The position numbers and the translations under genes are program-made. A stretch of DNA of 55,909 nucleotides, the filler included, from Stramenopiles sp. TOSAG23-3 (taxonomy: Eukaryota), in NCBI GenBank assembly GCA_900128585.1. It is 4 parts of 4 records of this genome, joined end to end, with 100 filler letters (N's around TTAATTAATTAA, not from the genome) between each part and the next. Parts side by side here need not be neighbours in the genome. Positions count along the whole stretch, not along the records: positions 51,706 to 53,757 come from LT645123.1; 3 more parts are not named here. One strand, given 5' to 3'. Of this stretch, positions 1-55,909 are shown one piece after another. Under the pieces are notes generated by a model, which had not been told where the DNA came from, did no database searches, and saw only the letters and a list, made by a program, of their open reading frames with translations. The first letter of the stretch is position 1, and every line of letters starts with the position of its first letter.

Positions 1-79
1 CTTCTTCTTCTTCTTCTTCTTCTTCTTCTTCTTCTTCTTCTTCTTCTTCTTCTTCTTTCTTCTTCTTTCTTCTTCTTCT
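1..79. repeat. (CTT)n microsatellite
   Basis: Near-perfect CTT run at the window start. Confidence 0.97.
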
Positions 80-420
80 AATTAAATCTATTTCTTCCTT
101 CCTATTTATAATTATAATAAGACTACTGTATTACTACTTGGTAAAGAGACATTTCCTTTTTATTACATTGAAAACCTATTACACAAACAACAACAAAAAC
201 ACCTTCTTCTTCTTTTTTTTTTTTTATGAATGAAATGAGATGACGGCGGCGCGACGATCATTTTTTCCCTTTTTTTTAGGATGATGATCCTGGGTTTTAT
301 AAGAAATACATTTTCATGAAAAGTAAAGTAACACATGAAGTAACATGGTGTAAAAAATTAAATGGTGTAGGCTTGGAAACATCGTTTGTTTGGTTGAATT
401 GAACGAACGGTTGTGTTAAA

Positions 421-1521
421 ATGAGCGCTGGTTACAGGGTGTTGCCGACCGGCGAGGAGGAGGAGGAGGGCGGTGAAGCGCCGAGTGACGCTTTCGTGGT
501 TCGTGTCAAGACCCTGACGGGTGAGCACCGGCTTAGTGTAGATAGGGATATTAGGGTGAAAAAATTGTACAGGCAAGTGTTGGAGGAGTGTTTTTCGCAG
601 GATGAGTGTCGGGGGAAACGGCTGCGGTTGATATATAGTGGGAAAGTTTTGGAAGAGGACCTGACGTTGGGGGCGTATTGCAGGGCAGTCGACGGGCAGC
701 TGCCGAAGGAGATGGTGGTTCACGCACCCCTCTCTGAGGTCCAAGTGGCGGCGCACGAGCCCCGAAACGTTTTCGATGGTAGTGGTCAAGGCGACCTGGA
801 GGCCGGGACGCCGAGGGGGTTCGATAGGCTGGCGCTCACGACCCAGTACACTGCGGACGACGTTGCCCTTATTCGCAACACGTTTTACCAGGACGTCATA
901 GACTATGCGGAAACCCGGCCCGAACGGGAGGGCGAGGACGAACGGCAGCGAATGTACCGCATGGAAGAGGAGTGGATAAGCCGCCAAAGCGCTGACTCAG
1001 ATTTTGCGAGGAACGTAAGCTCTGCTGGGTCGCGGGAGGCGGGGCACTTGCGTGCCCAACGGGCCACGTTCAACCGGCGCCTGGCGGAGTGGTTGCAAGG
1101 CCCCTTGGCAATGGGCAATCGACGAACGGGGAGGCGGAGTCCAAACCAAAACAATAGGGGAAGCAACGCGGACGAGGACAGTGATGGGGGTGAGTTCAAC
1201 GACGAGGAAGACTTGGAAAGGGCTGGTAGAAATGGCGGGCGGGCGCCCGCGCCAAACCCGCAGGATGGCCGAAGGAAGCACATTGAATTTTTGTTTGGGT
1301 TTTCATTGGGGTTCATTTTGGGTGTAATCATGCTTTGCTTTATTTGGGACGACAATGTCTCGAAATACTACCGGGCGGGGGTGATGTCTGGCGTAATTTG
1401 CAACATGTCCGTGTCTCCGGAGCATCACAGTAGTGTCAAGGCCAGCAAGAAGAAGGACGAGAAGGCTGCTGGAGGGGGCATGGAGAGTGAGTTCGAAGGG
1501 TTTTCGACGGTCATTCAGTAA
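421..1521 (+). CDS. DSC3: Dsc3-like protein (N-terminal ubiquitin-like domain, DUF2407-type C-terminus with TM hairpin); DSC/Tul1 E3 ligase subunit
   Basis: Ubiquitin-like segment (VRVKTLTG...RLRLIYSGKVL), then GFDRL...IRNTF...MEEEWI motif and hydrophobic FLFGFSLGFILGVIMLCFIW...GVMSGVICN tail, as in Dsc3. Confidence 0.8.
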   Translation: MSAGYRVLPTGEEEEEGGEAPSDAFVVRVKTLTGEHRLSVDRDIRVKKLYRQVLEECFSQDECRGKRLRLIYSGKVLEEDLTLGAYCRAVDGQLPKEMVVHAPLSEVQVAAHEPRNVFDGSGQGDLEAGTPRGFDRLALTTQYTADDVALIRNTFYQDVIDYAETRPEREGEDERQRMYRMEEEWISRQSADSDFARNVSSAGSREAGHLRAQRATFNRRLAEWLQGPLAMGNRRTGRRSPNQNNRGSNADEDSDGGEFNDEEDLERAGRNGGRAPAPNPQDGRRKHIEFLFGFSLGFILGVIMLCFIWDDNVSKYYRAGVMSGVICNMSVSPEHHSSVKASKKKDEKAAGGGMESEFEGFSTVIQ

Positions 1522-1805
1522 GGCTGAAGAGGGTGGTGGATGGTGGAACGAAGTGCTTTGTGGATGAATGTGAAGTTTTCAACCGGTGAATATGTTGAAG
1601 TCAACAAACTTTTTAATTAAAACGAAACATATACTCATTTTTACATAAATGCATATAATATTTATTTTTTCGCAGTACATTAATTTTAATTATCATGCTG
1701 CTTAAATAACAGCCAATTTTCTTGTTTTTAAGTTGTTTACGGTATTTATTTTATGACAAACACTCTCTGAAATTTCCAAACACTGCATGGAATTGATCTC
1801 CTTTT

Positions 1806-3398
1806 TTAAATCGCACTGCTTTCGTCTACCCCTCTGTACTGCGACTGCGACAGCGCATCCGTCAATTTGGTCTTGTTTATCGTCAGCAAAAGCAACATGG
1901 CAATGAAGCTAAGGCCAGAGAGGATGTACAAATAAAGCTGTGGGAAATGCATGGTCTTGACCGAGTACTGAAACAAGGCCCCCAAGACCACTGGTACCCA
2001 CAGGGTCGTGATCGCTTCTACGGCCGCAATAGAGGTCAAGGCAACCCCTTGCTTGCTCGAGTCGAAGGATTTGCTGACCATGCTGCGCACGAGGGGCATC
2101 ATGAGCCCGCCAAGGACGTTGAGCATGCCGATGCAGAAGAAGGCAAACGGGGACGCGACGAAGGCCTGGGCCAGATACATCCCACCGAAGGCAAAGGCGG
2201 ACAAAATCATCACGTGCAACTCCTCCATTCGGGCCCAGCGTGGCCCTTTGAAAAACAAGTAGTTGAAGAACCAGACCCCTGCCGCCCGGACGACCCCAGT
2301 GATCGATGCGTACACCCCCTGCTGTTCCGACTGCCAGTCGAACTGCAGCTGGGCGTACGAGCCACTGATGACGGCATTCCCCAGCAGGGAACAGAAGTAC
2401 AGCATGAAGGACGTGACGATCAGCACTACCGGAAGCGGGCGCTTGACGAGCGCCCACAGCACCGTCAGCAAGTTGAACTGCCAGAACAACTCGGTGCAGC
2501 TTAACTTTTCCGAAACATCGTCCTCGCTGCCTTGCACCATGGTGTTGTAGTTCGAAAAGCTACTGTTCCGGCTCGAGCGCGCGCTCCCGCTGATGGTTCT
2601 CTTGGCATCCCGGGAGAGCCTGGCGAAGCTTCGACTGGCGGGCATGAAGAACACGTACACGACCAGGGCCGATGCCAAAATGATCAAGGACAGCAGGGTG
2701 GTCTGCGACCCGTACGTTTGTTGCAAGAACCCGATCAGCAGTGGGCCCAAGGCGCCCCCTAGGTAAAGCATGGACTCTGCGACGCCAAATACAATCGACC
2801 TGTGGCGCTCTGGCGTCAAGTCTGCCGCGTAGGCAAACGAGCACGCCAAAAACCCAGGGTAACCGCCGGACAGGCCGTTGAAAACGGCGCCAATTAGGCA
2901 CCAGGAGGGGTGAAGGTTGAACAACACACACAGGTAGACCGCCAGGGCGTTCAGCGCTTGCCCGAACGCGGCCAGGGCGAGGACGACCCGTCGGCCCAAT
3001 ACGTCCGTGTATGACGCGATTGTCCCGCTGGTGATGCAGCTTGCAAAGCCCAGCGTTGTGAGCATGATCCCGTTCCACTTCGTCGTCTCCGCTATGACGT
3101 CTTTGTCTTTGTCGCACGGCACCCCGACGTGCCCGGTGTGGTTCGACCCGGACGCGTCCAGCGGCGACCCGTTCCGTATGTGGTAGCAAATCACACTCTG
3201 CAGCCCGTACCGGTACGAAATGGACGAGCCAAACATAACAACACAAAACAACAACAGAGCGGGGTAGATCGCCGCCGCAGCAGGTATTTTGTACGACCCA
3301 CACTTCACCAAGAGCGGAACGTCCGCATAGTCCTCCTCGTCGTCGTTCTCCACCCTACCCTCACCGAACGGTTCAAGCTTCTCTCGTAAATGACTCAT
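1806..3398 (-). CDS. MFS transporter (SLC46/tetracycline-exporter-like), ~12 TM
   Basis: MFS motif A (YTDVLGRRVVL), FAYAADLT and about 12 hydrophobic helices. First ATG at 3398; the ORF track starts at an upstream TTG. Confidence 0.9.
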   Translation of the reverse strand: MSHLREKLEPFGEGRVENDDEEDYADVPLLVKCGSYKIPAAAAIYPALLLFCVVMFGSSISYRYGLQSVICYHIRNGSPLDASGSNHTGHVGVPCDKDKDVIAETTKWNGIMLTTLGFASCITSGTIASYTDVLGRRVVLALAAFGQALNALAVYLCVLFNLHPSWCLIGAVFNGLSGGYPGFLACSFAYAADLTPERHRSIVFGVAESMLYLGGALGPLLIGFLQQTYGSQTTLLSLIILASALVVYVFFMPASRSFARLSRDAKRTISGSARSSRNSSFSNYNTMVQGSEDDVSEKLSCTELFWQFNLLTVLWALVKRPLPVVLIVTSFMLYFCSLLGNAVISGSYAQLQFDWQSEQQGVYASITGVVRAAGVWFFNYLFFKGPRWARMEELHVMILSAFAFGGMYLAQAFVASPFAFFCIGMLNVLGGLMMPLVRSMVSKSFDSSKQGVALTSIAAVEAITTLWVPVVLGALFQYSVKTMHFPQLYLYILSGLSFIAMLLLLTINKTKLTDALSQSQYRGVDESSAI

Positions 3399-4308
3399 GG
3401 TTGAAACAAAATCCAATCAATCACTACTTAATAATACGTACTTATACACAAATACACATAAACTCCTTCAAATCTTTTTCTTCCTTTGTAAACATGTAAC
3501 CATTCTTCGTTTCCTTTTCTTTCGTTCATCATTTCTATAAGACAAGACATTTTTAAATCTAAATATAATTAATGCGTATAGGTTCAAATTATCTCCTATA
3601 TTATTATGGGTATTTTGGTAGAAGAAGAAGAAGAAGAAGGAAGGGGAAGGAATGAAGGAAGATGAAGGAAGGAAGGAATGGAAGGAATGAAGAAGCAAAG
3701 TTGGCGACGACGGCTTTTTCTTTTTTTTTCTTGGGGCCCTCCACTTTGTCGATGCTGTAGCCTGTATTAATTTAAAGAAGAAAGGGTTCTTCTTAGAATA
3801 AAAAATATTATAAATACATGTACACAGCATAGAATATGGTGGAAAAAGAAATCCCATTCGGAGAAATTATTATTGTCATTTCGAGCTGAAAACAAAATGA
3901 TACTTTTCAGGAATTTATAGTATTTATATTTATATTTAAAATACAATTGAATGGTAATAGAATATAATATGAAAACTTTAATTCATAGTTGAATATATTT
4001 TCCTTAAACAAATCAATGAAAAGATTTATGGTGGCTAGACTTGATTTTAACTAGGATGTAATTTATAGTTATAATAATACATAGACTACGTATTAAAAAA
4101 ATACGTGAGAGGATGCCATCCACCATTGAACTTGAGAACCAAAGACCGGTAAACCAATGAAAACCAACCTTGCTTCTTTTTTCGTTCGACGATGAAGTCA
4201 CACTTCCCTGGTCTGTACTTGAACTGACGATAGAAAAGGTTTTGCCGTCCTTCCTCCCCTGTCCGTATGCGCCTTGCCTTGCCATCCTGTAAATAATGCG
4301 ATCCAATG

Positions 4309-5493
4309 TTACTGAATCGTGCAGGATTTCTTTCGTGCAACCTGCTTCTTTAACTCTGCCAATTCCTTCTGCAAATGGGTGACGTCGTCCTTCGTCGCCT
4401 CGTAGTTTTGGACGTGAGCTTTGTGCTTGGACTGGACCTTTTTCATGGCCCTAAGGATCTCTCGGTGGCCGGCGGGCTGTTTGCCGCTGGATGATTCTAC
4501 TTCGGCCGAGTCGTCGCTCTCGCCCCGGCCCCGCCTGGACTTGATCCCGACGTCCACGGTGTCGAACTGGATGTCTTCCAGCTTGTTCTTGAGGGCCATC
4601 AGCTCCGTTTTGTGCTCTTCCTGAAAGTCCTGCAACGTGTCCACGTTCTCGAGGTGCGCCTCCTGTTTAAACTCTATCTCTTCCAGCCGTTCCAGGGCCT
4701 CTTTCAAATCGTTCTTCAGCTTGGTCATCTTCATCTCTTTCTTTATTTGCTTGTAAAACGTGTGGAGCTCCTTGTCTATCTTGCGGCCTAGTGCCGCACG
4801 TAGCTCCATCACCTCCGCTTGCGCGTGCCGCTGCGCGGCGTTCTCAATGTCCTGCTCTATTTCCCCCATCCTGCCCCCCATGCGCTCCAGCTGCAGGCGC
4901 AACTTGGCCCCTACGTCGTTGATCGATTGGGCAGCGTCGTACCCGATGAGCTCTACCTTGTCGTTCAAGTCAATGACCCCGCGCGCGGCCCCGAGAATGC
5001 GCTTCACCTCGTGGGACCCTGCGATTTCAATGGGCGTCTGGTTCAGCCCGTCCCGGGCCGTTGGCTCGGCCCCGTGGTTGAGCAACCAACGGACGAGGGC
5101 GGCGTGGCCGTTCCACGCGGCGACGTGGAGAGGGGCGGAGCAGTCCAAGAACCGCATGGCCGAACCCAATCCTATCTGAAATCCCATGTCAAATATACGC
5201 TGGTTGATGGACATGGGGTGCTCCTTTATTGTTTTCTCGACGGTGGCCACGTCCCCGTCGCACAAGGCCAGGAAGAGGTTGCGCTTCCACGCAATCTGTG
5301 GCAGAAACATTTCCCTCTCGCCGTACCGCTGTTGGCGATGGGAAATTTGGGACCGAATGGTGTTGGTCGAGTTTCTCAACGGGTTCCTCGTACTAGCAGA
5401 TCCCGAGCGCCTCGGAGATACGGTAGCCGTCTTCGGCTTGTCCAGCGTTGGCTCGATGACTTCGTCCTCTCCGCCTCGGTCAGTTCGCCACAT
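4309..5493 (-). CDS. Ankyrin-repeat plus coiled-coil protein with C-terminal CaaX box
   Basis: APLHVAAWNGHAALVRWLLNHGA ankyrin repeat, heptad-rich C-terminal half, ends RKKSCTIQ*. ATG at 5493. Confidence 0.85.
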   Translation of the reverse strand: MWRTDRGGEDEVIEPTLDKPKTATVSPRRSGSASTRNPLRNSTNTIRSQISHRQQRYGEREMFLPQIAWKRNLFLALCDGDVATVEKTIKEHPMSINQRIFDMGFQIGLGSAMRFLDCSAPLHVAAWNGHAALVRWLLNHGAEPTARDGLNQTPIEIAGSHEVKRILGAARGVIDLNDKVELIGYDAAQSINDVGAKLRLQLERMGGRMGEIEQDIENAAQRHAQAEVMELRAALGRKIDKELHTFYKQIKKEMKMTKLKNDLKEALERLEEIEFKQEAHLENVDTLQDFQEEHKTELMALKNKLEDIQFDTVDVGIKSRRGRGESDDSAEVESSSGKQPAGHREILRAMKKVQSKHKAHVQNYEATKDDVTHLQKELAELKKQVARKKSCTIQ

Positions 5494-5890
5494 ATTGGAA
5501 GGGAAGGGAAGGGAAGGAAAAGAGAACAAGTTATTGAATCGGTCCGTTGATTGGTGGCGTGTGTGTCAGTGTCTACAATACAAAACGCTAAACAAAAACG
5601 AAATTTATGTATATTCGGTCTTTTCTGTGTCAACCAAATTGTATTAAATCTTCAGCCTTCATAATAATAACACATATTAACCTCTTCTCATTCTTTCCAT
5701 TTCAATTTCAATTCTTTCTTTTTTTGTCATTCAAGCAACAACAATCATATCAAGAAGGTGATGTAGTAGGTAGTAGGACGACTAAAAATTATTATAATTT
5801 TTTCATTTTTTTATAAAATAATAATAAAAAAATAAAAAATGTGTCTTCTTATAGTTCTCCTTGTGTATATGTATTGTCGGTTTTAACGTA

Positions 5891-6066
5891 AAAAAAGAAG
5901 AAGAAAGAAAAGAAGAAGAAGAAGAAAGAAAAGAAGAAGAAAGAAAAGAAGAAGAAGAAAGAAGAAGAAGAAGAAAGAAAAGAAGAAGAAAGAAAAGAAG
6001 AAGAAGAAGAAAGAAGAAAGAAAAGAAAAGAAGAAGAAAGAAAAGAAGATTTTCTTCTTCTTTTCT
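5891..6066. repeat. Imperfect (GAA/GAAA)n purine tract
   Basis: Seen directly; lies in a divergent intergenic region. Confidence 0.95.
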
Positions 6067-7219
6067 TTTCAACAATCTTCTCATCAATCATCACAATGCA
6101 TCCTATTGACTTTTCAATAAATATAACGGTTCAGTTATAAATAACATTGACATAGCATAGAATAGCCAACGGTATTTCATAAAGTACAATATATTTTATA
6201 TACTAAAAAATATTTAACCTATACAATACAATTCAAAGGATTCCAAGCATTCCTTGAAAATCAATACTGATCCATTATATAATAACCTGTTTATAATTAA
6301 CCCAAATTAACATCACAAACACCTATGTAAAACTGTATTTGTATACTTGTACTTAACCATCAGATTTTTCCTGGAACTCGCGTCGTTCATTAAGTATAGT
6401 ATTATATAGGTATATAAATATATTAGTATAGATGAAACTGATTTGTTTTTCTTGTCCTATATTTGTTCTTCTCCTTATTTCTATATTAATGATAAAAAAC
6501 CTTCATTGAAACCTTCTTAAATTCTATGCTATGTAATGTACGAATGAGTATTTATTTGTCTTCATTTCTTCTTCTTCTTCAATTTTGATGATTGATTGAT
6601 TTGATTCCTTTCAATCTCTATGCTGTGTAATGTATATTTTATATTATTATTCTTGTTTGTTGGTAAAAATTCTTCTTCTTTTTTTAAGAAAAAAGAAGAA
6701 GAAGAAAGAAGAGGGCTAAACATAACAGGAAGATAGTATACACACACACCTCGACTCGTCGTCGTCGCTAATAAAAATAATAATAATAATTATTAATAAT
6801 AATAATTTAATAATTGTTTTTTGAAAGAAAAGTAGTGCGTGATATACAAATCAGTTTTGGTAAGAGAAGAATATTGACTAAAGCATGCATCGTAAACTTA
6901 AAAAAGAATTCTTTTGAAGAGATTAGAAAACAAAGAGAGAGAGAGAGAGAGAGACTGATAGGTATTTACGTAGACAAAGAAGAAGAAGCAAAAATCAGAA
7001 TTGCAATTATCACCGTTGAACGATCGCGGTATTTATTCATTTCTTGACGCCACTTTACTTGATCCTTTCTCGTTGGTTTAACCCGTTCGTATTTTGATTT
7101 CGTACTAATTTTTTTCCGTGGGTTACACGCTCGTTGCATACTATAGCCAATCTCTCGCATCGCCGACGGCCCCCTTTCCCGTAGTAAATCTGGTAAATCC
7201 ATACATATATATTTGAAAA

Positions 7220-9386
7220 ATGAGCAAAAAGGAAGCCGCAGAACAGGGGCTCTGGGAGCAGTTGGGAGAGCTGGAGAACGATGAACAGGTAAAGCCTTAC
7301 AAGTGGTCGACGTCCTCGTCGGCCTCGATGGGGGGAAACGGCAATAGCGCCTCGATGTCGACTCCAGGGCGAGAGAACCAGGCTCACACACCAATTCGGG
7401 AGGATCATCCGCCCCAACGGTCGACTGCAAGCGTGGCCAGCAGCGCGGTAGGGATGGCACTGAACTGTGCCAAGCAGGCGTACAGCGTCACCCCGATGGG
7501 GGCGGAGGGAAAGATAAACACGGACTCGGGATACCAGACCCTGATGCAGAACGAGGACGATGGCCCGGGGAAAATCAATTTTACCGGGAGCCTGGAGGAC
7601 GATGACGAGACGACGGGGATGCTTGGGGGGGGGGGGCAAGAGCGGCTTGGCCGCGGATGTGTGGAATACGTTCGGGGGGAACCTGGACGAGTTTTACAAG
7701 CACGCGTACGAATTCTACCACGAAAAGGGCGCCGCGACCTTCATCTGCTCGCGGGTGTCGAACCTGTTGACCCTCTTTTTCACGGTCGCGGTGACCGGCT
7801 TCGTGTTCGTGTGGGTGGACTGGGAGACCCTGAAGAACACGTGCGAGAACAAGAACACGTGCAACAGCCAGTCCTTCATTCGCCAGGATCCTTTGGGCGA
7901 ATTTCACAGCCTGTGGGTCTGGATCGTCCTGTCGTTCTTTGCGTTTTATGCCATCTACTGCACGTGGAACATGTACCTCTTCTTGTTCCACGACATCTGG
8001 CGCATTCGCAGGATGAGCAAGTTTTTTAGGGAGCATTTGAAAATCAGTCCGAGTGAGCTTCAGATTATGTCGTGGGACAACGTCGTCGGCCGAATGCAGG
8101 AGCTTCACCGGTCGGGGAAGCGGGTGGAGATCCACGAGAACCCGCCCAGCGCCCTGGACATTGCCATGCGAATCATGCGGGAGGAGAACGTGTTCATCGC
8201 CCTCGTCAACCAGGGACTTTTTGATTTCGACGTCGGGATCGGGATCTGCTGCTGCAAGATCGCCTCCCTGCCGGTGTACTTGGGGAAAAGTCTGGAGATG
8301 AGCCTGACCAAGGTCGTCGTTGGCGACGTTTTCGACACGCGCTTCCGCGTGCGCCAGGGGTGGCGCGACGGGAGCGCGGCGAGCTGGCTCCGCCGCAAGA
8401 TCCGCCTGTTTGCCGTGCTCAACATACTGGTGATGCCCTTCCTGGTCCTTTTCCTCGTCTGTTACTTTGTGCTCAACGTCGCGCACGAGTTTCACCAGAA
8501 AAATGCCAAGAGCGCCATTCACACGTCCCGCTGGACTCCGCTGGCCAAGTGGCACTTCCGAGAGTACAACGAGCTGCCCCATGTCTTCGAAAAGCGCATG
8601 GCGGGCAGCATACCCCACGGGATGTCGTACCTGCGGCAGTTCCACAACCCGTGGGTGGTCGTCTTCGCCCGCTGCGTCTCGTTCATCGCGGGAGGGATCG
8701 TCGGGGTCATTTTGATTGCCATCTACGTCGGTAATGAGAGCGTCCTGACGATTGAGGTATTTCCCCCGCTGACGCTCCTTCAACTGCTGACGATCTCTGG
8801 CGTGGTCCTCGGCTCCGCGCGGTCCTTCATACCTTCGGTCGCCGCGAAAGAGCACGATGTCCAGAAAGACCCCAACGAGGTGCTCAAAGACATTGCCAAA
8901 CACACGCACTACATGCCGCTCACCTGGCGCGACAGGGGGCACACCAAGCAAGTCTACGACAACGTCTGCAGCATGTTCAAAGCCCCGATCCAATTGTTCC
9001 TGGAGGATTTGCTCAGCGCGCTGCTGACCCCCTACATTCTCTGGTCCATGATCGCGCCCCAATCCGCGCGCATCATATCGACGGTCAACGGTTTGATTGA
9101 GTCGCACGGTCGCTTGGGCGACATATGCGGCCCTGCCACCTTCCAGCGACGGGGGCACTACAGCAAAAGCGAGACTTTTCACTCCGCGCCAACGGTAACG
9201 TCGATGGAAGAGGGGAAATCCGCCGACGGGAACATTGGTGAAAACCTGGAAAGTTCCATGAGCACCTCGTCTTGGGCTGCCATACCGAGCAACGACGTGT
9301 TGGAAGAGCTTGCGAACAGTTGGAACGATCCTGGTGAAAAACTAAAGCTTTCCTTTCAGAATTTTCGATCGGAGCATACGAATTGA
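7220..9386 (+). CDS. ATG9: Autophagy protein ATG9 (lipid scramblase); N-terminus joined across a +1 frameshift at G12 (7625-7636)
   Basis: NLDEFY..AYEFY.EKG, W..VV.R, DIAMRIMREEN..IALVN, RWTPLAKWHFREYNELPHVFEKR, IAKHTHYMP..W, L.TPYILW and GDIC are ATG9 motifs in the 7560-9386 frame. The 7220 frame supplies a Ser-rich N-terminus up to the G run. Confidence 0.92.
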
Positions 9387-9466
9387 ATCTCTCGTTGGTA
9401 TCTTGTTAATTAAATTTCCCTTTTTGATAAATAATATATTGTACAAAAAAGAGTGAACTTAAACAT

Positions 9467-9612
9467 TAACAGCCAATTTTCTTGTTTTTAAAATTATTTT
9501 TTTTACTTAAATAACAGGGCCATAATAATTTTGTTGTTTTAAAAAACTTTAATAAGAGACATGTCGTACAGACAACAGTGTTTTTACTCTATAAAAACAA
9601 AAAATTGGCTGA
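9467..9612. repeat. Inverted pair of a 25-nt dispersed motif (TAACAGCCAATTTTCTTGTTTTTAA), MITE-like
   Basis: Forward copy 9467-9491 and reverse copy 9592-9612. Further copies at 1707-1731 (identical) and 12854-12878 (reverse, 1 mismatch). Confidence 0.7.
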
Positions 9613-10423
9613 CTATATTATATTTCGAAAACATTATGTTTTTTCTGATTTACAAAGCAACAGCCAATTATTTTTCGTTCTTTTAAATTTAGATATAATA
9701 AATTGAATTAGGTTTTTTTTTTAAACTTTATATTCAAAATTAAAAGTGTGAGCTTTCATTTTCTTCTGTGAAATGAAGTCCTCTTCTTTTGTTGAGCAAA
9801 AAGTATAAAAAAAATGATTTCTGGTATCATATGAAAAAACAAATTATATAGTATGTTTTAAGTCAAAAAAGAAAAGAAAAAAGAAGGTAAAACCGTTCAA
9901 GAACCCAAACTCTGGTATTCATCATTCAAACTATCATAAAGTTGTTTGATATGATGATATTTAAAATATTAATATCATAATAATTATTTCATATATGTTA
10001 TAATTAATATTAATACCAACAACTGGGGTAAAAAATAAAAAATAAAAATAAAATATATAAAAGAATAAGAAGAAGGAAGAACAAAAAAACAACCGTTAGT
10101 TATAATATAAAGAGAAGAAGAAGAGAGATAATACAACAGATAACAAAGAAAAGGGAGAAAAGAATAAGGAGGGAAGGAGGAGAGAAAATAATAATTATTA
10201 TTATTATTATAAAATTTAGATTATTTTATTATTATTATTATATTTTATATCATTTATATATTATTATGTGATAACAACAATTCATTTCACTCACTCATAA
10301 ATATCGAAATTTAATATTTAATAATAATGGGGAAATATTTAATTACTATTTGAGAGCAGAGTAGTTTTAATAAAAGGAGCCTTAGGTCAGTTCTCGATAT
10401 TGCTAGTTAGAACAACAGATAGA

Positions 10424-12754
10424 ATGCGGAGTTGGAAGGAATGGGTTCCGCCTTGGGAAAAGAAGAAGTTGAGGCGGAAACGTGCTCAGGCAAAGGCAAG
10501 GGCGAAGTATGCGGCCTCGGGTGACCAAAACAGTGCAGCAAAGCAACGTTGTAGTGGTTTGAAGCGGGAGCATCCGGCCAGAAACGTTTCTGGAGGAAAG
10601 AAAAATAGAGTTCCGTTCAAAGACGTAGACCGTCCGAACCAAAAGCAACATGTGGTCAGCGTGGGTACTTTGGGAGGGGAGTTTTCAACGAACATGTTCC
10701 CTCCGCTGCCGAGGGCCCAAACGGCTTCGCCCCCTCCCCCGTTGCGATTACAGACCAGGCAAGCCCCATTTTTGAAACGTTCCTCTGCGAAACATGTTGT
10801 GCAGCGAAAGTCACAGTTGGACGACACGCTCATATCCTCCAAAGACCTTGCACGAGAGGACGAGGATTATGGGTACAACGAAAAAACGGGAAGTTATTAC
10901 ACGAAAACGAGACCGTACGAAAATATTTACAACAAACAAAATCAATATACAATACAGAGTGGGAGATATGGGCGGGCCGAATCTTTGTCTAGGAACCACA
11001 CCACCCGATTTTTTGAGAGTTCGCGAACGGTCCAAACGCCCGCGGCGGCAAAAGAAGCTGGGGTCTACAAAGCAAAGAAGAAGATGCGCATACGGCAGTA
11101 TAACGTTCCCCATTCGCCGGTCCACCACCGTCAATTGAACGGCAGTGTAGACCCATTAGGACGCGCCTCGTTCCAATCAAAGACGTTAAACGAGTATGCG
11201 GACAAAGCTCTAAAACTACCGGTATCAGAAGAGACCAGGGAGCAGTTCGACTCCCAGCTTGAGCAGTACAAGGTCGGTTTGGCCGAAAGAGCGGTGCTGG
11301 GAGACCGTGCGCGGAGCGACTACTACCGGCTCTACGCCCAAGGGAAGACGATGGCACAGCTGGAAACCAAGGCGAGGACGCTGAGGAAAATGTTCCTCTA
11401 CGAACGCTTCTTTGCGTACTGGAAACGAAAACATTACCGTTGCAAAAAAGCCATCAAGGTGCACCAGCGTGCTCATTGGCACCGGGTCGCCCGGGTGATT
11501 CTGAACTGGAAGGGTTTCGCAAAGGAGTGCGCAACGGCGAAACTGAAAGTAGCTCTCTTTGGCCAATCCTGTTTCCAACGAATAAAAGTGGTCCGGGAAA
11601 CCCGTATGGCGAAACGAATACAAAAGTGGTGGCAGGTCACCTGTGCGTTGCGGAGACTGGTACTAAGGGAGGACCATGGCAAAAAGATGGATGCCTTCAT
11701 GCAAAATGCCGCAGAGAAGATGCACAGTTTGCGCGTGTGTTTTGTCCAACTGGCAACGTTCTGGTACTCGAGAAAGATGTGGCGGAAGAAATTCCAAGAT
11801 CGCCGCTTAATGTTTGCGAAGCGATATTTTCAGGCGTTCAAGGTGTCCATGCGGACAGAAATTTCAAAGAGAAACCACTTAAAGTTTCATTACCGGCACA
11901 GCCATGGTGCATTTGTGGTGGAATTGAGACGGGCGTACACCGTGAGGCGGCGCCGTGTCCGCGGGAAAAAAATGCTTACCGTACAGTGCGCAGCACGGTG
12001 CTGGTTTGCAAGAAGAGAATATGCCAAGAATAAGAAATGGCGCGCTATGCTCAGGGACCTAATGCAGCGAAGCGCGGGGCGAATTCTGGCCGAAAATTGG
12101 GCTTCAGCGCAGTACTACTTTGACGGCTGGACGCAGTATGTGTTGAGGTCCAAACGAATAAAGTCGTTTCAGAAGCAGTTGCTTTTTGATCGCATGAGGC
12201 AGTCAATGGGGGGGGTGTTTACAGCCTGGAAGCAATTGCATGCCGTCTTGCAGGCAGAGAAACTTGTTGCCGTGCGAAAAATACAGCGGTTCATTAGGCG
12301 GTACCAGGCTTCAAAATTGCGAGAAATGATTATGCTAGCGACGAAATTCAACAAGAAAGCCGAGGCGGATGGCCAACGTTTATTGGATGAGGAAGCGGCA
12401 CGAAACAGGTCGAAGGCCCCAACAAAGCAAAGGTTTCGGTTGCCAACATCGCAGCTCTATAGCCCATTCCTGGCAAAACTGACGGACGCTTTGCAAGACG
12501 TTAAGGAATGCGAAGAACCATACTTCGACACTGCAATTTTGTCAACAGGTCAGCAGTATCCCCAACGCTTCGTTATGAAGACGCAGCGTAACTATTTAGT
12601 GGACATGATAGAAAGGCACATCAAAGAGGAGAAATTGCGGCTTCGAAAGCGGCGAAGAAGATCCTCGACGATGTGGCAAACCCGACTGAAAGAAGTAAGT
12701 GAAGGACGGCCGACCCCAATGGGGGTCGGCCCTTTGGAAAGGGGGCATTGGTAG
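10424..12754 (+). CDS. Basic helical protein with IQ motifs and Sfi1-like (F..WK) repeats; probable calmodulin/centrin binder
   Basis: FFAYWKRK, ILNWKGF, IQKWWQ, VQCAARCWFARR, YFDGWTQY, VFTAWKQL, IQRFIRRY. First ATG at 10424. Confidence 0.7.
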   Translation: MRSWKEWVPPWEKKKLRRKRAQAKARAKYAASGDQNSAAKQRCSGLKREHPARNVSGGKKNRVPFKDVDRPNQKQHVVSVGTLGGEFSTNMFPPLPRAQTASPPPPLRLQTRQAPFLKRSSAKHVVQRKSQLDDTLISSKDLAREDEDYGYNEKTGSYYTKTRPYENIYNKQNQYTIQSGRYGRAESLSRNHTTRFFESSRTVQTPAAAKEAGVYKAKKKMRIRQYNVPHSPVHHRQLNGSVDPLGRASFQSKTLNEYADKALKLPVSEETREQFDSQLEQYKVGLAERAVLGDRARSDYYRLYAQGKTMAQLETKARTLRKMFLYERFFAYWKRKHYRCKKAIKVHQRAHWHRVARVILNWKGFAKECATAKLKVALFGQSCFQRIKVVRETRMAKRIQKWWQVTCALRRLVLREDHGKKMDAFMQNAAEKMHSLRVCFVQLATFWYSRKMWRKKFQDRRLMFAKRYFQAFKVSMRTEISKRNHLKFHYRHSHGAFVVELRRAYTVRRRRVRGKKMLTVQCAARCWFARREYAKNKKWRAMLRDLMQRSAGRILAENWASAQYYFDGWTQYVLRSKRIKSFQKQLLFDRMRQSMGGVFTAWKQLHAVLQAEKLVAVRKIQRFIRRYQASKLREMIMLATKFNKKAEADGQRLLDEEAARNRSKAPTKQRFRLPTSQLYSPFLAKLTDALQDVKECEEPYFDTAILSTGQQYPQRFVMKTQRNYLVDMIERHIKEEKLRLRKRRRRSSTMWQTRLKEVSEGRPTPMGVGPLERGHW

Positions 12755-12982
12755 AGAGCGTGTGTGTCCACAAGGGTTAAAACGTGCGAAAAACCAATAG
12801 AAATATTGATAGATGTTTTGGTTTTTAAATTGCCACAATGCATCAACCATTTTTTGAAAACAAGAAAATTGGCTGTTAACCATTTAAATTCATTTTACGT
12901 ATTGTACCCCGTTTCGCGGTCAACCCGCTGCTCCCTGGCTCGACATTTTTTGGAATTAATATTTTAAAATGAAATTAAAACC

Positions 12983-13897
12983 TTACCGTGTGGGCAAAAT
13001 GATGGAGTCTTCGTGATCCAATATTTTGCTAGATTCTTCGGCAATTGTTTGCACGATCGGTATTCTCATTTCTCGCATCCCGGTTATCTTTGCCCTATTT
13101 TGTTCCTGTCTAATTTTGCTGTGGAATTTAGATCGCTTTTTTAGCGGGGACTTCATCCCGCCCACGATTCCATTTTTATTCACAGCACTTGGTGGCATGC
13201 GGCGGTATTTTGGTTGGGTCCGACTGGGCTGTTCCAATTTTCCTAATTTGGAGCTTGGCCTGCCAGACAGGCTTGTTGCGTTCACGACGAACAGGTTTGG
13301 AGGCTTTGGTCTTTCTGTTGCAAGTTTCTTTCTATCTTTTGGCAGCGCTTTCATGTCGCGCGTTTGAACTCTATTTTTTCTTTTCGCGTTGCTGTCTGCC
13401 TTGTATTCCCGCACAAAAAAATTACAACTCCCTTCCGGGGGATCTTGTGACAGGATAGACCGTTTTTCAGCGGGCAACTTCTTGTATACTATCGAGTCTT
13501 CTGATGTTCCAATGATCTTGGGCCGTGATACAACTACTGGTGCAAACAGGGGGCGGTTGCTCACTACCACTAACTTTTTGTCCCGTGCAAAAATGCTCCT
13601 GCGGTGGCCCTCGCTGCTCTTCTTCTTGGCGTTCAGCCTTTTTATAATATTCTTGGACTCTTTCAATTCACCTTCAAAGTAGTTTGCATTTTCAAACGTT
13701 TCGATCGCTTCGCTGTACTGCCCTGATTGATGCTGTGCATAACCCCTCAGTCGCATTTCCTTCACCCGCTTGCTTTGTACCCCTGCTACTAAATCCGACA
13801 ACTGCGTGTTGTCATCTGCCAGAACGCCTACCGCCCGGAGCCATTCTGACCCCGTTGGGACCGGTTCTGACGAGTCCTCGTCCCTATCGTTCTCCAT
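12983..13897 (-). CDS. Hypothetical protein, possible single TPR-like helix pair, basic disordered C-terminus
   Basis: 304-aa ATG ORF in a GC-richer block; RGYAQHQSGQYSEAIETFENA is TPR-like. Confidence 0.65.
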   Translation of the reverse strand: MENDRDEDSSEPVPTGSEWLRAVGVLADDNTQLSDLVAGVQSKRVKEMRLRGYAQHQSGQYSEAIETFENANYFEGELKESKNIIKRLNAKKKSSEGHRRSIFARDKKLVVVSNRPLFAPVVVSRPKIIGTSEDSIVYKKLPAEKRSILSQDPPEGSCNFFVREYKADSNAKRKNRVQTRDMKALPKDRKKLATERPKPPNLFVVNATSLSGRPSSKLGKLEQPSRTQPKYRRMPPSAVNKNGIVGGMKSPLKKRSKFHSKIRQEQNRAKITGMREMRIPIVQTIAEESSKILDHEDSIILPTR

Positions 13898-15094
13898 ACA
13901 ACTGCACCCTACTGGTGGTAAAATAGACGTATATAATATTCCCTTGCCACTGCGAGGATATAGAACGAGCGTAACCGTCGATTAGTATATGTTGGAAGAT
14001 GTCTCGTTCGTGGGATACATGGGAGTGAAAAAAGCGGAAATTCAAGACGTATTACAACTGTTTCTTCCCTTGTCGTCAAACAACAGATTGTAGCTAGTTG
14101 TGTGCAAATCAAAACAACTACTCTTCTTTTAGAAGAAAGAAAGAAAGAAAGAGTCGAAAGAAAGAAGAAGAACAAAGGCGGTAGTATAGAAGGGTGAATG
14201 AAAATCGTTATTGCCATGCCACAGAGATTTTGGAATATTTTATGCCCCCATATCAGCCTGCTACCATACCGAGATCTATAACCCTCCCTGTAATTATGTT
14301 AAAATTCTACCAACCTTTTTCCGTTTTTCTTTTCTGTTTGAAATAGTTTATAACATGAATGTATCATTGATATTAATTAAGGTATTATATATATATATTT
14401 CCTATCATAATATTTATTTTATAATGGATAACAATGTAAAAATAATCTGCATAAACCGACCAAATGTATTTCAAGAAGAAAACAAATCCTAAAGTATTGA
14501 GTCTTGAGATAGAAATAATTGGACTGGGGGAGCAATTAAGATAAATATTTGATAGGGTAGTTTATGTAAAATATCATAATAGTATAATTATATTAAAGAG
14601 TTTAAGTTTAAGTTTATCTAGTAATTATATATATTCTAATTGTAGTTATAGAAATTGTATTCTTTATTAAATACAACTATGATTTATTATACCACCAATT
14701 AATTATTAATAATTATTCTTCATTCTTTCTTCATTCTTCAATCTTCACGATAAATTTGGAAGAAAAAAAGGCATTTCTTGTTCCTTGTTTAATTGGATCA
14801 ATTGTTACTTTTAAAACGAAAGGGAAGGGAAGATTTTCATTCATTTGTCTCTTTGTGTGATTGGTTGGTGTGATTTTTCTTGTGTCCTATTATACATTGA
14901 ATAGATAAAGGAATTTATTGTTGTACAATATATTTATAGACAGTGGATTCTTGCTCCTCCCTCGCCGTACTCGTCAAGTAAGGGGATCTTGTGTTTGGAC
15001 ACTGTTTGACTGTGTATATTTGCTCGCCTTCGTAATCGGCAGTTTTTGTTTGTATTGCTTATTTTTAGTTGAGAACAGTTAGAATTGTTGTAAG

Positions 15095-15310
15095 ATGGGG
15101 AACATGTGCGCTGGTGATCGGACGGAAGAAGACGGGGAGAGTAAGCCGAATATAAAGTTAAAGTCTACTCCCAGCTCAGAGGACACGCCGGAACGAAAGA
15201 AAAGTGGTGGAAGCGGCGCGGTTATTTCCAGGGTCAACATCTCCGAACTAGAACCAACCAACGATGGGCAAGCGGAGGGGAATAGAGAAATAAAAAATTC
15301 AGATTTATGA
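15095..15310 (+). CDS. Small protein (or first exon) with N-terminal MGNxC dual-acylation motif
   Basis: 71-aa ORF MGNMCAG... in coding-like composition, downstream of an AT-rich promoter-like region. Confidence 0.5.
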   Translation: MGNMCAGDRTEEDGESKPNIKLKSTPSSEDTPERKKSGGSGAVISRVNISELEPTNDGQAEGNREIKNSDL

Positions 15311-15680
15311 TGCATGTGAGATGCCTGTAAATAAATGTTGCCGTTCAGTAGAAGAGCAAGATGTTAGGGGGGGGGGGGGCTGTTCGCTCTCACCGAGGAA
15401 CACGCCGCCGTGGAAGCATTCGCTGTGCAGACTCTAGCAAGAAAGAATCCGAGAGAGATTGGTTTAATAGTGGGTCTGTGTTGCAGTTTCGTTTAAAGTT
15501 AGTCCCCTTTGTGCAAATGAAGAACGTCTCAAAATTGTTGTACTTTGTGCAGATACACGTGTAATAAAAAATAATATTTGATGTGTAGTGTTTGTTGCGT
15601 TTGTTAATTTCACACATCTCAAAAACAACTTACCTCCTCCAAAATATTTACAAATCGCTGAACGACGGGAAGAAGCCCGA

Positions 15681-16838
15681 TCAACAACACAAAGAGCAAC
15701 TCCGTTTGCAGTCGAAGCAACATTCGTGGCAACATTCGCCGCACGAACGGGCATGGGCCACCCAAACAATTACTTTGTGGTCCCCTGCCCCTGTGGCCAA
15801 GCGGTAATTATCCTTGGACCAATCGATCGACAACACCCATCCCCGATGCATGCCGACATAATGAACGAGCTCAAGCCGCTTCTTCGTATCCCACACGATA
15901 ACGCGCCCGTCGTGCCCGCATGACACGAGGAGCCGGCCTTTGTTGCACTCACCGCTAAACTTTACATCGTAAACTATATCTTTATGGCCCTTCAACGTGC
16001 TGGCGCACCTTCCATTTTCGACGTCCCACATTTTCACCGTTTTGTCATGGGAAGCCGATGCAAAAAAAGTCATGTCGTACCGCCATGCGACGGACAGCAC
16101 TGGTTCACGGTGGCCCGTGTAGTTCATCAACATGTCGCCCGTAGCAGCGTTCCAGCGCTTTATGGTTAAGTCTTCCGAGCACGTTAAGAACTGCTGCCCG
16201 TCTGGGGAGAATACTATCTTAAATATATAGTCCGAATGCCCGTCGTAATTGTCGGGCGCTCCCTTTATCGTATACACCTGTGCTGCATTCCCTTCCTTCC
16301 ATAGTAGATTCTGCGTCGCCCTCTTCAAATCCCAAACTTTAATGGTTTTGTCTTTGCTACAAGATAGCATTCTGGTGTTGTCGGGGGAGACGGTGATCCC
16401 CATGACCACGTCCGTGTGTCCTGAGAATGTGTGCAGCACGGCGAATGCACTCCAAACAAACGTTTTACGCGTGCTCCATATCATAATGGTTTTGTCTGCG
16501 GACGCAGTTAACAGAAAATTCCCGTCGTTGGTCCACGCTATGTCCATAACCCACCCGGCGTGCTCTTTCAAAGTTCGAACTTGTTGGCCATTTCTGATGT
16601 CCCACACAATCGCCGACATGTCATGGGAACACGTTGCCAGCAAATCGCCGTACAAAGGCTCAAATTTGCAGGCATAAACAGCTTTCTTGTGCCCGCGCAA
16701 GGTCGATTCCTGTACAAAAGATCGCACTTGTTGCGCTAAAATCTTCGGCCTGTGGCGGACCAGGCCAGAAAAGTCTGGCAATGCTACACCGCCGTCTTTT
16801 GCCTGGCCAGTGTTCACTGCATACTTACCACCTGACAT
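15681..16838 (-). CDS. WD40 beta-propeller (~7 repeats) with Cys-rich C-terminal tail
   Basis: Repeated GH...V....FS/W....L.S.S.D.TIK.WD units; ends CGECCHECCFDCKRSCSLCC*. ATG at 16838. Confidence 0.92.
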   Translation of the reverse strand: MSGGKYAVNTGQAKDGGVALPDFSGLVRHRPKILAQQVRSFVQESTLRGHKKAVYACKFEPLYGDLLATCSHDMSAIVWDIRNGQQVRTLKEHAGWVMDIAWTNDGNFLLTASADKTIMIWSTRKTFVWSAFAVLHTFSGHTDVVMGITVSPDNTRMLSCSKDKTIKVWDLKRATQNLLWKEGNAAQVYTIKGAPDNYDGHSDYIFKIVFSPDGQQFLTCSEDLTIKRWNAATGDMLMNYTGHREPVLSVAWRYDMTFFASASHDKTVKMWDVENGRCASTLKGHKDIVYDVKFSGECNKGRLLVSCGHDGRVIVWDTKKRLELVHYVGMHRGWVLSIDWSKDNYRLATGAGDHKVIVWVAHARSCGECCHECCFDCKRSCSLCC

Positions 16839-17438
16839 CGCATTATCTTGCTGCTTGAGTTGGGCGGACTCCTTTTTCTTTAAAAATAATCCAACTTGGT
16901 GACTATAATAGAAATTGTTTAAATTGTTTAAAAACAACTTTGATTTTGAAACTTACCGTTATTCCACGAAAGAGAGAACAAGAACTAACAAACACAAACA
17001 ACCATCATCATCGTTTCGTCGTCGTCGCTTACTACTACTACTTTTTCTTCCTCCCTCCAGTCCTGCTCTGTTCCTGTTGTTGTATCTTCCTCCTTGATTT
17101 TAATTCACAACAACAAAAAATAATAATAAATAAATAAATACTGCTGTAGTATTTTATAATAATTAATTATTGGAAGAAAAAAATGCTTCGTTCGTTTCTT
17201 TCGTTCTTTCGTTCGTTGTGTTCTTCGATTCTTTCTTCATTCGTTTTTTATTGTTATGTTGGTTCGTTTATTTATTTATAAATAATATAATAATGATGCG
17301 GTTATTTTTTGTCATCGAACTGTTGCTGTTGTTGTTGCTGTTGTTGTTCTTATCTCAAGGTAGAAGCAAGCTGTCCATTATTGTCTTCTTCAGATTAATG
17401 CTTTCTTTTCCACCGTGTGTGTGTTGTGTGTTTGTGTT

Positions 17439-17710
17439 AGAAGAAGAAAGAAGAAAGAAACAAGAAGAAGATGAAAGAAGAAGAAGAAGAAGAAGAAGAA
17501 AGAAGAGAAAGAAGAAGAAAAAGAAAGAAGAAGAAAGAAGAAGAAAAAAAAGAAAGAAGAAGAAGAAGAAGAAGAAAGAAGAGAAAGAAGAAGAAGAAGA
17601 AGAAAGAAGAAGAAAAAGAAAGAAGAAGAAGAAAGAAGAAGAAGAAAGAAGAAGAAAGAAAAAGAAAGAAGAAGAAGAAAGAAGAAGAAAAGAAGAAGAA
17701 AAAAAAAAAG
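17439..17710. repeat. Imperfect (GAA)n microsatellite
   Basis: Seen directly; lies in a divergent intergenic region. Confidence 0.97.
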
Positions 17711-17947
17711 ATATTATTATTATTTTATTTATTATTAATTCTTCTCTCTCTTTCTTCTTCCAATATCTCAAAAAAGTTCAATGTTCAATCTGAAACAACG
17801 GTGATTCATTTTCTGAATAGAAAATATTTCAAAGCCTGAGGTAGGATGATTTTACATTCATATGTAAGGTATAGAATGCGATATTTACTCATTGGGTTAT
17901 TGTTTGTCTTTAGTAACTGTTTACGTGTTGCAAATTGTTCGGAAAAT

Positions 17948-19003
17948 ATGATGAAGAAGACCGTACGAACAATGATGCGGGCTGTGCAAGTATCCAAATT
18001 TGGTGGCCCCTCGGTGCTCGAAGTACAATCGAACGTTCCTGTTCCAACGCCTGGGCCGAATGATGTCCTGGTCAACGTGAAGTGTGCGGGAATAAATCCT
18101 GTAGAAACATACATGCGCCAAGGGTCTTATGCGCGACTCCCCCCTTTGCCTTGGACCCCAGGAAATGATGGCGCGGGCATTGTTGCCGCTGTCGGAGCAA
18201 ACGTTACTGACACGGAGCACTTGAAAGTTGGGCAAAGGGTGTGGATTGCGGGGTCGGCAACGGGTACATACGCCGAGTATTGCCTTTGCACAGAATCTCA
18301 GGTGAACCCTTTGCCGGACCATGTTTCATTTTCGCAAGGGGCGGCTGTGTTTGTCGCGTTCAAGACCGCATACAGGGCCTTATTTACTAGGATTCAAACC
18401 AAAGCGGGGTCAAACGTATTTGTTCATGGCGGATCGGGTGCCGTCGGAACTGCGGCCGTACAGCTCGCGGTGGCCCACGGGTGTAAAGTTACGTCAACGG
18501 CTGGCACAGATAATGGGATGGCAATCCTGAAGGCCCTAGGCGCCAAGGCGTACAACCATCGGAAAGACAACTACGTCGAAGAAATCTTGAAGGACCACCC
18601 GGAAAAGTTTGATGTTGTTATAGAAATGCTGGCGAATGTGAATTTGGATTCCGACATGGATTTGATAGCCTACAGGGGGGCAATCGTTGTAGTCGGCAAT
18701 CGTGGGACGATAGATAACATCAACCCACGAAAGCTAATGATGACCGAAGGCAGCATTGTTGGGCTGCTGGCCGCCCCAGAAGAAGAACTAAGTGCTGCCA
18801 TTGCGGGAATCAACGGTGGGCTCAGGAGCGGGGCCCTGAAACCAATAGTTGGGCCCGTCTTCGAATTGGACGACGCCCCTCAAGCACACGTCGAAGTCAT
18901 TGAGCACAAAAATGGGTCGTCTGGAAAGATCGTGCTGTCCATGATGAGCGCAGAGGAGCTCGAGAAGGACAGAGCGATAAACGATATGGCGTGTAAGTTG
19001 TAA
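17948..19003 (+). CDS. CRYZ: NADPH:quinone oxidoreductase, zeta-crystallin-like (MDR family), C-terminal PTS1-like CKL
   Basis: MRAVQVSKFGGPSVL, GINPVETYMRQG.Y, PWTPGNDGAG, VFVHGGSGAVG, DVVIEMLANVNL. Likely start is ATG 17948; upstream ATGs lie in AT-rich sequence. Confidence 0.92.
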   Translation: MMKKTVRTMMRAVQVSKFGGPSVLEVQSNVPVPTPGPNDVLVNVKCAGINPVETYMRQGSYARLPPLPWTPGNDGAGIVAAVGANVTDTEHLKVGQRVWIAGSATGTYAEYCLCTESQVNPLPDHVSFSQGAAVFVAFKTAYRALFTRIQTKAGSNVFVHGGSGAVGTAAVQLAVAHGCKVTSTAGTDNGMAILKALGAKAYNHRKDNYVEEILKDHPEKFDVVIEMLANVNLDSDMDLIAYRGAIVVVGNRGTIDNINPRKLMMTEGSIVGLLAAPEEELSAAIAGINGGLRSGALKPIVGPVFELDDAPQAHVEVIEHKNGSSGKIVLSMMSAEELEKDRAINDMACKL

Positions 19004-19062
19004 AGATTAGTAATCGTTAAAAAAAATAGAGAGAGTTTCCCGTTCCCCCGCGCCTGTACAAA

Positions 19063-20244
19063 TTACATTAAGTACACTCTGGACCCCTCCTTATTCGTGT
19101 CACGGGAGGAGGACTCGTCCGTGCTGACAGTGTCCTTCGCGCCATCGTCCTGCCCCTTGCCTAACGTCTGCGCAAGCCCTTCCAAATCAAGCTTTACTTT
19201 GTACATCTTCCCATACAACTTCCCTGTTAGATACGTAATGCCGCTCGATGCATTGTGGGCAATCCCGTTCAAGCAGTCTTCCCCTCCGTACCTATCCCCA
19301 TCCTTCAAAAGTTTGGTAAAGTCATAATCTGCAACGATGAACCCTGTCTCCGGGTCAATGGCAATAATGTTGTCTTTGTACCAAATGTTTGCCAACACTA
19401 TCCCCTTTTGGTGCGTGCCGTTCTCGCCTTTCACCGGCACGGATATGTACTCTAGCTCGTTTATTTTTCTTACGTAGCCGCCATCATCTTGCACGCGCAC
19501 TCTGCGTGTCTCTGCTAGCGATTCCATGTCCCAGAAAAAGAGGTAATCGCTCCCATCGCTGGCAATTAATTCTTTCTTGTGAAAATCATGGGTCAGCCCC
19601 CACCCTTCTCTTCGCAACGTACGGAACTTAAAAGTATCAAGCTTCTTAAACGTCTTCAAATCAAAAATGAATCCAGTCTCACTTTTCCATGTTAGCACAT
19701 AGATTTTACCGTTCACTATTGTCATGCCTTCGCCAAAAAATCGGTTGCCGAGGCCGACGGATTTCAAGACCTTTCCTGTCGTAAGGTCGACGCGCCGTAG
19801 CGAAGAACGGCCCCCGTACAGTCCGGTGGTTTCGTACACGGTCTGCCTGGCCGGCGCATTGTTGCTCGTGGGGTTTGAGAATTCAAGGCCTTGGGTAAAC
19901 GCCCGTTTATCGTGCAAAAATTTGTCCAGGAATTCCCATCGAAGAGAAGGCGGCGGCGGCGGTCTCGGCGGTGTTGCCTTGGTGGTTGTGCGGTGTTTCC
20001 GCTTGCGTTTCTTCTTCTTCCTCCTCGTCGTCGGTGGCGGAGTCTTCCTCGTGGCCTTCTCCGTAGTTGTCCTTTCGGTCTTCAAAGACCGATCTTCCTT
20101 TGATAAATGTGTATTTGACACTATTTTGTTCGTTTTTTCTCCCGGTGTCAAAGTAAAGTACTGGTGGTATACGAAGAATACAATACACCCAGACAACAAC
20201 AGAAACAACAGCGATCGTGGCTTTAGAACTCGTTGCGTACACAT
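19063..20244 (-). CDS. Glutaminyl-peptide cyclotransferase (plant/bacterial five-bladed type), membrane-anchored
   Basis: HDKRAFTQGLEF, YETTGLYG.SSLRRV, FFGEGMT, EGWGLT, SDGSD, NELEY, ANIW and LNGIA motifs. N-terminal TM anchor followed by a basic/Pro-rich stalk. Confidence 0.93.
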   Translation of the reverse strand: MCTQRVLKPRSLLFLLLSGCIVFFVYHQYFTLTPGEKTNKIVSNTHLSKEDRSLKTERTTTEKATRKTPPPTTRRKKKKRKRKHRTTTKATPPRPPPPPSLRWEFLDKFLHDKRAFTQGLEFSNPTSNNAPARQTVYETTGLYGGRSSLRRVDLTTGKVLKSVGLGNRFFGEGMTIVNGKIYVLTWKSETGFIFDLKTFKKLDTFKFRTLRREGWGLTHDFHKKELIASDGSDYLFFWDMESLAETRRVRVQDDGGYVRKINELEYISVPVKGENGTHQKGIVLANIWYKDNIIAIDPETGFIVADYDFTKLLKDGDRYGGEDCLNGIAHNASSGITYLTGKLYGKMYKVKLDLEGLAQTLGKGQDDGAKDTVSTDESSSRDTNKEGSRVYLM

Positions 20245-20477
20245 TCTTCCACCCGGCAGTGTCCCAAATCACTATACCGAAAGCTCACACACAGCGCGCC
20301 GACAAATAATAACCCTTTCCCTTTAAAACGTACGAAAAACAACGATGGCAAATGCTCAATATCAATGAAACATATTAAACGCCTGAATCCCAATCCAATG
20401 CTTGATTCATCGTTCCTGTTTTTCTTTTTCTCTCATCATTTCTTTTCAAAGACTAATTGCATGAATGGGGACGAACA

Positions 20478-20827
20478 CTTCTTCTTCTTCCTTCTTCCTT
20501 CTTCTTTCTTCTTCTTTCTTCTTCTTTCTTCTTCTTTCTTCTTTCTTCTTCTTTCTTCTTCTTTCTTCTTCTTCTTCTCTTCTTCTTCTTCTTCTTCTTC
20601 ATTCTTCTTCTTCTTTCTTCTTCTTCTTCTTCTTCTTCTTTTTCTTCTTTCTTCTTCTTCTTCTTCTTCTTCTTCTTCTTCTTCTTTTTCTTCTTTCTTC
20701 TTCTTCTTCTTCTTCTTCTTCTTCTTCTTCTTCTTCTTCTTCCTTCTTCTTTCTTCTTCTTTCTTCTTTCTTCTTCTTTCTTCTTCTTCTTCTTCTTCTT
20801 CTTCTTCTTTTAATTCTTCTTCTTCTT
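20478..20827. repeat. Long imperfect (TTC)n microsatellite (~350 bp)
   Basis: Seen directly. Confidence 0.97.
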
Positions 20828-21396
20828 TTTTTTTTCCTTTTTAATTCGTGTTTACAATAGGGTTTAATTTGAAAGATTGGATTGACAATGATTAATAAAT
20901 AGGTAATTAATGTAGTATAATATTATAACTAAGTATAAATATAATGTATAGTAAATGTTAATAAATTACTATATAAATAATATTAAGTATAAATAATAAT
21001 CGTTCCTATTCTATGATCCTGTAATTGATAAAGAAGGAAGTATTTTTCCTTTCCTTCATCAAAAAGAGGGGAGAAAGTGGGCATATGGCATGCACGGCAA
21101 AAAAAACTTAAAAAATTTAACCGATGAAATTGAAGTATGGCCATAGGTATCATATAAAGAAACAAATTATAACATACCGAGAAGTGTGTTAATTACAAAA
21201 GCAAAGGTAGACAGAAGAAAGAAAGCGAGAGGGGAGTGATTGCGTGTAGAGGGATTTACGTCGTAGTGCTTTTTGTTATTCACATTTCATCAATATTTGA
21301 GTTTAAATTTATTTACACACACATATTTCGCTTTCTTTCTCTCAGATTGACATTCCTTGTTCGCAAGCCACCGGCGGAAAAACTCCCAGAGGAAAT

Positions 21397-22086
21397 CTAT
21401 GGGGAGGATGCCGGTACGGTAGGGTTCTGGTACTTTGCCAGCGCTTTCTCAACGCCAAAAGTTTTGTTCAAAAACGGTCTGACGTCTTCAAGTGGCTGTA
21501 GCCTGCGCAAAAAGTTGTCCAAAATGTTCAAGGCGGTGTCGCCAGCGCTCCCGTACCACGACAAAATCGGAATCCCATTCCGTGGCTGGCACAAAAAGCT
21601 CATCGGGTTGTTGTCGACGAGGACTGTCCTCGCCATGTCTGGCGCTTCCACCTTTCCGAGGTCTTTCACAAAAGTTTTTCCCTTGATCTGCGTACAATCT
21701 GTTCGAAAGTAGCACCCTTTGAATATTTTCTTCTCCGGGTCAAGCATCTTCAAAATTGGCCGGGCGTAGTACTCCTCGGAGGCCGTGAAGGCGTACACGT
21801 CGTGCTCCATCGCTAACTTTTTCAAGAACCCGTCGACGCCAGGTCGCTTGCGTACTACCACTTGGTGAACGGTCCCGTCGGAGGTTTTGATGGATACTTC
21901 GATGCCATTCACTTTGTCCGTCTTGGTTTCCCCGCTCATTCCGTTACGGCCTATGTCTCGCCCTACTTCCGCATGGATAAGGGTCTCGTCGATATCTAAA
22001 ACGACCCGAAGCCTACGGTTCTTACCTGGGCTGCCTTGGCCAACGCGAGAACCACCGCAACAACTACTGGCTGGATTAAACATCAT
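21397..22086 (-). CDS. SCP/CTDSP-like HAD phosphatase (FCP1/NIF domain)
   Basis: VVLDIDETLIH (DxDxT), V.KRPGVD.FL, FTAS...YA, FVKDL, TVLVDNNP.SF..QP.NGIPI..W. Confidence 0.93.
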   Translation of the reverse strand: MMFNPASSCCGGSRVGQGSPGKNRRLRVVLDIDETLIHAEVGRDIGRNGMSGETKTDKVNGIEVSIKTSDGTVHQVVVRKRPGVDGFLKKLAMEHDVYAFTASEEYYARPILKMLDPEKKIFKGCYFRTDCTQIKGKTFVKDLGKVEAPDMARTVLVDNNPMSFLCQPRNGIPILSWYGSAGDTALNILDNFLRRLQPLEDVRPFLNKTFGVEKALAKYQNPTVPASSP

Positions 22087-23093
22087 CTTTACTAAAAGAA
22101 AGCAAATTACTTTACTTCGTTGTAATTGTAATAAGTATTTCTTTTTTTCGTGTTAATTGTTAAATCAATTCCATGCGCTTCCACCATCGTTACCTTTTCT
22201 TCTATTTTACATAGTAAGATACACTCTCTTCTATTGTATATTAAAGTCGTCTAACATTCTAACATACTATTCTTATAATATTATCTCTGATTTTTTAATT
22301 ATTTTTTTTTTTTTTAAATTCCCCGGCGTCGGTGGTGGTGGCCTGCTTTCTTCCTGCTTTTCTTTCTTTCTTTCTTTCTTTCTGATCGCGCTGGTTTGCT
22401 GGTTGCTCCCCCTATGCTACAACCATGTTGAGCTCAGCCCCCCTTTTCTTTTTCTTCTTAAAATTTCTTCTTTCTTCGTTTTTAACTTCCTTTCACTTTA
22501 TTAATCTCTATGCTGTGTTTATATTACATATAATTTAAAAAAACTCAGTTTAACAAAGTTTTCCTTTAATAATAGAAAAAGAAGATAAGGGCAACATTCA
22601 TTGCAACAATGCTATTCTGCTGTTAATTGTGTAGGCGGAAAAGACAAGAAATGTGGTAAATGTATACATAGACACAGTATACAATTCAGAATCGCATAAA
22701 TTTTATTATTTTACCAAACCGATTCGATGATAATATGGACAGAGCATAGAATGTATCATTTCATGACCTCTTTTCTATGCTCTGATTATATTAATCCACA
22801 TGGAGAGAGGGAATTTATTATCCCAATATGAACAGAGGGAAGAAATAATGTAACGACTGTATTTATTCTATTTAATAGTATACAATTTAATAATTATAAG
22901 TATAATTATACATTGTATTTATTGTATAATGGTTTATATTTATACTTATATTATGTATATATATATTATAAATACCTATATGATTTTCTTGTATCAATCC
23001 CCCCACTTTTTTTAATTTTCCTTCCTTTTCCTTTTTAATTCCTTCCTTCTTCCTTCTTCCTCCTTTCTTCTCTAAATTTTCATAATTCCTTTT

Positions 23094-23191
23094 GATTTTA
23101 GGGTTTTCATTTGGGTTTGATTTTAGGGTTTTGGTTTTGGATTTGGATTTTAGGGTTTTGGTTTTGATTTTGATTTTGATTTTAGGGTTTT
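23094..23191. repeat. Four copies of GATTTTAGGGTTTT (telomere-like / telo-box-like) in a T/G-rich tract
   Basis: Copies at 23094, 23119, 23146 and 23178. Confidence 0.85.
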
Positions 23192-23499
23192 GGTGAAGCA
23201 GTGTATAAATTTATAATACATAGTAATAGGTAGGTCGTTTTTAAAACCTTCTGCTATTGTAGTATTACATAATATCCAATGAATGCCCAACAACAACAAT
23301 GTAATAATAATTATTTTTTGTATTTATTATTATTTATTTAATAAAAAATGTAACGGGGATTCACCAAGATTCAACGCTGAAAGCGTAGGTGAGATAGGTC
23401 AGGGTTAAATTTTTCCAAGGTAGTTCATCGAAAAATTGGAAACGTTTGAAGAGGAACGCTACGATCATCCTAGCGTCCTGAAAATCTGCCGGGCGTACG

Positions 23500-25518
23500 A
23501 TGGCAGATATAAGAAAGAAAGAAATGCCTACGATGGCAGAACTGAAAAAGAAAGACATACGGTGGACGGTCAACCCTCTCGAGGTGGAGAGCGATGCCAC
23601 CCAGGAAAACCGTCCGTCGACAGGACCAAGAACATCTGCCATACAACGTGCCTCGAAGATCAGAGGTATTGTGAAAAATCAAAAATGGATCAGCACTGTC
23701 GGTGTGAAAGGGTTCTGCCTTATCCTTTTTATGGCGCTAATATCGGGATTTCACTGCTATATAATTTATGCGTACCGTCATAGAATGGACGGTTCCCTGT
23801 GGCCGTTTTTTTTGTTCGCGGTTGTGTTTGCCCTTCTTATTTTCCCTTATAGTATCTGTTGGAGAAAGAGGCTAGTGTCGTGGGCATCGCAGAAATATGG
23901 AAACAAAAGAAAACGGGGAATGAAGGCGAAGGGGTTCTCAATGCTCACATTTGCTACGTGGTATTCCGATAATCTAGCTCTGGATGGAAAGTACTTTTTG
24001 GTCCGTATGTATTTTAACGAGTTCGTCGAGACGATTTACCAATTTGTGAATTTCCAAGGGATTTACGTCTGTACGTTACCCATAGGAGTAACTTCAGGGC
24101 TGTGCATCTTGTTGCTATTGGACTCTTTGTACAGGATGTGGACCTTTCGGGCCGTTTGGTTTTCAGAAAACCACCATATATCTGTGGATGCTAGAAATGT
24201 ACAAGTGCACGTTGACATGTTCGTCGACGGGTGCTCCCTCGTTGTCCCCCCGGCCGTCATGTGGCTTGCGTATAACATGTATATAACCAGGGGAGAAATG
24301 GCGTCGATTGTCTTCATGCCAAGTGCATTTTTATTCGTCAAGATCAGACGGATGTACGACGAGTCATTGCGGCGTTACACAGAAAGGCAGATTATGGAAG
24401 CGCAGAGCAGGAATTCGTTAAGCTTGTCTAGACGGAGGGAGAGTGTGTACGGTGTCATCAACTCTGCTAAAATAGCAAAGGAACAAAATGAGGTGCTCAG
24501 CACTCCATTGCGAAAATCGATTTTTGTAGTGAGCGGTATCAGTGCGGTCTTCCTTGCCGTGATGCTCGCATCGCAGTTGCTGAATTATAGCGAAAACAAC
24601 GCCAGATGCACGGAACAGCTTGGCTCCCACTTCTGGGAGAAGGGGTGCAAAGTAAAGGTGCCCTACTGCAAAAGTCTGTTCACGCCCACCTGCGATTGTG
24701 CTGTGATCGATACGCAGGGGTATAACCGAACAACGCTTCCGGGGAAGTTCACTGGTTTGAACGCCATGCGAAAACTTACGATACAAAACAGTGCTCTGAC
24801 AACGATGCCAATGGATATGGGTGCAGAGTTCAAAAAAGTGAATCTTATTGTACTGAAAAACTGTAGATTGTCAGCATTTGACGTTGACGTTTCTATGTGC
24901 GAAGAGTTGATTACACTTTATTTGGACTTTAACTCATTGTTGTTTGTTCATAAAAGCGTGTGGAATCATACAGTTTTGATGAATTTCGATATCAGCGATA
25001 ATCCGGGACTAACTATTCCCAAACAAAAAATCCTGCTTCCAAAACTTTCGTATTTTGCAATGGTAAACAATAGCATGGAAATAATGCCCACGCTATTCGA
25101 AAACCTAGATGGCACGCCGTCGTTTCCAAGTATACAATATTTGTACCTAAGCAGGAACAAAATGGTCACTGCTCCCAGCACGATGAAAAATATTGCGCCG
25201 ACATTACAAAGAATATGGATGGCTGGTGTTGGCTTGGTCAGCCTCCCAGATTATATGTCCTCTTTTGAAAGAATCCAATTTATTGATGTGAGAAACAATA
25301 ACATAACAATTGTGGATGACAGGTTCATGAAGATGTTGCCACTCACTGCCATATCTTACTTTGCCGACAACCCAGTGTGTAGCACATCGCTGAGGGATAA
25401 ATTAGATTGTGTGCCTCTGTGTTCAAAATATTGCTTTGCCAGATATCATGACAATGGTTTTTGTGATAGCTCTTGCAATTCTTTCAAGTGTGATTATGAT
25501 GGTGGAGATTGCGTTTAG
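23500..25518 (+). CDS. Multi-pass (~7 TM) membrane protein with C-terminal Cys cap, leucine-rich repeats and LNR (Lin12/Notch)-like module
   Basis: Hydrophobic helices over aa ~65-360; LxxLxLxxN repeats (LITLYLDFNSL, IQYLYLSRNKM, IQFIDVRNNNI); NPVC cap; terminal CSKYC...DNGFCDSSCNSFKCDYDGGDC. Confidence 0.88.
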   Translation: MADIRKKEMPTMAELKKKDIRWTVNPLEVESDATQENRPSTGPRTSAIQRASKIRGIVKNQKWISTVGVKGFCLILFMALISGFHCYIIYAYRHRMDGSLWPFFLFAVVFALLIFPYSICWRKRLVSWASQKYGNKRKRGMKAKGFSMLTFATWYSDNLALDGKYFLVRMYFNEFVETIYQFVNFQGIYVCTLPIGVTSGLCILLLLDSLYRMWTFRAVWFSENHHISVDARNVQVHVDMFVDGCSLVVPPAVMWLAYNMYITRGEMASIVFMPSAFLFVKIRRMYDESLRRYTERQIMEAQSRNSLSLSRRRESVYGVINSAKIAKEQNEVLSTPLRKSIFVVSGISAVFLAVMLASQLLNYSENNARCTEQLGSHFWEKGCKVKVPYCKSLFTPTCDCAVIDTQGYNRTTLPGKFTGLNAMRKLTIQNSALTTMPMDMGAEFKKVNLIVLKNCRLSAFDVDVSMCEELITLYLDFNSLLFVHKSVWNHTVLMNFDISDNPGLTIPKQKILLPKLSYFAMVNNSMEIMPTLFENLDGTPSFPSIQYLYLSRNKMVTAPSTMKNIAPTLQRIWMAGVGLVSLPDYMSSFERIQFIDVRNNNITIVDDRFMKMLPLTAISYFADNPVCSTSLRDKLDCVPLCSKYCFARYHDNGFCDSSCNSFKCDYDGGDCV

Positions 25519-25769
25519 GGGTTTAGGGAATCCTAAAAATGGTGTCGAATTGAAGCCTAATTTTCAGTTTATCTAAAATTATAAAAAAGTAAATGCTTCA
25601 ATTTGATGTTAAATCACTCAAGGTTAACTGAAAAACAAAATATTAAGAAGAGCTCTCCTGTTATTTTTTGAAAAATAAAATTATATTTTATATAAAAAAA
25701 ATGATGATTGACAACCATCAATGAGACGAAATTACAGAATCAAGTTAGGATTAGGGTACGACGAAGCTA

Positions 25770-25869
25770 NNNNNNNNNNNNNNNNNNNNNNNNNNNNNNN
25801 NNNNNNNNNNNNNTTAATTAATTAANNNNNNNNNNNNNNNNNNNNNNNNNNNNNNNNNNNNNNNNNNNN
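25770..25869. other. Assembly gap / contig joint with artificial linker TTAATTAATTAA
   Basis: 100-nt N block with a central six-frame stop linker; the same structure occurs at 51606-51705 and 53758-53857. Confidence 0.95.
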
Positions 25870-27443
25870 GAAGCATCGTAATCTCCGCTGAGAATAATTT
25901 TTCTGCACTTCGTTTGGCATAGAAACTGCATAATGTTTCCGACAAGCTCGTGCGGCAAATTGTAAACATTTGATAACGCACGTTTGTGGTTTAGAACGCA
26001 CAAAAAGGCAATAACGGTGCGTTTTCCGACAGCGACGTAATCGATAGGGACTAGTTCCAGCAGCCGCTGCTGGTCGCATTCGTCCAGGCTGTAAAAGCTC
26101 TGTTTTTCTATTGTCAACACTTCTAAATTTCCATTGCGCAAGCCGTCCAAGGGGTTTATCTTTAACGCATCCAGCAGAATTTCTACGTCGAGCTTGTGCA
26201 ATCGGACATTCTCTAGGTTTAATTTCTGCAAGCGGTTGAATGTGAACCTCTTCCAGGTATTTTCAGGGGTCAACAAAGAAACTTCCGAGGGCACCATGCC
26301 ACTGCCAACGCTAGCAGCGACTCGTCTCGGTTTTAACGTTTCCGCTAAACGCTTCATCCAATTGTTTCCCACTCCATCCTGACAAACGCTCTCCTCCCCT
26401 TTCAATTGCAGTTCTTTTGTAAATGATCCGCTCGTGTTTCTAGTGGAAAGTCCGGAGAGTAAGGCATCCAGAGCAATGCAGGACATATCGTTGCCTCCGC
26501 ATGAAAGCCACTGTATTGCATGCATCTCACTCCACAGGCTGTGGGTCAAAGCGACCATACCGTCGTCGCCGATTTTGTTGTCGGCGATGTTTAGTTTATG
26601 CACTGGGCTCTGGGAGTGCTGGCGGCGATTCAAGGCGTTCGCCAGTGCAAAACCCCCTTCCATGCTAACACAACAGCCGGACACATCCAAAGCAACCAAA
26701 CTCTCCAGAGACAGTAAGACGGACTCGGAGAGAATAGCTGCGCCAGTACTGCCGAGGTTGTTTTTTGCCAAAGACAAAGACTTCAAACTGCAAGGGCCAC
26801 GAACGATAGCCTCGCAAAACTCCTCGAAAATTTGCAGTCCGTCGAATTGGGAGCATGATATTCTGTTGTCTGATAAATTCAATACCTCCAAGGTCCGATT
26901 GTGCAAAAACATGTCCGTTGCTTCCCTCATACCGAAGCTCCACCCGAACTGACACGCTTGGCAATTCTCCACGTTGAGCTCCCGCAAACACGTATTTTGA
27001 GCTATGTTTGTCATCCACGCGGCTGTCCCGGTGGGCCCGATTCCTTGATTACCTTGCAAGTTTAGCTGGCGTACGCTACACGAATTTCCATTTGCAAATC
27101 CGTTTTCTCCAAAGCATGATGCGAGTTTTCGTGAACCGGGGACCAAGAAACGATTGAAGGACAGATCGACTTGCTTCAGAGCCTTACAATGTTTAAGAAG
27201 CTGGCAGATGTAAGGTACTTCCCTATCTGACATCAGACTATCTTTCAGAGTGACGGACTGAAAACCAAAGTAACGCTTTGAGCGCACATGCCTCACAAAC
27301 TTTTTCAACTCTATGTTACAACTCTGGGTGTTTCGATTTTTAAACTTGGACAACTCCAGCAGAAAGTCTTGCCCACCCGCCCCTTCTCTCTTCAACCCGC
27401 TACTTTCTCCCCCCGTCTCGACTTCGCGATCGCTGTATGGCAT
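25870..27443 (-). CDS. RNI-like (ribonuclease-inhibitor class) LRR protein; 3' end lost in the gap
   Basis: LKQVDLSFNRF, LEVLNLSDNRI, LKSLSLAKNNLG..GA..L, LNIADNKIGDDG..AL repeats; F-box-like LPHELVGNIMQFL near the C-terminus. Confidence 0.88.
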
Positions 27444-28108
27444 GGTTTCAAGCTGAGCGACAACTGTGATCTAAAAACTGTGGTTTTGTACTGATTAAAG
27501 TAACGACGCAAACAGTGCGAACATTATAACTCCTTCAATTTTGCTTTACCCTCGACTTTGATCCCTTGAATGTCCTAATATGAAAGCAAAGAAAAGTTTT
27601 TAGTCTGGAAGTTTATAATTGATGTGTAGTAATAATAGGAGGATGGAGAGAAGAAGAAGAAAGAAGAAAAAGAAAAAAAAAGGAAGAAGAATTTCAAAAT
27701 AATTATTATTTATTTATTATTATTAGAACTATTATTAATAGCTTTTAATAAAAAATGAATGAAGAATGAATTTAAAAAACCGGAATATTATTATTAACAA
27801 ACAACAAGCAGCAGAGCAGCAGCACGCAGAGAGAGAAGAAAGAATTTCAAAATAAAACAACAACAACAGATAATAATAATATAAAATAAAAATACGCCAT
27901 CAATCATCATTCATCATCATTATTCTTCATCCATCATCCAGTATTCCGTTGTTCTTTGATTGTGGTATTTGCCGTCAATGAGACAAACAAAGTGTACAAA
28001 TGTTACCCTACAAAGTAGAAAGGCAATATCCCGATAGTCGCCACTTTCAACTGTGCAGTAAAGTACAGAAGCCCCCTGGCTGGCATTTTGTTTTGAGCAA
28101 TATCCAAC

Positions 28109-29779
28109 ATGTCCAGGGCCCGTACACCGAAGCGAGGCTCTTCGCCGAAGCGAGGCTCATCGCCATCGAGTAGAAACAGAAAAAAGTCTGGAAAAGAAAC
28201 GGATGCGGATAGGGAACAACGTGTTGACGATGAATTGAAGCGTTTAAAACTGCTAGCGGATAAGAAGAAGGCAAACCAAAGAATCCTGGCCCAAAAGTGG
28301 ACAAGGGAAGTTATCCCAACGTTGTATTTTTGGAAATATAAAGGCGATAAAGACTTACTGGAACTATTGAACGACCCCGTCGCAAAATACGCGTGGGACC
28401 CCAACGGTTCTCTTAACGGGAAAACTCCGCTTCGGCACGCTGTTGTTTATCGCGACACGAAGCTCATGGATCATTTAGTTGACACATTAAAATGTAAGGT
28501 TGTGCACGTGTCTGTCGACGACGGAGATGGGTGGAGCGCGATGACAGAGGCCGCAGCGCAGGGGTGGACGGACGGGGTCGATTATTTGTTGAAAAAGAAG
28601 CACCCGGTCGACAAGCCGTCTGATATGGGGGGACTGAATCCCCTTTTGCACGCGGCAAAGAACGGGTACTACAAGACCTGCAAGTTTTTGATAGCAAACG
28701 GCGCTTTCCCCGACATCGTCGACAACAATCGCTACAACGCACTGATGCACGCAGTAAAGCGGAAGTGCCAGTACTTTGAGCACGTGCAAGCCGTGCAAGA
28801 ACAACTGCGAGGCATGTGGTTCAAAACCATGGAAGCAAGCAAAAATACAAAAAAGCCTAAATCTGCGGGAAAAAAGAAACGCCCTGGTTCCAAGGGTAAG
28901 GGGGCAGGCACCAAAACAGCCAAAGAACCGAGCGTCCAGGCACCAAAGCCTATGTTCGGAACTGCAAACGTTCCAGAGCATAACAAAATTGTAAAATTTC
29001 TCATCAAGCAAAAGTCAAACGTAAACCATCGGGATCGATGGGGAAGAAATGTGCTCTCCCACGCCGCGGAGGCCGGGAACCGCCAGGCTTGCCAAATGCT
29101 CGTCCGCGCGGGTGCGCGATTGGACGAAGTTGACAACGAAAAGCGGTCCCCTCTGCACTGGGCATTAAGCGCGGGTCGGTCGAGAGTTGCGCGCTTGCTG
29201 GTCCAGATGGGATGTGCCCTAAATATCCAAGATGTGGAGGGGCACACGCCTCTGATGATGTGCGCGAAGATGAACAAAATAAAAGATGCGTTGTATCTAA
29301 ACGCGGCTGGTGCGGACAAAAACCTGAAGACGGGGCATGGGTACACTGCTTTACAAATCGCTAGTTTTCACGACTTTATAGAACTAGAAACCGTTATCAA
29401 AACACAGTCACACTGGGCGAAGGAAAACTACAAGATTTGGAGAAGGGAGAGAAGAGAAAAGAGACGAGCAGACAAGAGGCGTGCAGATCAATTGATTCAA
29501 TTGGAAAAAGAGCGAAAGGAGCAAGAAGAGCGAGAGCGGATAGAAAAAGAAAAGAAGAAAAAGAAGAAGCGCAAGGGAGGGGGGAAGCCTCGGGGCAAAG
29601 GGAAAAGCAGGCCAGGTAGCCCGTCCAAAGCGGAAAAGGGCCCGGACATTAGCATGCTTATGAACAATGGGCCAGCTCCACCGACGAAAAAGGAGAAGAA
29701 AGTGCAAGCGGAATCTGACGTCAGCTCAGAGCCGGAGAGCTCAGATTTTGAGCATGATTTTGAGGGGAAACAATATTAA
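28109..29779 (+). CDS. Ankyrin-repeat protein with basic N- and C-terminal tails
   Basis: TPLRHAV, NPLLHAAKNG, SPLHWALSAG, TPLMMCA and TALQIAS repeats. Confidence 0.92.
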   Translation: MSRARTPKRGSSPKRGSSPSSRNRKKSGKETDADREQRVDDELKRLKLLADKKKANQRILAQKWTREVIPTLYFWKYKGDKDLLELLNDPVAKYAWDPNGSLNGKTPLRHAVVYRDTKLMDHLVDTLKCKVVHVSVDDGDGWSAMTEAAAQGWTDGVDYLLKKKHPVDKPSDMGGLNPLLHAAKNGYYKTCKFLIANGAFPDIVDNNRYNALMHAVKRKCQYFEHVQAVQEQLRGMWFKTMEASKNTKKPKSAGKKKRPGSKGKGAGTKTAKEPSVQAPKPMFGTANVPEHNKIVKFLIKQKSNVNHRDRWGRNVLSHAAEAGNRQACQMLVRAGARLDEVDNEKRSPLHWALSAGRSRVARLLVQMGCALNIQDVEGHTPLMMCAKMNKIKDALYLNAAGADKNLKTGHGYTALQIASFHDFIELETVIKTQSHWAKENYKIWRRERREKRRADKRRADQLIQLEKERKEQEERERIEKEKKKKKKRKGGGKPRGKGKSRPGSPSKAEKGPDISMLMNNGPAPPTKKEKKVQAESDVSSEPESSDFEHDFEGKQY

Positions 29780-30097
29780 TGGGTTTTTTAGATGTCTCTG
29801 CTGTTTCTTTCTGTAATATATAGTTTTTTAAAATATGGAAATACTGCTCTTTATATTTTTCCGTTGTGGCATTAGCAGTAACACAGCATTAAAATACGGT
29901 ACTTCCCGAAGAGTTGTTATTTCCTTACTACTAGGAGGTACTGCAACATCTTGGTGGACCTCGCCGAACGAGAAGCAAGTCTGTTCCGGGCTGGTGCATA
30001 CTCAATCTGCACAGACTGCCAAGAGAAGTGAGAAAATATTTTTTCATTTAAGAGCCATATCTTACAGAAAGACCCGATACGAATTACGCTTCTCAAA

Positions 30098-31636
30098 ATG
30101 AGCAGCCCATCCCGCAGAAGAAAACGAAGAGATGTTGACAGGACTGCAGCTTGGCGCACCCGCAGCCCCCCCTACACTCGATGGACAAGAATGTGGTGCG
30201 GGGACGGCGAACAGGATTTTTACTTTTACCACAACTTTGAAGGGCACGTAGTGTTCTCGCGCCCGTTTGATTTTGGGAAGGCTATTAAGAAGAAAACAAA
30301 CAGACGTAGGAAAGGCGCTCCGACAAAGAAGGAGGAGGAAAAGGAAGACGTCGAAGAAAAGCCTAGGGCACTGCTAGAAATAGAGTCCGCATGGGCCATA
30401 CAGCGAGTGGCAAGACAGTACATAGCTAGGCGACGAATCCGGTTGAAACGGGCGGACAAATTGGTATCCAGCGGACGCAAAACTACCCAAGGTTGGATCG
30501 CGTTTGATGATCCAACTAGTCTCCTTGTATTCGGAGCGTACTACAAGTGCTACGTAAACGTAGAAACGCACACGGTTCTCTGGAGGCGTACATATGAGAA
30601 CGCTGCAGAACGGTATGCGCGAGAGAAGCGGGAAGCCATAGAGCTTCAGTTGAAGCTGGACACGGAGATGATTCATTACGGTAGGTTGGGAAACGTCCAC
30701 GAAGCTCGTAGGCGAGTGAGAAAAGGCGCTAACATGTACTACCTGGACCCAGAGCACGGCTGCACGCTGGCTCATTTTGCGGCCGCCCGCTCTCTTATGA
30801 ACGTTTTGCAGTGGCTCAACGCAGAGAGCTTCAACTTTTCTTTCAAAGACAGGCTTTCCGCAACGCCCCTCCATTACGCTGCAAAGTCGGGGAATGAAAG
30901 AGTTATCGAATTTTTGCTACAACGATCGAATGTGCACCTCGAAGGAAAGGACAATCGCGGGCGCACGCCACTCTTGTGGGCTGCGTTTGGGGCGCAGACG
31001 TTTGCTATAGAGATGCTCCGGGATGCAGGAGCAGATTTACACTCGATGGACAATGCAGGGTGCACCGCGGTCCATAGGGCTTCGAACAGCCCCATTTCGG
31101 GGAAGCGGATGAACACGATATCATGGCTTCAAGCAGAGGGTTTAAACCTACGCCATAAAGACAACTGGGGTTGGACTCCAGTAAATAAGGCTTATACCTG
31201 CAAACAGTACGATGTTGTAGAGGAATTAAAAAGGCATGGGTGTGACCTGACCGTAGAAAACAACTTTGAATCAATCGAGGGGTGGACTCCGGTGCACGTT
31301 GCGGCCCTTCAAGGCAGAGTCGACGCGCTAGAGTACCTTCACAAACGAGGCTGTGAGTTAGACGTGCCCGACAAACGGGATGAGACGCCATTGCATTTGG
31401 CAGCAGGAAACGGCCACGAGGACGCGGTGAAGTATTTGCTGCGCCAAGGGTGCTCTACCAAAACTAGGAATAACATTGGGCAAACCCCGAAAGACGTTGC
31501 TGCCCGGTTGGATCACGAGAATGTCATTGAAATCATACAAGTTACGGAAGATAGAATGATGAGATTGGAGCAGAAGAAAGAGAGGGAGAAACAGAAAGCG
31601 AAGGAACGTTTGGCAAGGAGCAAAAAGAAAAAATAA
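30098..31636 (+). CDS. WW-like / IQ / WW-like plus ankyrin-repeat protein
   Basis: WTRMW....DFYFYHNF.G.VVFSRP (WW-like), AWAIQRVARQYIARRR (IQ), GWIAF...YVNVET..VLW (WW-like), then TPLHYAA/TPLLWAA/TPVHVAA/TPLHLAA ankyrin repeats. Confidence 0.9.
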   Translation: MSSPSRRRKRRDVDRTAAWRTRSPPYTRWTRMWCGDGEQDFYFYHNFEGHVVFSRPFDFGKAIKKKTNRRRKGAPTKKEEEKEDVEEKPRALLEIESAWAIQRVARQYIARRRIRLKRADKLVSSGRKTTQGWIAFDDPTSLLVFGAYYKCYVNVETHTVLWRRTYENAAERYAREKREAIELQLKLDTEMIHYGRLGNVHEARRRVRKGANMYYLDPEHGCTLAHFAAARSLMNVLQWLNAESFNFSFKDRLSATPLHYAAKSGNERVIEFLLQRSNVHLEGKDNRGRTPLLWAAFGAQTFAIEMLRDAGADLHSMDNAGCTAVHRASNSPISGKRMNTISWLQAEGLNLRHKDNWGWTPVNKAYTCKQYDVVEELKRHGCDLTVENNFESIEGWTPVHVAALQGRVDALEYLHKRGCELDVPDKRDETPLHLAAGNGHEDAVKYLLRQGCSTKTRNNIGQTPKDVAARLDHENVIEIIQVTEDRMMRLEQKKEREKQKAKERLARSKKKK

Positions 31637-31979
31637 TAAAACAAAATATATGCAAAACGAATAATAATAAGAAGAAGAACTCCAAAAAACCTATTTAATT
31701 ATCTGGTCCGGTCGGTCCGTTTTAGTGGATATTTAATAAATAGGCAATAATAAGTATATTTATTAGTATACTATGATTATATTATTTTTTCTTGTTGTAG
31801 ACCGGTGCGACGAGAGCAAGGAAGCAAGTATCTTCGGCGCGGAATTGAAAAATGCTAAACAACTTTTTGCTAACTATTTGAGGCAAAGAGATCTTTATGA
31901 ATAAAGGATAATTTGCGCAAATTGAAAGTGTCAAATGTACTTTTTTATACACAAAATTATGCCCGTACAATGCGTTTCC

Positions 31980-32200
31980 CCAACATCAACGTTTAAACAA
32001 GTGTTTGGTCGTGTCGTGTTTGGTCAAAATCGTTCATTTCCGAAAAAATTGTCCCTACGAACCGCATTTCCAAGTCAATTGAGGGCAAACAATTTATAAA
32101 CGTTCGTTGAAGCCCGGACATCGTGGCCGGAACATTCGCCTGATCTAAACTTATGAATGTAAGCGTTCTCCTCTCTTTCTTTTGTCATTTTCGGGCAGAA
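31980..32200 (+). mobile_element. Degenerate Tc1/mariner-superfamily transposase remnant (boundaries uncertain)
   Basis: 32124-32150 translates WPEHSPDLN, matching the WPxxSPDLN motif of Tc1/mariner transposases; in-frame stops on both sides. Confidence 0.55.
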
Positions 32201-32359
32201 TGCTTTCATACTATGAAAATCGAGTTGGATTTTTTTTCGCGCCGCGGACACTGAACACTTTATTGAACAGGTGTCTATCAAAGTCTTTTACTTAAAAAAA
32301 AACAACGACGGTCGTGTTTCTTCATTTTTTCAAAAAATGGGAATTTTGTCATTTTTTGT

Positions 32360-32740
32360 TGTAAGTTTGTGTTGAAATATATTTCCTTCGTTTTTACACC
32401 GAAAAGAAATTAACATTTCTTGAAAGATATACTGTGTCTACCTCACATATTAGATTGCAAAACTAACAAAACAAACAAAAAAATTGCAAAAGAACAAATG
32501 TTGTTGGTATATTGAAACAAAGTTGGTTATTTTTTTTAGTGCTATGTAGATGTATTTTGCTTTTACCAAAATTTAGTTTTTGTTGTAACTTTTATGTTGG
32601 AATATATTTCTTTCTTTTTAATGACGAAGAGACATGTTAACTTATTTTAATATATTAATATGCTGTGTTTATGTATTACGGATTGCAAACACTAAAACAA
32701 AAAACAACCAAAATGCGAAGGAAGAATTGTTGGTGGTGGT
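32360..32740. repeat. Two diverged tandem copies (~224-bp period) of a dispersed AT-rich repeat
   Basis: Copies start at 32360 and 32584; a third copy at 53858 matches the first at 49 of its first 51 nt. Confidence 0.85.
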
Positions 32741-32777
32741 GGCCGAGTTTTACGATTTGTATACGCATTTTGTTTTA

Positions 32778-35700
32778 TCACAATTTGTCTGTGATAATAG
32801 AAGCCAGCTTTCTACGTAGCAAGGGGCTTACCATGGTTGATATAGGGGTGTAAAAGAAAGACAAAATTTCATCTTCGTCCGCAGATTCAAACGATAATTT
32901 GTCTCTGACCAAACTCGTACCTTTATTGCATGCATTTTCTTCGTCTGATACAGCGACATTATCGTCGTCTTCTAACGATTCCGATAGGTGTTCCATCTGT
33001 TCTTGCTCTTCCCCTTGCTCGCCATTATGTGCCCTCTCCTCTTCCGCGCCAGGTTCTTCTTCAGAAAACACGTCTTGTGCGAGGAAATCCTCGCCTTCTT
33101 CATTTTCAATAGCATCAGTATTTTCGTTCTGTAAGCTTGTTTCTGCATCTATTGGTTCCTGTGGCTGGTCCTTGTTTGCCGGATTTTCGTTCGTATCTAA
33201 GGCTTTGGCGATTTTGTTTATATTCAGAGCTTTGGCAGTTTTAGTCTTGAAACAACATCCTAGCTTAGACATTGCTGGCGCTTTGCTATGCGTTGCGTCT
33301 TTCTCTATCGGTGTATCGCCGTCCTGTGCAATAATATCCTCTGCGGGGGAATTCTTCGAGAGGTGGTCTTCGGTACGGGAGTCTTCTGCAGCAGGGGGTG
33401 TAACATTAGGAACTTTCGTATTAGTTCCTTTCTCCGTTTCCGAAGCATCCGCTGCGCTGCCATCATCGCACTCTTCATCTTGCTCTTCGTAGTCAATTAT
33501 TTTCCTTCGAATCCGATACGTGCTGGCGCGCGCGCCCTTTCTTTTCTTCCCCCAAACCTTTTCGATCTGAGATATTTCGTCTTCTTCTATGGTCAACAAC
33601 CAATTTGACGCGCGTTTCATGTCTCCATCATTTTCTCTAAGTGCCATTATGCACGTATCGAAGCTAAATCCAAGGCGGTGTAAGCCAATCCATGCTGGGT
33701 ATTCTTTTGCTAATTCTTCGTCTGTTTTTGTGCTCTGTTGCAGCACTAGTGCTTCTGCAAGCCGTACTTTGCTGGCCCGTTGGCGCAGCATTTTTGACAT
33801 GTATGCAATTGTCTTTAACCGGTGCATTTTTGAACGATGTGGCCGAGGGGGGAAATTCGCCGGTTTCAGCACTCTTACACCGGCCCCCTTCGACGCTGTA
33901 CGTTTTTGCTGCGAAAACTGGAACGCAGCTATCCATTCGTGTAAAACGCACAGCGCTATGCGCTTTGTGCCGTCCATGTCCTTGTCCGCCCTGTACTTTT
34001 TCTTCCAAACTTTCCGTTTTAAAGCTTTCATTGAAAACGGGACATCGTCATGAGGCACAATGCTGGATTTATAAACCTTTTCGTTCAGAAACCATTTTCC
34101 AATCACTTCGATCGATATTGTCGTTTGGACGTCAGGAAATAAAAGCTGCGTTAGAAGCAGATACTGAGCGTCTGAGAAGAAATCCATGTCTAACATGTCC
34201 AGAAGGCTCTTGAAGTCCTTTCTGTGGATTACGGTATCACAGCCCAGGCTCCACACGGCCTCCCGTAGACTCAAAATGCACTGACATTCTGCTTTGCGGG
34301 TTTTCATTCCACGCAAGAGCTTCTTCATACGATAAACCAAAGCGGCAATAGACAACTGGCAATGATGTACGAACTCATCCATGTCTTCCTCCGCGGCCAA
34401 TATGGCACCCACTACCCCATCGGTATTGCCCGAGGAAATACCAGCAAGGTTTTCAACCAAAGTTTGCGAGGGGGGGAACGGTTCGGGAAACAGTTTCTTT
34501 TGGAAAAGGCTTTGCATAGATCTCACTCCAGACACTATTTTTTTCTTGGCCAGCTGTGCCTTTACTCTCAGTATACTAATTTTCGGTGCAATGCTAAGAT
34601 GCCTTTCCTCGTCCGTCCAATCGTTCACGCGGCAATGCTTGTTTGTCTCATGGGTCACGTACTCGCGATAAAGCACAAACGTCTGGTAGCAATGCTTACA
34701 TTCAAAAGGCGGCCGGTGTAAGATCCTATACTCGGCCATAGCAGAATAATGTGTATGCCTCTCTGAATCGAGCAGGATGCTTTGAAGAAGAACATGCCTG
34801 AAGCCTATGCCGAAAAGAGAACGGAGCCTACGCCTGGACAAGAACAATGGGTACTTAAGTGCACGAAGAATAGCTCGCCAGAACGCTGAACAGGGCAAAA
34901 TTGCACAGCGATTCTCCTTTCGTCTTCTATCGCCGTCAAACCAGGACAGAAATTCGCGTTTGTGAACAGGGCCATCGGAAACTAGGGATGGGTAGCCCGG
35001 GGTGTGAAACACATCTACGCACATCAAATCTTTCAAGAGTTTATAAAATTCGTTCTTGTGGATATAGTCGTCAGAACGGATCCGAGAGTCAATTATTTGT
35101 AGCATGATCATGCGCTTCGTAAGCGGACCTTTCCGTAATTTCCTCATCACTGCTTTGCATCTTCTATGATACCTGCGGCCTTCCTTGCTTTTGAACAGCC
35201 ACATCCTCATTTCTTGACGGCTGGCATTTCTAGCTTCGAGCACTTCCGAGCGCTCTCCTTCCAGGCGCAAGTTCTCCTTTTCAATAGCATTTTGAACCCT
35301 TTGCGGGTAGAATAAGGTAGCAAGGTGCCTGCGAGCATACTTTTGGACGACGGTGGCGGCCCTTGTCTTCCGCTTAAAGCGGAAACGAAAGCGGGCCATG
35401 TTGCCACGGAAACGCGTCTGAATCGTCAAAACAGCCTTCGTCTCTTTCCAGAATTTCAAGCGTGCGGCACGAGCACGACCAAGGTAACCCCTCATTCTCG
35501 CTTGAATGATGCAGGCGTACTTGTTTTGAATGGTGCGAATATGAGCAACACCTGTACAAATGGTTTTATTTATAAAGTACTCGGCTGCTTCGTGTGCAAG
35601 GCGCAAGACAGTCCGAATCCATGCTGCTCGTTTTCGGCCAAGGTGACCGCGGTAAATCCTCTGCAAATGGGGTACAAATCGCATCCATTGGACCAAGCGA

Positions 35701-36713
35701 CGTGCGAGTAGCCCTCTAGCCCTTGTTTGGATTATGGTGGCAGCATCGTTGAACCTCTCCCTGCGCCAAATGAAATGCCGCCTTTTCAAGTAGCCCCGTG
35801 CAATTCGCTGTATCAATAGGACGCTGCGGTCCACTCTAAATTTTCTATAACGCCACACCGATTGCATTTTTACCGCTCCGAAGTGAGCTTCTCGGGAGTA
35901 TGGAAACGAAGGAGGGCCAGCTTCGAGCTCTCCTGTGTGCGTGATTGGTTCCATGTATTTTGGTGCGTTTAAGTGCTGCTGCTCTACAGTAAATGATCCA
36001 GAGCCGCAAAATTGCTCCGACGTCAATGGCCTGGAGAGTTGCGAGAGCATCTTATCGTCCCATATCCCTGTTCCAATTGTTTCTATTAAATTTTCTTTCG
36101 AGGAGACTTTCATCTCGTTTGAGACCATGTGATCTGCCGTTTTCAGACGCTTTTGTATATTTTTCTGTCCGACATTTGCTAGGGCCTCTACTCTCTCTCG
36201 GGCCGTTGGAATAGTATCTCCGGCGGTGTGCAGCCTTTTGCTACGCGGATTTGTTTCTGTCGCGCGCGCCCCAAAAGGTTTTCGGCGGATAGGAAGGGCG
36301 GAAGAGTGGGTAATTCTCTTTTTTTTAATAAACTTAGAAGCCGTGAGGTTTTCGACCAATTGTGACTCGAATGACGTTGAAATGAGAAAAGCATCGGGGG
36401 TCGCTATGTCCCTGATTGGATCGGTGTTGTTCCCGAGTGTCCACTCAAAGCCATTGCTCTTCTTGCTGACGGAGTACAGTGCGTCCTCGACGTCCTGCTT
36501 CCAATTCGCAAGCGAAAACTCTTTGGCGGCGCTATCGCCATTTCTCTCCACCAAAGCCTTCAACTCTTCCCTCTTTATGCCCATTCGTGATATACACCTT
36601 CTCTTTGAAATTTTCGCTCTCTGTTTCAGCGTCAATGGAGGTCGTTTGAACGGATTCACCAGCTTTTCGCCTAAAGGATGGTCCACCGAAGGTGTTTCCG
36701 CAGGTTCCCCCAT
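32778..36713 (-). CDS. Large multi-IQ protein with C2H2 zinc finger, UBA-like domain and acidic tail
   Basis: About 7 IQxxxRGxxxR motifs; FECKHCYQTF..YREYVTHETNKHC; LHRLGFSFDTCIMALRENDGDMKRASNWLL (UBA-like). Confidence 0.88.
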   Translation of the reverse strand: MGEPAETPSVDHPLGEKLVNPFKRPPLTLKQRAKISKRRCISRMGIKREELKALVERNGDSAAKEFSLANWKQDVEDALYSVSKKSNGFEWTLGNNTDPIRDIATPDAFLISTSFESQLVENLTASKFIKKKRITHSSALPIRRKPFGARATETNPRSKRLHTAGDTIPTARERVEALANVGQKNIQKRLKTADHMVSNEMKVSSKENLIETIGTGIWDDKMLSQLSRPLTSEQFCGSGSFTVEQQHLNAPKYMEPITHTGELEAGPPSFPYSREAHFGAVKMQSVWRYRKFRVDRSVLLIQRIARGYLKRRHFIWRRERFNDAATIIQTRARGLLARRLVQWMRFVPHLQRIYRGHLGRKRAAWIRTVLRLAHEAAEYFINKTICTGVAHIRTIQNKYACIIQARMRGYLGRARAARLKFWKETKAVLTIQTRFRGNMARFRFRFKRKTRAATVVQKYARRHLATLFYPQRVQNAIEKENLRLEGERSEVLEARNASRQEMRMWLFKSKEGRRYHRRCKAVMRKLRKGPLTKRMIMLQIIDSRIRSDDYIHKNEFYKLLKDLMCVDVFHTPGYPSLVSDGPVHKREFLSWFDGDRRRKENRCAILPCSAFWRAILRALKYPLFLSRRRLRSLFGIGFRHVLLQSILLDSERHTHYSAMAEYRILHRPPFECKHCYQTFVLYREYVTHETNKHCRVNDWTDEERHLSIAPKISILRVKAQLAKKKIVSGVRSMQSLFQKKLFPEPFPPSQTLVENLAGISSGNTDGVVGAILAAEEDMDEFVHHCQLSIAALVYRMKKLLRGMKTRKAECQCILSLREAVWSLGCDTVIHRKDFKSLLDMLDMDFFSDAQYLLLTQLLFPDVQTTISIEVIGKWFLNEKVYKSSIVPHDDVPFSMKALKRKVWKKKYRADKDMDGTKRIALCVLHEWIAAFQFSQQKRTASKGAGVRVLKPANFPPRPHRSKMHRLKTIAYMSKMLRQRASKVRLAEALVLQQSTKTDEELAKEYPAWIGLHRLGFSFDTCIMALRENDGDMKRASNWLLTIEEDEISQIEKVWGKKRKGARASTYRIRRKIIDYEEQDEECDDGSAADASETEKGTNTKVPNVTPPAAEDSRTEDHLSKNSPAEDIIAQDGDTPIEKDATHSKAPAMSKLGCCFKTKTAKALNINKIAKALDTNENPANKDQPQEPIDAETSLQNENTDAIENEEGEDFLAQDVFSEEEPGAEEERAHNGEQGEEQEQMEHLSESLEDDDNVAVSDEENACNKGTSLVRDKLSFESADEDEILSFFYTPISTMVSPLLRRKLASIITDKL

Positions 36714-37368
36714 GCCTACGCAAAAACCGCTTTTGCTTCTATTTGGTGTACTTCACTATCCACCGGGCGTCAACTAAAACCACGTTTTTCCAATCAAACC
36801 ATTTTTCTTTATAATAAGTAAAGATTGATCGATTGACAAATCAAATATTGCGCGCGGACTATTCTTCCATTGTTTTTTATTTTAATAATTGAGTTTTTTG
36901 TTGTTATTATTATTATTATTATATATATTCCCTTATATTTTCTTCTATGCTATTCCTTATTATTTACATATGTGATAAATAAGAAAACCATCTCCTACTA
37001 CTAACGTAAATATGATTATTACAGATCGATAATAATATTCTCTCTTTATGATATTAATTATATATTTTAGAAGAATTTGTCACGTTAAAAGGCGAACGTT
37101 TGGATTTTGCAATCAGATTGTACCGGTAGTATGTATATATAATCTGGTATTACATTAATAATACTACCTATCTATCTGTATTTTAATAAAATTCCTGTTC
37201 GGGTGTTCGGGTGCCCCGTGCCCCGCCGCACGCCGCACCGTCGTTAGTTGTATAATAATACGACGACCTTGCTTTATTTAAAAACAAATAAATTAATTGA
37301 AAGTTAAAATTATAATTATATTATTTACAAAAACTTAAATACACTATATAATCGGGGTAGGATCAATT

Positions 37369-38172
37369 TTATTCTTCTTTTTCCGTCGCACTGATTTCCG
37401 ACAGAGCATTCAGTTTGAACAAGGTTTCATCCAGTTGCCTAGTGTAATCGTCCAACCCGTCCAAGAGTTTGTTGCATCCGTCGACTCCGTTTTTCCCAGC
37501 TTCTTTCTCCACTTCGTCTTCGTTGATTCCGGATTTGCACTGTGCGGTGATGCTGTTTGCAAACATGTTCACTCGCAATTGCCGCACCGAGGCTTCTACT
37601 TTAGCCAAATCCTGTGAGCTTTGACTGTCCTCCGAAGTCAATTCGTTAAGCTGATCAGCAGAAAGCCCGTACTTTGCCATGTTGCGCCGTACGCATGCTC
37701 GTGCGAACGCTTCGTCGTCGCACTTTGACGACTCGTCGTTTTTCTGCTCGTACAGCTGTTTCTTCCGCTTTTCCTGCAACTCGCCCAGCTCTTTCCTCAA
37801 CTTTCTCTCCATTGCATCGGCAATTGGGTCGTAATTTTCGCCGGGTAAATCTACTATATATTGTGCCCTTCCTAGAATGTCATCCCTGCTGACGTCGGCT
37901 TCCTGGTTGCCGCCCGTTACGAACAGGGTCGACGGTGTCTCGTACGAGACTTGTTGGGGAGACGCTAGCCTTGCGGAAGCGTCATTTTGTTCTTCCTCCA
38001 GAAGTTGCCTCTTCAGCTTCATCATTTCGTTCTGACGTTTTTCCTGCCAATCTTTGATTCCAGATATGGCGGCATCCATACTGTCTAACGTTTCAGCATT
38101 TGAGATGTCAAGGGCAGCCTGCTCCGCCCCGGCTGCTCCAATCTCACGAGCTCCTCTCAAACCGTTGCTCAT
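37369..38172 (-). CDS. Hypothetical coiled-coil protein
   Basis: 267-aa ATG ORF with coding-like composition and heptad segments. Confidence 0.75.
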   Translation of the reverse strand: MSNGLRGAREIGAAGAEQAALDISNAETLDSMDAAISGIKDWQEKRQNEMMKLKRQLLEEEQNDASARLASPQQVSYETPSTLFVTGGNQEADVSRDDILGRAQYIVDLPGENYDPIADAMERKLRKELGELQEKRKKQLYEQKNDESSKCDDEAFARACVRRNMAKYGLSADQLNELTSEDSQSSQDLAKVEASVRQLRVNMFANSITAQCKSGINEDEVEKEAGKNGVDGCNKLLDGLDDYTRQLDETLFKLNALSEISATEKEE

Positions 38173-39277
38173 TGGGTCGGTATAGACAAGAGACTAGTAT
38201 TCGAAAAGACAAAGCTAGTGACTATTTCTTCCCACTCTAATTACTAATGTTTCGTTTCTTTGTGTTTGCATTTTTCCCCTACCTAAAATTGGACAAAATG
38301 ATTATTACTTAATAAACCATTCTTCCAATAAAGAGGTTGAATTGAAACAGTTGTAAAAGAAGAAAAGGTGTACGATTTTTATTCTTCGTCTTATTACTCT
38401 ATTATTTAATTATCATTTCGCTTTTTTTTTATATACTACTGCTTATACTGTGTCCCTGTATTTATTTATTTATTATATTAAATATTTATAAAAAAATGAT
38501 GGAGAATATAGTATAAATATAATATAAATAAGTAAGCAGCAGCAAAAGAGCTGTTGATGATTTTATTTTGTTTGATGCTATAACCCTTCCTTCCTTCCTT
38601 CCTTCCTTCCTTTCTTCCTTCCTTTCTTCATTTCGCTTCTTCGAATTCAAAAGACAAAACCAATAACGACCGTTACATTCTATATAGATAAAATTATATA
38701 ATAAGTACGATATTATTGTATTGTATATTCGATTTATTTCCTTTTTTGAAAGGAAACAATTTTATTATTTTATTATACATAAGTCTATCAGGAGCGAAAC
38801 CACAGTGTCATTGAAAACCAGACACTTACTTATGACATTCTTCTATCACATTCCGTACTTATTACATTATTGTATACAATGGAGAATTCGCAACATTTTA
38901 AGAATAGGCTATAATAATTAATGGGTTTTGAATATTAATTTTTTACCACACTCACACAACAGCAAGACAGGGAGGGAGACTAGTAAAAAATAGTAGAAGA
39001 ATAAATGAAGAAGAAGAAGGGTTTTATATTAAATTATATATTGCACTTCTTTTTATTTGATTTGTTGTTGTTTATTATTATTATTATTGCTTTTCTTTTT
39101 TTGCGTTTCTTTGGTCAATTGTAGCATTCTATTTGTTAATTGTGCACCACGTGTAAAAAAATTTCTAGCGAAGAATAAAAATACTTTTAATCCTTATACG
39201 ATACCGTGCATATTTGTACATATATATATATTCGTTGTTTGCTTTTGATACGTCGTGGGGAAGTCCTGTATTTCAAT

Positions 39278-42200
39278 ATGTCAGCGGACGAGTTTTTGGA
39301 GCTCCAGGCGACTTTAGACGCTTTGACGAAGGAACAAGAGAACATGGAGGCCGGGGTGATCAGGCTTCACAAAAAACAGATGGCGATACACGAGTCAAAT
39401 GTCTCGGACAAAGCTACCCTGAAGAACAATTTTCTTAAAGAGACGGCCCGGATGGACAGAAAACATATGCCTGGTCCCGGCGATTATAGCTACAACACGC
39501 CCTTCGGTGCAGAAGCAAAAGGCGGTCGAATGAACCCTTTGCCAAAATCGAAACGTGCTGCACGCTCGACAAAGAGTGGAGAGCATGGCGCTAGGAACGA
39601 TCGACCGGGCGAGACCGACCCCTGCAGCTTAGAACGCGGGTATAGGGCGACTAGAAAAGGTGCGGTGGGGGGGTCAACTTTTGGAAAGACTTCCGGGGCG
39701 AAAAACAGGGAAGCTACAAGCTTTGGTTTCTCTGGCGATAGAAAAGAATTCGAGGAGGCGATTTCGTGGTTTTTTGGAACAAGCAACAGGTCGGAGATCA
39801 ACAAAGTGCTGCTCGTGTCAAAGCATGACGCTGTGTTAGATCTCAGAGACAACGGCTCTATATTCGCTGGAAAGGAAAGGGGGATTGCCAGGGCACCGCC
39901 GTCGTCGGTATTTTCAGTAGCATTTTACGGAACGCACGTCGCAATCAAAGCAACCAGAGGTCGCCATTTAGAATGTAAATCGAACAGGGTCGAATGCCAA
40001 AGGCTCGGTGCGAATGCCCATGGTAGTGAGTTTAAGTTAGAAAAGGTAGAGACTACAGAAAGAGCAGTCGACGAAACGGGAGAATCCAACCAGAAGCAGA
40101 ATAAGCAAAAAAAGAGAGCCCAAAGGCGTTTTTGCCGTTTAAAGAGTGAGCATGGCCTTTGCTTGACGTTGAAGGAAGACGGCATGCTTGTGTGTGAGCC
40201 TAAATTCGACGAAACAGATGAGTTTTTTGAAGGGAAAAGCACGCAGTTATTTTTTGCAGAACCGTATATTTTGGATGGAAACAGTTATAACCCAAAAGAT
40301 GATATTATTAGACCAAAGATTGTGAAAGGGAACGTTGGTTTTGGGAGGAGCCTCACCCCGAAACAAACCCCAGGTGTCGAGAATAAGGAGAACGCGCGCA
40401 CCCCAGATTCCAAAGGTGCCAGACCTACGATAGGAAATATCGACAAGGCCTTTGACCATGTCGAGCAGACTGCACCTGCTGCTAAATTCGGAACGTCGTC
40501 TCGGTTTGGAGGAAAGAAAGATCTAGGTAGAAAACTGAAAGGAGAGAAATTGTTGGCTTGGTTGAAGCAAGGAAGGGAGTGTAATGTATATCTGAAGTCT
40601 CCGTGCGGCAAATTTTTGCGGCCAAACCAGGTAGGCAGTGTGGGGTTTTCTACCAAGGCTATGCAAGAGTGCGTAGTCTCGTTCTGCCACATCCACAAGA
40701 ACGAGTTTGCGCTGCGTAATGTGCACCGGGACTATCTCGTGCACTCCGAAGCAGACAAAGAAATACAAGTACGGAGAGATAAAAATACGAATGACAATGA
40801 AATGAGTTTTGTGGTACACGTCAGTGGGTCCCGAATAGGGCTGCAGGCGTGCAATGGCAAATACATTAGTCTCAAAAGTGACGGTGGCGGTGCGCTCGGG
40901 ATGTGCGACAAAATGTCATCGCCGAATTGCTTGTTTCTACCTGCGCCATATGCGCCACATTACCAAGTTCGAGACAGCGCGATTCGGCCCAAAACTCAGA
41001 CCATGAAGTGGCGAACGCCTGTAAAAGCCAAACCGTCACCCGGTGGCGCCAGTACCCCGGACGGTGTGTCGGCCCCGAGCGTTGGGGCCCCAACGCCTGG
41101 AAATGCTGGAGATGGGATTGAGCCCATGGATACGGAGCCCACCCCTACCATGCAGTTTACTCCCACAAGCACGCCAACGCCAAATGACAAATTGATCCGA
41201 CCCAGAGTCCAAGGAGGTGCTTGGGCGCCCCCAACGTCCGAAAACGAAATGTCGAGCGCAATCAAGAAGCGAAAGCGAGAAAATATCGTCCCAGGCCCAG
41301 GATTTTACCAATCGGCCACTACAAAGCGATCTGCTGGCGCAGTTATCGCCCCACCCACAATTAAGCGCACTCAAAAAGAGGAAGCTGCCTTGCGCCAACA
41401 CCGACGAAGGGCTCAAAAGGAGATGTCCTCTGCCGGGCCTGGCATGTACGATTTGGCTGGCGGAATGCAGGCAATCAAACAGAACAGTAGCAAAGGCTTT
41501 TCCTTTTCGAAATTGTCTCGTGGCATTACGTCTCCGGGAAGGCGGAAGCGCAAAAAGGCGAAAGACGATGCGGAATCACGGGGAGAAAGTAAGTTTTCCG
41601 AAGACTATTTGCGAAATGAAGAAATTATTGAAGACGATGAAGAATGGGGGGATGGTGATATCTCGGCCTTGATGGCGGAGCCCGACCTCAACCTATCGTA
41701 CGTGAAACCACGAGTGCAGGGTGGGACTTGGGGCCACAAATCGAAGAAAGTGAACTGGAAAAACTATTACGCCATGAAGAAGGCCAGATTAGAAAAGGAG
41801 CGGTTGAAGCAAATCGGGCATTACGATGTGAAGCACGACGGGGTTGAGAAGAAAGTCAGTGGTATTCCATTGTTAGAAAAGGAAGCCAAGGCTCGCCAAC
41901 GAACTAAAACAATAACCAAAAAAGCCGTCGAGAACCGTAAAATGCATGAGGCGTACGAACGTGCCATGGCAGATACAGAACCAGGTGAGTTTCTGACTTC
42001 ACAGATGCACGATGACTGGGCAGAAACAGCTGCAAAGAAGCCAGTATTTCGGTACCACGAGGAAGCTCCGTTGCCGTCCCCAGCTGTGCGAGCACGAAAA
42101 GAGCGGGAACTTGAGGCAGCCGGGCCAAGCTCTTTCCTGGGCCCCCAAAATCTTTCGGACTGGACCAAGCCCAAGGATTGGGATGAGAGGATGAAGGCAG

Positions 42201-44329
42201 CGGAACCAAGTCGCATTTCCATGTCCATACAGAGTGGTCGTGACAAAGTCAAAGTCAAAACAAGGGAAGGGGCGAAGCCGAAGAAGAAAGTCGAAAAATT
42301 CACAAGCAGCTTAAAGTATGGAGTAGAGTCTCTCGGACCAGGACATTATGATAATGTTGACGTCCAAAGTGATAGACTTAAGGCAGAAAAATCAGGGCAC
42401 ACAAAGTCTTATGTTTCGTTCGGAAAGCGTGTGGGCCGTAAAGAGCAAGGCGGTGTTTTCGGTGAGCGTCCAGAAGTTGCTCTTGAAGCGGAAGCTGAAT
42501 TTTATACCCCATGGGTAGGCGGGGACGGGGCCCTTGAACTAGATGAAGAGAAGAAGTTGCGGCGACCAAACCAAAAGGAAGTGAAATCTCTTCCATGGAG
42601 TATGCTTCCAACGTCGCAGAGCAGGGTAAAAAATATCGATGGAGTTGATCTTGACGATGGGGAGCCGAAGTTGATCCTGGAGCCAAATGTGGACTGGGGT
42701 AAAAAGGGAAGAGACGTAAGCAAGAAGACAACGGCTTCGAATTACGAGCCTTTCTCGAAACAACAAGGGCGTGGTTTGACTCCAGAAGCGAAGAGAGGAG
42801 GAGATGATGAGTACGACTTTTCTGCTTACGAAGCAACGGAGGGTGATATTGTTGATATCAACCCAAGGCTGACGCCGTTGGAAAAACGAACAAAGAATGT
42901 AAAAATATCGTCTCGCCCAAGATGGGCCTCAGAGCACGCTGACTTGCTCCAGGGCGACAATGACGAGCCACAATTGATTCTTTCGCCAAAGGAAACGACG
43001 CAGAGGCAACGCAAAGACCGACATGTTCTAGACTTGTCGAAGCAAAAGCCTAGGTGGGAGTCCGATATCCCCGACAGCGATCTCAACGATTTCGCACCTT
43101 CGAACGATGCTTTGCATGCTCTCTATGACGTGGAACGAGGTCACGAGGCGTTGGCCAGCGAGATGTCAAAGGGGGGAGTGTCTTGGGACAAGAGAAAGCC
43201 TCGATTTACCCCCAAACCACCCAGGAATGACGATGACTTTTCGGGAGATTCGCCGAAGTTAATGCTTTCTCCAAAAGAGCATTTCAAATCCACTATGAAA
43301 CGAACCATATCCGGTGTGTCTATGTCGAAAGGGAAACCAAGGTTTACCCCAAAACCTTCACGAGATACCGAGATATATGGGCCTGAAGACGGTGAAGGGT
43401 TGATTTTAAAAGACGCCCTTGAACGGGAGGCGTTTCTGAAGAAGCGTGTAAAGGGAGTTGGCAGTATGCGAAAAACAAAGCCTCGGTGGCACGACGAAGA
43501 TAGCAATGCGAACGACGATCAGACTGCTTTGATATTAGAGCCGAAACGGACGGCCATAGAAAAGAAACCCGCCCCAACGGCATCCATGTCTCGACAGCGC
43601 GGTAGGGATTCTCCCCTCGAGAAAAACAAAGTCGATACATCGCACTTGGTTTATTCGCCAAAGCACGACTTTGGGCGAAGGGGAAATGCAGAAATAGCCA
43701 GCTCTTCGAAAGAGAAGCACAAAGAGCCATGGACAAAGCGGAAGCAATTTGGTGGGCTCGCTGCGGTCGACAACATCGTCAGGGAGGTTGAAGAGTTGAT
43801 CATCAGTCCAACAACAGCAGGGGAGAAGGTTCGAAAGAAACAAGCATCTGTCCGAAGCATGGCAAAGCAAGGTCCCAGCCGCAGTAAGATTGACCTCAAC
43901 GGCAATAAAATATACCCGAAAAAGGACAAACCAGAGCCCACATTGAGCATGACCGAGACCATGTATGATCGAAATGGCAAGAAGATTGAAGCAAAACGAA
44001 AGCCGTTCAAAGATCCGAAGGACGCGCTAAAGAGGCAGGTTAAGGGTGGTGGAATTGCACCCCTTCCCAAGACAAAGCGAAGGGAGCTTCCCCCGAAAGT
44101 CCCAAAAAAGAAGCGGATAGATGCTGGGGGGCGCTTGAAAAAAATGAAAACTATTACTGGTTTGGTAGTGAACAAGAAAAAAAAGGCTAAAAAGAAAGAC
44201 CTGAGTAAAACCATCATTGGGGTAAAGAAGAAAACGAAATCAGAGATTATTCGAGAACAACTGTTGTCCGTTCCAACAGATGATGGGGATGACGATTGGT
44301 TCCTGACGCCAAAACAAAGCTTGGTATGA
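39278..44329 (+). CDS. Large PGPGxY (SHIPPO/ODF3/STPG-type) repeat protein with two fascin-like beta-trefoil inserts
   Basis: MPGPGDY, VPGPGFY, AGPGMY, LGPGHY; internal KPRF/W...D...LILSPK repeats; VAIKATRGRHL, VYLKSPCGKFL, FALRNVHRDYL and IGLQACNGKYIS are fascin-like strands. ATG at 39278. Confidence 0.8.
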   Translation: MSADEFLELQATLDALTKEQENMEAGVIRLHKKQMAIHESNVSDKATLKNNFLKETARMDRKHMPGPGDYSYNTPFGAEAKGGRMNPLPKSKRAARSTKSGEHGARNDRPGETDPCSLERGYRATRKGAVGGSTFGKTSGAKNREATSFGFSGDRKEFEEAISWFFGTSNRSEINKVLLVSKHDAVLDLRDNGSIFAGKERGIARAPPSSVFSVAFYGTHVAIKATRGRHLECKSNRVECQRLGANAHGSEFKLEKVETTERAVDETGESNQKQNKQKKRAQRRFCRLKSEHGLCLTLKEDGMLVCEPKFDETDEFFEGKSTQLFFAEPYILDGNSYNPKDDIIRPKIVKGNVGFGRSLTPKQTPGVENKENARTPDSKGARPTIGNIDKAFDHVEQTAPAAKFGTSSRFGGKKDLGRKLKGEKLLAWLKQGRECNVYLKSPCGKFLRPNQVGSVGFSTKAMQECVVSFCHIHKNEFALRNVHRDYLVHSEADKEIQVRRDKNTNDNEMSFVVHVSGSRIGLQACNGKYISLKSDGGGALGMCDKMSSPNCLFLPAPYAPHYQVRDSAIRPKTQTMKWRTPVKAKPSPGGASTPDGVSAPSVGAPTPGNAGDGIEPMDTEPTPTMQFTPTSTPTPNDKLIRPRVQGGAWAPPTSENEMSSAIKKRKRENIVPGPGFYQSATTKRSAGAVIAPPTIKRTQKEEAALRQHRRRAQKEMSSAGPGMYDLAGGMQAIKQNSSKGFSFSKLSRGITSPGRRKRKKAKDDAESRGESKFSEDYLRNEEIIEDDEEWGDGDISALMAEPDLNLSYVKPRVQGGTWGHKSKKVNWKNYYAMKKARLEKERLKQIGHYDVKHDGVEKKVSGIPLLEKEAKARQRTKTITKKAVENRKMHEAYERAMADTEPGEFLTSQMHDDWAETAAKKPVFRYHEEAPLPSPAVRARKERELEAAGPSSFLGPQNLSDWTKPKDWDERMKAAEPSRISMSIQSGRDKVKVKTREGAKPKKKVEKFTSSLKYGVESLGPGHYDNVDVQSDRLKAEKSGHTKSYVSFGKRVGRKEQGGVFGERPEVALEAEAEFYTPWVGGDGALELDEEKKLRRPNQKEVKSLPWSMLPTSQSRVKNIDGVDLDDGEPKLILEPNVDWGKKGRDVSKKTTASNYEPFSKQQGRGLTPEAKRGGDDEYDFSAYEATEGDIVDINPRLTPLEKRTKNVKISSRPRWASEHADLLQGDNDEPQLILSPKETTQRQRKDRHVLDLSKQKPRWESDIPDSDLNDFAPSNDALHALYDVERGHEALASEMSKGGVSWDKRKPRFTPKPPRNDDDFSGDSPKLMLSPKEHFKSTMKRTISGVSMSKGKPRFTPKPSRDTEIYGPEDGEGLILKDALEREAFLKKRVKGVGSMRKTKPRWHDEDSNANDDQTALILEPKRTAIEKKPAPTASMSRQRGRDSPLEKNKVDTSHLVYSPKHDFGRRGNAEIASSSKEKHKEPWTKRKQFGGLAAVDNIVREVEELIISPTTAGEKVRKKQASVRSMAKQGPSRSKIDLNGNKIYPKKDKPEPTLSMTETMYDRNGKKIEAKRKPFKDPKDALKRQVKGGGIAPLPKTKRRELPPKVPKKKRIDAGGRLKKMKTITGLVVNKKKKAKKKDLSKTIIGVKKKTKSEIIREQLLSVPTDDGDDDWFLTPKQSLV

Positions 44330-44381
44330 CTATCTTTTTGTGGAAATCATAAGTAGTGTACACGTGTCAAAGTTAAGCTCC

Positions 44382-44975
44382 CTATATTTTATCTTCCTCC
44401 GCAGTAGGCAAATATTCTTCCACTTGGTAATTCTTGCCAAACTCGGCCACGTGACTATCCGCCGTGACGTGCAAATCCATATGGGTCTCTTCAAACACGT
44501 CAACCAATTTATAAATGTTGTATCCCAGGGACGTAAATAGTCCTATGGATGGGGCATTTTTGTTACTAATTTTTGCAACAAATCGAACTGTACCTAAAGT
44601 CGTTATTGCAAAATTCATAAAGAGCTTCAAGGCTTCCGTTGCAAGTCCTTTCCGTCTACAGGAAGGCTCGGCGATCATAATTTCTATCTCACCAGTTGTT
44701 GGTTCGTCGCTGTCATGGAAATAGAGGTTGACATCCCCTACCATTTTTTCAGGACCGTCACTGCTGTCGAGCAAAATAAACGTACATTTCGTCTCATCAT
44801 CCCTCCAGTTAGTTTGCATTTCATACTCTTCACTCAACGACAACGGTTCTGAAGCCGTCATTTCCTGTAAATACGGATCTTTCATCCACTCGTGGTACTT
44901 GGCAACGTGACAGTGGCGATAGGGGACAAGGGTGACTTTCCCCCCCACAATTTTCAAATTCCAATTCTTTCTCAT
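44382..44975 (-). CDS. NAT9: N-acetyltransferase 9 (GNAT)
   Basis: LVPYR..HV.KYHEWM.DP.LQEMTASEPLSL.EEYEMQ..WR.DE.KCTFI, MVGDVNL and GEIEIMIAEP..RRKG match NAT9. ATG at 44975. Confidence 0.95.
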   Translation of the reverse strand: MRKNWNLKIVGGKVTLVPYRHCHVAKYHEWMKDPYLQEMTASEPLSLSEEYEMQTNWRDDETKCTFILLDSSDGPEKMVGDVNLYFHDSDEPTTGEIEIMIAEPSCRRKGLATEALKLFMNFAITTLGTVRFVAKISNKNAPSIGLFTSLGYNIYKLVDVFEETHMDLHVTADSHVAEFGKNYQVEEYLPTAEEDKI

Positions 44976-45267
44976 GGTTAAACTATTGATCGTATACTGC
45001 ACGAATTATATCTCACACCTCTGTTTTCGAAAGATTGTCTTGATTTGAACATTGCATTGAAGCACTCAAAAAATACAAGGAACCCCATCAATGTGACTGG
45101 TCTCTTGGAATTGTAATATTAATATATTTCCTGCTGGTTAAATTAATTATTCGTCGTCGCGGCGGGGGGCGGGGAATGGTGTGCCTTCTTTTTTAATTAG
45201 ACGACACAATACAAATGCAACAGGAAATACTCCTCACTCCTCTTCATCATTATCTGGTGCGGTTCCT

Positions 45268-45384
45268 GGGTACCGGTACCAGGTACCAGGTACGGTTCGT
45301 TGTTACGGGTACCGGGTACCGTACCTGGTATTATCAGGTATTAATACCGGTACAGGTACCACCAGGTACGAACCTGTACCTACC
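45268..45384. repeat. Cluster of GGTACC/GTAC palindromes
   Basis: Six GGTACC and about 11 GTAC cores in ~115 bp. Confidence 0.85.
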
Positions 45385-45611
45385 ATATATTATTTACTAG
45401 TGCTAGTGGTGCCGACGAACACAACAACAACACTTCTTCTTCATTCATCAATCCATCGACCCTTGCTTGATTTGAATTTTTTATAGTTGGACGTAAAAGT
45501 TTATACTGTCTAAGGAATACAAAATCGAATGCAACTAATGCATAAGAAAAAGGAATACATAAATATATATGTTACTGGGTATAAAGAAGGGCAAGAGTTG
45601 TGATAGTTTTT

Positions 45612-46796
45612 ATGAGCCATATAATGTTCTCCAGAACGGTTCGTGGAAAACGTTCGAGCTTGATAAGGGCCAAGAGCACCGCCCGAAGATTCGTGCAAGA
45701 AAACGGATCTAGAAAAGATGTTGCTTTCGGCTTGAGGGCGTTGGCCCAAGCGAAGGTAGTCCAACTAATGTGGACGGGCATGAGCTTTTTCGATGGGAAA
45801 AACTATATTATAAGTAAACGGGACATCGATGCCCGAGGGGCTTCCCCGCTTGACACCTTCAAAGTATCAAAGCAAAGCCTGAAAAGCGGAACCCTGCTGG
45901 ACCATCCAAATTTTCCACTACACGTATATTTGCACGAGAAAACGAAAAAGAAGTGCTGCGTAGTGGTTCATAATTCCAATGCATCATGGCTTTCCGCGCA
46001 AAAATGGGTGAAAGGAAGTTTGCCAGCGTGGGACTGTAATTGTGCCATGTTTGCCAAAGAGGGGGAGGTCACGGAGGTAAACGTTCCCTACCAATTAGCC
46101 GCCCCGCTTGAATCTGTGCCTGGGAACGAAAGTCTCGGCCCGCACACAAAGGTAGGAATTCTACCGAACCGAGCGGTTGCAATTTTTGGGGACTCCATTG
46201 ATCAAACGGTTATGCGCAGTATTTACTTGAACTTTGCAATTGAGACGATGCGATCAATCGAGGTAAGTGGGCGTGAAAATGCGCGTTTGACTAGCCAAGA
46301 ACAGTTGAGAGAACAAAACAACGTATGGGATACTAACCCGACTTTCACGGAAGCAACGGAAATGAAAATATTGAAAAAGTCAATGAATCTTCCGTTATGG
46401 TGGGATAGGGTCGAACTCTCTGATTATTCAGATAGTAATTCGGACGAGCTGCAGCTGCTTGCTGCGGTGGACATGCCGGCAAACACCAAAATTGCAATCG
46501 TCGGTGGGAATATTGTGTGCGAGCCTACCATGCACACTGTGCGTTTGGCACCGAAAGTTCACTTGGAAATGACGGATGGCGGTGGGTCTGAAGAATCAAT
46601 ATTTACCCGGCTCAATCACTCTTTTACACCTAATTTGAGAGCAACGCCAAAACCGGAGCAGGAGTGCGTAGTTTTTAAAACTTTGCGCATGATCAAGGCG
46701 GGCGAGCCTCTTAATTTTGACTACACCAGTACGGAGGACAGCAACCTTGCGGCACCATTTATCGATGGCGAAACGGGGGAGTGGGTCGGGAAATGA
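45612..46796 (+). CDS. Fusion of a degenerate class II aldolase/adducin-like domain and a C-terminal SET domain; possible mitochondrial presequence
   Basis: N-half: FPLHVYLH...CVVVHNS.A..LSA and ILPNRAVAIFG.SID...MR.IYL. C-half: LLAAVDMPANT.I, RLNHSFTPN, TLRMIKAGEPLNFDY. N-terminus is Arg/Ser-rich and acid-free. Confidence 0.75.
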   Translation: MSHIMFSRTVRGKRSSLIRAKSTARRFVQENGSRKDVAFGLRALAQAKVVQLMWTGMSFFDGKNYIISKRDIDARGASPLDTFKVSKQSLKSGTLLDHPNFPLHVYLHEKTKKKCCVVVHNSNASWLSAQKWVKGSLPAWDCNCAMFAKEGEVTEVNVPYQLAAPLESVPGNESLGPHTKVGILPNRAVAIFGDSIDQTVMRSIYLNFAIETMRSIEVSGRENARLTSQEQLREQNNVWDTNPTFTEATEMKILKKSMNLPLWWDRVELSDYSDSNSDELQLLAAVDMPANTKIAIVGGNIVCEPTMHTVRLAPKVHLEMTDGGGSEESIFTRLNHSFTPNLRATPKPEQECVVFKTLRMIKAGEPLNFDYTSTEDSNLAAPFIDGETGEWVGK

Positions 46797-47069
46797 TTTA
46801 AGTTTATTTTTTAATTATGAAGATATAAACTTAATTGGAGAACGACGCGTGTTGTGGTGTACCGAGTACAAAATTTAGGCGTGCGGGGGATGGGATGAAA
46901 ATGTCCGACAATTTTATTTTGGTTTTTCAGATTTAAAAAAATTGCATGATCAAAAATATTGTTTATTTCTTACTAAGCACTTAATACATAAGAGTACGGT
47001 AAATTTATCATGGGATGCTCAGCCTCTGCAACATATTAATCGGGTATTTCCTGGAGCGAGCAACTACAC

Positions 47070-47969
47070 TTACCGGTTCCTCTTGAACCTTTTCCCTCCA
47101 CGTCCTCCTCTCCTGCCACCGCCGCGTCCTCCTCTCCTGCCCCCACCGGATTTTCTTTTGTTCTTCATGGCGTCGATCACTCTTTTAAAGTGCGCTGCCT
47201 CGTCGTCGCCGGAGAGCAAGCAGACACGAATTTCTTCGCCCCTTACCCGTTCGACTTCATCGCACGCTAGTTTGGCATCGGCGGGGTCCTTGAACCGGAT
47301 CTCAGCATGGTTTCCAAACATTTCTACAAACTGAACTTTACCTACCCCTCCAAAGACGTCTTTTAAATCTTTGAAGTTAATTTCCACGCCTCTTTCTGCG
47401 GCGTCCGTAAGCCCATCAACCCTAAGCACGGTGCCCTCGGCGAATTTTACCACCGACTCCTTTGCACGGGTATTTCTGTTCATGTTTCGTTTCACCGGCG
47501 GGAAGAGAACGTCTATCGACTTCCTGAAAGAAAAGTCTTCTTCGGTATCGTCTTCCCGGACTACAATGAAGCACATCGTTCCGGTGTACACCTTGTGTTC
47601 CCCGTATTTGATGCTTTTAACGCCGCACCCTTTTTTCTCCGCGGCGCTAGGGTGAAAATCTAGCAGTCCCTTCAGCACAGACAGGGCTTTCCCGCTCAGC
47701 ACCTCGTTCCTCGACAAACTATCACGCAAGGCGTTCATGTAGCTCCAGCAGTTTTTTCTATCCTCAAACGTCATATCCCCAACTTTCTGGGGCCCAGAGT
47801 AAAGCTTTGTGGCCTTTTTGGTGTAGATAGTCGCCTCGGAATTGTTTGCAAGGCGCCACGCCAATACAACTTTCTCGAACCCATCCTCTCTGGTCTCGAC
47901 CAGAAATCCTCTCCCCATAGGGGTATTTCTTTTTTCCGGTGTGTGTGTGTGAACTGTGGGAACTGACAT
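47070..47969 (-). CDS. DCL/DUF3223 domain plus La-type xRRM plus RGG tail RNA-binding protein
   Basis: LLDFHPSAAEKKGCGVKSI..GEH....T.CFIVVREDDTEEDFSFRKSI (DCL); VQFVEM....AEIRFKDP..A...LLSGDDEAAHFKRV (xRRM); GGRRGGRGG. ATG at 47969. Confidence 0.85.
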   Translation of the reverse strand: MSVPTVHTHTPEKRNTPMGRGFLVETREDGFEKVVLAWRLANNSEATIYTKKATKLYSGPQKVGDMTFEDRKNCWSYMNALRDSLSRNEVLSGKALSVLKGLLDFHPSAAEKKGCGVKSIKYGEHKVYTGTMCFIVVREDDTEEDFSFRKSIDVLFPPVKRNMNRNTRAKESVVKFAEGTVLRVDGLTDAAERGVEINFKDLKDVFGGVGKVQFVEMFGNHAEIRFKDPADAKLACDEVERVRGEEIRVCLLSGDDEAAHFKRVIDAMKNKRKSGGGRRGGRGGGRRGGRGGKRFKRNR

Positions 47970-48916
47970 GGCACTGTATAAGTGGTAATTCTTCAGGTAC
48001 GTCGGTGGATATAAATAATAATAACAATTGTTGAAATCAACTCTTTTTAAATCTCTTTCTAAAAATTTAGTTTGTTCTTCTTCTTCACCTCTAGCGTTTA
48101 ATTTGTATATGTTAAACATACATAGAACCCAATTAAACGGAATTGTTTATAATAATAATTCCTTCACTTCGTTAATTAATGTACAATTGCGTCTCTCACA
48201 CCATCCACATTTCTTTTTCTTCTTCTTCTTCTTCGCACATTTTTTTAATTTTTTAATTATACAGGTAAATAGCATAATATTAAAATAGAATAACTATTGA
48301 ATCAAATTCGAATGGTTCACAGCCATCGAGGATGATCGAGGATGATCGAGGATGATCGTCACTCTTTTAAGTATCCTGTACATCAATATACCATTGATAT
48401 TTTTATTTATTATAAACACAGCATAACCAAATATAATTTAAGGTATATTAATATTTAATTCACCTCAGCTCTCATTTTGTGTTGGATTTTTGTTTTGTTT
48501 TTTTTCTGTTTGTTTTTTTGTTTTTGGATATTTTTTTTTAAACAACAAAAAAAAAAGAAGAAAAGAAGAAAAGAAGAAAAGAAGAAGAAGAACGAAAGAA
48601 GAGAGACGAGAGACGAGAGACGAGAGGAGAGGAGAGGGAAAAAAAAAGAAGATATTTTTTTATTACCAAGGTATTATATATTTAAATATATTTATAATAA
48701 AAAATATTAATATATTGTATTATTTTATATTTAAAAACAAGAAGAGAGAGTAGAGGTTGTCTAACGACTACTATGAATGACAATTGACAAGAAAAAAACT
48801 TATGTACGTACGAATTCATTCTTTTGTTCGTTTGTTTTATAAGACCCAAGAGACCTTTCAGCTATTGAAATCGTCCATACATATACCACCCGAGAAAGAG
48901 AGAAGATTCCAAGAAG

Positions 48917-50485
48917 ATGACCGACTGGGACGCGGAAGTGGAGGACAAGTACAACACCCTGCGCGAAACGTTTGCGACAGGGAAGACGCGGGGGCTGGCG
49001 TGGCGAAGAGAGCAATTGAAAGCGTTGAAAAACATGCTCGTGCAGGAGCGGCTATTCCTGCAGGGTTGCGCAAAGGCTGATTTGAACAAGAGCGACGCGG
49101 AGGGCTATTTGATGGAAATCAACCCGGTGGAGCACGAGGTGCAGAACGCCCTGGACCACTTGGACGAATGGACCAAGCCAACCAGCAAGCCTTTGAACCT
49201 GCTGAACATTCCCGGGAGCTGCATGGTGTACAAGGACCCCCTGGGTGTTGTACTTGTGGCAGGGGCGTGGAATTACCCCATCCAGCTGACCCTCTCCCCG
49301 CTTGCCGGGGCGATCGCCGCGGGGAACTGCGTCATGGTAAAGGTGCCATCCTCCAAGTACGCCACCCAGTGCAGCAAGGGGATGGCGCGAATCATCAGGA
49401 AGTACATGGACAACGAATGCATCAAAGTGGTGGAAGGCGACCGTCATGCCATGACGGCCGTGCTCAAGCAGCGGTTCGACCACATCTGCTTCACCGGTGG
49501 GTCGTACGTGGGGAAAATAGTGGCGGCGGCTGCCGCAAAGCACTTGACCCCGGTCACGCTGGAGCTCGGGGGCAAGTCACCCATCATCGTCGACGAAACG
49601 GCCGACATTGCGGTGTCCGCCAAAAGGTACACGTGGGCCGCCCTTATCAACTGCGGCCAAACCTGCATTCGCCCGGACTACTGCATGGTCCACGCGTCAA
49701 TTGCGGACAAGTTTATATCTGCATGCAAAGAAAGCATCGTTTCCATGTTCTCGAAAGATCCAAAATCCTGCGAATTCTTCGGGCGCCTGATCAACCAGCG
49801 GGCGTGGCAGCGGGTTTCAGGGATGGTCGAGGATAGCAAGCAGTACATTGTCCACGGCGGGCAGGTCGACGAGAGCCAAAACTTTGTCGAGCCAACGCTC
49901 TTTGACTTTGGCACCGACTTTGGTGCCTTTAAAACCTCTTCGGTAATGTTGGACGAAATTTTTGGTCCGCTGATGCCGGTGTACCGGTACACGGATCTGG
50001 ACCAAGCCATCGGGTACGTCCAAAGCGGCGAGAAACCATTGGTCGCCCACGTGTTCTCGAAAAAGCCAGAGACCCAGGAACGGGTGTTGACGGAAACCAG
50101 CAGTGGCCAAGGGTGCGTGAACGATGCGATCCTATTCATGTCCAACGACGCGCTCCCGTTCGGGGGAGTCGGTAATTCAGGGATGGGGCGTTACCATGGA
50201 AAGTACACCTTCACGATGTTCACCCATGAGAAAACGGTGCTGAAAAAGCACTTCATCCTCGACCTGCCAGCCAGGTACCCGCCGTACAGCAACAAATTCA
50301 ACATGTTTTTGCTCGGGCTGCTCCAATACCCCTACAACAAGCTTCAAATTTTGTGCATTAAAACCTGCCTGCTTGTCCTTCTTACCCTGGCCTGCAAAAA
50401 GGCGGGTGTCTTGGAGGGAATCGTGAGGCCGCTCCTTCACAGTTTCTTCAGTTGGGGGGCGAGCGCAACCAGCGGCAGCTGGTAA
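48917..50485 (+). CDS. ALDH3: Aldehyde dehydrogenase family 3 (fatty aldehyde dehydrogenase), hydrophobic C-terminal anchor
   Basis: PLGVVLV.GAWNYP, FTGG..VGKIV..AAAKHLTPVTLELGGKSP, catalytic NCGQTCIRPDY, EIFGP, LPFGGVG.SGMG.YHG, RYPPY. Confidence 0.95.
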   Translation: MTDWDAEVEDKYNTLRETFATGKTRGLAWRREQLKALKNMLVQERLFLQGCAKADLNKSDAEGYLMEINPVEHEVQNALDHLDEWTKPTSKPLNLLNIPGSCMVYKDPLGVVLVAGAWNYPIQLTLSPLAGAIAAGNCVMVKVPSSKYATQCSKGMARIIRKYMDNECIKVVEGDRHAMTAVLKQRFDHICFTGGSYVGKIVAAAAAKHLTPVTLELGGKSPIIVDETADIAVSAKRYTWAALINCGQTCIRPDYCMVHASIADKFISACKESIVSMFSKDPKSCEFFGRLINQRAWQRVSGMVEDSKQYIVHGGQVDESQNFVEPTLFDFGTDFGAFKTSSVMLDEIFGPLMPVYRYTDLDQAIGYVQSGEKPLVAHVFSKKPETQERVLTETSSGQGCVNDAILFMSNDALPFGGVGNSGMGRYHGKYTFTMFTHEKTVLKKHFILDLPARYPPYSNKFNMFLLGLLQYPYNKLQILCIKTCLLVLLTLACKKAGVLEGIVRPLLHSFFSWGASATSGSW

Positions 50486-50761
50486 CTTCCAGAGGAGACA
50501 CGAGACGGAGGCTGTAACACTCCGAATTAAAAAAAAAACAAATTATATAGTATGTTTTAAGACTCTCATTTTAAATCCAATACTACTTCGAATCCAACCC
50601 TAATACTCCGAATTAATATATTCGTAAAAAAGTAGACATTGTAGTAAAGAATGAAATAATTTTAGTAATATTCATTATAAAATTATTGCAGTGTATGAAA
50701 AAATGCTTAAAGAAGGGGGCAGCAGGCTCTCCTTTTTGTTGCCGCGCTTTGTGGTTTACTT

Positions 50762-51268
50762 CTACCGACTGTCGCGGGCCATCTTCTGGTACGTGCTGAT
50801 GTTCTCCATAGTCTGCACACGGGTTCGGCCCATAAACCATAAAAGGCCCGTGGACATTATAACTAGAAAAAGTCCTAGAGGCAAGCAGTGGACATGGTAT
50901 ACATATTCGTGGGTTATCAAATAGCCCCAAAGAAGAAACTGGCCGAGTCCCCCGGCAACCAAATATTTCACAAACGTCGGCGAGGAACGGTCCCGTGCAT
51001 AACGAAAGCAAAGCCCTGCCAAGACAGCGTTGGATAGTTCAAAAGTAGACATGTAAATGTTCGTATTCATGTCTCCCATGGCGTGATACAAAGAGAACAA
51101 AACCATTCCAAAAGACAACATCGTCAGCATATTACGAAACGCGTGTTCTATAACGAAAGAACGGGCTTCGACGTTAATCAATTCTTTCTTTAAAGCGTTC
51201 GAACCGCCATCTTCCATCATGGAGCCTTTTGCCTCTTTGTTTTTTTGGCGTTTGCGGAGTGTCGGCAT
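50762..51268 (-). CDS. Small ~4-TM hypothetical membrane protein
   Basis: Four hydrophobic segments after a basic N-terminus. ATG at 51268. Confidence 0.7.
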   Translation of the reverse strand: MPTLRKRQKNKEAKGSMMEDGGSNALKKELINVEARSFVIEHAFRNMLTMLSFGMVLFSLYHAMGDMNTNIYMSTFELSNAVLAGLCFRYARDRSSPTFVKYLVAGGLGQFLLWGYLITHEYVYHVHCLPLGLFLVIMSTGLLWFMGRTRVQTMENISTYQKMARDSR

Positions 51269-51499
51269 TTTCTTTTTTCCAAACAAACAAATCTAACCCT
51301 CCTGGTTGCGTAAAGTTTCAGTATGATATTCGTCCGTACAACTTGAGTTTGTAACAATAGTGATTTAACATTCTGGTTGTAATTCTATTCAAAAAATACT
51401 TCTTCTGTCAATTGCAACATCTATGACGTAATAACTGATAACCAAATCCACGCATGTACCCTTGGCACCTGAAGTACATAACACGCGAAACATCATGTG

Positions 51500-51605
51500 T
51501 TCTTCTTCTTCTTCTTTTTTCTTCTCTCTTCTTCTTCTTCTTCTTCTTTCTTCTTCTTCTTCTTCTTCTTCTTCTTCTTCTTCTTCTTCTTCTTCTTCTT
51601 CTTCT
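51500..51605. repeat. (TTC)n microsatellite running into a gap
   Basis: Seen directly. Confidence 0.95.
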
Positions 51606-51705
51606 NNNNNNNNNNNNNNNNNNNNNNNNNNNNNNNNNNNNNNNNNNNNTTAATTAATTAANNNNNNNNNNNNNNNNNNNNNNNNNNNNNNNNNNNNNNN
51701 NNNNN
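51606..51705. other. Assembly gap / contig joint with TTAATTAATTAA linker
   Basis: N block with central linker. Confidence 0.95.
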
Positions 51706-53515
51706 GGCCGTCGGTGATTTGGCTAAGAAAATGACCGTCTACAATCTAAAGACTGGTACGAAAGAACATGTGTTCGAGCACGAAAGCTGGGTCCTTACCT
51801 GCTGCTTTTCTCCGGAGAGTTTATTGGCCGTGGGTGACCGGGCTGGGAAAATGACCGTCTACAATCTCACAGCAGTTCCATTACCTAACGAATTACCTCT
51901 GTCTAAAAGTCCATCACATTGTAAACACGTAGTTCACCGCAGAGGTGAGGGCGGTACTACCATCCTCCATCGTTTAGTAAACGAGGGCACTACAGACCAA
52001 TTAAAAGCATATTTAGATGCTGTGGATTATGCCGGGCCAGTCCAGAACGATGAAAACAAGAGCCCCCTTGATCTAGCTGTCGGCCTTTTAGACCATGCAA
52101 AAGCAGAATTACTTCTTGAATCGTATGCATTGCATATTCAAAACCTGCTCAAAATACCAAACAGTTTATCATTTCTGTGCGAAAATTTAAAGCAAATGAC
52201 CGATGCGTTCCCAGATTTAACAGTAAAGTTATTGGATGGTTCGAAAAAAAAGTTGAATACCAAGAGCATGGAGCGTCTAGAGGTGAAATCAGTGCAGTAT
52301 AAGGCCTTTGCTAGCGCTGATGCGGAGAATCTGTGGACCTCTGATGACGCCCAAAAAGGAGGAAAAGAAGTTGCCGTGACCCCGTATCTTGTCGGTTTTC
52401 CCGGGTTTTTATCTCAGGACGGCCCATTCGACGCCATTGTGCGCAGCGAGAATTTAAAAGCATTTGAAACCGACGCGATGAAATACGCAGTAGACTACAA
52501 ATGGAAAACCTATGGTCGGAATGTCCAATTATTTATCGTGATCCTGTACGTGCTCATGCTTGCGTTGTTTACAATCGGCCAAATAGAACATATGTCTGGA
52601 AACGATTTTCTTCCATGGCTTATTGCTGCCTGTTTTCTTTCCGTCGTTTTCATCGTTGAGGAAGTCGCGCAAGTGTACAGTGATCCTTTGAGTTACTTTT
52701 CTTCGGGATGGAACGTTATAGATATTTGTGCGTATTTCATGGTTATTTTATCCACCGTTTTGTGCGGTTCCGTAGAAAACAACGCCGTTCCTGTAGTGTC
52801 TGGCTGGACCTTTATCGTTCTGTCCGTGAATTTTCTGAATTTCTTGCGGCCATTTGACTATTTTGGTTCGTTGATACGTATGATCACGCAAATCTTTTCA
52901 GACATGAAAAATTTCATCGTACTTCAGATGGTTTTTCTCTTTGGATTTACGATGTGTTTTATGGTCATGTTGGCCAATAGCGAAGCGTTTCAGGGCGCGG
53001 TGGCCTTTTTAACTGGGTACGAAATGATGCTTGGGGACTGGGACATGGGAAATTTCGAAGCCTTTACGATAAAAAAAATCAATTCCACCAGCGTGGTAGA
53101 AGTCCCAGATCCAGTGACGACTGGTTTTGCGATTCTAGCCTTTTGTTTGTACATGTTTTTGGTACCCATAGTAACAATGAACTTGCTAATCGCCATCATG
53201 GGTGATTCCTACGACCGTGTTAGGGACAATGAAGCCGTAGAAGGCCGGCTCCAGAAAGCAGGGGTGCTTGCCGACATGGATAGAACTTGGAGTTTTTGGT
53301 TGACAAGAAACGAAAGTGTTCGTAGAAGAAATTACCCACGGTGTTTTCATGTGTTGGAGCCCGATGGTCTGGATACGTACGAGGATTCGGAATGGGAAGG
53401 GCGGTTGAAGGCTTTGCGAAGGAGCTTGATGGAGAGTGATAAGAAGGTAGATGCTCTCCAGAAGGAAATGAACGAGAAGCTAGATGCAATCTTGAAGCAT
53501 TTGTCCAATTCGTGA
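51706..53515 (+). CDS. TRP-like cation channel with N-terminal WD40 repeats and ankyrin-like repeats; 5'-truncated by the gap
   Basis: HESWVLTCCFSPESLLAVGDRAGKMTVYN (WD40); TILHRLV and SPLDLAV (ankyrin-like); VDYKWKTYG, YFSSGWNVID, FGSLIRMITQIFSDMKNF, pore YEMMLGDWD, MNLLIAIMGDSYDRV (S6); C-terminal coiled coil. Confidence 0.9.
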
Positions 53516-53757
53516 GTCGTTTTTAGCCTATAAGATAATTGTAAATTCAGCTCACGAAATATTTTACATTGAATGAAAGACCTACTTCCCGGCGATAATC
53601 ATCCTTTGCTGTCTCCATATTAATATGAAAATAGCATATAATATGTTATTGAATACAGGTTACATGGACATACAGTCTATCATTGTTTGTATATTATCCC
53701 CTGTATCAAGTTTCTTGTCCTCGTTAAAGCCCTGTAGGGGATTTGGAGGCTCAAATC

Positions 53758-53857
53758 NNNNNNNNNNNNNNNNNNNNNNNNNNNNNNNNNNNNNNNNNNN
53801 NTTAATTAATTAANNNNNNNNNNNNNNNNNNNNNNNNNNNNNNNNNNNNNNNNNNNN
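53758..53857. other. Assembly gap / contig joint with TTAATTAATTAA linker
   Basis: N block with central linker. Confidence 0.95.
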
Positions 53858-54030
53858 TGTAAGTTTGTGTTGAAATAAATTTCCATCGTTTTTACACCGA
53901 AAAGAAATGTTAATTTATTTTAAGAGATGCTGTGTTCATCTAAAATACCGATTGATAAAACAAAAAAAAGAAACAAAAAAGTTGCAAAAGAACAATTGTT
54001 GTTGGAACGTTGCAACAAAGTTGGTGTTGT
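53858..54030. repeat. Third copy of the ~200-bp AT-rich dispersed repeat
   Basis: Aligns by eye to 32360-32530 and 32584-32740. Confidence 0.85.
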
Positions 54031-54298
54031 AGTTTATATAGGCCTTCCCAGAACAAGGTCACAGCAAAGAAAAAAAAAAGAAACGCTGCTTCTTTTTGTT
54101 TTCTTGTGCAGCGTCTCCAGCAGCAATTACGGCTAGAGACGGCACAAGGGTGGTTCCCTCTAGGGGCTCCGACTACAACAGCAATACCTTGCCGCCAGTG
54201 CAGAAAACTAATGGTGAAGAAGGGATAATTTTAAGTATATATACTAATTGTAAAATTTAAATGCGACGCTCAATTCCGTAAGCAGCAAGTAGCACCGG

Positions 54299-54766
54299 CT
54301 AGGGGCCACAGACTTTTTGCTGCTCCATATTGTACGCGGCGGCTGCAGCCCGCTTGTGCGGGGACAGCGGCTCCCCCATGAAGTTGGTGATCTCCTGCCT
54401 TCGCTTTTTCCCAGACGCCGGTGGCGGGTTGGGCTTGACGAGGACGAGGCCGGCGAAGTTGTTCCTCCCCTCCCGCTTCCCCTTGACGACCCCGTTCTTG
54501 TCCGTCGACCTTGACACTCACTCTATCTTTGGACTTCGGAAGGTTGAAAATGTACTGCGGGTTCTGGCAGAACTTTAGGTTCTCCTTCCCGGACCCCGGG
54601 ATGGCCATGGGCCCGCCCACGGTGTCTAGCTCGTCGCCGATGACCCAGCTCCCCTCGTAGGTCTGGCTTACAGCTCCGGCAAGGCGTCGACCTTGATCTC
54701 CTGGCGGGTGAAGACGTGCATCGTGTACGGGATCTTGACCCCCCACTCCCGGGTGTACGGGACGAT
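54299..54766 (-). pseudogene. Frameshifted fragment of a calpain domain III (C2-like) containing gene
   Basis: GC-rich island reading IVPYTREWGVKIPYTMHVFTRQEIKVDALPEL / SQTYEGSW...DTVGG...FCQNPQYIFNL / ...FAGLVLVKP over three frames; no start or upstream exon visible. Confidence 0.65.
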
Positions 54767-55663
54767 CTACGAGGATCCCTAATAATTATTGCCAATTATT
54801 AGGGCTATAGCTTAATCTATACTATAGTCTATAATATAATAATAAAATAATAATAATAACGCTGAAAGCCAAATATTTCCTTGCTGCGAGGGTAATGCTT
54901 GTGTTTATTTATACTACAATGTGACTCTGTAATATGCATTAGTAAGCATGAAATACAACAATGGGCGAAAGGATTACAAATGTATTATAATAAACACTTG
55001 TTCTGAATATGAAGGAAGAAGAAGAAGTTTATTATTAATATTATTATTATCATATAAATAACCTAATACTAACTCTGTGAAAGAAGGAGCCAAATTGCCA
55101 AGAAACAAGGAATTTTGATAAAAAAAAGTGGAGGAAGCCAGTGCGTGTGCGCATACATGAATGAATGAATTATAACTAAACAGAGAAAGAGGATGAAAAA
55201 CGAACGAACGAATAAAAAAGAAGAACTTCACAACACACTACACACACTGTGTACAGTATAAAAATGAAAGACCAAAAAAAGGGGGGGGGCTACATTTATG
55301 ATTATTCTTCCAATTTCTGTAATATTCCGAATAGTGTGTACAATAGTATGCCCCTATTAATCAAACATATTCTTTTTCTTTTCTTCAAGTATAAATTTAA
55401 TAACAGTAATGATGTGCTGAAATATTTTCACTATAGTATGGCGCTGTAATATCTTTATCTTTTTTTATGTGGAAAATATGGAATTTTCCTATATTATATC
55501 TACATATCCACATTTACGACTTAACTTCTGTTTCCCCATGCATTAGCATTTTGTAACGATTGGGAATTGAAAAGTACTAAAGTGGTAATCGCTCTCAAGG
55601 ACGAGAACAAGAGCAAACGTTCATTTACACGTATTAAAAGCATTGCGGATTACAAAAAGCAAA

Positions 55664-55828
55664 ATGAAATTAAAAACTGCAGCATTGGCGTTGGCTGTTG
55701 CGTCTACATCACTTACAGCTGCAAGTGGACACGGGCTGTGTAAAGAACCAGTTTCTTTTTACTCAGATTGCAAATTTGAACAAGAAACTTCTAAGGTATC
55801 TATTGAGGGAGATCATCTCTTGGTAAAG
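55664..55828 (+). CDS. First exon of a putative secreted protein (signal peptide); continues beyond the window
   Basis: MKLKTAALALAVASTSLTAASGHGLCKEPVSFYSDCKFEQETSKVSIEGDHLLVK, followed by AG|GTAGAA and a GAA tract. Absent from the ORF track because no stop lies in the window. Confidence 0.65.
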
Positions 55829-55830
55829 GT

Positions 55831-55909
55831 AGAAGAAGAAGAAGAAGAAGAAGAAGAAGAAGAAGAAGAAAGAAGAAGAAGAAGAAGAAGAAGAAGAAGA
55901 AGAAAGAAG
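55831..55909. repeat. (GAA)n microsatellite
   Basis: Seen directly. Confidence 0.95.

Follow-up and report, generated by a model that had tools for sequence, protein, structure and literature searches.

A predicted seven-helix membrane bundle followed by an LRR-LNR ectodomain: a candidate surface sensor of an oomycete-centred family

A single open reading frame (ORF) in the window, that is, the whole 55,909-nucleotide stretch of Stramenopiles sp. TOSAG23-3 DNA that was analysed, encodes a 672-aa protein in which a membrane region is followed by a Cys-capped leucine-rich repeat (LRR) solenoid and by one terminal LNR (Notch-type) module. The predicted arrangement, with seven helices, the N-terminus inside and the LRR-LNR part outside, can be proposed with high confidence. 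Sequence comparison places the gene in a large, uncharacterised, oomycete-centred family of multi-pass surface proteins, and this LRR-LNR seven-helix family is likely to represent a new sort of environmental sensor.

The way oomycetes sense their hosts and surroundings is largely open, and the group includes major crop and fish pathogens. Candidate oomycete sensors named in the available text of two papers are G-protein-coupled receptors, GPCR-bigrams, and LRR receptor kinases (PMC12223298, PMC6033456). The 672-aa gene points to a further sizeable and apparently undescribed family, with a ligand-binding ectodomain carried on a seven-helix bundle; a literature search found no paper describing such a multi-pass-LRR-LNR family. 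The structural models are confident enough for direct experimental design. Should the bundle prove to be ion-conducting, recognition of the LRR type and ion flux would be joined in a single chain. If it is a remote 7TMIC (the superfamily of insect odorant/gustatory receptors, GRL, DUF3537, and PHTF), a protein with a large extracellular part would be added to that superfamily, and if neither holds, there would still be a new membrane-protein family and a candidate oomycete-centred surface target. The features of the gene, as predicted from the family alignment and the models, are the following.

23500..25518, plus strand: whole single-exon ORF, 672 aa plus stop, with an ATG start and without internal stop
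23500..23685, plus strand: predicted cytosolic N-terminus, residues 1-62, in which a basic amphipathic helix (47-59) follows a disordered stretch (AlphaFold2 model, charge counts)
23686..23772, plus strand: TM1, residues 63-91 (helix in both models; hydropathy peak 2.13)
23791..23856, plus strand: TM2, residues 98-119 (helix in both models; hydropathy peak 2.33)
23857..23994, plus strand: basic intracellular loop 1, residues 120-165, which contains three short helices and the near-invariant G163 (charge count, model)
23995..24075, plus strand: TM3, residues 166-192, amphipathic, with the conserved polar stripe R169/E174/E177/Q181/N184 and the invariant C191 (family alignment)
24082..24162, plus strand: TM4, residues 195-221, with the conserved acidic position D208 (model, family alignment)
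24184..24270, plus strand: TM5, residues 229-257, with R232, D239, D243, and P250 on one helical face (family alignment)
24289..24423, plus strand: TM6 and its long cytosolic extension as one helix, residues 264-308, with E266, P274, and K281 conserved (both models, family alignment)
24430..24444, plus strand: RRRES motif, residues 311-315, in intracellular loop 3 (family alignment)
24451..24495, plus strand: polar cytosolic helix, residues 318-332, directly before TM7, with Q329 (full-length model)
24502..24579, plus strand: TM7, residues 335-360, the same helix extending outside the membrane to residue 374 (full-length model)
24580..24759, plus strand: juxtamembrane helix and the cysteine cap at the N-terminal end of the LRRs, residues 361-420 (family alignment, model)
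24760..25404, plus strand: nine leucine-rich repeats, residues 421-635, with NPVC (624-627) at the end (Pfam LRR_8 and LRR_4; model)
25405..25515, plus strand: C-terminal LNR (Notch-type) module, residues 636-672, six cysteines, DxxCN...DGGDC (Pfam PF00066)

The membrane bundle, the ectodomain and their orientation

The hydropathy scan found no signal-peptide-like hydrophobic stretch in residues 1-62, which are polar and basic (6 K+R and no D+E in residues 40-62), and so bore out the absence of a signal peptide reported in the earlier note. In the full-length AlphaFold2 model (pLDDT 90.3, pTM 0.86), residues 1-3 and 17-38 have a pLDDT below 50; the first hydrophobic segment begins at about residue 63-71. 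The start methionine occupies the column of M9 in 92% of the 63 aligned members, and the true start may therefore lie at nt 23524.

The earlier note had counted about seven hydrophobic helices. Both the full-length model and a membrane-only one (pLDDT 91.6, pTM 0.88), which used different alignments and agree in their helix boundaries, contain seven membrane-length helices, at residues 63-91, 98-119, 166-192, 195-221, 229-257, 264-308, and 335-374. On the Kyte-Doolittle scale (19-residue window), segments at 71-89, 103-121, 188-213, 238-258, and 340-358 all score at least 1.4, the last of them containing the TM7 peak of 2.25, and a weaker segment at 262-280 scores 1.3. Across the family, mean hydropathy is only 0.57 in helix 3 and 0.81 in helix 5; with two helices so weakly hydrophobic, the count of seven rests on the models and the charge rule, and not on hydropathy alone. 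A homodimer prediction with two copies of the TM domain, run without a supplied alignment in a program in which the fold itself was uncertain, scored 0.00 and speaks neither for nor against a dimer.

The bundle carries conserved polar residues on several helices. The motifs NEFVE (173-177), LLDSL (206-210), and VDMFVDG (238-244), to which the earlier note had drawn attention, are present, and their acidic residues (E174, E177, D208, D239, and D243) are conserved family-wide. TM3, in which mean column entropy is lower than in any other helix of the bundle (2.10), has E174, E177, Q181, and N184 on one face, confined to an arc of 80 degrees, and a conserved P194 lies in the TM3-TM4 turn, just past the TM3 span. 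In TM4, 92% of members have a charged or polar residue at position 208, and R232, D239, D243, and P250 in TM5 are 83-98% conserved within a 40-degree arc. TM7 is not especially conserved (mean entropy 2.82). On the proposed cytosolic side, loop 1 holds 11 K+R versus 2 D+E (family mean K+R 9.7) and is modelled with short helices at 121-133, 136-140, and 148-158. R313 and S315 of the RRRES motif are conserved in 86% and 83% of the 63 members, respectively, and the R-R-x-S pattern suggests a basophilic-kinase-type site. Q329 is identical in 98% of members, and a helix break at 333-334 separates its polar helix from TM7.

Behind TM7, the ectodomain is built from recognisable modules, and the Pfam searches together with the AlphaFold2 models agree with the layout first proposed (multi-pass region, Cys cap, LRRs, and terminal LNR). 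The cap cysteines C370, C383, C390, C398, and C400 are 94-100% conserved, and the first beta strands of the full-length model lie at 383-386 and 400-406, followed by regular LRR strands every 23-29 residues. LRR proteins are defined by tandem repeats of the LxxLxLxxN type; here the assignment follows from a Pfam LRR_8 match (E 3.6e-7; score 30.3 bits, cut-off 27), and PDB LRR proteins match this part in a sequence search at E 1.3e-16 to 1e-13. The LNR assignment follows from a PF00066 (Notch) match at 641-671 (E 2.8e-7, 31.3 bits against a gathering cut-off of 21.2), with weaker matches in the PDB sequence search to the GlcNAc-1-phosphotransferase alpha/beta chain and Notch1 (E 0.0026 to 0.046). 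The Notch and LRR families are the only Pfam families matched with support in the 672-aa protein. The LNR cysteines C641, C645, C655, C659, C664, and C671 are 92-98% conserved, N660, D667, and G669 are the commonest residues in their alignment columns, and acidic or Asn residues occupy the LNR positions of the predicted calcium site.

The distribution of charges and of disulfide-type cysteines supports an orientation in which the N-terminus would be cytosolic and the LRR-LNR part would face the cell exterior or a lumen of equivalent topology, in line with the N-in/C-out topology suggested by the earlier note. Over loops 1-3, the proposed inside carries more K+R than the outside in 63/63 members (0.20 versus 0.07 per residue of loop); the outside loops measure 6, 2, and 6 residues, and the inside loops 46, 7, and about 49. 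The loop before the last helix (287-334), already described as basic, has 9 K+R. Per 100 aa, there are 4.4 cysteines behind helix 7 and 2.0 before it, and 13 cysteines conserved in at least 92% of members are located behind this helix. The sequon argument stood in part: all five sequons of the 672-aa protein (N362, about two residues from the membrane, N409, N489, N523, and N601) follow the last helix and none precedes it. Across the family, 238 sequons were observed after helix 7 versus 216 expected from composition, and 82 versus 105 before it; the family-wide clustering is thus mostly compositional, and sequons are weaker evidence for topology than had been supposed.

Two rival explanations concern the layout itself. 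In the opposite topology, the LRR-LNR part would be cytosolic and would regulate a pore from the inside, as in the LRRC8 (SWELL1) volume-regulated anion channels, which likewise have a membrane domain first and LRRs after it in the same chain. In LRRC8 proteins, four TM helices of pannexin type are combined with LRRs in the cytosol. A reading with six segments is compatible with hydropathy taken by itself, and both termini would then share one side; LRRC8 chains are found among the full-length fold matches with alignments of 536-774 columns. These matches, however, have TM-scores of 0.15-0.21 and an rmsd of 33-38 A, and it is the LRR part alone that matches; the 672-aa protein differs by its seven helices and its extracellular-type LRRs with disulfide caps, and no Pannexin-like Pfam match was found (672-aa protein at E<=1; 63 members at E<=0.01). 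The conserved cysteines behind TM7, 13 in number and with the six of the LNR among them, are of extracellular type, and the charge rule sets the loop before the last helix inside in 63/63 members. Cytosolic LRRs, which the earlier note had held to be fatal to its proposal, are accordingly very improbable. An even fainter chance attaches to a gene-model artefact, in which adjacent genes for a membrane protein and a secreted LRR-LNR protein would have been read as one ORF. Many database relatives are indeed short, TM-only or LRR-only pieces. Nevertheless, there is no stop or frame change over the 2019 nt of the ORF, the last TM helix is modelled as one helix running into the ectodomain, and no separate signal peptide precedes the LRR part. 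An LRR Pfam match also lies behind the TM domain in 54/63 full-length relatives at 19-32% identity; this conserved fusion argues against two separate genes, another outcome that the earlier note had named as decisive against it.

Relatives and known systems

In an exhaustive search, the membrane domain alone retrieves 200 cluster representatives (50% identity clusters) at E<=1e-3, of which 94 at E<=1e-10, and the feature is therefore beyond chance. Two of the relatives are P0002, a 672-aa protein 98% identical, and P0003, a 673-aa protein 31% identical with the same layout. Among the 63 full-length members, 27 have an LNR Pfam match and 46 a six-cysteine LNR-like tail. An embedding search with the whole protein gave several family-like clusters of 51-196 members each, with Oomycota as the commonest recorded phylum, and oomycete relatives are automatically named 'LNR domain-containing' or 'hypothetical'. 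The expectation that similar TM-LRR proteins exist unannotated in stramenopiles was thus confirmed. The terminal branches (median 0.94, quick tree only) are those of a large and deeply diverged family. The same embedding search with the TM part alone gave no usable match. Word-indexed searches, which say little about family size (the exhaustive search gives the size), returned three matches, namely the 98% and 31% identical proteins and one unrelated LRR-ROCO-like protein; with an alignment as query they added generic LRR proteins only, and with the TM-only alignment against longer proteins they found none. A scan of bacterial and archaeal genomes with the single protein as query, a method suited to close relatives only, yielded 77 pattern stretches and no confirmed relatives.

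Searches with the bundle itself led to no known family. Pfam gave no 7tm family and no Pannexin_like match for the 63 members at E<=0.01, and no 7tm_1, 7tm_6, 7tm_7, or DUF3537 for 25 TM-only sequences at E<=10; the lenient matches of the latter (Phage_holin_3_6 in 3/25, DUF2207_C in 3/25, and LPG_synthase_TM in 2/25) were all below cut-offs, with no consistent family, and Anthrone_oxy was a sub-threshold match in the TM region (E 0.14). A PDB profile search of the TM domain gave two matches (E 2.4 and 4.8), neither a chemoreceptor, and the fold search of the TM-only model gave none at E<=1e-3 in PDB or BFVD. Its top matches (ABC exporters, cytochrome oxidase subunit 3, YetJ, KCNQ2, TRP channels, a GPCR, and Gr64a) have TM-scores of at most 0.21 and were treated as background. 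The insect gustatory receptor Gr64a, at rank 2 in the PDB fold search (E 0.38, TM-score 0.20), does no better than the best match in BFVD, an unrelated viral library (E 0.23), and GPCR chains appear at E of about 0.8-1 only. Comparison of helix blocks by hhalign revealed no internal repeat, the sole strong score coming from two overlapping blocks.

Several specific candidates were also set aside. Conserved histidines mark the PAQR family; such histidines are missing from the conserved set, and no PAQR or ceramidase-type 7TM chain is found among the 50 fold matches listed. The six-residue loop between helices 5 and 6 is too short for the pore loop of a six-TM cation channel, and the conserved Ser/His of a rhomboid-type protease is lacking. 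From these sequence and fold searches, the seven-helix bundle is assigned to no described family, with no Pfam model or solved relative found; a match of the bundle alone to a characterised family, which the earlier note had listed among the findings that would count against it, thus appeared in neither the Pfam, PDB profile, nor fold search.

An analogy in overall composition is offered by the LGR4/5-type LRR-GPCRs, which combine an LRR ectodomain and a seven-helix domain in one polypeptide; in the PDB sequence search, the LRR part matched LGR4/5 ectodomains, among others (E 1.5e-9 to 1e-5). In the 672-aa protein, however, order and topology are reversed, with the LRRs at 421-635 after the last helix and a predicted cytosolic N-terminus without signal peptide; neither the sequence nor the fold searches matched a GPCR significantly, and an LNR cap replaces the hinge region. 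The idea of an inverted LRR-GPCR is, therefore, misleading, as the bundle is without GPCR similarity.

The 7TMICs can be compared using the criteria in the available text of the Himmel/Moi/Benton preprint (10.1101/2023.08.30.555482). Shared with them, as described there, are the seven predicted helices in N-in/C-out orientation and outside loops that are shorter than the inside ones. The length of TM6, and the polar helix with its break just before the last membrane helix, may be likened to 7TMIC features as well; loop 1 is longish, recalling the PHTF-like class. Set against the 7TMIC anchor domain (long TM4-TM6), TM6 has 45 residues, and TM4 and TM5 are modestly extended at 27 and 29, with a 7-residue loop between them (model helix spans only). 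Set against the split TM7 (cytosolic 7a and membrane 7b), there is the polar helix 318-332, a two-residue break, and the helix 335-374, again as read from the helix spans. Pfam and the PDB profile search, in contrast, provide no sequence-profile link to 7TMICs, the fold match to Gr64a is at background level, and TM7 is not the conservation peak of the oomycete-family bundle. The portions of the 7TMIC papers that were available mention N-terminal WD40 fusions and no large extracellular C-terminal domain. As modelled, the bundle agrees with several qualitative 7TMIC criteria, without a significant match to 7TMICs in the PDB and BFVD fold searches.

Oomycetes have other proteins of composite layout. 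The GPCR-bigrams (GPCR-PIPK, GPCR-AC, and others) are described in the available text of PMC6033456 as proteins in which a seven-helix domain comes first and an accessory domain follows at the C-terminus, the accessory domains being catalytic and predicted intracellular and the 7TM part GPCR-like, whereas the 672-aa protein has a non-catalytic binding module predicted outside and a 7TM part that is not GPCR-like; the terms 'LRR' and 'leucine' are absent from that text. LRR receptor-like kinases of the Phytophthora sojae IRK1/IRK2 type are oomycete surface proteins that sense via LRR ectodomains, according to the part of PMC12223298 at hand; these are single-pass with a cytosolic kinase, in contrast to seven helices and no kinase here. 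As for the LNR, the six-cysteine pattern is shared with the Notch negative regulatory region, GlcNAc-1-phosphotransferase, and PAPP-A. Unlike Notch receptors, the 672-aa protein has one LNR and not three, no EGF, heterodimerisation, or ankyrin domain, and seven helices instead of a single pass; unlike in other LNR proteins, the module directly follows the last LRR, the usual place of a C-terminal cap.

Proposed mechanism and alternatives

The best explanation as a whole, held tentatively and at somewhat less than even confidence, is an oomycete-family surface sensor with the bundle as a channel-like transducer. Within it, a role as sensor is reasonably probable, and ion conduction by the bundle is the more doubtful part. 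The concave face of the LRRs would bind an extracellular ligand. In the full-length model, TM7 is a single helix that runs about 14 residues past the membrane into the LRR cap, so that a ligand-driven movement of the ectodomain would pass directly to TM7. This helix is predicted to pack on a bundle with interior polar stripes, formed by E174/E177/Q181/N184 (TM3), D208 (TM4), and R232/D239/D243 (TM5), and the most likely output would be a cation path opened or modulated through or between such bundles, with the long basic cytosolic loops, including the conserved RRxS site, serving for regulation. The single LNR would, in the simplest case, close the LRR solenoid at its C-terminal end as a cap stabilised by calcium, and not serve as a Notch-style autoinhibitory switch. 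Pore helices are usually conserved; the TM7 entropy of 2.82 was counted against a channel, as was the lack of any significant structural match of the bundle to one.

A bolder form of this reading would be a new receptor-channel class, with an ion-conducting N-in/C-out bundle and a pattern-recognition ectodomain of LRRs and a calcium-binding LNR cap fused to the last helix, either a remote 7TMIC offshoot or an independent invention, coupling an extracellular macromolecular ligand to ion flux in oomycetes. It is unlikely as it stands; if true, such a receptor-channel could be used by zoospores or hyphae to sense hosts, mates, or the state of the wall. The recognition of prey or pathogens, put forward in the earlier note, found no support, and the relatives are commonest in osmotrophic oomycetes.

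Other functions would be compatible with the same layout. In a non-conducting conformational receptor, which is a rather unlikely alternative, the bundle would relay a shape change to cytosolic partners (e.g., kinases or G-protein-like) via basic loops 1 and 3, and the polar core would be a switch or an ion-binding site. The long conserved basic loops, the RRxS site, and the near-invariant Q329 do resemble docking or regulatory surfaces, the monomeric seven-helix bundle models confidently alone, and the absence of strong conservation in TM7 fits as well. Nevertheless, the searches linked the bundle neither to GPCRs nor to another signalling 7TM family that is known, its topology is the inverse of that of GPCRs, and five conserved acidic positions in a membrane bundle would be unusual for a pure relay. 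With still lower probability, the protein could be an adhesin or surface scaffold, in which the LRR-LNR part would bind the organism's own wall, the matrix, or a host surface, and the bundle would be mainly an anchor or have an unrelated transport or enzymatic role. LRR and LNR are generic binding modules, the available text of PMC3681718 lists Notch-domain proteins among surface or secreted families of Saprolegnia, and large, deeply diverged families such as this one are frequent among adhesins. One helix would, however, be enough for anchoring, and the bundle, which alone retrieves the whole family and bears conserved charges, is its most family-specific part.

The comparison with the 98%-identical P0002 bears on the ligand-binding face assumed in the favoured sensor reading. 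Ten of the 13 differences between the two proteins fall in the ectodomain, and 6/10 of these occupy positions predicted for the concave face, of which there are 45 (hypergeometric test over the LRR region, p 0.007), with the repeat register set by hand and the last repeat shifted by one after inspection (5/10 on hand recount when unshifted). This divergence of the predicted concave face fits with a ligand-binding face that would diverge fastest.

Domain architecture and predicted topology

The architecture claimed in the earlier note was borne out: the finding is real, and the layout of the query protein is as described, with a membrane bundle first, then a Cys cap, LRRs, and a terminal LNR (Notch-type) module. 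Two AlphaFold2 models were computed from separate alignments, one for the full-length protein (63 sequences; pLDDT 90.3, pTM 0.86) and one for the membrane part only (130 sequences; pLDDT 91.6, pTM 0.88). The helix boundaries are the same in both.

Membrane segments and adjoining elements of the query protein in both models (residue numbers)
63-91: TM1
98-119: TM2
Between TM2 and TM3: intracellular loop 1, 46 residues, holding three short helices
166-192: TM3
195-221: TM4
229-257: TM5
264-308: TM6, a single helix, far longer than the membrane thickness
318-332: polar helix
333-334: helix break
335-374: TM7, hydrophobic over 340-358, with a further ~14 residues that reach into the LRR cap

By hydropathy alone, TM1, TM2, TM4, and TM7 are strong, TM5 and TM6 are weaker, and TM3 is amphipathic. 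As basic character is shared by the N-terminal flank and the loop that precedes TM7, the number of helices between them must be even, and TM3 must, therefore, cross the membrane. Throughout the full-length family alignment (A1), K+R residues are more numerous in loops 1-3, proposed to be cytosolic, than in the three short opposite loops (63/63 members), with densities per residue of 0.20 on the proposed inside and 0.07 outside. Past TM7, 13 cysteines are conserved at a level of at least 92%, a complete LNR among them. Both the charge rule and these cysteines uphold the N-in/C-out orientation that had been put forward, and the sole consistent reading is a predicted placement of the LRR-LNR part outside the cell or in a topologically equivalent lumen. 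Architecture and topology, taken jointly, are very probably as modeled.

Pfam assigns residues 641-671 to an LNR/Notch module (E 2.8e-7, 31.3 bits against a cut-off of 21.2) and also detects LRR_8 (E 3.6e-7, 30.3 bits against a cut-off of 27), and residues 1-365 have no above-noise match there. A sequence search of the PDB related the LRR part to Leptospira LRR proteins, SHOC2, and the LGR4/5 ectodomains (E 1e-16 to 1e-5), and the tail, weakly, to the LNRs of Notch1 and GlcNAc-1-phosphotransferase (E 0.0026 to 0.046); it returned no match for the membrane part. All the motifs quoted earlier were recovered, namely NEFVE (173-177), LLDSL (206-210), and VDMFVDG (238-244), together with the basic loop before the last helix (287-334, with 9 K+R), the Cys cap (C370, C383, C390, C398, and C400), NPVC (624-627), and the six-cysteine tail. 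The use of N-glycosylation sequons as a topology marker fared less well: all five do sit after the last helix, but the excess there over the 63 family members (238 observed vs. 216 expected after helix 7, 82 vs. 105 before it) is mostly compositional, so that sequons are weak evidence for topology.

Identity and possible function of the membrane bundle

Structure prediction and fold search of the bundle alone, as the earlier note had advised, gave no significant PDB fold (Foldseek, none at E<=1e-3, the best having E 0.24), and no relative was found among viral models (best E 0.23). The same holds for Pfam at E<=10, searched with 25 TM-only sequences, and for all PDB sequences, searched with a bundle profile (best E 2.4). 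No internal repeat was found in the bundle.

The insect gustatory receptor Gr64a ranked second in the PDB fold search (E 0.38, TM-score 0.20). Seven-transmembrane ion channels (7TMICs, insect OR/GR-like), for which qualitative criteria are listed by Himmel, Moi and Benton (10.1101/2023.08.30.555482), resemble the query in having seven helices in a predicted N-in/C-out arrangement, with outer loops that are short and inner loops that are long; the longish first inner loop is shared with their PHTF-like class. The long TM6 of the query, and its polar helix and break ahead of the last membrane helix, may correspond to two further features on that list. Against a relationship, the Gr64a score equals the viral-library background, no sequence profile links the two, and, in the query, TM4 and TM5 are only modestly extended and TM7 is not the conservation peak. 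The 7TMIC fusions mentioned in the excerpt of PMC9998090 are with N-terminal WD40.

TM3 is the most conserved helix (R169, E174, E177, Q181, N184, the invariant C191, and P194), with E174, E177, Q181, and N184 on one helical face, within an 80-degree arc. In TM5, R232, D239, D243, and P250 all lie within 40 degrees of arc; in TM4, position 208 is acidic, and TM6 carries E266, P274, and K281. Five conserved acidic positions inside the bundle suggest possible cation binding or passage. In the inner loop ahead of TM7, an RRxS motif (R313 conserved in 86% of members, S315 in 83%), with the nearly invariant Q329, would fit a regulated cytosolic surface.

The query differs from its 98%-identical relative at 13 positions, 10 of them in the ectodomain. 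The concave face of the LRRs is predicted to comprise 45 positions, and six of these 10 differences hit it (p 0.007 by a hypergeometric test confined to the LRR region), in a hand-set repeat register whose last repeat was shifted by one after inspection; an unscripted recount with the unshifted register gives five of 10. These 10 protein differences hint, if only slightly, that evolution may be fastest on the concave face, as expected of a ligand site.

We rate the query as a putative receptor with an LRR ectodomain, in which the order is inverted and the multi-pass transducer is unprecedented. A role as a surface sensor is somewhat probable. The LRR face would bind the ligand, the LNR would form a C-terminal cap stabilized by calcium, and the rigid TM7 extension would relay movement to the polar-cored bundle, which, most likely, would gate a cation path. 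Ion conduction by the bundle, to which the acidic positions point, is proposed tentatively. A conformational receptor working without conduction is rather unlikely, and an adhesion or scaffold role is improbable. The full-length model does align with LRRC8 channels over 536-774 columns, but with TM-scores of 0.15-0.21 and an rmsd of 33-38 Å, so that the correspondence is limited to the LRR part, and an LRRC8-like inverted topology is very improbable. A fused gene model is scarcely credible; the ORF at 23500..25518 (+) runs uninterrupted through 672 codons.

Family size, variants, and distribution

Residues 1-365 were scored against 1.84 billion cluster representatives, of which 200 scored at E<=1e-3; 94 of them also passed E<=1e-10, and 7 passed E<=1e-30. 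The best 150 of the 200 were retrieved. A1 consists of the query and 62 proteins of 560-770 aa, chosen from 154 (63 rows), which are 19-32% identical to the query. Left out were P0002 (the 98%-identical relative), P0004 (an unrelated LRR protein of 1095 aa), the longer P0076 and P0105, which likewise have LRRs, and all shorter pieces. LRR matches in Pfam occur in 54/63 rows and an LNR match in 27/63, and the membrane domain of the 63 rows is not covered by any Pfam family. The tail is six-cysteine and LNR-like in 46/63, a three-cysteine variant in 11/63, and of another kind in 6/63. A quick tree, the careful search being unfinished, has long branches (median terminal branch 0.94) and several well-supported subgroups; the three-cysteine variant makes up a single group of 12 rows. 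Judged from sequence, the family is conserved.

A protein-language-model search with the whole protein retrieved clusters automatically named 'LNR domain-containing protein' (657 aa, 54 members; 726 aa, 86 members) and several 'hypothetical protein' clusters with up to 196 members. These leads, which come without alignments, agree with the query architecture, and the guess that similar proteins were already in databases under automatic names proved right. All of these clusters are from Eukaryota, and, where members have a record, Oomycota is the phylum found most often; on the taxonomy of this lead alone, the family appears oomycete-centered.

Clusters from oomycetes that bear the name 'WLGC domain-containing protein' (PF26605; 760 aa, 51 members) have a sequence-feature score of 0.91 against the query. 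PF26605 has no match among the 63 A1 members, and 'WLGC' as a whole word retrieved no paper on a protein domain among the literature matches listed. Possibly, the WLGC clusters represent a sister family whose ectodomain differs.

No description of a multi-pass-LRR-LNR family was found in full-text literature searches; members could appear in supplementary tables. LNR domains are ancient and also occur outside animals (PMC2770060), Ectocarpus having 31 LNR proteins (PMC3874173). 'Notch protein' counts are 15 for Saprolegnia and 1 for every other oomycete listed (PMC3681718), and the zoospore membrane proteome of Phytophthora includes four uncharacterized LRR proteins (PMC12223298). In the excerpt of PMC6033456, none of the GPCR-bigrams has LRRs.

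The gene and its surroundings

The family start Met aligns with M9 of the query in 92% of the 63 aligned members (window 23500-23526), so nt 23524, and not 23500, may be where translation begins; M1 is also the annotated start in the 98%-identical relative. With the query protein, tblastn gave no other match in the window better than E 0.6, and the gene is thus single-copy there. The window around it is eukaryotic, gene-dense, and apparently intron-poor, with further long ORFs for ATG9, WD40, NIF phosphatase, and ankyrin proteins, an MFS transporter, an aldehyde dehydrogenase, and an Ion_trans channel.

Selected ORFs in the window
10424-12754, +: 776 aa, no Pfam match at E<=1e-5
12983-13897, -: 304 aa, no Pfam match at E<=1e-5
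25818-27443, -: LRR_6 ORF (RNI-type repeats), 541 aa, E 4.8e-20
37369-38172, -: 267 aa, no Pfam match at E<=1e-5
39278-44329, +: 1683 aa, sole Pfam match a weak Fascin domain (E 8.4e-9)
45612-46796, +: 394 aa, class II aldolase/adducin N-terminal domain (E 9.6e-9) and SET domain (E 2.1e-7), Pfam
51731-53515, +: Ion_trans ORF, 594 aa, E 2.7e-18, N-run pairs on either side

We know of no description of the class II aldolase/adducin and SET pairing. The LRR_6 ORF has no significant tblastn match with the query protein and is, for this reason, read as another kind of LRR protein, not related to the query family; its product is probably cytosolic, and no membrane segments were noted in it.

N runs of 44 bases occur in three pairs, with 12 bases between partners (25770-25813/25826-25869, 51606-51649/51662-51705, and 53758-53801/53814-53857), at the filler between the joined records. 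The first pair lies ~250 nt downstream of the query gene stop codon and cuts into the convergent LRR_6 ORF at its 3' end, hence the X run in the translation of that ORF. Such regular spacing suggests masking or scaffolding, not biology.

Follow-up and report, generated by a model that had tools for sequence, protein, structure and literature searches.

A Stramenopiles gene fragment joining WD40 units to a TRP-type channel, probably a TRPW member and possibly of a sub-lineage with highly alike repeats

The open reading frame and its WD40 units

The window analyzed here is the whole 55,909-nt stretch of DNA from Stramenopiles sp. TOSAG23-3, which consists of four pieces whose joints are N44-TTAATTAATTAA-N44 linkers. 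The contig of interest is the third piece (51706-53757, 2052 nt). It carries an open reading frame on the plus strand (51707-53515) that is open from contig base 1, in the frame from 51707, and is closed by a TGA stop codon identified by translation (53513-53515, +). In the 602-residue product, referred to here as P0001, 1.35 WD40 units are followed by a short linker of ankyrin-like character, then by a TRP-type channel with six helices and finally by a helical C-terminal tail. An Rfam scan of the whole window identified no match.

Direct comparison of positions 51706-51747 with 51826-51867 showed 36 of 42 nucleotides to be identical at a period of 120 nt, and a repeat search of the window recovered the same pair with a length of 41 nt, an identity of 85% and a spacing of 120. 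The pair shares an identical 21-mer that occurs exactly twice in the whole window and gave no match in any of 100 shuffles, while the best 42-nt pairs in shuffled versions of the contig (n = 20) reached only 24-27 of 42. These comparisons confirmed the match, the period and the shared 21-mer that the sequence-only reading had described. Two codons account for four of the six base differences (TTG/CGG, leucine to arginine, and AAG/GGG, lysine to glycine), and the remaining two are synonymous (GTC/GTG and GAT/GAC); one more synonymous difference, CTA/CTC, lies directly after the 42-nt match. Since the reading frame is open from the first contig base, the repeat is already under way where the contig starts and no more than 1.35 units can be seen, in agreement with the earlier description of an array broken by the contig start with about 1.3 repeats in view. 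The 3' end of the contig is non-repetitive, and the break at its 5' end is explained equally well by a generally fragmented assembly.

The register of the units was taken from the 40-residue units of the relative P0008. In this register the translation begins with the last eight codons (AVGDLAKK) of the second-to-last visible WD40 unit (51707-51730, +), followed by one full 40-codon unit (MTVYNLKTGTKEHVFEHESWVLTCCFSPESLLAVGDRAGK; 51731-51850, +) and the start of a terminal partial unit (MTVYNL; 51851-51868, +) that runs into the linker, with the second copy of the 21-mer at 51847-51867. The full unit aligns with the last WD unit of the relative P0002 (residues 768-806), where the Pfam WD40 model matches residues 781-811. 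The 36/42-nt match would mark the point where the terminal partial unit follows on the last complete WD40 unit. The Pfam WD40 model had no significant match on P0001 alone (best E = 0.24). When the units of P0008 were compared with solved WD40 proteins, the best match was PkwA (1.1e-35), followed by Nostoc 2ymu and Apaf-1.

P0002 is a full-length relative of 1375 residues that is 56% identical to P0001. Its N-terminal 800 residues are WD40 (PF00400, 3.5e-41), comprising approximately 14 units, and P0001 is collinear with its residues 768-1373. Based on this collinearity, about 760 residues are probably missing upstream of the contig start, and these would comprise some 14 units, probably folded as two propellers. 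The presence of 1.35 units in one open frame, together with the collinearity with P0002, supported the placement of the WD40 segment on the same polypeptide as the channel.

An alternative explanation for this arrangement is an assembly artefact, in which the WD segment was mis-joined to a channel gene or the repeat was produced by collapsed or duplicated reads. Such errors do occur among related sequences, as the public fragment P0166 is a chimera in which WD unit 2 runs, in the wrong frame, into the C-terminal region of the channel, and short-read assembly of alike repeats is known to fail or to be unreliable (PMC12222747). However, the order of last unit, AVPLP linker and channel is common to six independent records (P0008, P0002, P0012, P0013, P0010 and P0026), the frame is open throughout, and the two copies of the repeat differ at 6 bases. 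We consider an artefact of this kind extremely improbable.

The channel half and its relatives

Pfam identified an Ion_trans domain in P0001 (2.8e-18, residues 275-508). Among the matches listed, all solved relatives of P0001 were TRP-family channels, with the Chlamydomonas TRP-like channel 6pw4 in first place (1.6e-8) and TRPV6, TRPM2 and TRPA1 behind it. A profile of 74 family members matched TRPA1 at 8.6e-61, from the last TRPA1 ankyrin repeats through S6, and also matched NOMPC (1.5e-52) and Inactive (1.7e-50). Judged by its sequence, P0001 is a TRP-type channel.

The linker that follows the WD40 units (residues 75-139, GGTTILHRLV...SPLDLAV...; 51929-52123, +) would accommodate about two ankyrin-like repeats. 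It aligned under the Pfam Ank_2 matches of the relatives P0034 (4.4e-9) and P0064 (2.9e-8), and P0001 itself had no Pfam Ank match at E <= 1. The earlier mention of ankyrin-like repeats was thus a fair description for about two repeats. A pre-S1 region that is highly conserved among the relatives (52358-52525, +) ends in KWKTYGR and aligns with the pre-S1 KWKRYGR of TRPV6.

The six-helix transmembrane domain (52529-53197, +) was delimited by hydropathy, the Pfam Ion_trans match and alignment to solved TRP channels. Hydropathy placed the helices at residues 275-293 (S1), 305-323 (S2), 337-355 (S3), 361-379 (S4), 404-422 (S5) and 479-497 (S6). The pore loop (residues 431-447; 52997-53047, +) contains the motif MMLGD, which aligns with MMLGD in frog TRPA1 (P0007) and is identical in P0002. 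Together, the Ion_trans match, the six hydrophobic helices and the TRPA1-like pore motif bore out the claim of a full six-transmembrane TRP-type pore. The stretch at the end of S6, NLLIAIMGDSYDRV, aligns with TRPV6, and residues N492 and I495 are nearly invariant across the family. Beyond S6, a putative helix (GDSYDRVRDNEAVEGRLQKAGVLADMDRTW; 53201-53290, +) occupies the place of the TRP helix in alignments with 6pw4 and TRPV6. The C-terminal heptad-like stretch (53393-53503, +) is probably a coiled coil, as judged from its residues; the relative P0010 had weak matches to coiled-coil families at its C-terminal stretch.

A search of the protein library with P0001 returned 1951 matches at E <= 1e-3, of which 407 reached E <= 1e-10. 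From the best 150 matches and some proteins found by a word-index search we obtained 61 long relatives (at least 850 residues), of which at least 49 carried WD40 propellers, as counted in two batches with different cut-offs. In the first batch WD40-type propellers were identified in 33 of 37 proteins at E <= 1e-6, the exceptions being P0045, P0084 and P0091, with Ion_trans only, and P0089, with ankyrin. The second batch, at the stricter E <= 1e-20, had them in 16 of 24, and the remainder comprised one protein with a SLOG domain and seven with nothing at that threshold. Scans of bacterial and archaeal genome contigs identified no relative with the P0001 protein, and a degenerate DNA pattern for the unit had no match in the same contigs.

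In a FastTree phylogeny of 71 channel halves with SH-like support, in which several long branches meet, P0001 joined P0008 (support 96), then P0002 (100) and then P0010 (97). This group lies inside a clade of 18 rows (support 97), every one of which has WD40, and frog TRPA1 fell outside the family on a long branch.

The sequence-only reading had held that characterized TRP channels do not carry WD40 repeats. This view is outdated, as TRPW channels, with N-terminal WD40 and a TRP-type channel, were defined in 2026, including a cryo-EM structure (10.64898/2026.06.15.732144), and the same clade was named by a second group (10.64898/2026.06.15.732245; PNAS PMC13663828). The main text of the first report describes TRPW from choanoflagellates to diatoms, and also in euglenids, ciliates and chlorophytes, with 17 members in Salpingoeca rosetta, with Chlamydomonas TRP11 placed in the clade, and with ankyrin repeats often located between WD40 and channel (10.64898/2026.06.15.732144). 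Judging from the encoded protein, the gene fragment in the window is probably a TRPW member, possibly from a sub-lineage with highly alike repeats, and adds an example from an intron-poor eukaryote to the family.

Alike units and the positions at which they differ

To find alike units elsewhere in the family, we compared 30-residue windows within each of 163 family proteins at offsets of 25-70 and kept those with 70% identity or more. Eight proteins were positive (P0008, P0013, P0086, P0012, P0083, P0026, P0010 and P0090). The closest relative, P0008 (78% by BLASTP), has three consecutive 40-residue units that match at 34/40, 34/40 and 36/40. With 120 aa at 85-90%, P0008 counts as highly conserved internally by a threshold from the literature (85% across 100 aa or more; PMC4986451). 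Unit identity was 37/42 in P0086, 33/39 in P0013, 30/39 in P0012, 25/41 in P0083 and 24/41 in P0010, and averaged 43% in P0026 and 42% in P0090. The units were divergent in the full-length proteins P0002, P0003 and P0004, whose best 30-residue self-matches were 16, 9 and 10 of 30, respectively, and the mean unit identity in P0002 was 44% over 7 units. A narrow HMM of the unit identified units in 11 proteins only and was left out of these counts.

Three public fragments, P0165, P0166 and P0072, have a leader of 30-45 residues that runs directly into the same WD40 unit type. The first units of P0165 after the leader are 78% identical to the last full unit of the window (BLASTP, 54 columns), and the first 18 residues of the P0165 unit and the window unit are identical. 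These fragments indicated that the first and last units of the array are of one type in this lineage. The array of the sub-lineage may therefore consist of a single 40-residue unit type throughout, starting directly after a short leader and ending at the linker. Like the window's contig, four of the six alike-unit relatives start inside a unit, a pattern consistent with the documented difficulty of assembling such repeats from short reads.

Fifteen codons of the window pair are comparable, and 14 of these, the repeat codons, were used for pS and dN/dS. The units are identical at 12 of the 14 comparable residues. Among same-residue codons with a choice, 8 of 11 were identical, where the codon usage of the window itself predicts 3.9 (P = 0.010), indicating that the pair is related beyond what the protein motif demands. 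Over the 14 codons, approximately 3.5 of about 10 silent sites differ (pS 0.34), as do 3.5 of about 32 non-synonymous sites, giving a dN/dS of 0.26. An identity of 86% with a pS of 0.34 means that the pair is not near-identical in the way that amplified fungal and cyanobacterial repeats are. The repeats had been described as near-identical at the DNA level; the 36/42-nt match stands, but the wording was overstated, given how many silent sites differ. Likewise, the appreciable silent divergence of the pair did not bear out the proposal that the WD40 array is rapidly reshuffled.

These data bear on whether the gene is simply an ordinary TRPW gene with divergent units, in which the match reflects a conserved strand B-C motif or an old local duplication held by purifying selection. 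The approximately 14 divergent units of the 56%-identical, full-length P0002 are what such a gene would have, about a third of the silent sites in the window pair differ, and the comparison covers just 14 residues. Against this, codon sharing is above chance, P0008 has three consecutive units at 85-90%, and the first units of P0165 resemble the last full unit of the window as closely as described above. We regard the ordinary gene as rather unlikely. Instead, the contig probably covers the final 1.8 kb, at the 3' end, of a gene that has no introns and encodes a cation channel of the TRPW family, from the sub-lineage with alike units.

We also examined where the units differ. Units were numbered from an alignment with PkwA, with the H of the GH-like dipeptide as position 9. 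The positions with high dN/dS in fungal HET-D/HET-E are 10, 11, 12, 14, 30, 32 and 39 (PMC12222747), and in this numbering they fall on H-xxx-V-x and G-[DS]-x-[AD]-x. Across 11 adjacent-unit pairs from six relatives, units differed in 33 of 54 comparisons at the fungal positions versus 22 of 251 elsewhere (Fisher P = 6e-16), in a set whose pairs are not independent and in which P0012 and P0013 are close kin. With P0012 omitted the counts were 26/45 versus 14/207, and in P0008 alone they were 8/15 versus 2/72. The two residue differences in the window are at positions 30 and 32. The leaders of P0165 and P0166 are almost identical and their units differ at positions 11, 12 and 14 and near 30.

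A further explanation, and one much closer to the sequence-only reading, is that the WD40 array is a fast-diversifying receptor, shaped by unequal crossing-over and diversifying selection, in which a (non-self) ligand bound by the propeller opens a Ca2+ channel with a function in immunity or allorecognition. Several observations are consistent with such a receptor: the units of P0008 are alike enough to count as highly conserved internally, unit differences cluster at the positions that evolve fast in the fungal proteins, each of the window's two differing codons has two base changes, P0165 and P0166 combine near-identical leaders with differing units, and the nearest WD40 class to these units is that of PkwA, Nostoc WRAP and Apaf-1.

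Other observations argue against it. The loop positions concerned are the least constrained, and vary, in every WD40. The dN/dS over the 14 codons of the window pair is well below one, and its silent divergence is high. No NACHT, NB-ARC, HET or death-type effector domain was identified in P0001 or in full-length P0002, nor was such an NLR or effector domain present in the leader fragments P0165, P0166 and P0072, in which the leaders run straight into WD units. Propellers with alike blades are described from all lineages with no known immune role, 84% of the eukaryotic ones being fungal, in the account of amplified propellers given in PMC9218822.

The known mechanism also differs. The 2.37 Å cryo-EM structure of TRPW1, as presented in the main text, shows a 7-blade propeller inside the cell, together with a TRP helix and a coiled coil at the C-terminus, and the agonist sits in a pocket of the transmembrane domain (10.64898/2026.06.15.732144). 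The propeller is thus cytoplasmic and the WD40 part is not the ligand sensor in the mechanism reported there, contrary to the role in ligand sensing proposed for it earlier. We consider the fast-diversifying receptor improbable. As for the likeness to HET-E/NWD receptors that had been drawn from the repeats, it held for unit identity and for the variable positions in close relatives, and failed for the NACHT and HET domains, which are absent.

A possible role for the propeller and comparison with known systems

Returning to the TRPW-family gene with alike units, we propose the following model. Four subunits would form a cation- or Ca2+-permeable pore, as expected from the family, and gating would proceed via the transmembrane domain and the post-S6 helix, by analogy with what was shown for TRPW1. 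Most differences between units would lie at five positions in the loops on the propeller's binding face. The cytoplasmic propeller may then serve as a docking or regulatory surface for an intracellular partner, with contact residues that change quickly. The leaders of P0165, P0166 and P0072 are not hydrophobic, and with the propeller cytoplasmic as in TRPW1, any ligand of the propeller would be intracellular.

A bolder version of this model is that a TRPW sub-lineage of marine protists carries a HET-E/NWD-like WD40 array, with units kept alike by recombination and contacts that are diversified, wired to a Ca2+-permeable pore. This version is decidedly improbable in our view. If it were true, the protein would be an intracellular recognition device in one polypeptide with ion flux as its output, and its logic would be comparable to that of NLR resistosome channels.

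Several relatives have units that are 85-90% alike and that differ at the positions defining specificity in fungal non-self receptors, and confirmation of the alike units by long reads would provide a concrete handle on the purpose of the TRPW propeller. In addition, genes of this kind are broken or collapsed in short-read assemblies, and counts of TRPW genes and domain maps derived from such assemblies may be wrong.

Among known systems, the fungal HNWD proteins (HET-E, HET-D and NWD) are matched by the relatives described here in their highly alike units, which in the relatives are about 40 residues long and 85-90% identical, and in the positions that vary. The fungal proteins differ from P0001 in carrying NACHT and HET domains, whereas the output part of P0001 is an ion channel. 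Of the solved structures, the Nostoc WRAP protein Npun_R6612 (2ymu) matched the WD part of the family profile best (1.2e-106). It is a recently amplified 14-blade array that forms part of a STAND ATPase, and its blades are reported to have no synonymous differences (PMC9218822), in contrast to the approximately 3.5 of 10 silent sites that differ in the window pair. In the literature, a search for work linking WD40 concerted evolution or diversifying selection to ion channels found only an unrelated fungal paper.

The channel half has its own set of counterparts. In the comparison with the animal type I TRP channels (TRPA1, NOMPC and TRPV), the shared features are the MMLGD pore motif and the S6-end LNLLIA..G motif. 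TRPA, TRPV and TRPN have a long N-terminal ankyrin domain, in contrast to the approximately two ankyrin-like repeats that follow the WD40 units in P0001. The likeness to Chlamydomonas 6pw4, the best solved match to the channel half, is with the transmembrane part only.

The closest counterpart is TRPW itself, which like P0001 combines WD40, often with an ankyrin stretch, and six type-I-TRP-like helices, an assignment made by architecture and by a tree of this family only. The main texts of the TRPW reports, supplements aside, make no mention that we found of near-identical units or hypervariable positions. TRPW1 has a single 7-blade propeller, as described in the main text, in contrast to the approximately 12-14 units of the full-length relatives of P0001. 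The combination of WD40 and TRP channel is therefore already in print, and the alike-unit behavior of the sub-lineage described here is a possible new variant of it.

A short relative joining a WD40 unit to the 3' end of the channel gene

The short public relative P0166, in which a leader runs into a WD40 unit of the same type as those of the channel fragment P0001 (window 51707-53515, plus strand), matched the window at 20 of its final 23 residues. The matching stretch is 53368-53436, within the region encoding the C-terminal part of the channel, and the match was out of frame, lying in frame 1 while the channel gene is read in frame 2. In P0166, WD unit 2 is therefore followed immediately by the gene's 3' end, and the junction lies at a common CATGTGTT.GAGC-like stretch. 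We consider P0166 to be either a chimeric assembly or the product of an internal deletion.

Other repeat-protein genes and the ends of the pieces

An ordinary WD40 propeller protein is encoded on the minus strand at 15681-16952 (PF00400, 3.8e-64); it has no kinship with the WD40 units of the channel beyond a weak tblastn match. Two adjacent ankyrin-repeat protein genes lie in tandem on the plus strand at 28097-29779 and 30032-31636 (Ank_2, 1.1e-36 and 5.6e-52, respectively). Leucine-rich-repeat open frames were found at the end of the first piece (23482-25518, plus strand), where a Notch LNR domain was also present at the cut end, and at an end of the second piece (25870-27470, minus strand).

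The second piece terminates in (TTC)n (51500-51605) and the fourth, whose end is that of the window, in (AGA/GAA)n (55831-55909). Because these terminal repeats are mutual reverse complements, the two pieces may adjoin across one microsatellite. The third (51706-53757) and fourth (53858-55909) pieces are identical in length, at exactly 2052 nt.

Within the fourth piece, a G+C-rich stretch on the minus strand (54244-54795) carries overlapping open frames in three phases and is set in A+T-rich surroundings. It had no Pfam match, and a single weak match to a WAVE1 homology region (E=0.11) was identified. This stretch may represent a frameshifted gene remnant.

Domain variety among relatives of the channel

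Two relatives of P0001, P0010 (671 aa) and P0083 (930 aa), have only two WD40 units between an apparently complete N-terminus and the linker that leads to the channel. Either the array was collapsed in assembly or these are a genuine two-blade form; if genuine, any propeller would have to be built from the blades of more than one subunit.

The channel family also occurs with further domain combinations. In P0034 and P0064, Ank_2 is placed between the WD40 units and the channel, and a cyclic-nucleotide-binding domain is found at the C-terminus of P0080. P0127, which clusters with a WD40-bearing row in the FastTree tree of 71 channel halves, has a SLOG domain of the TRPM type.
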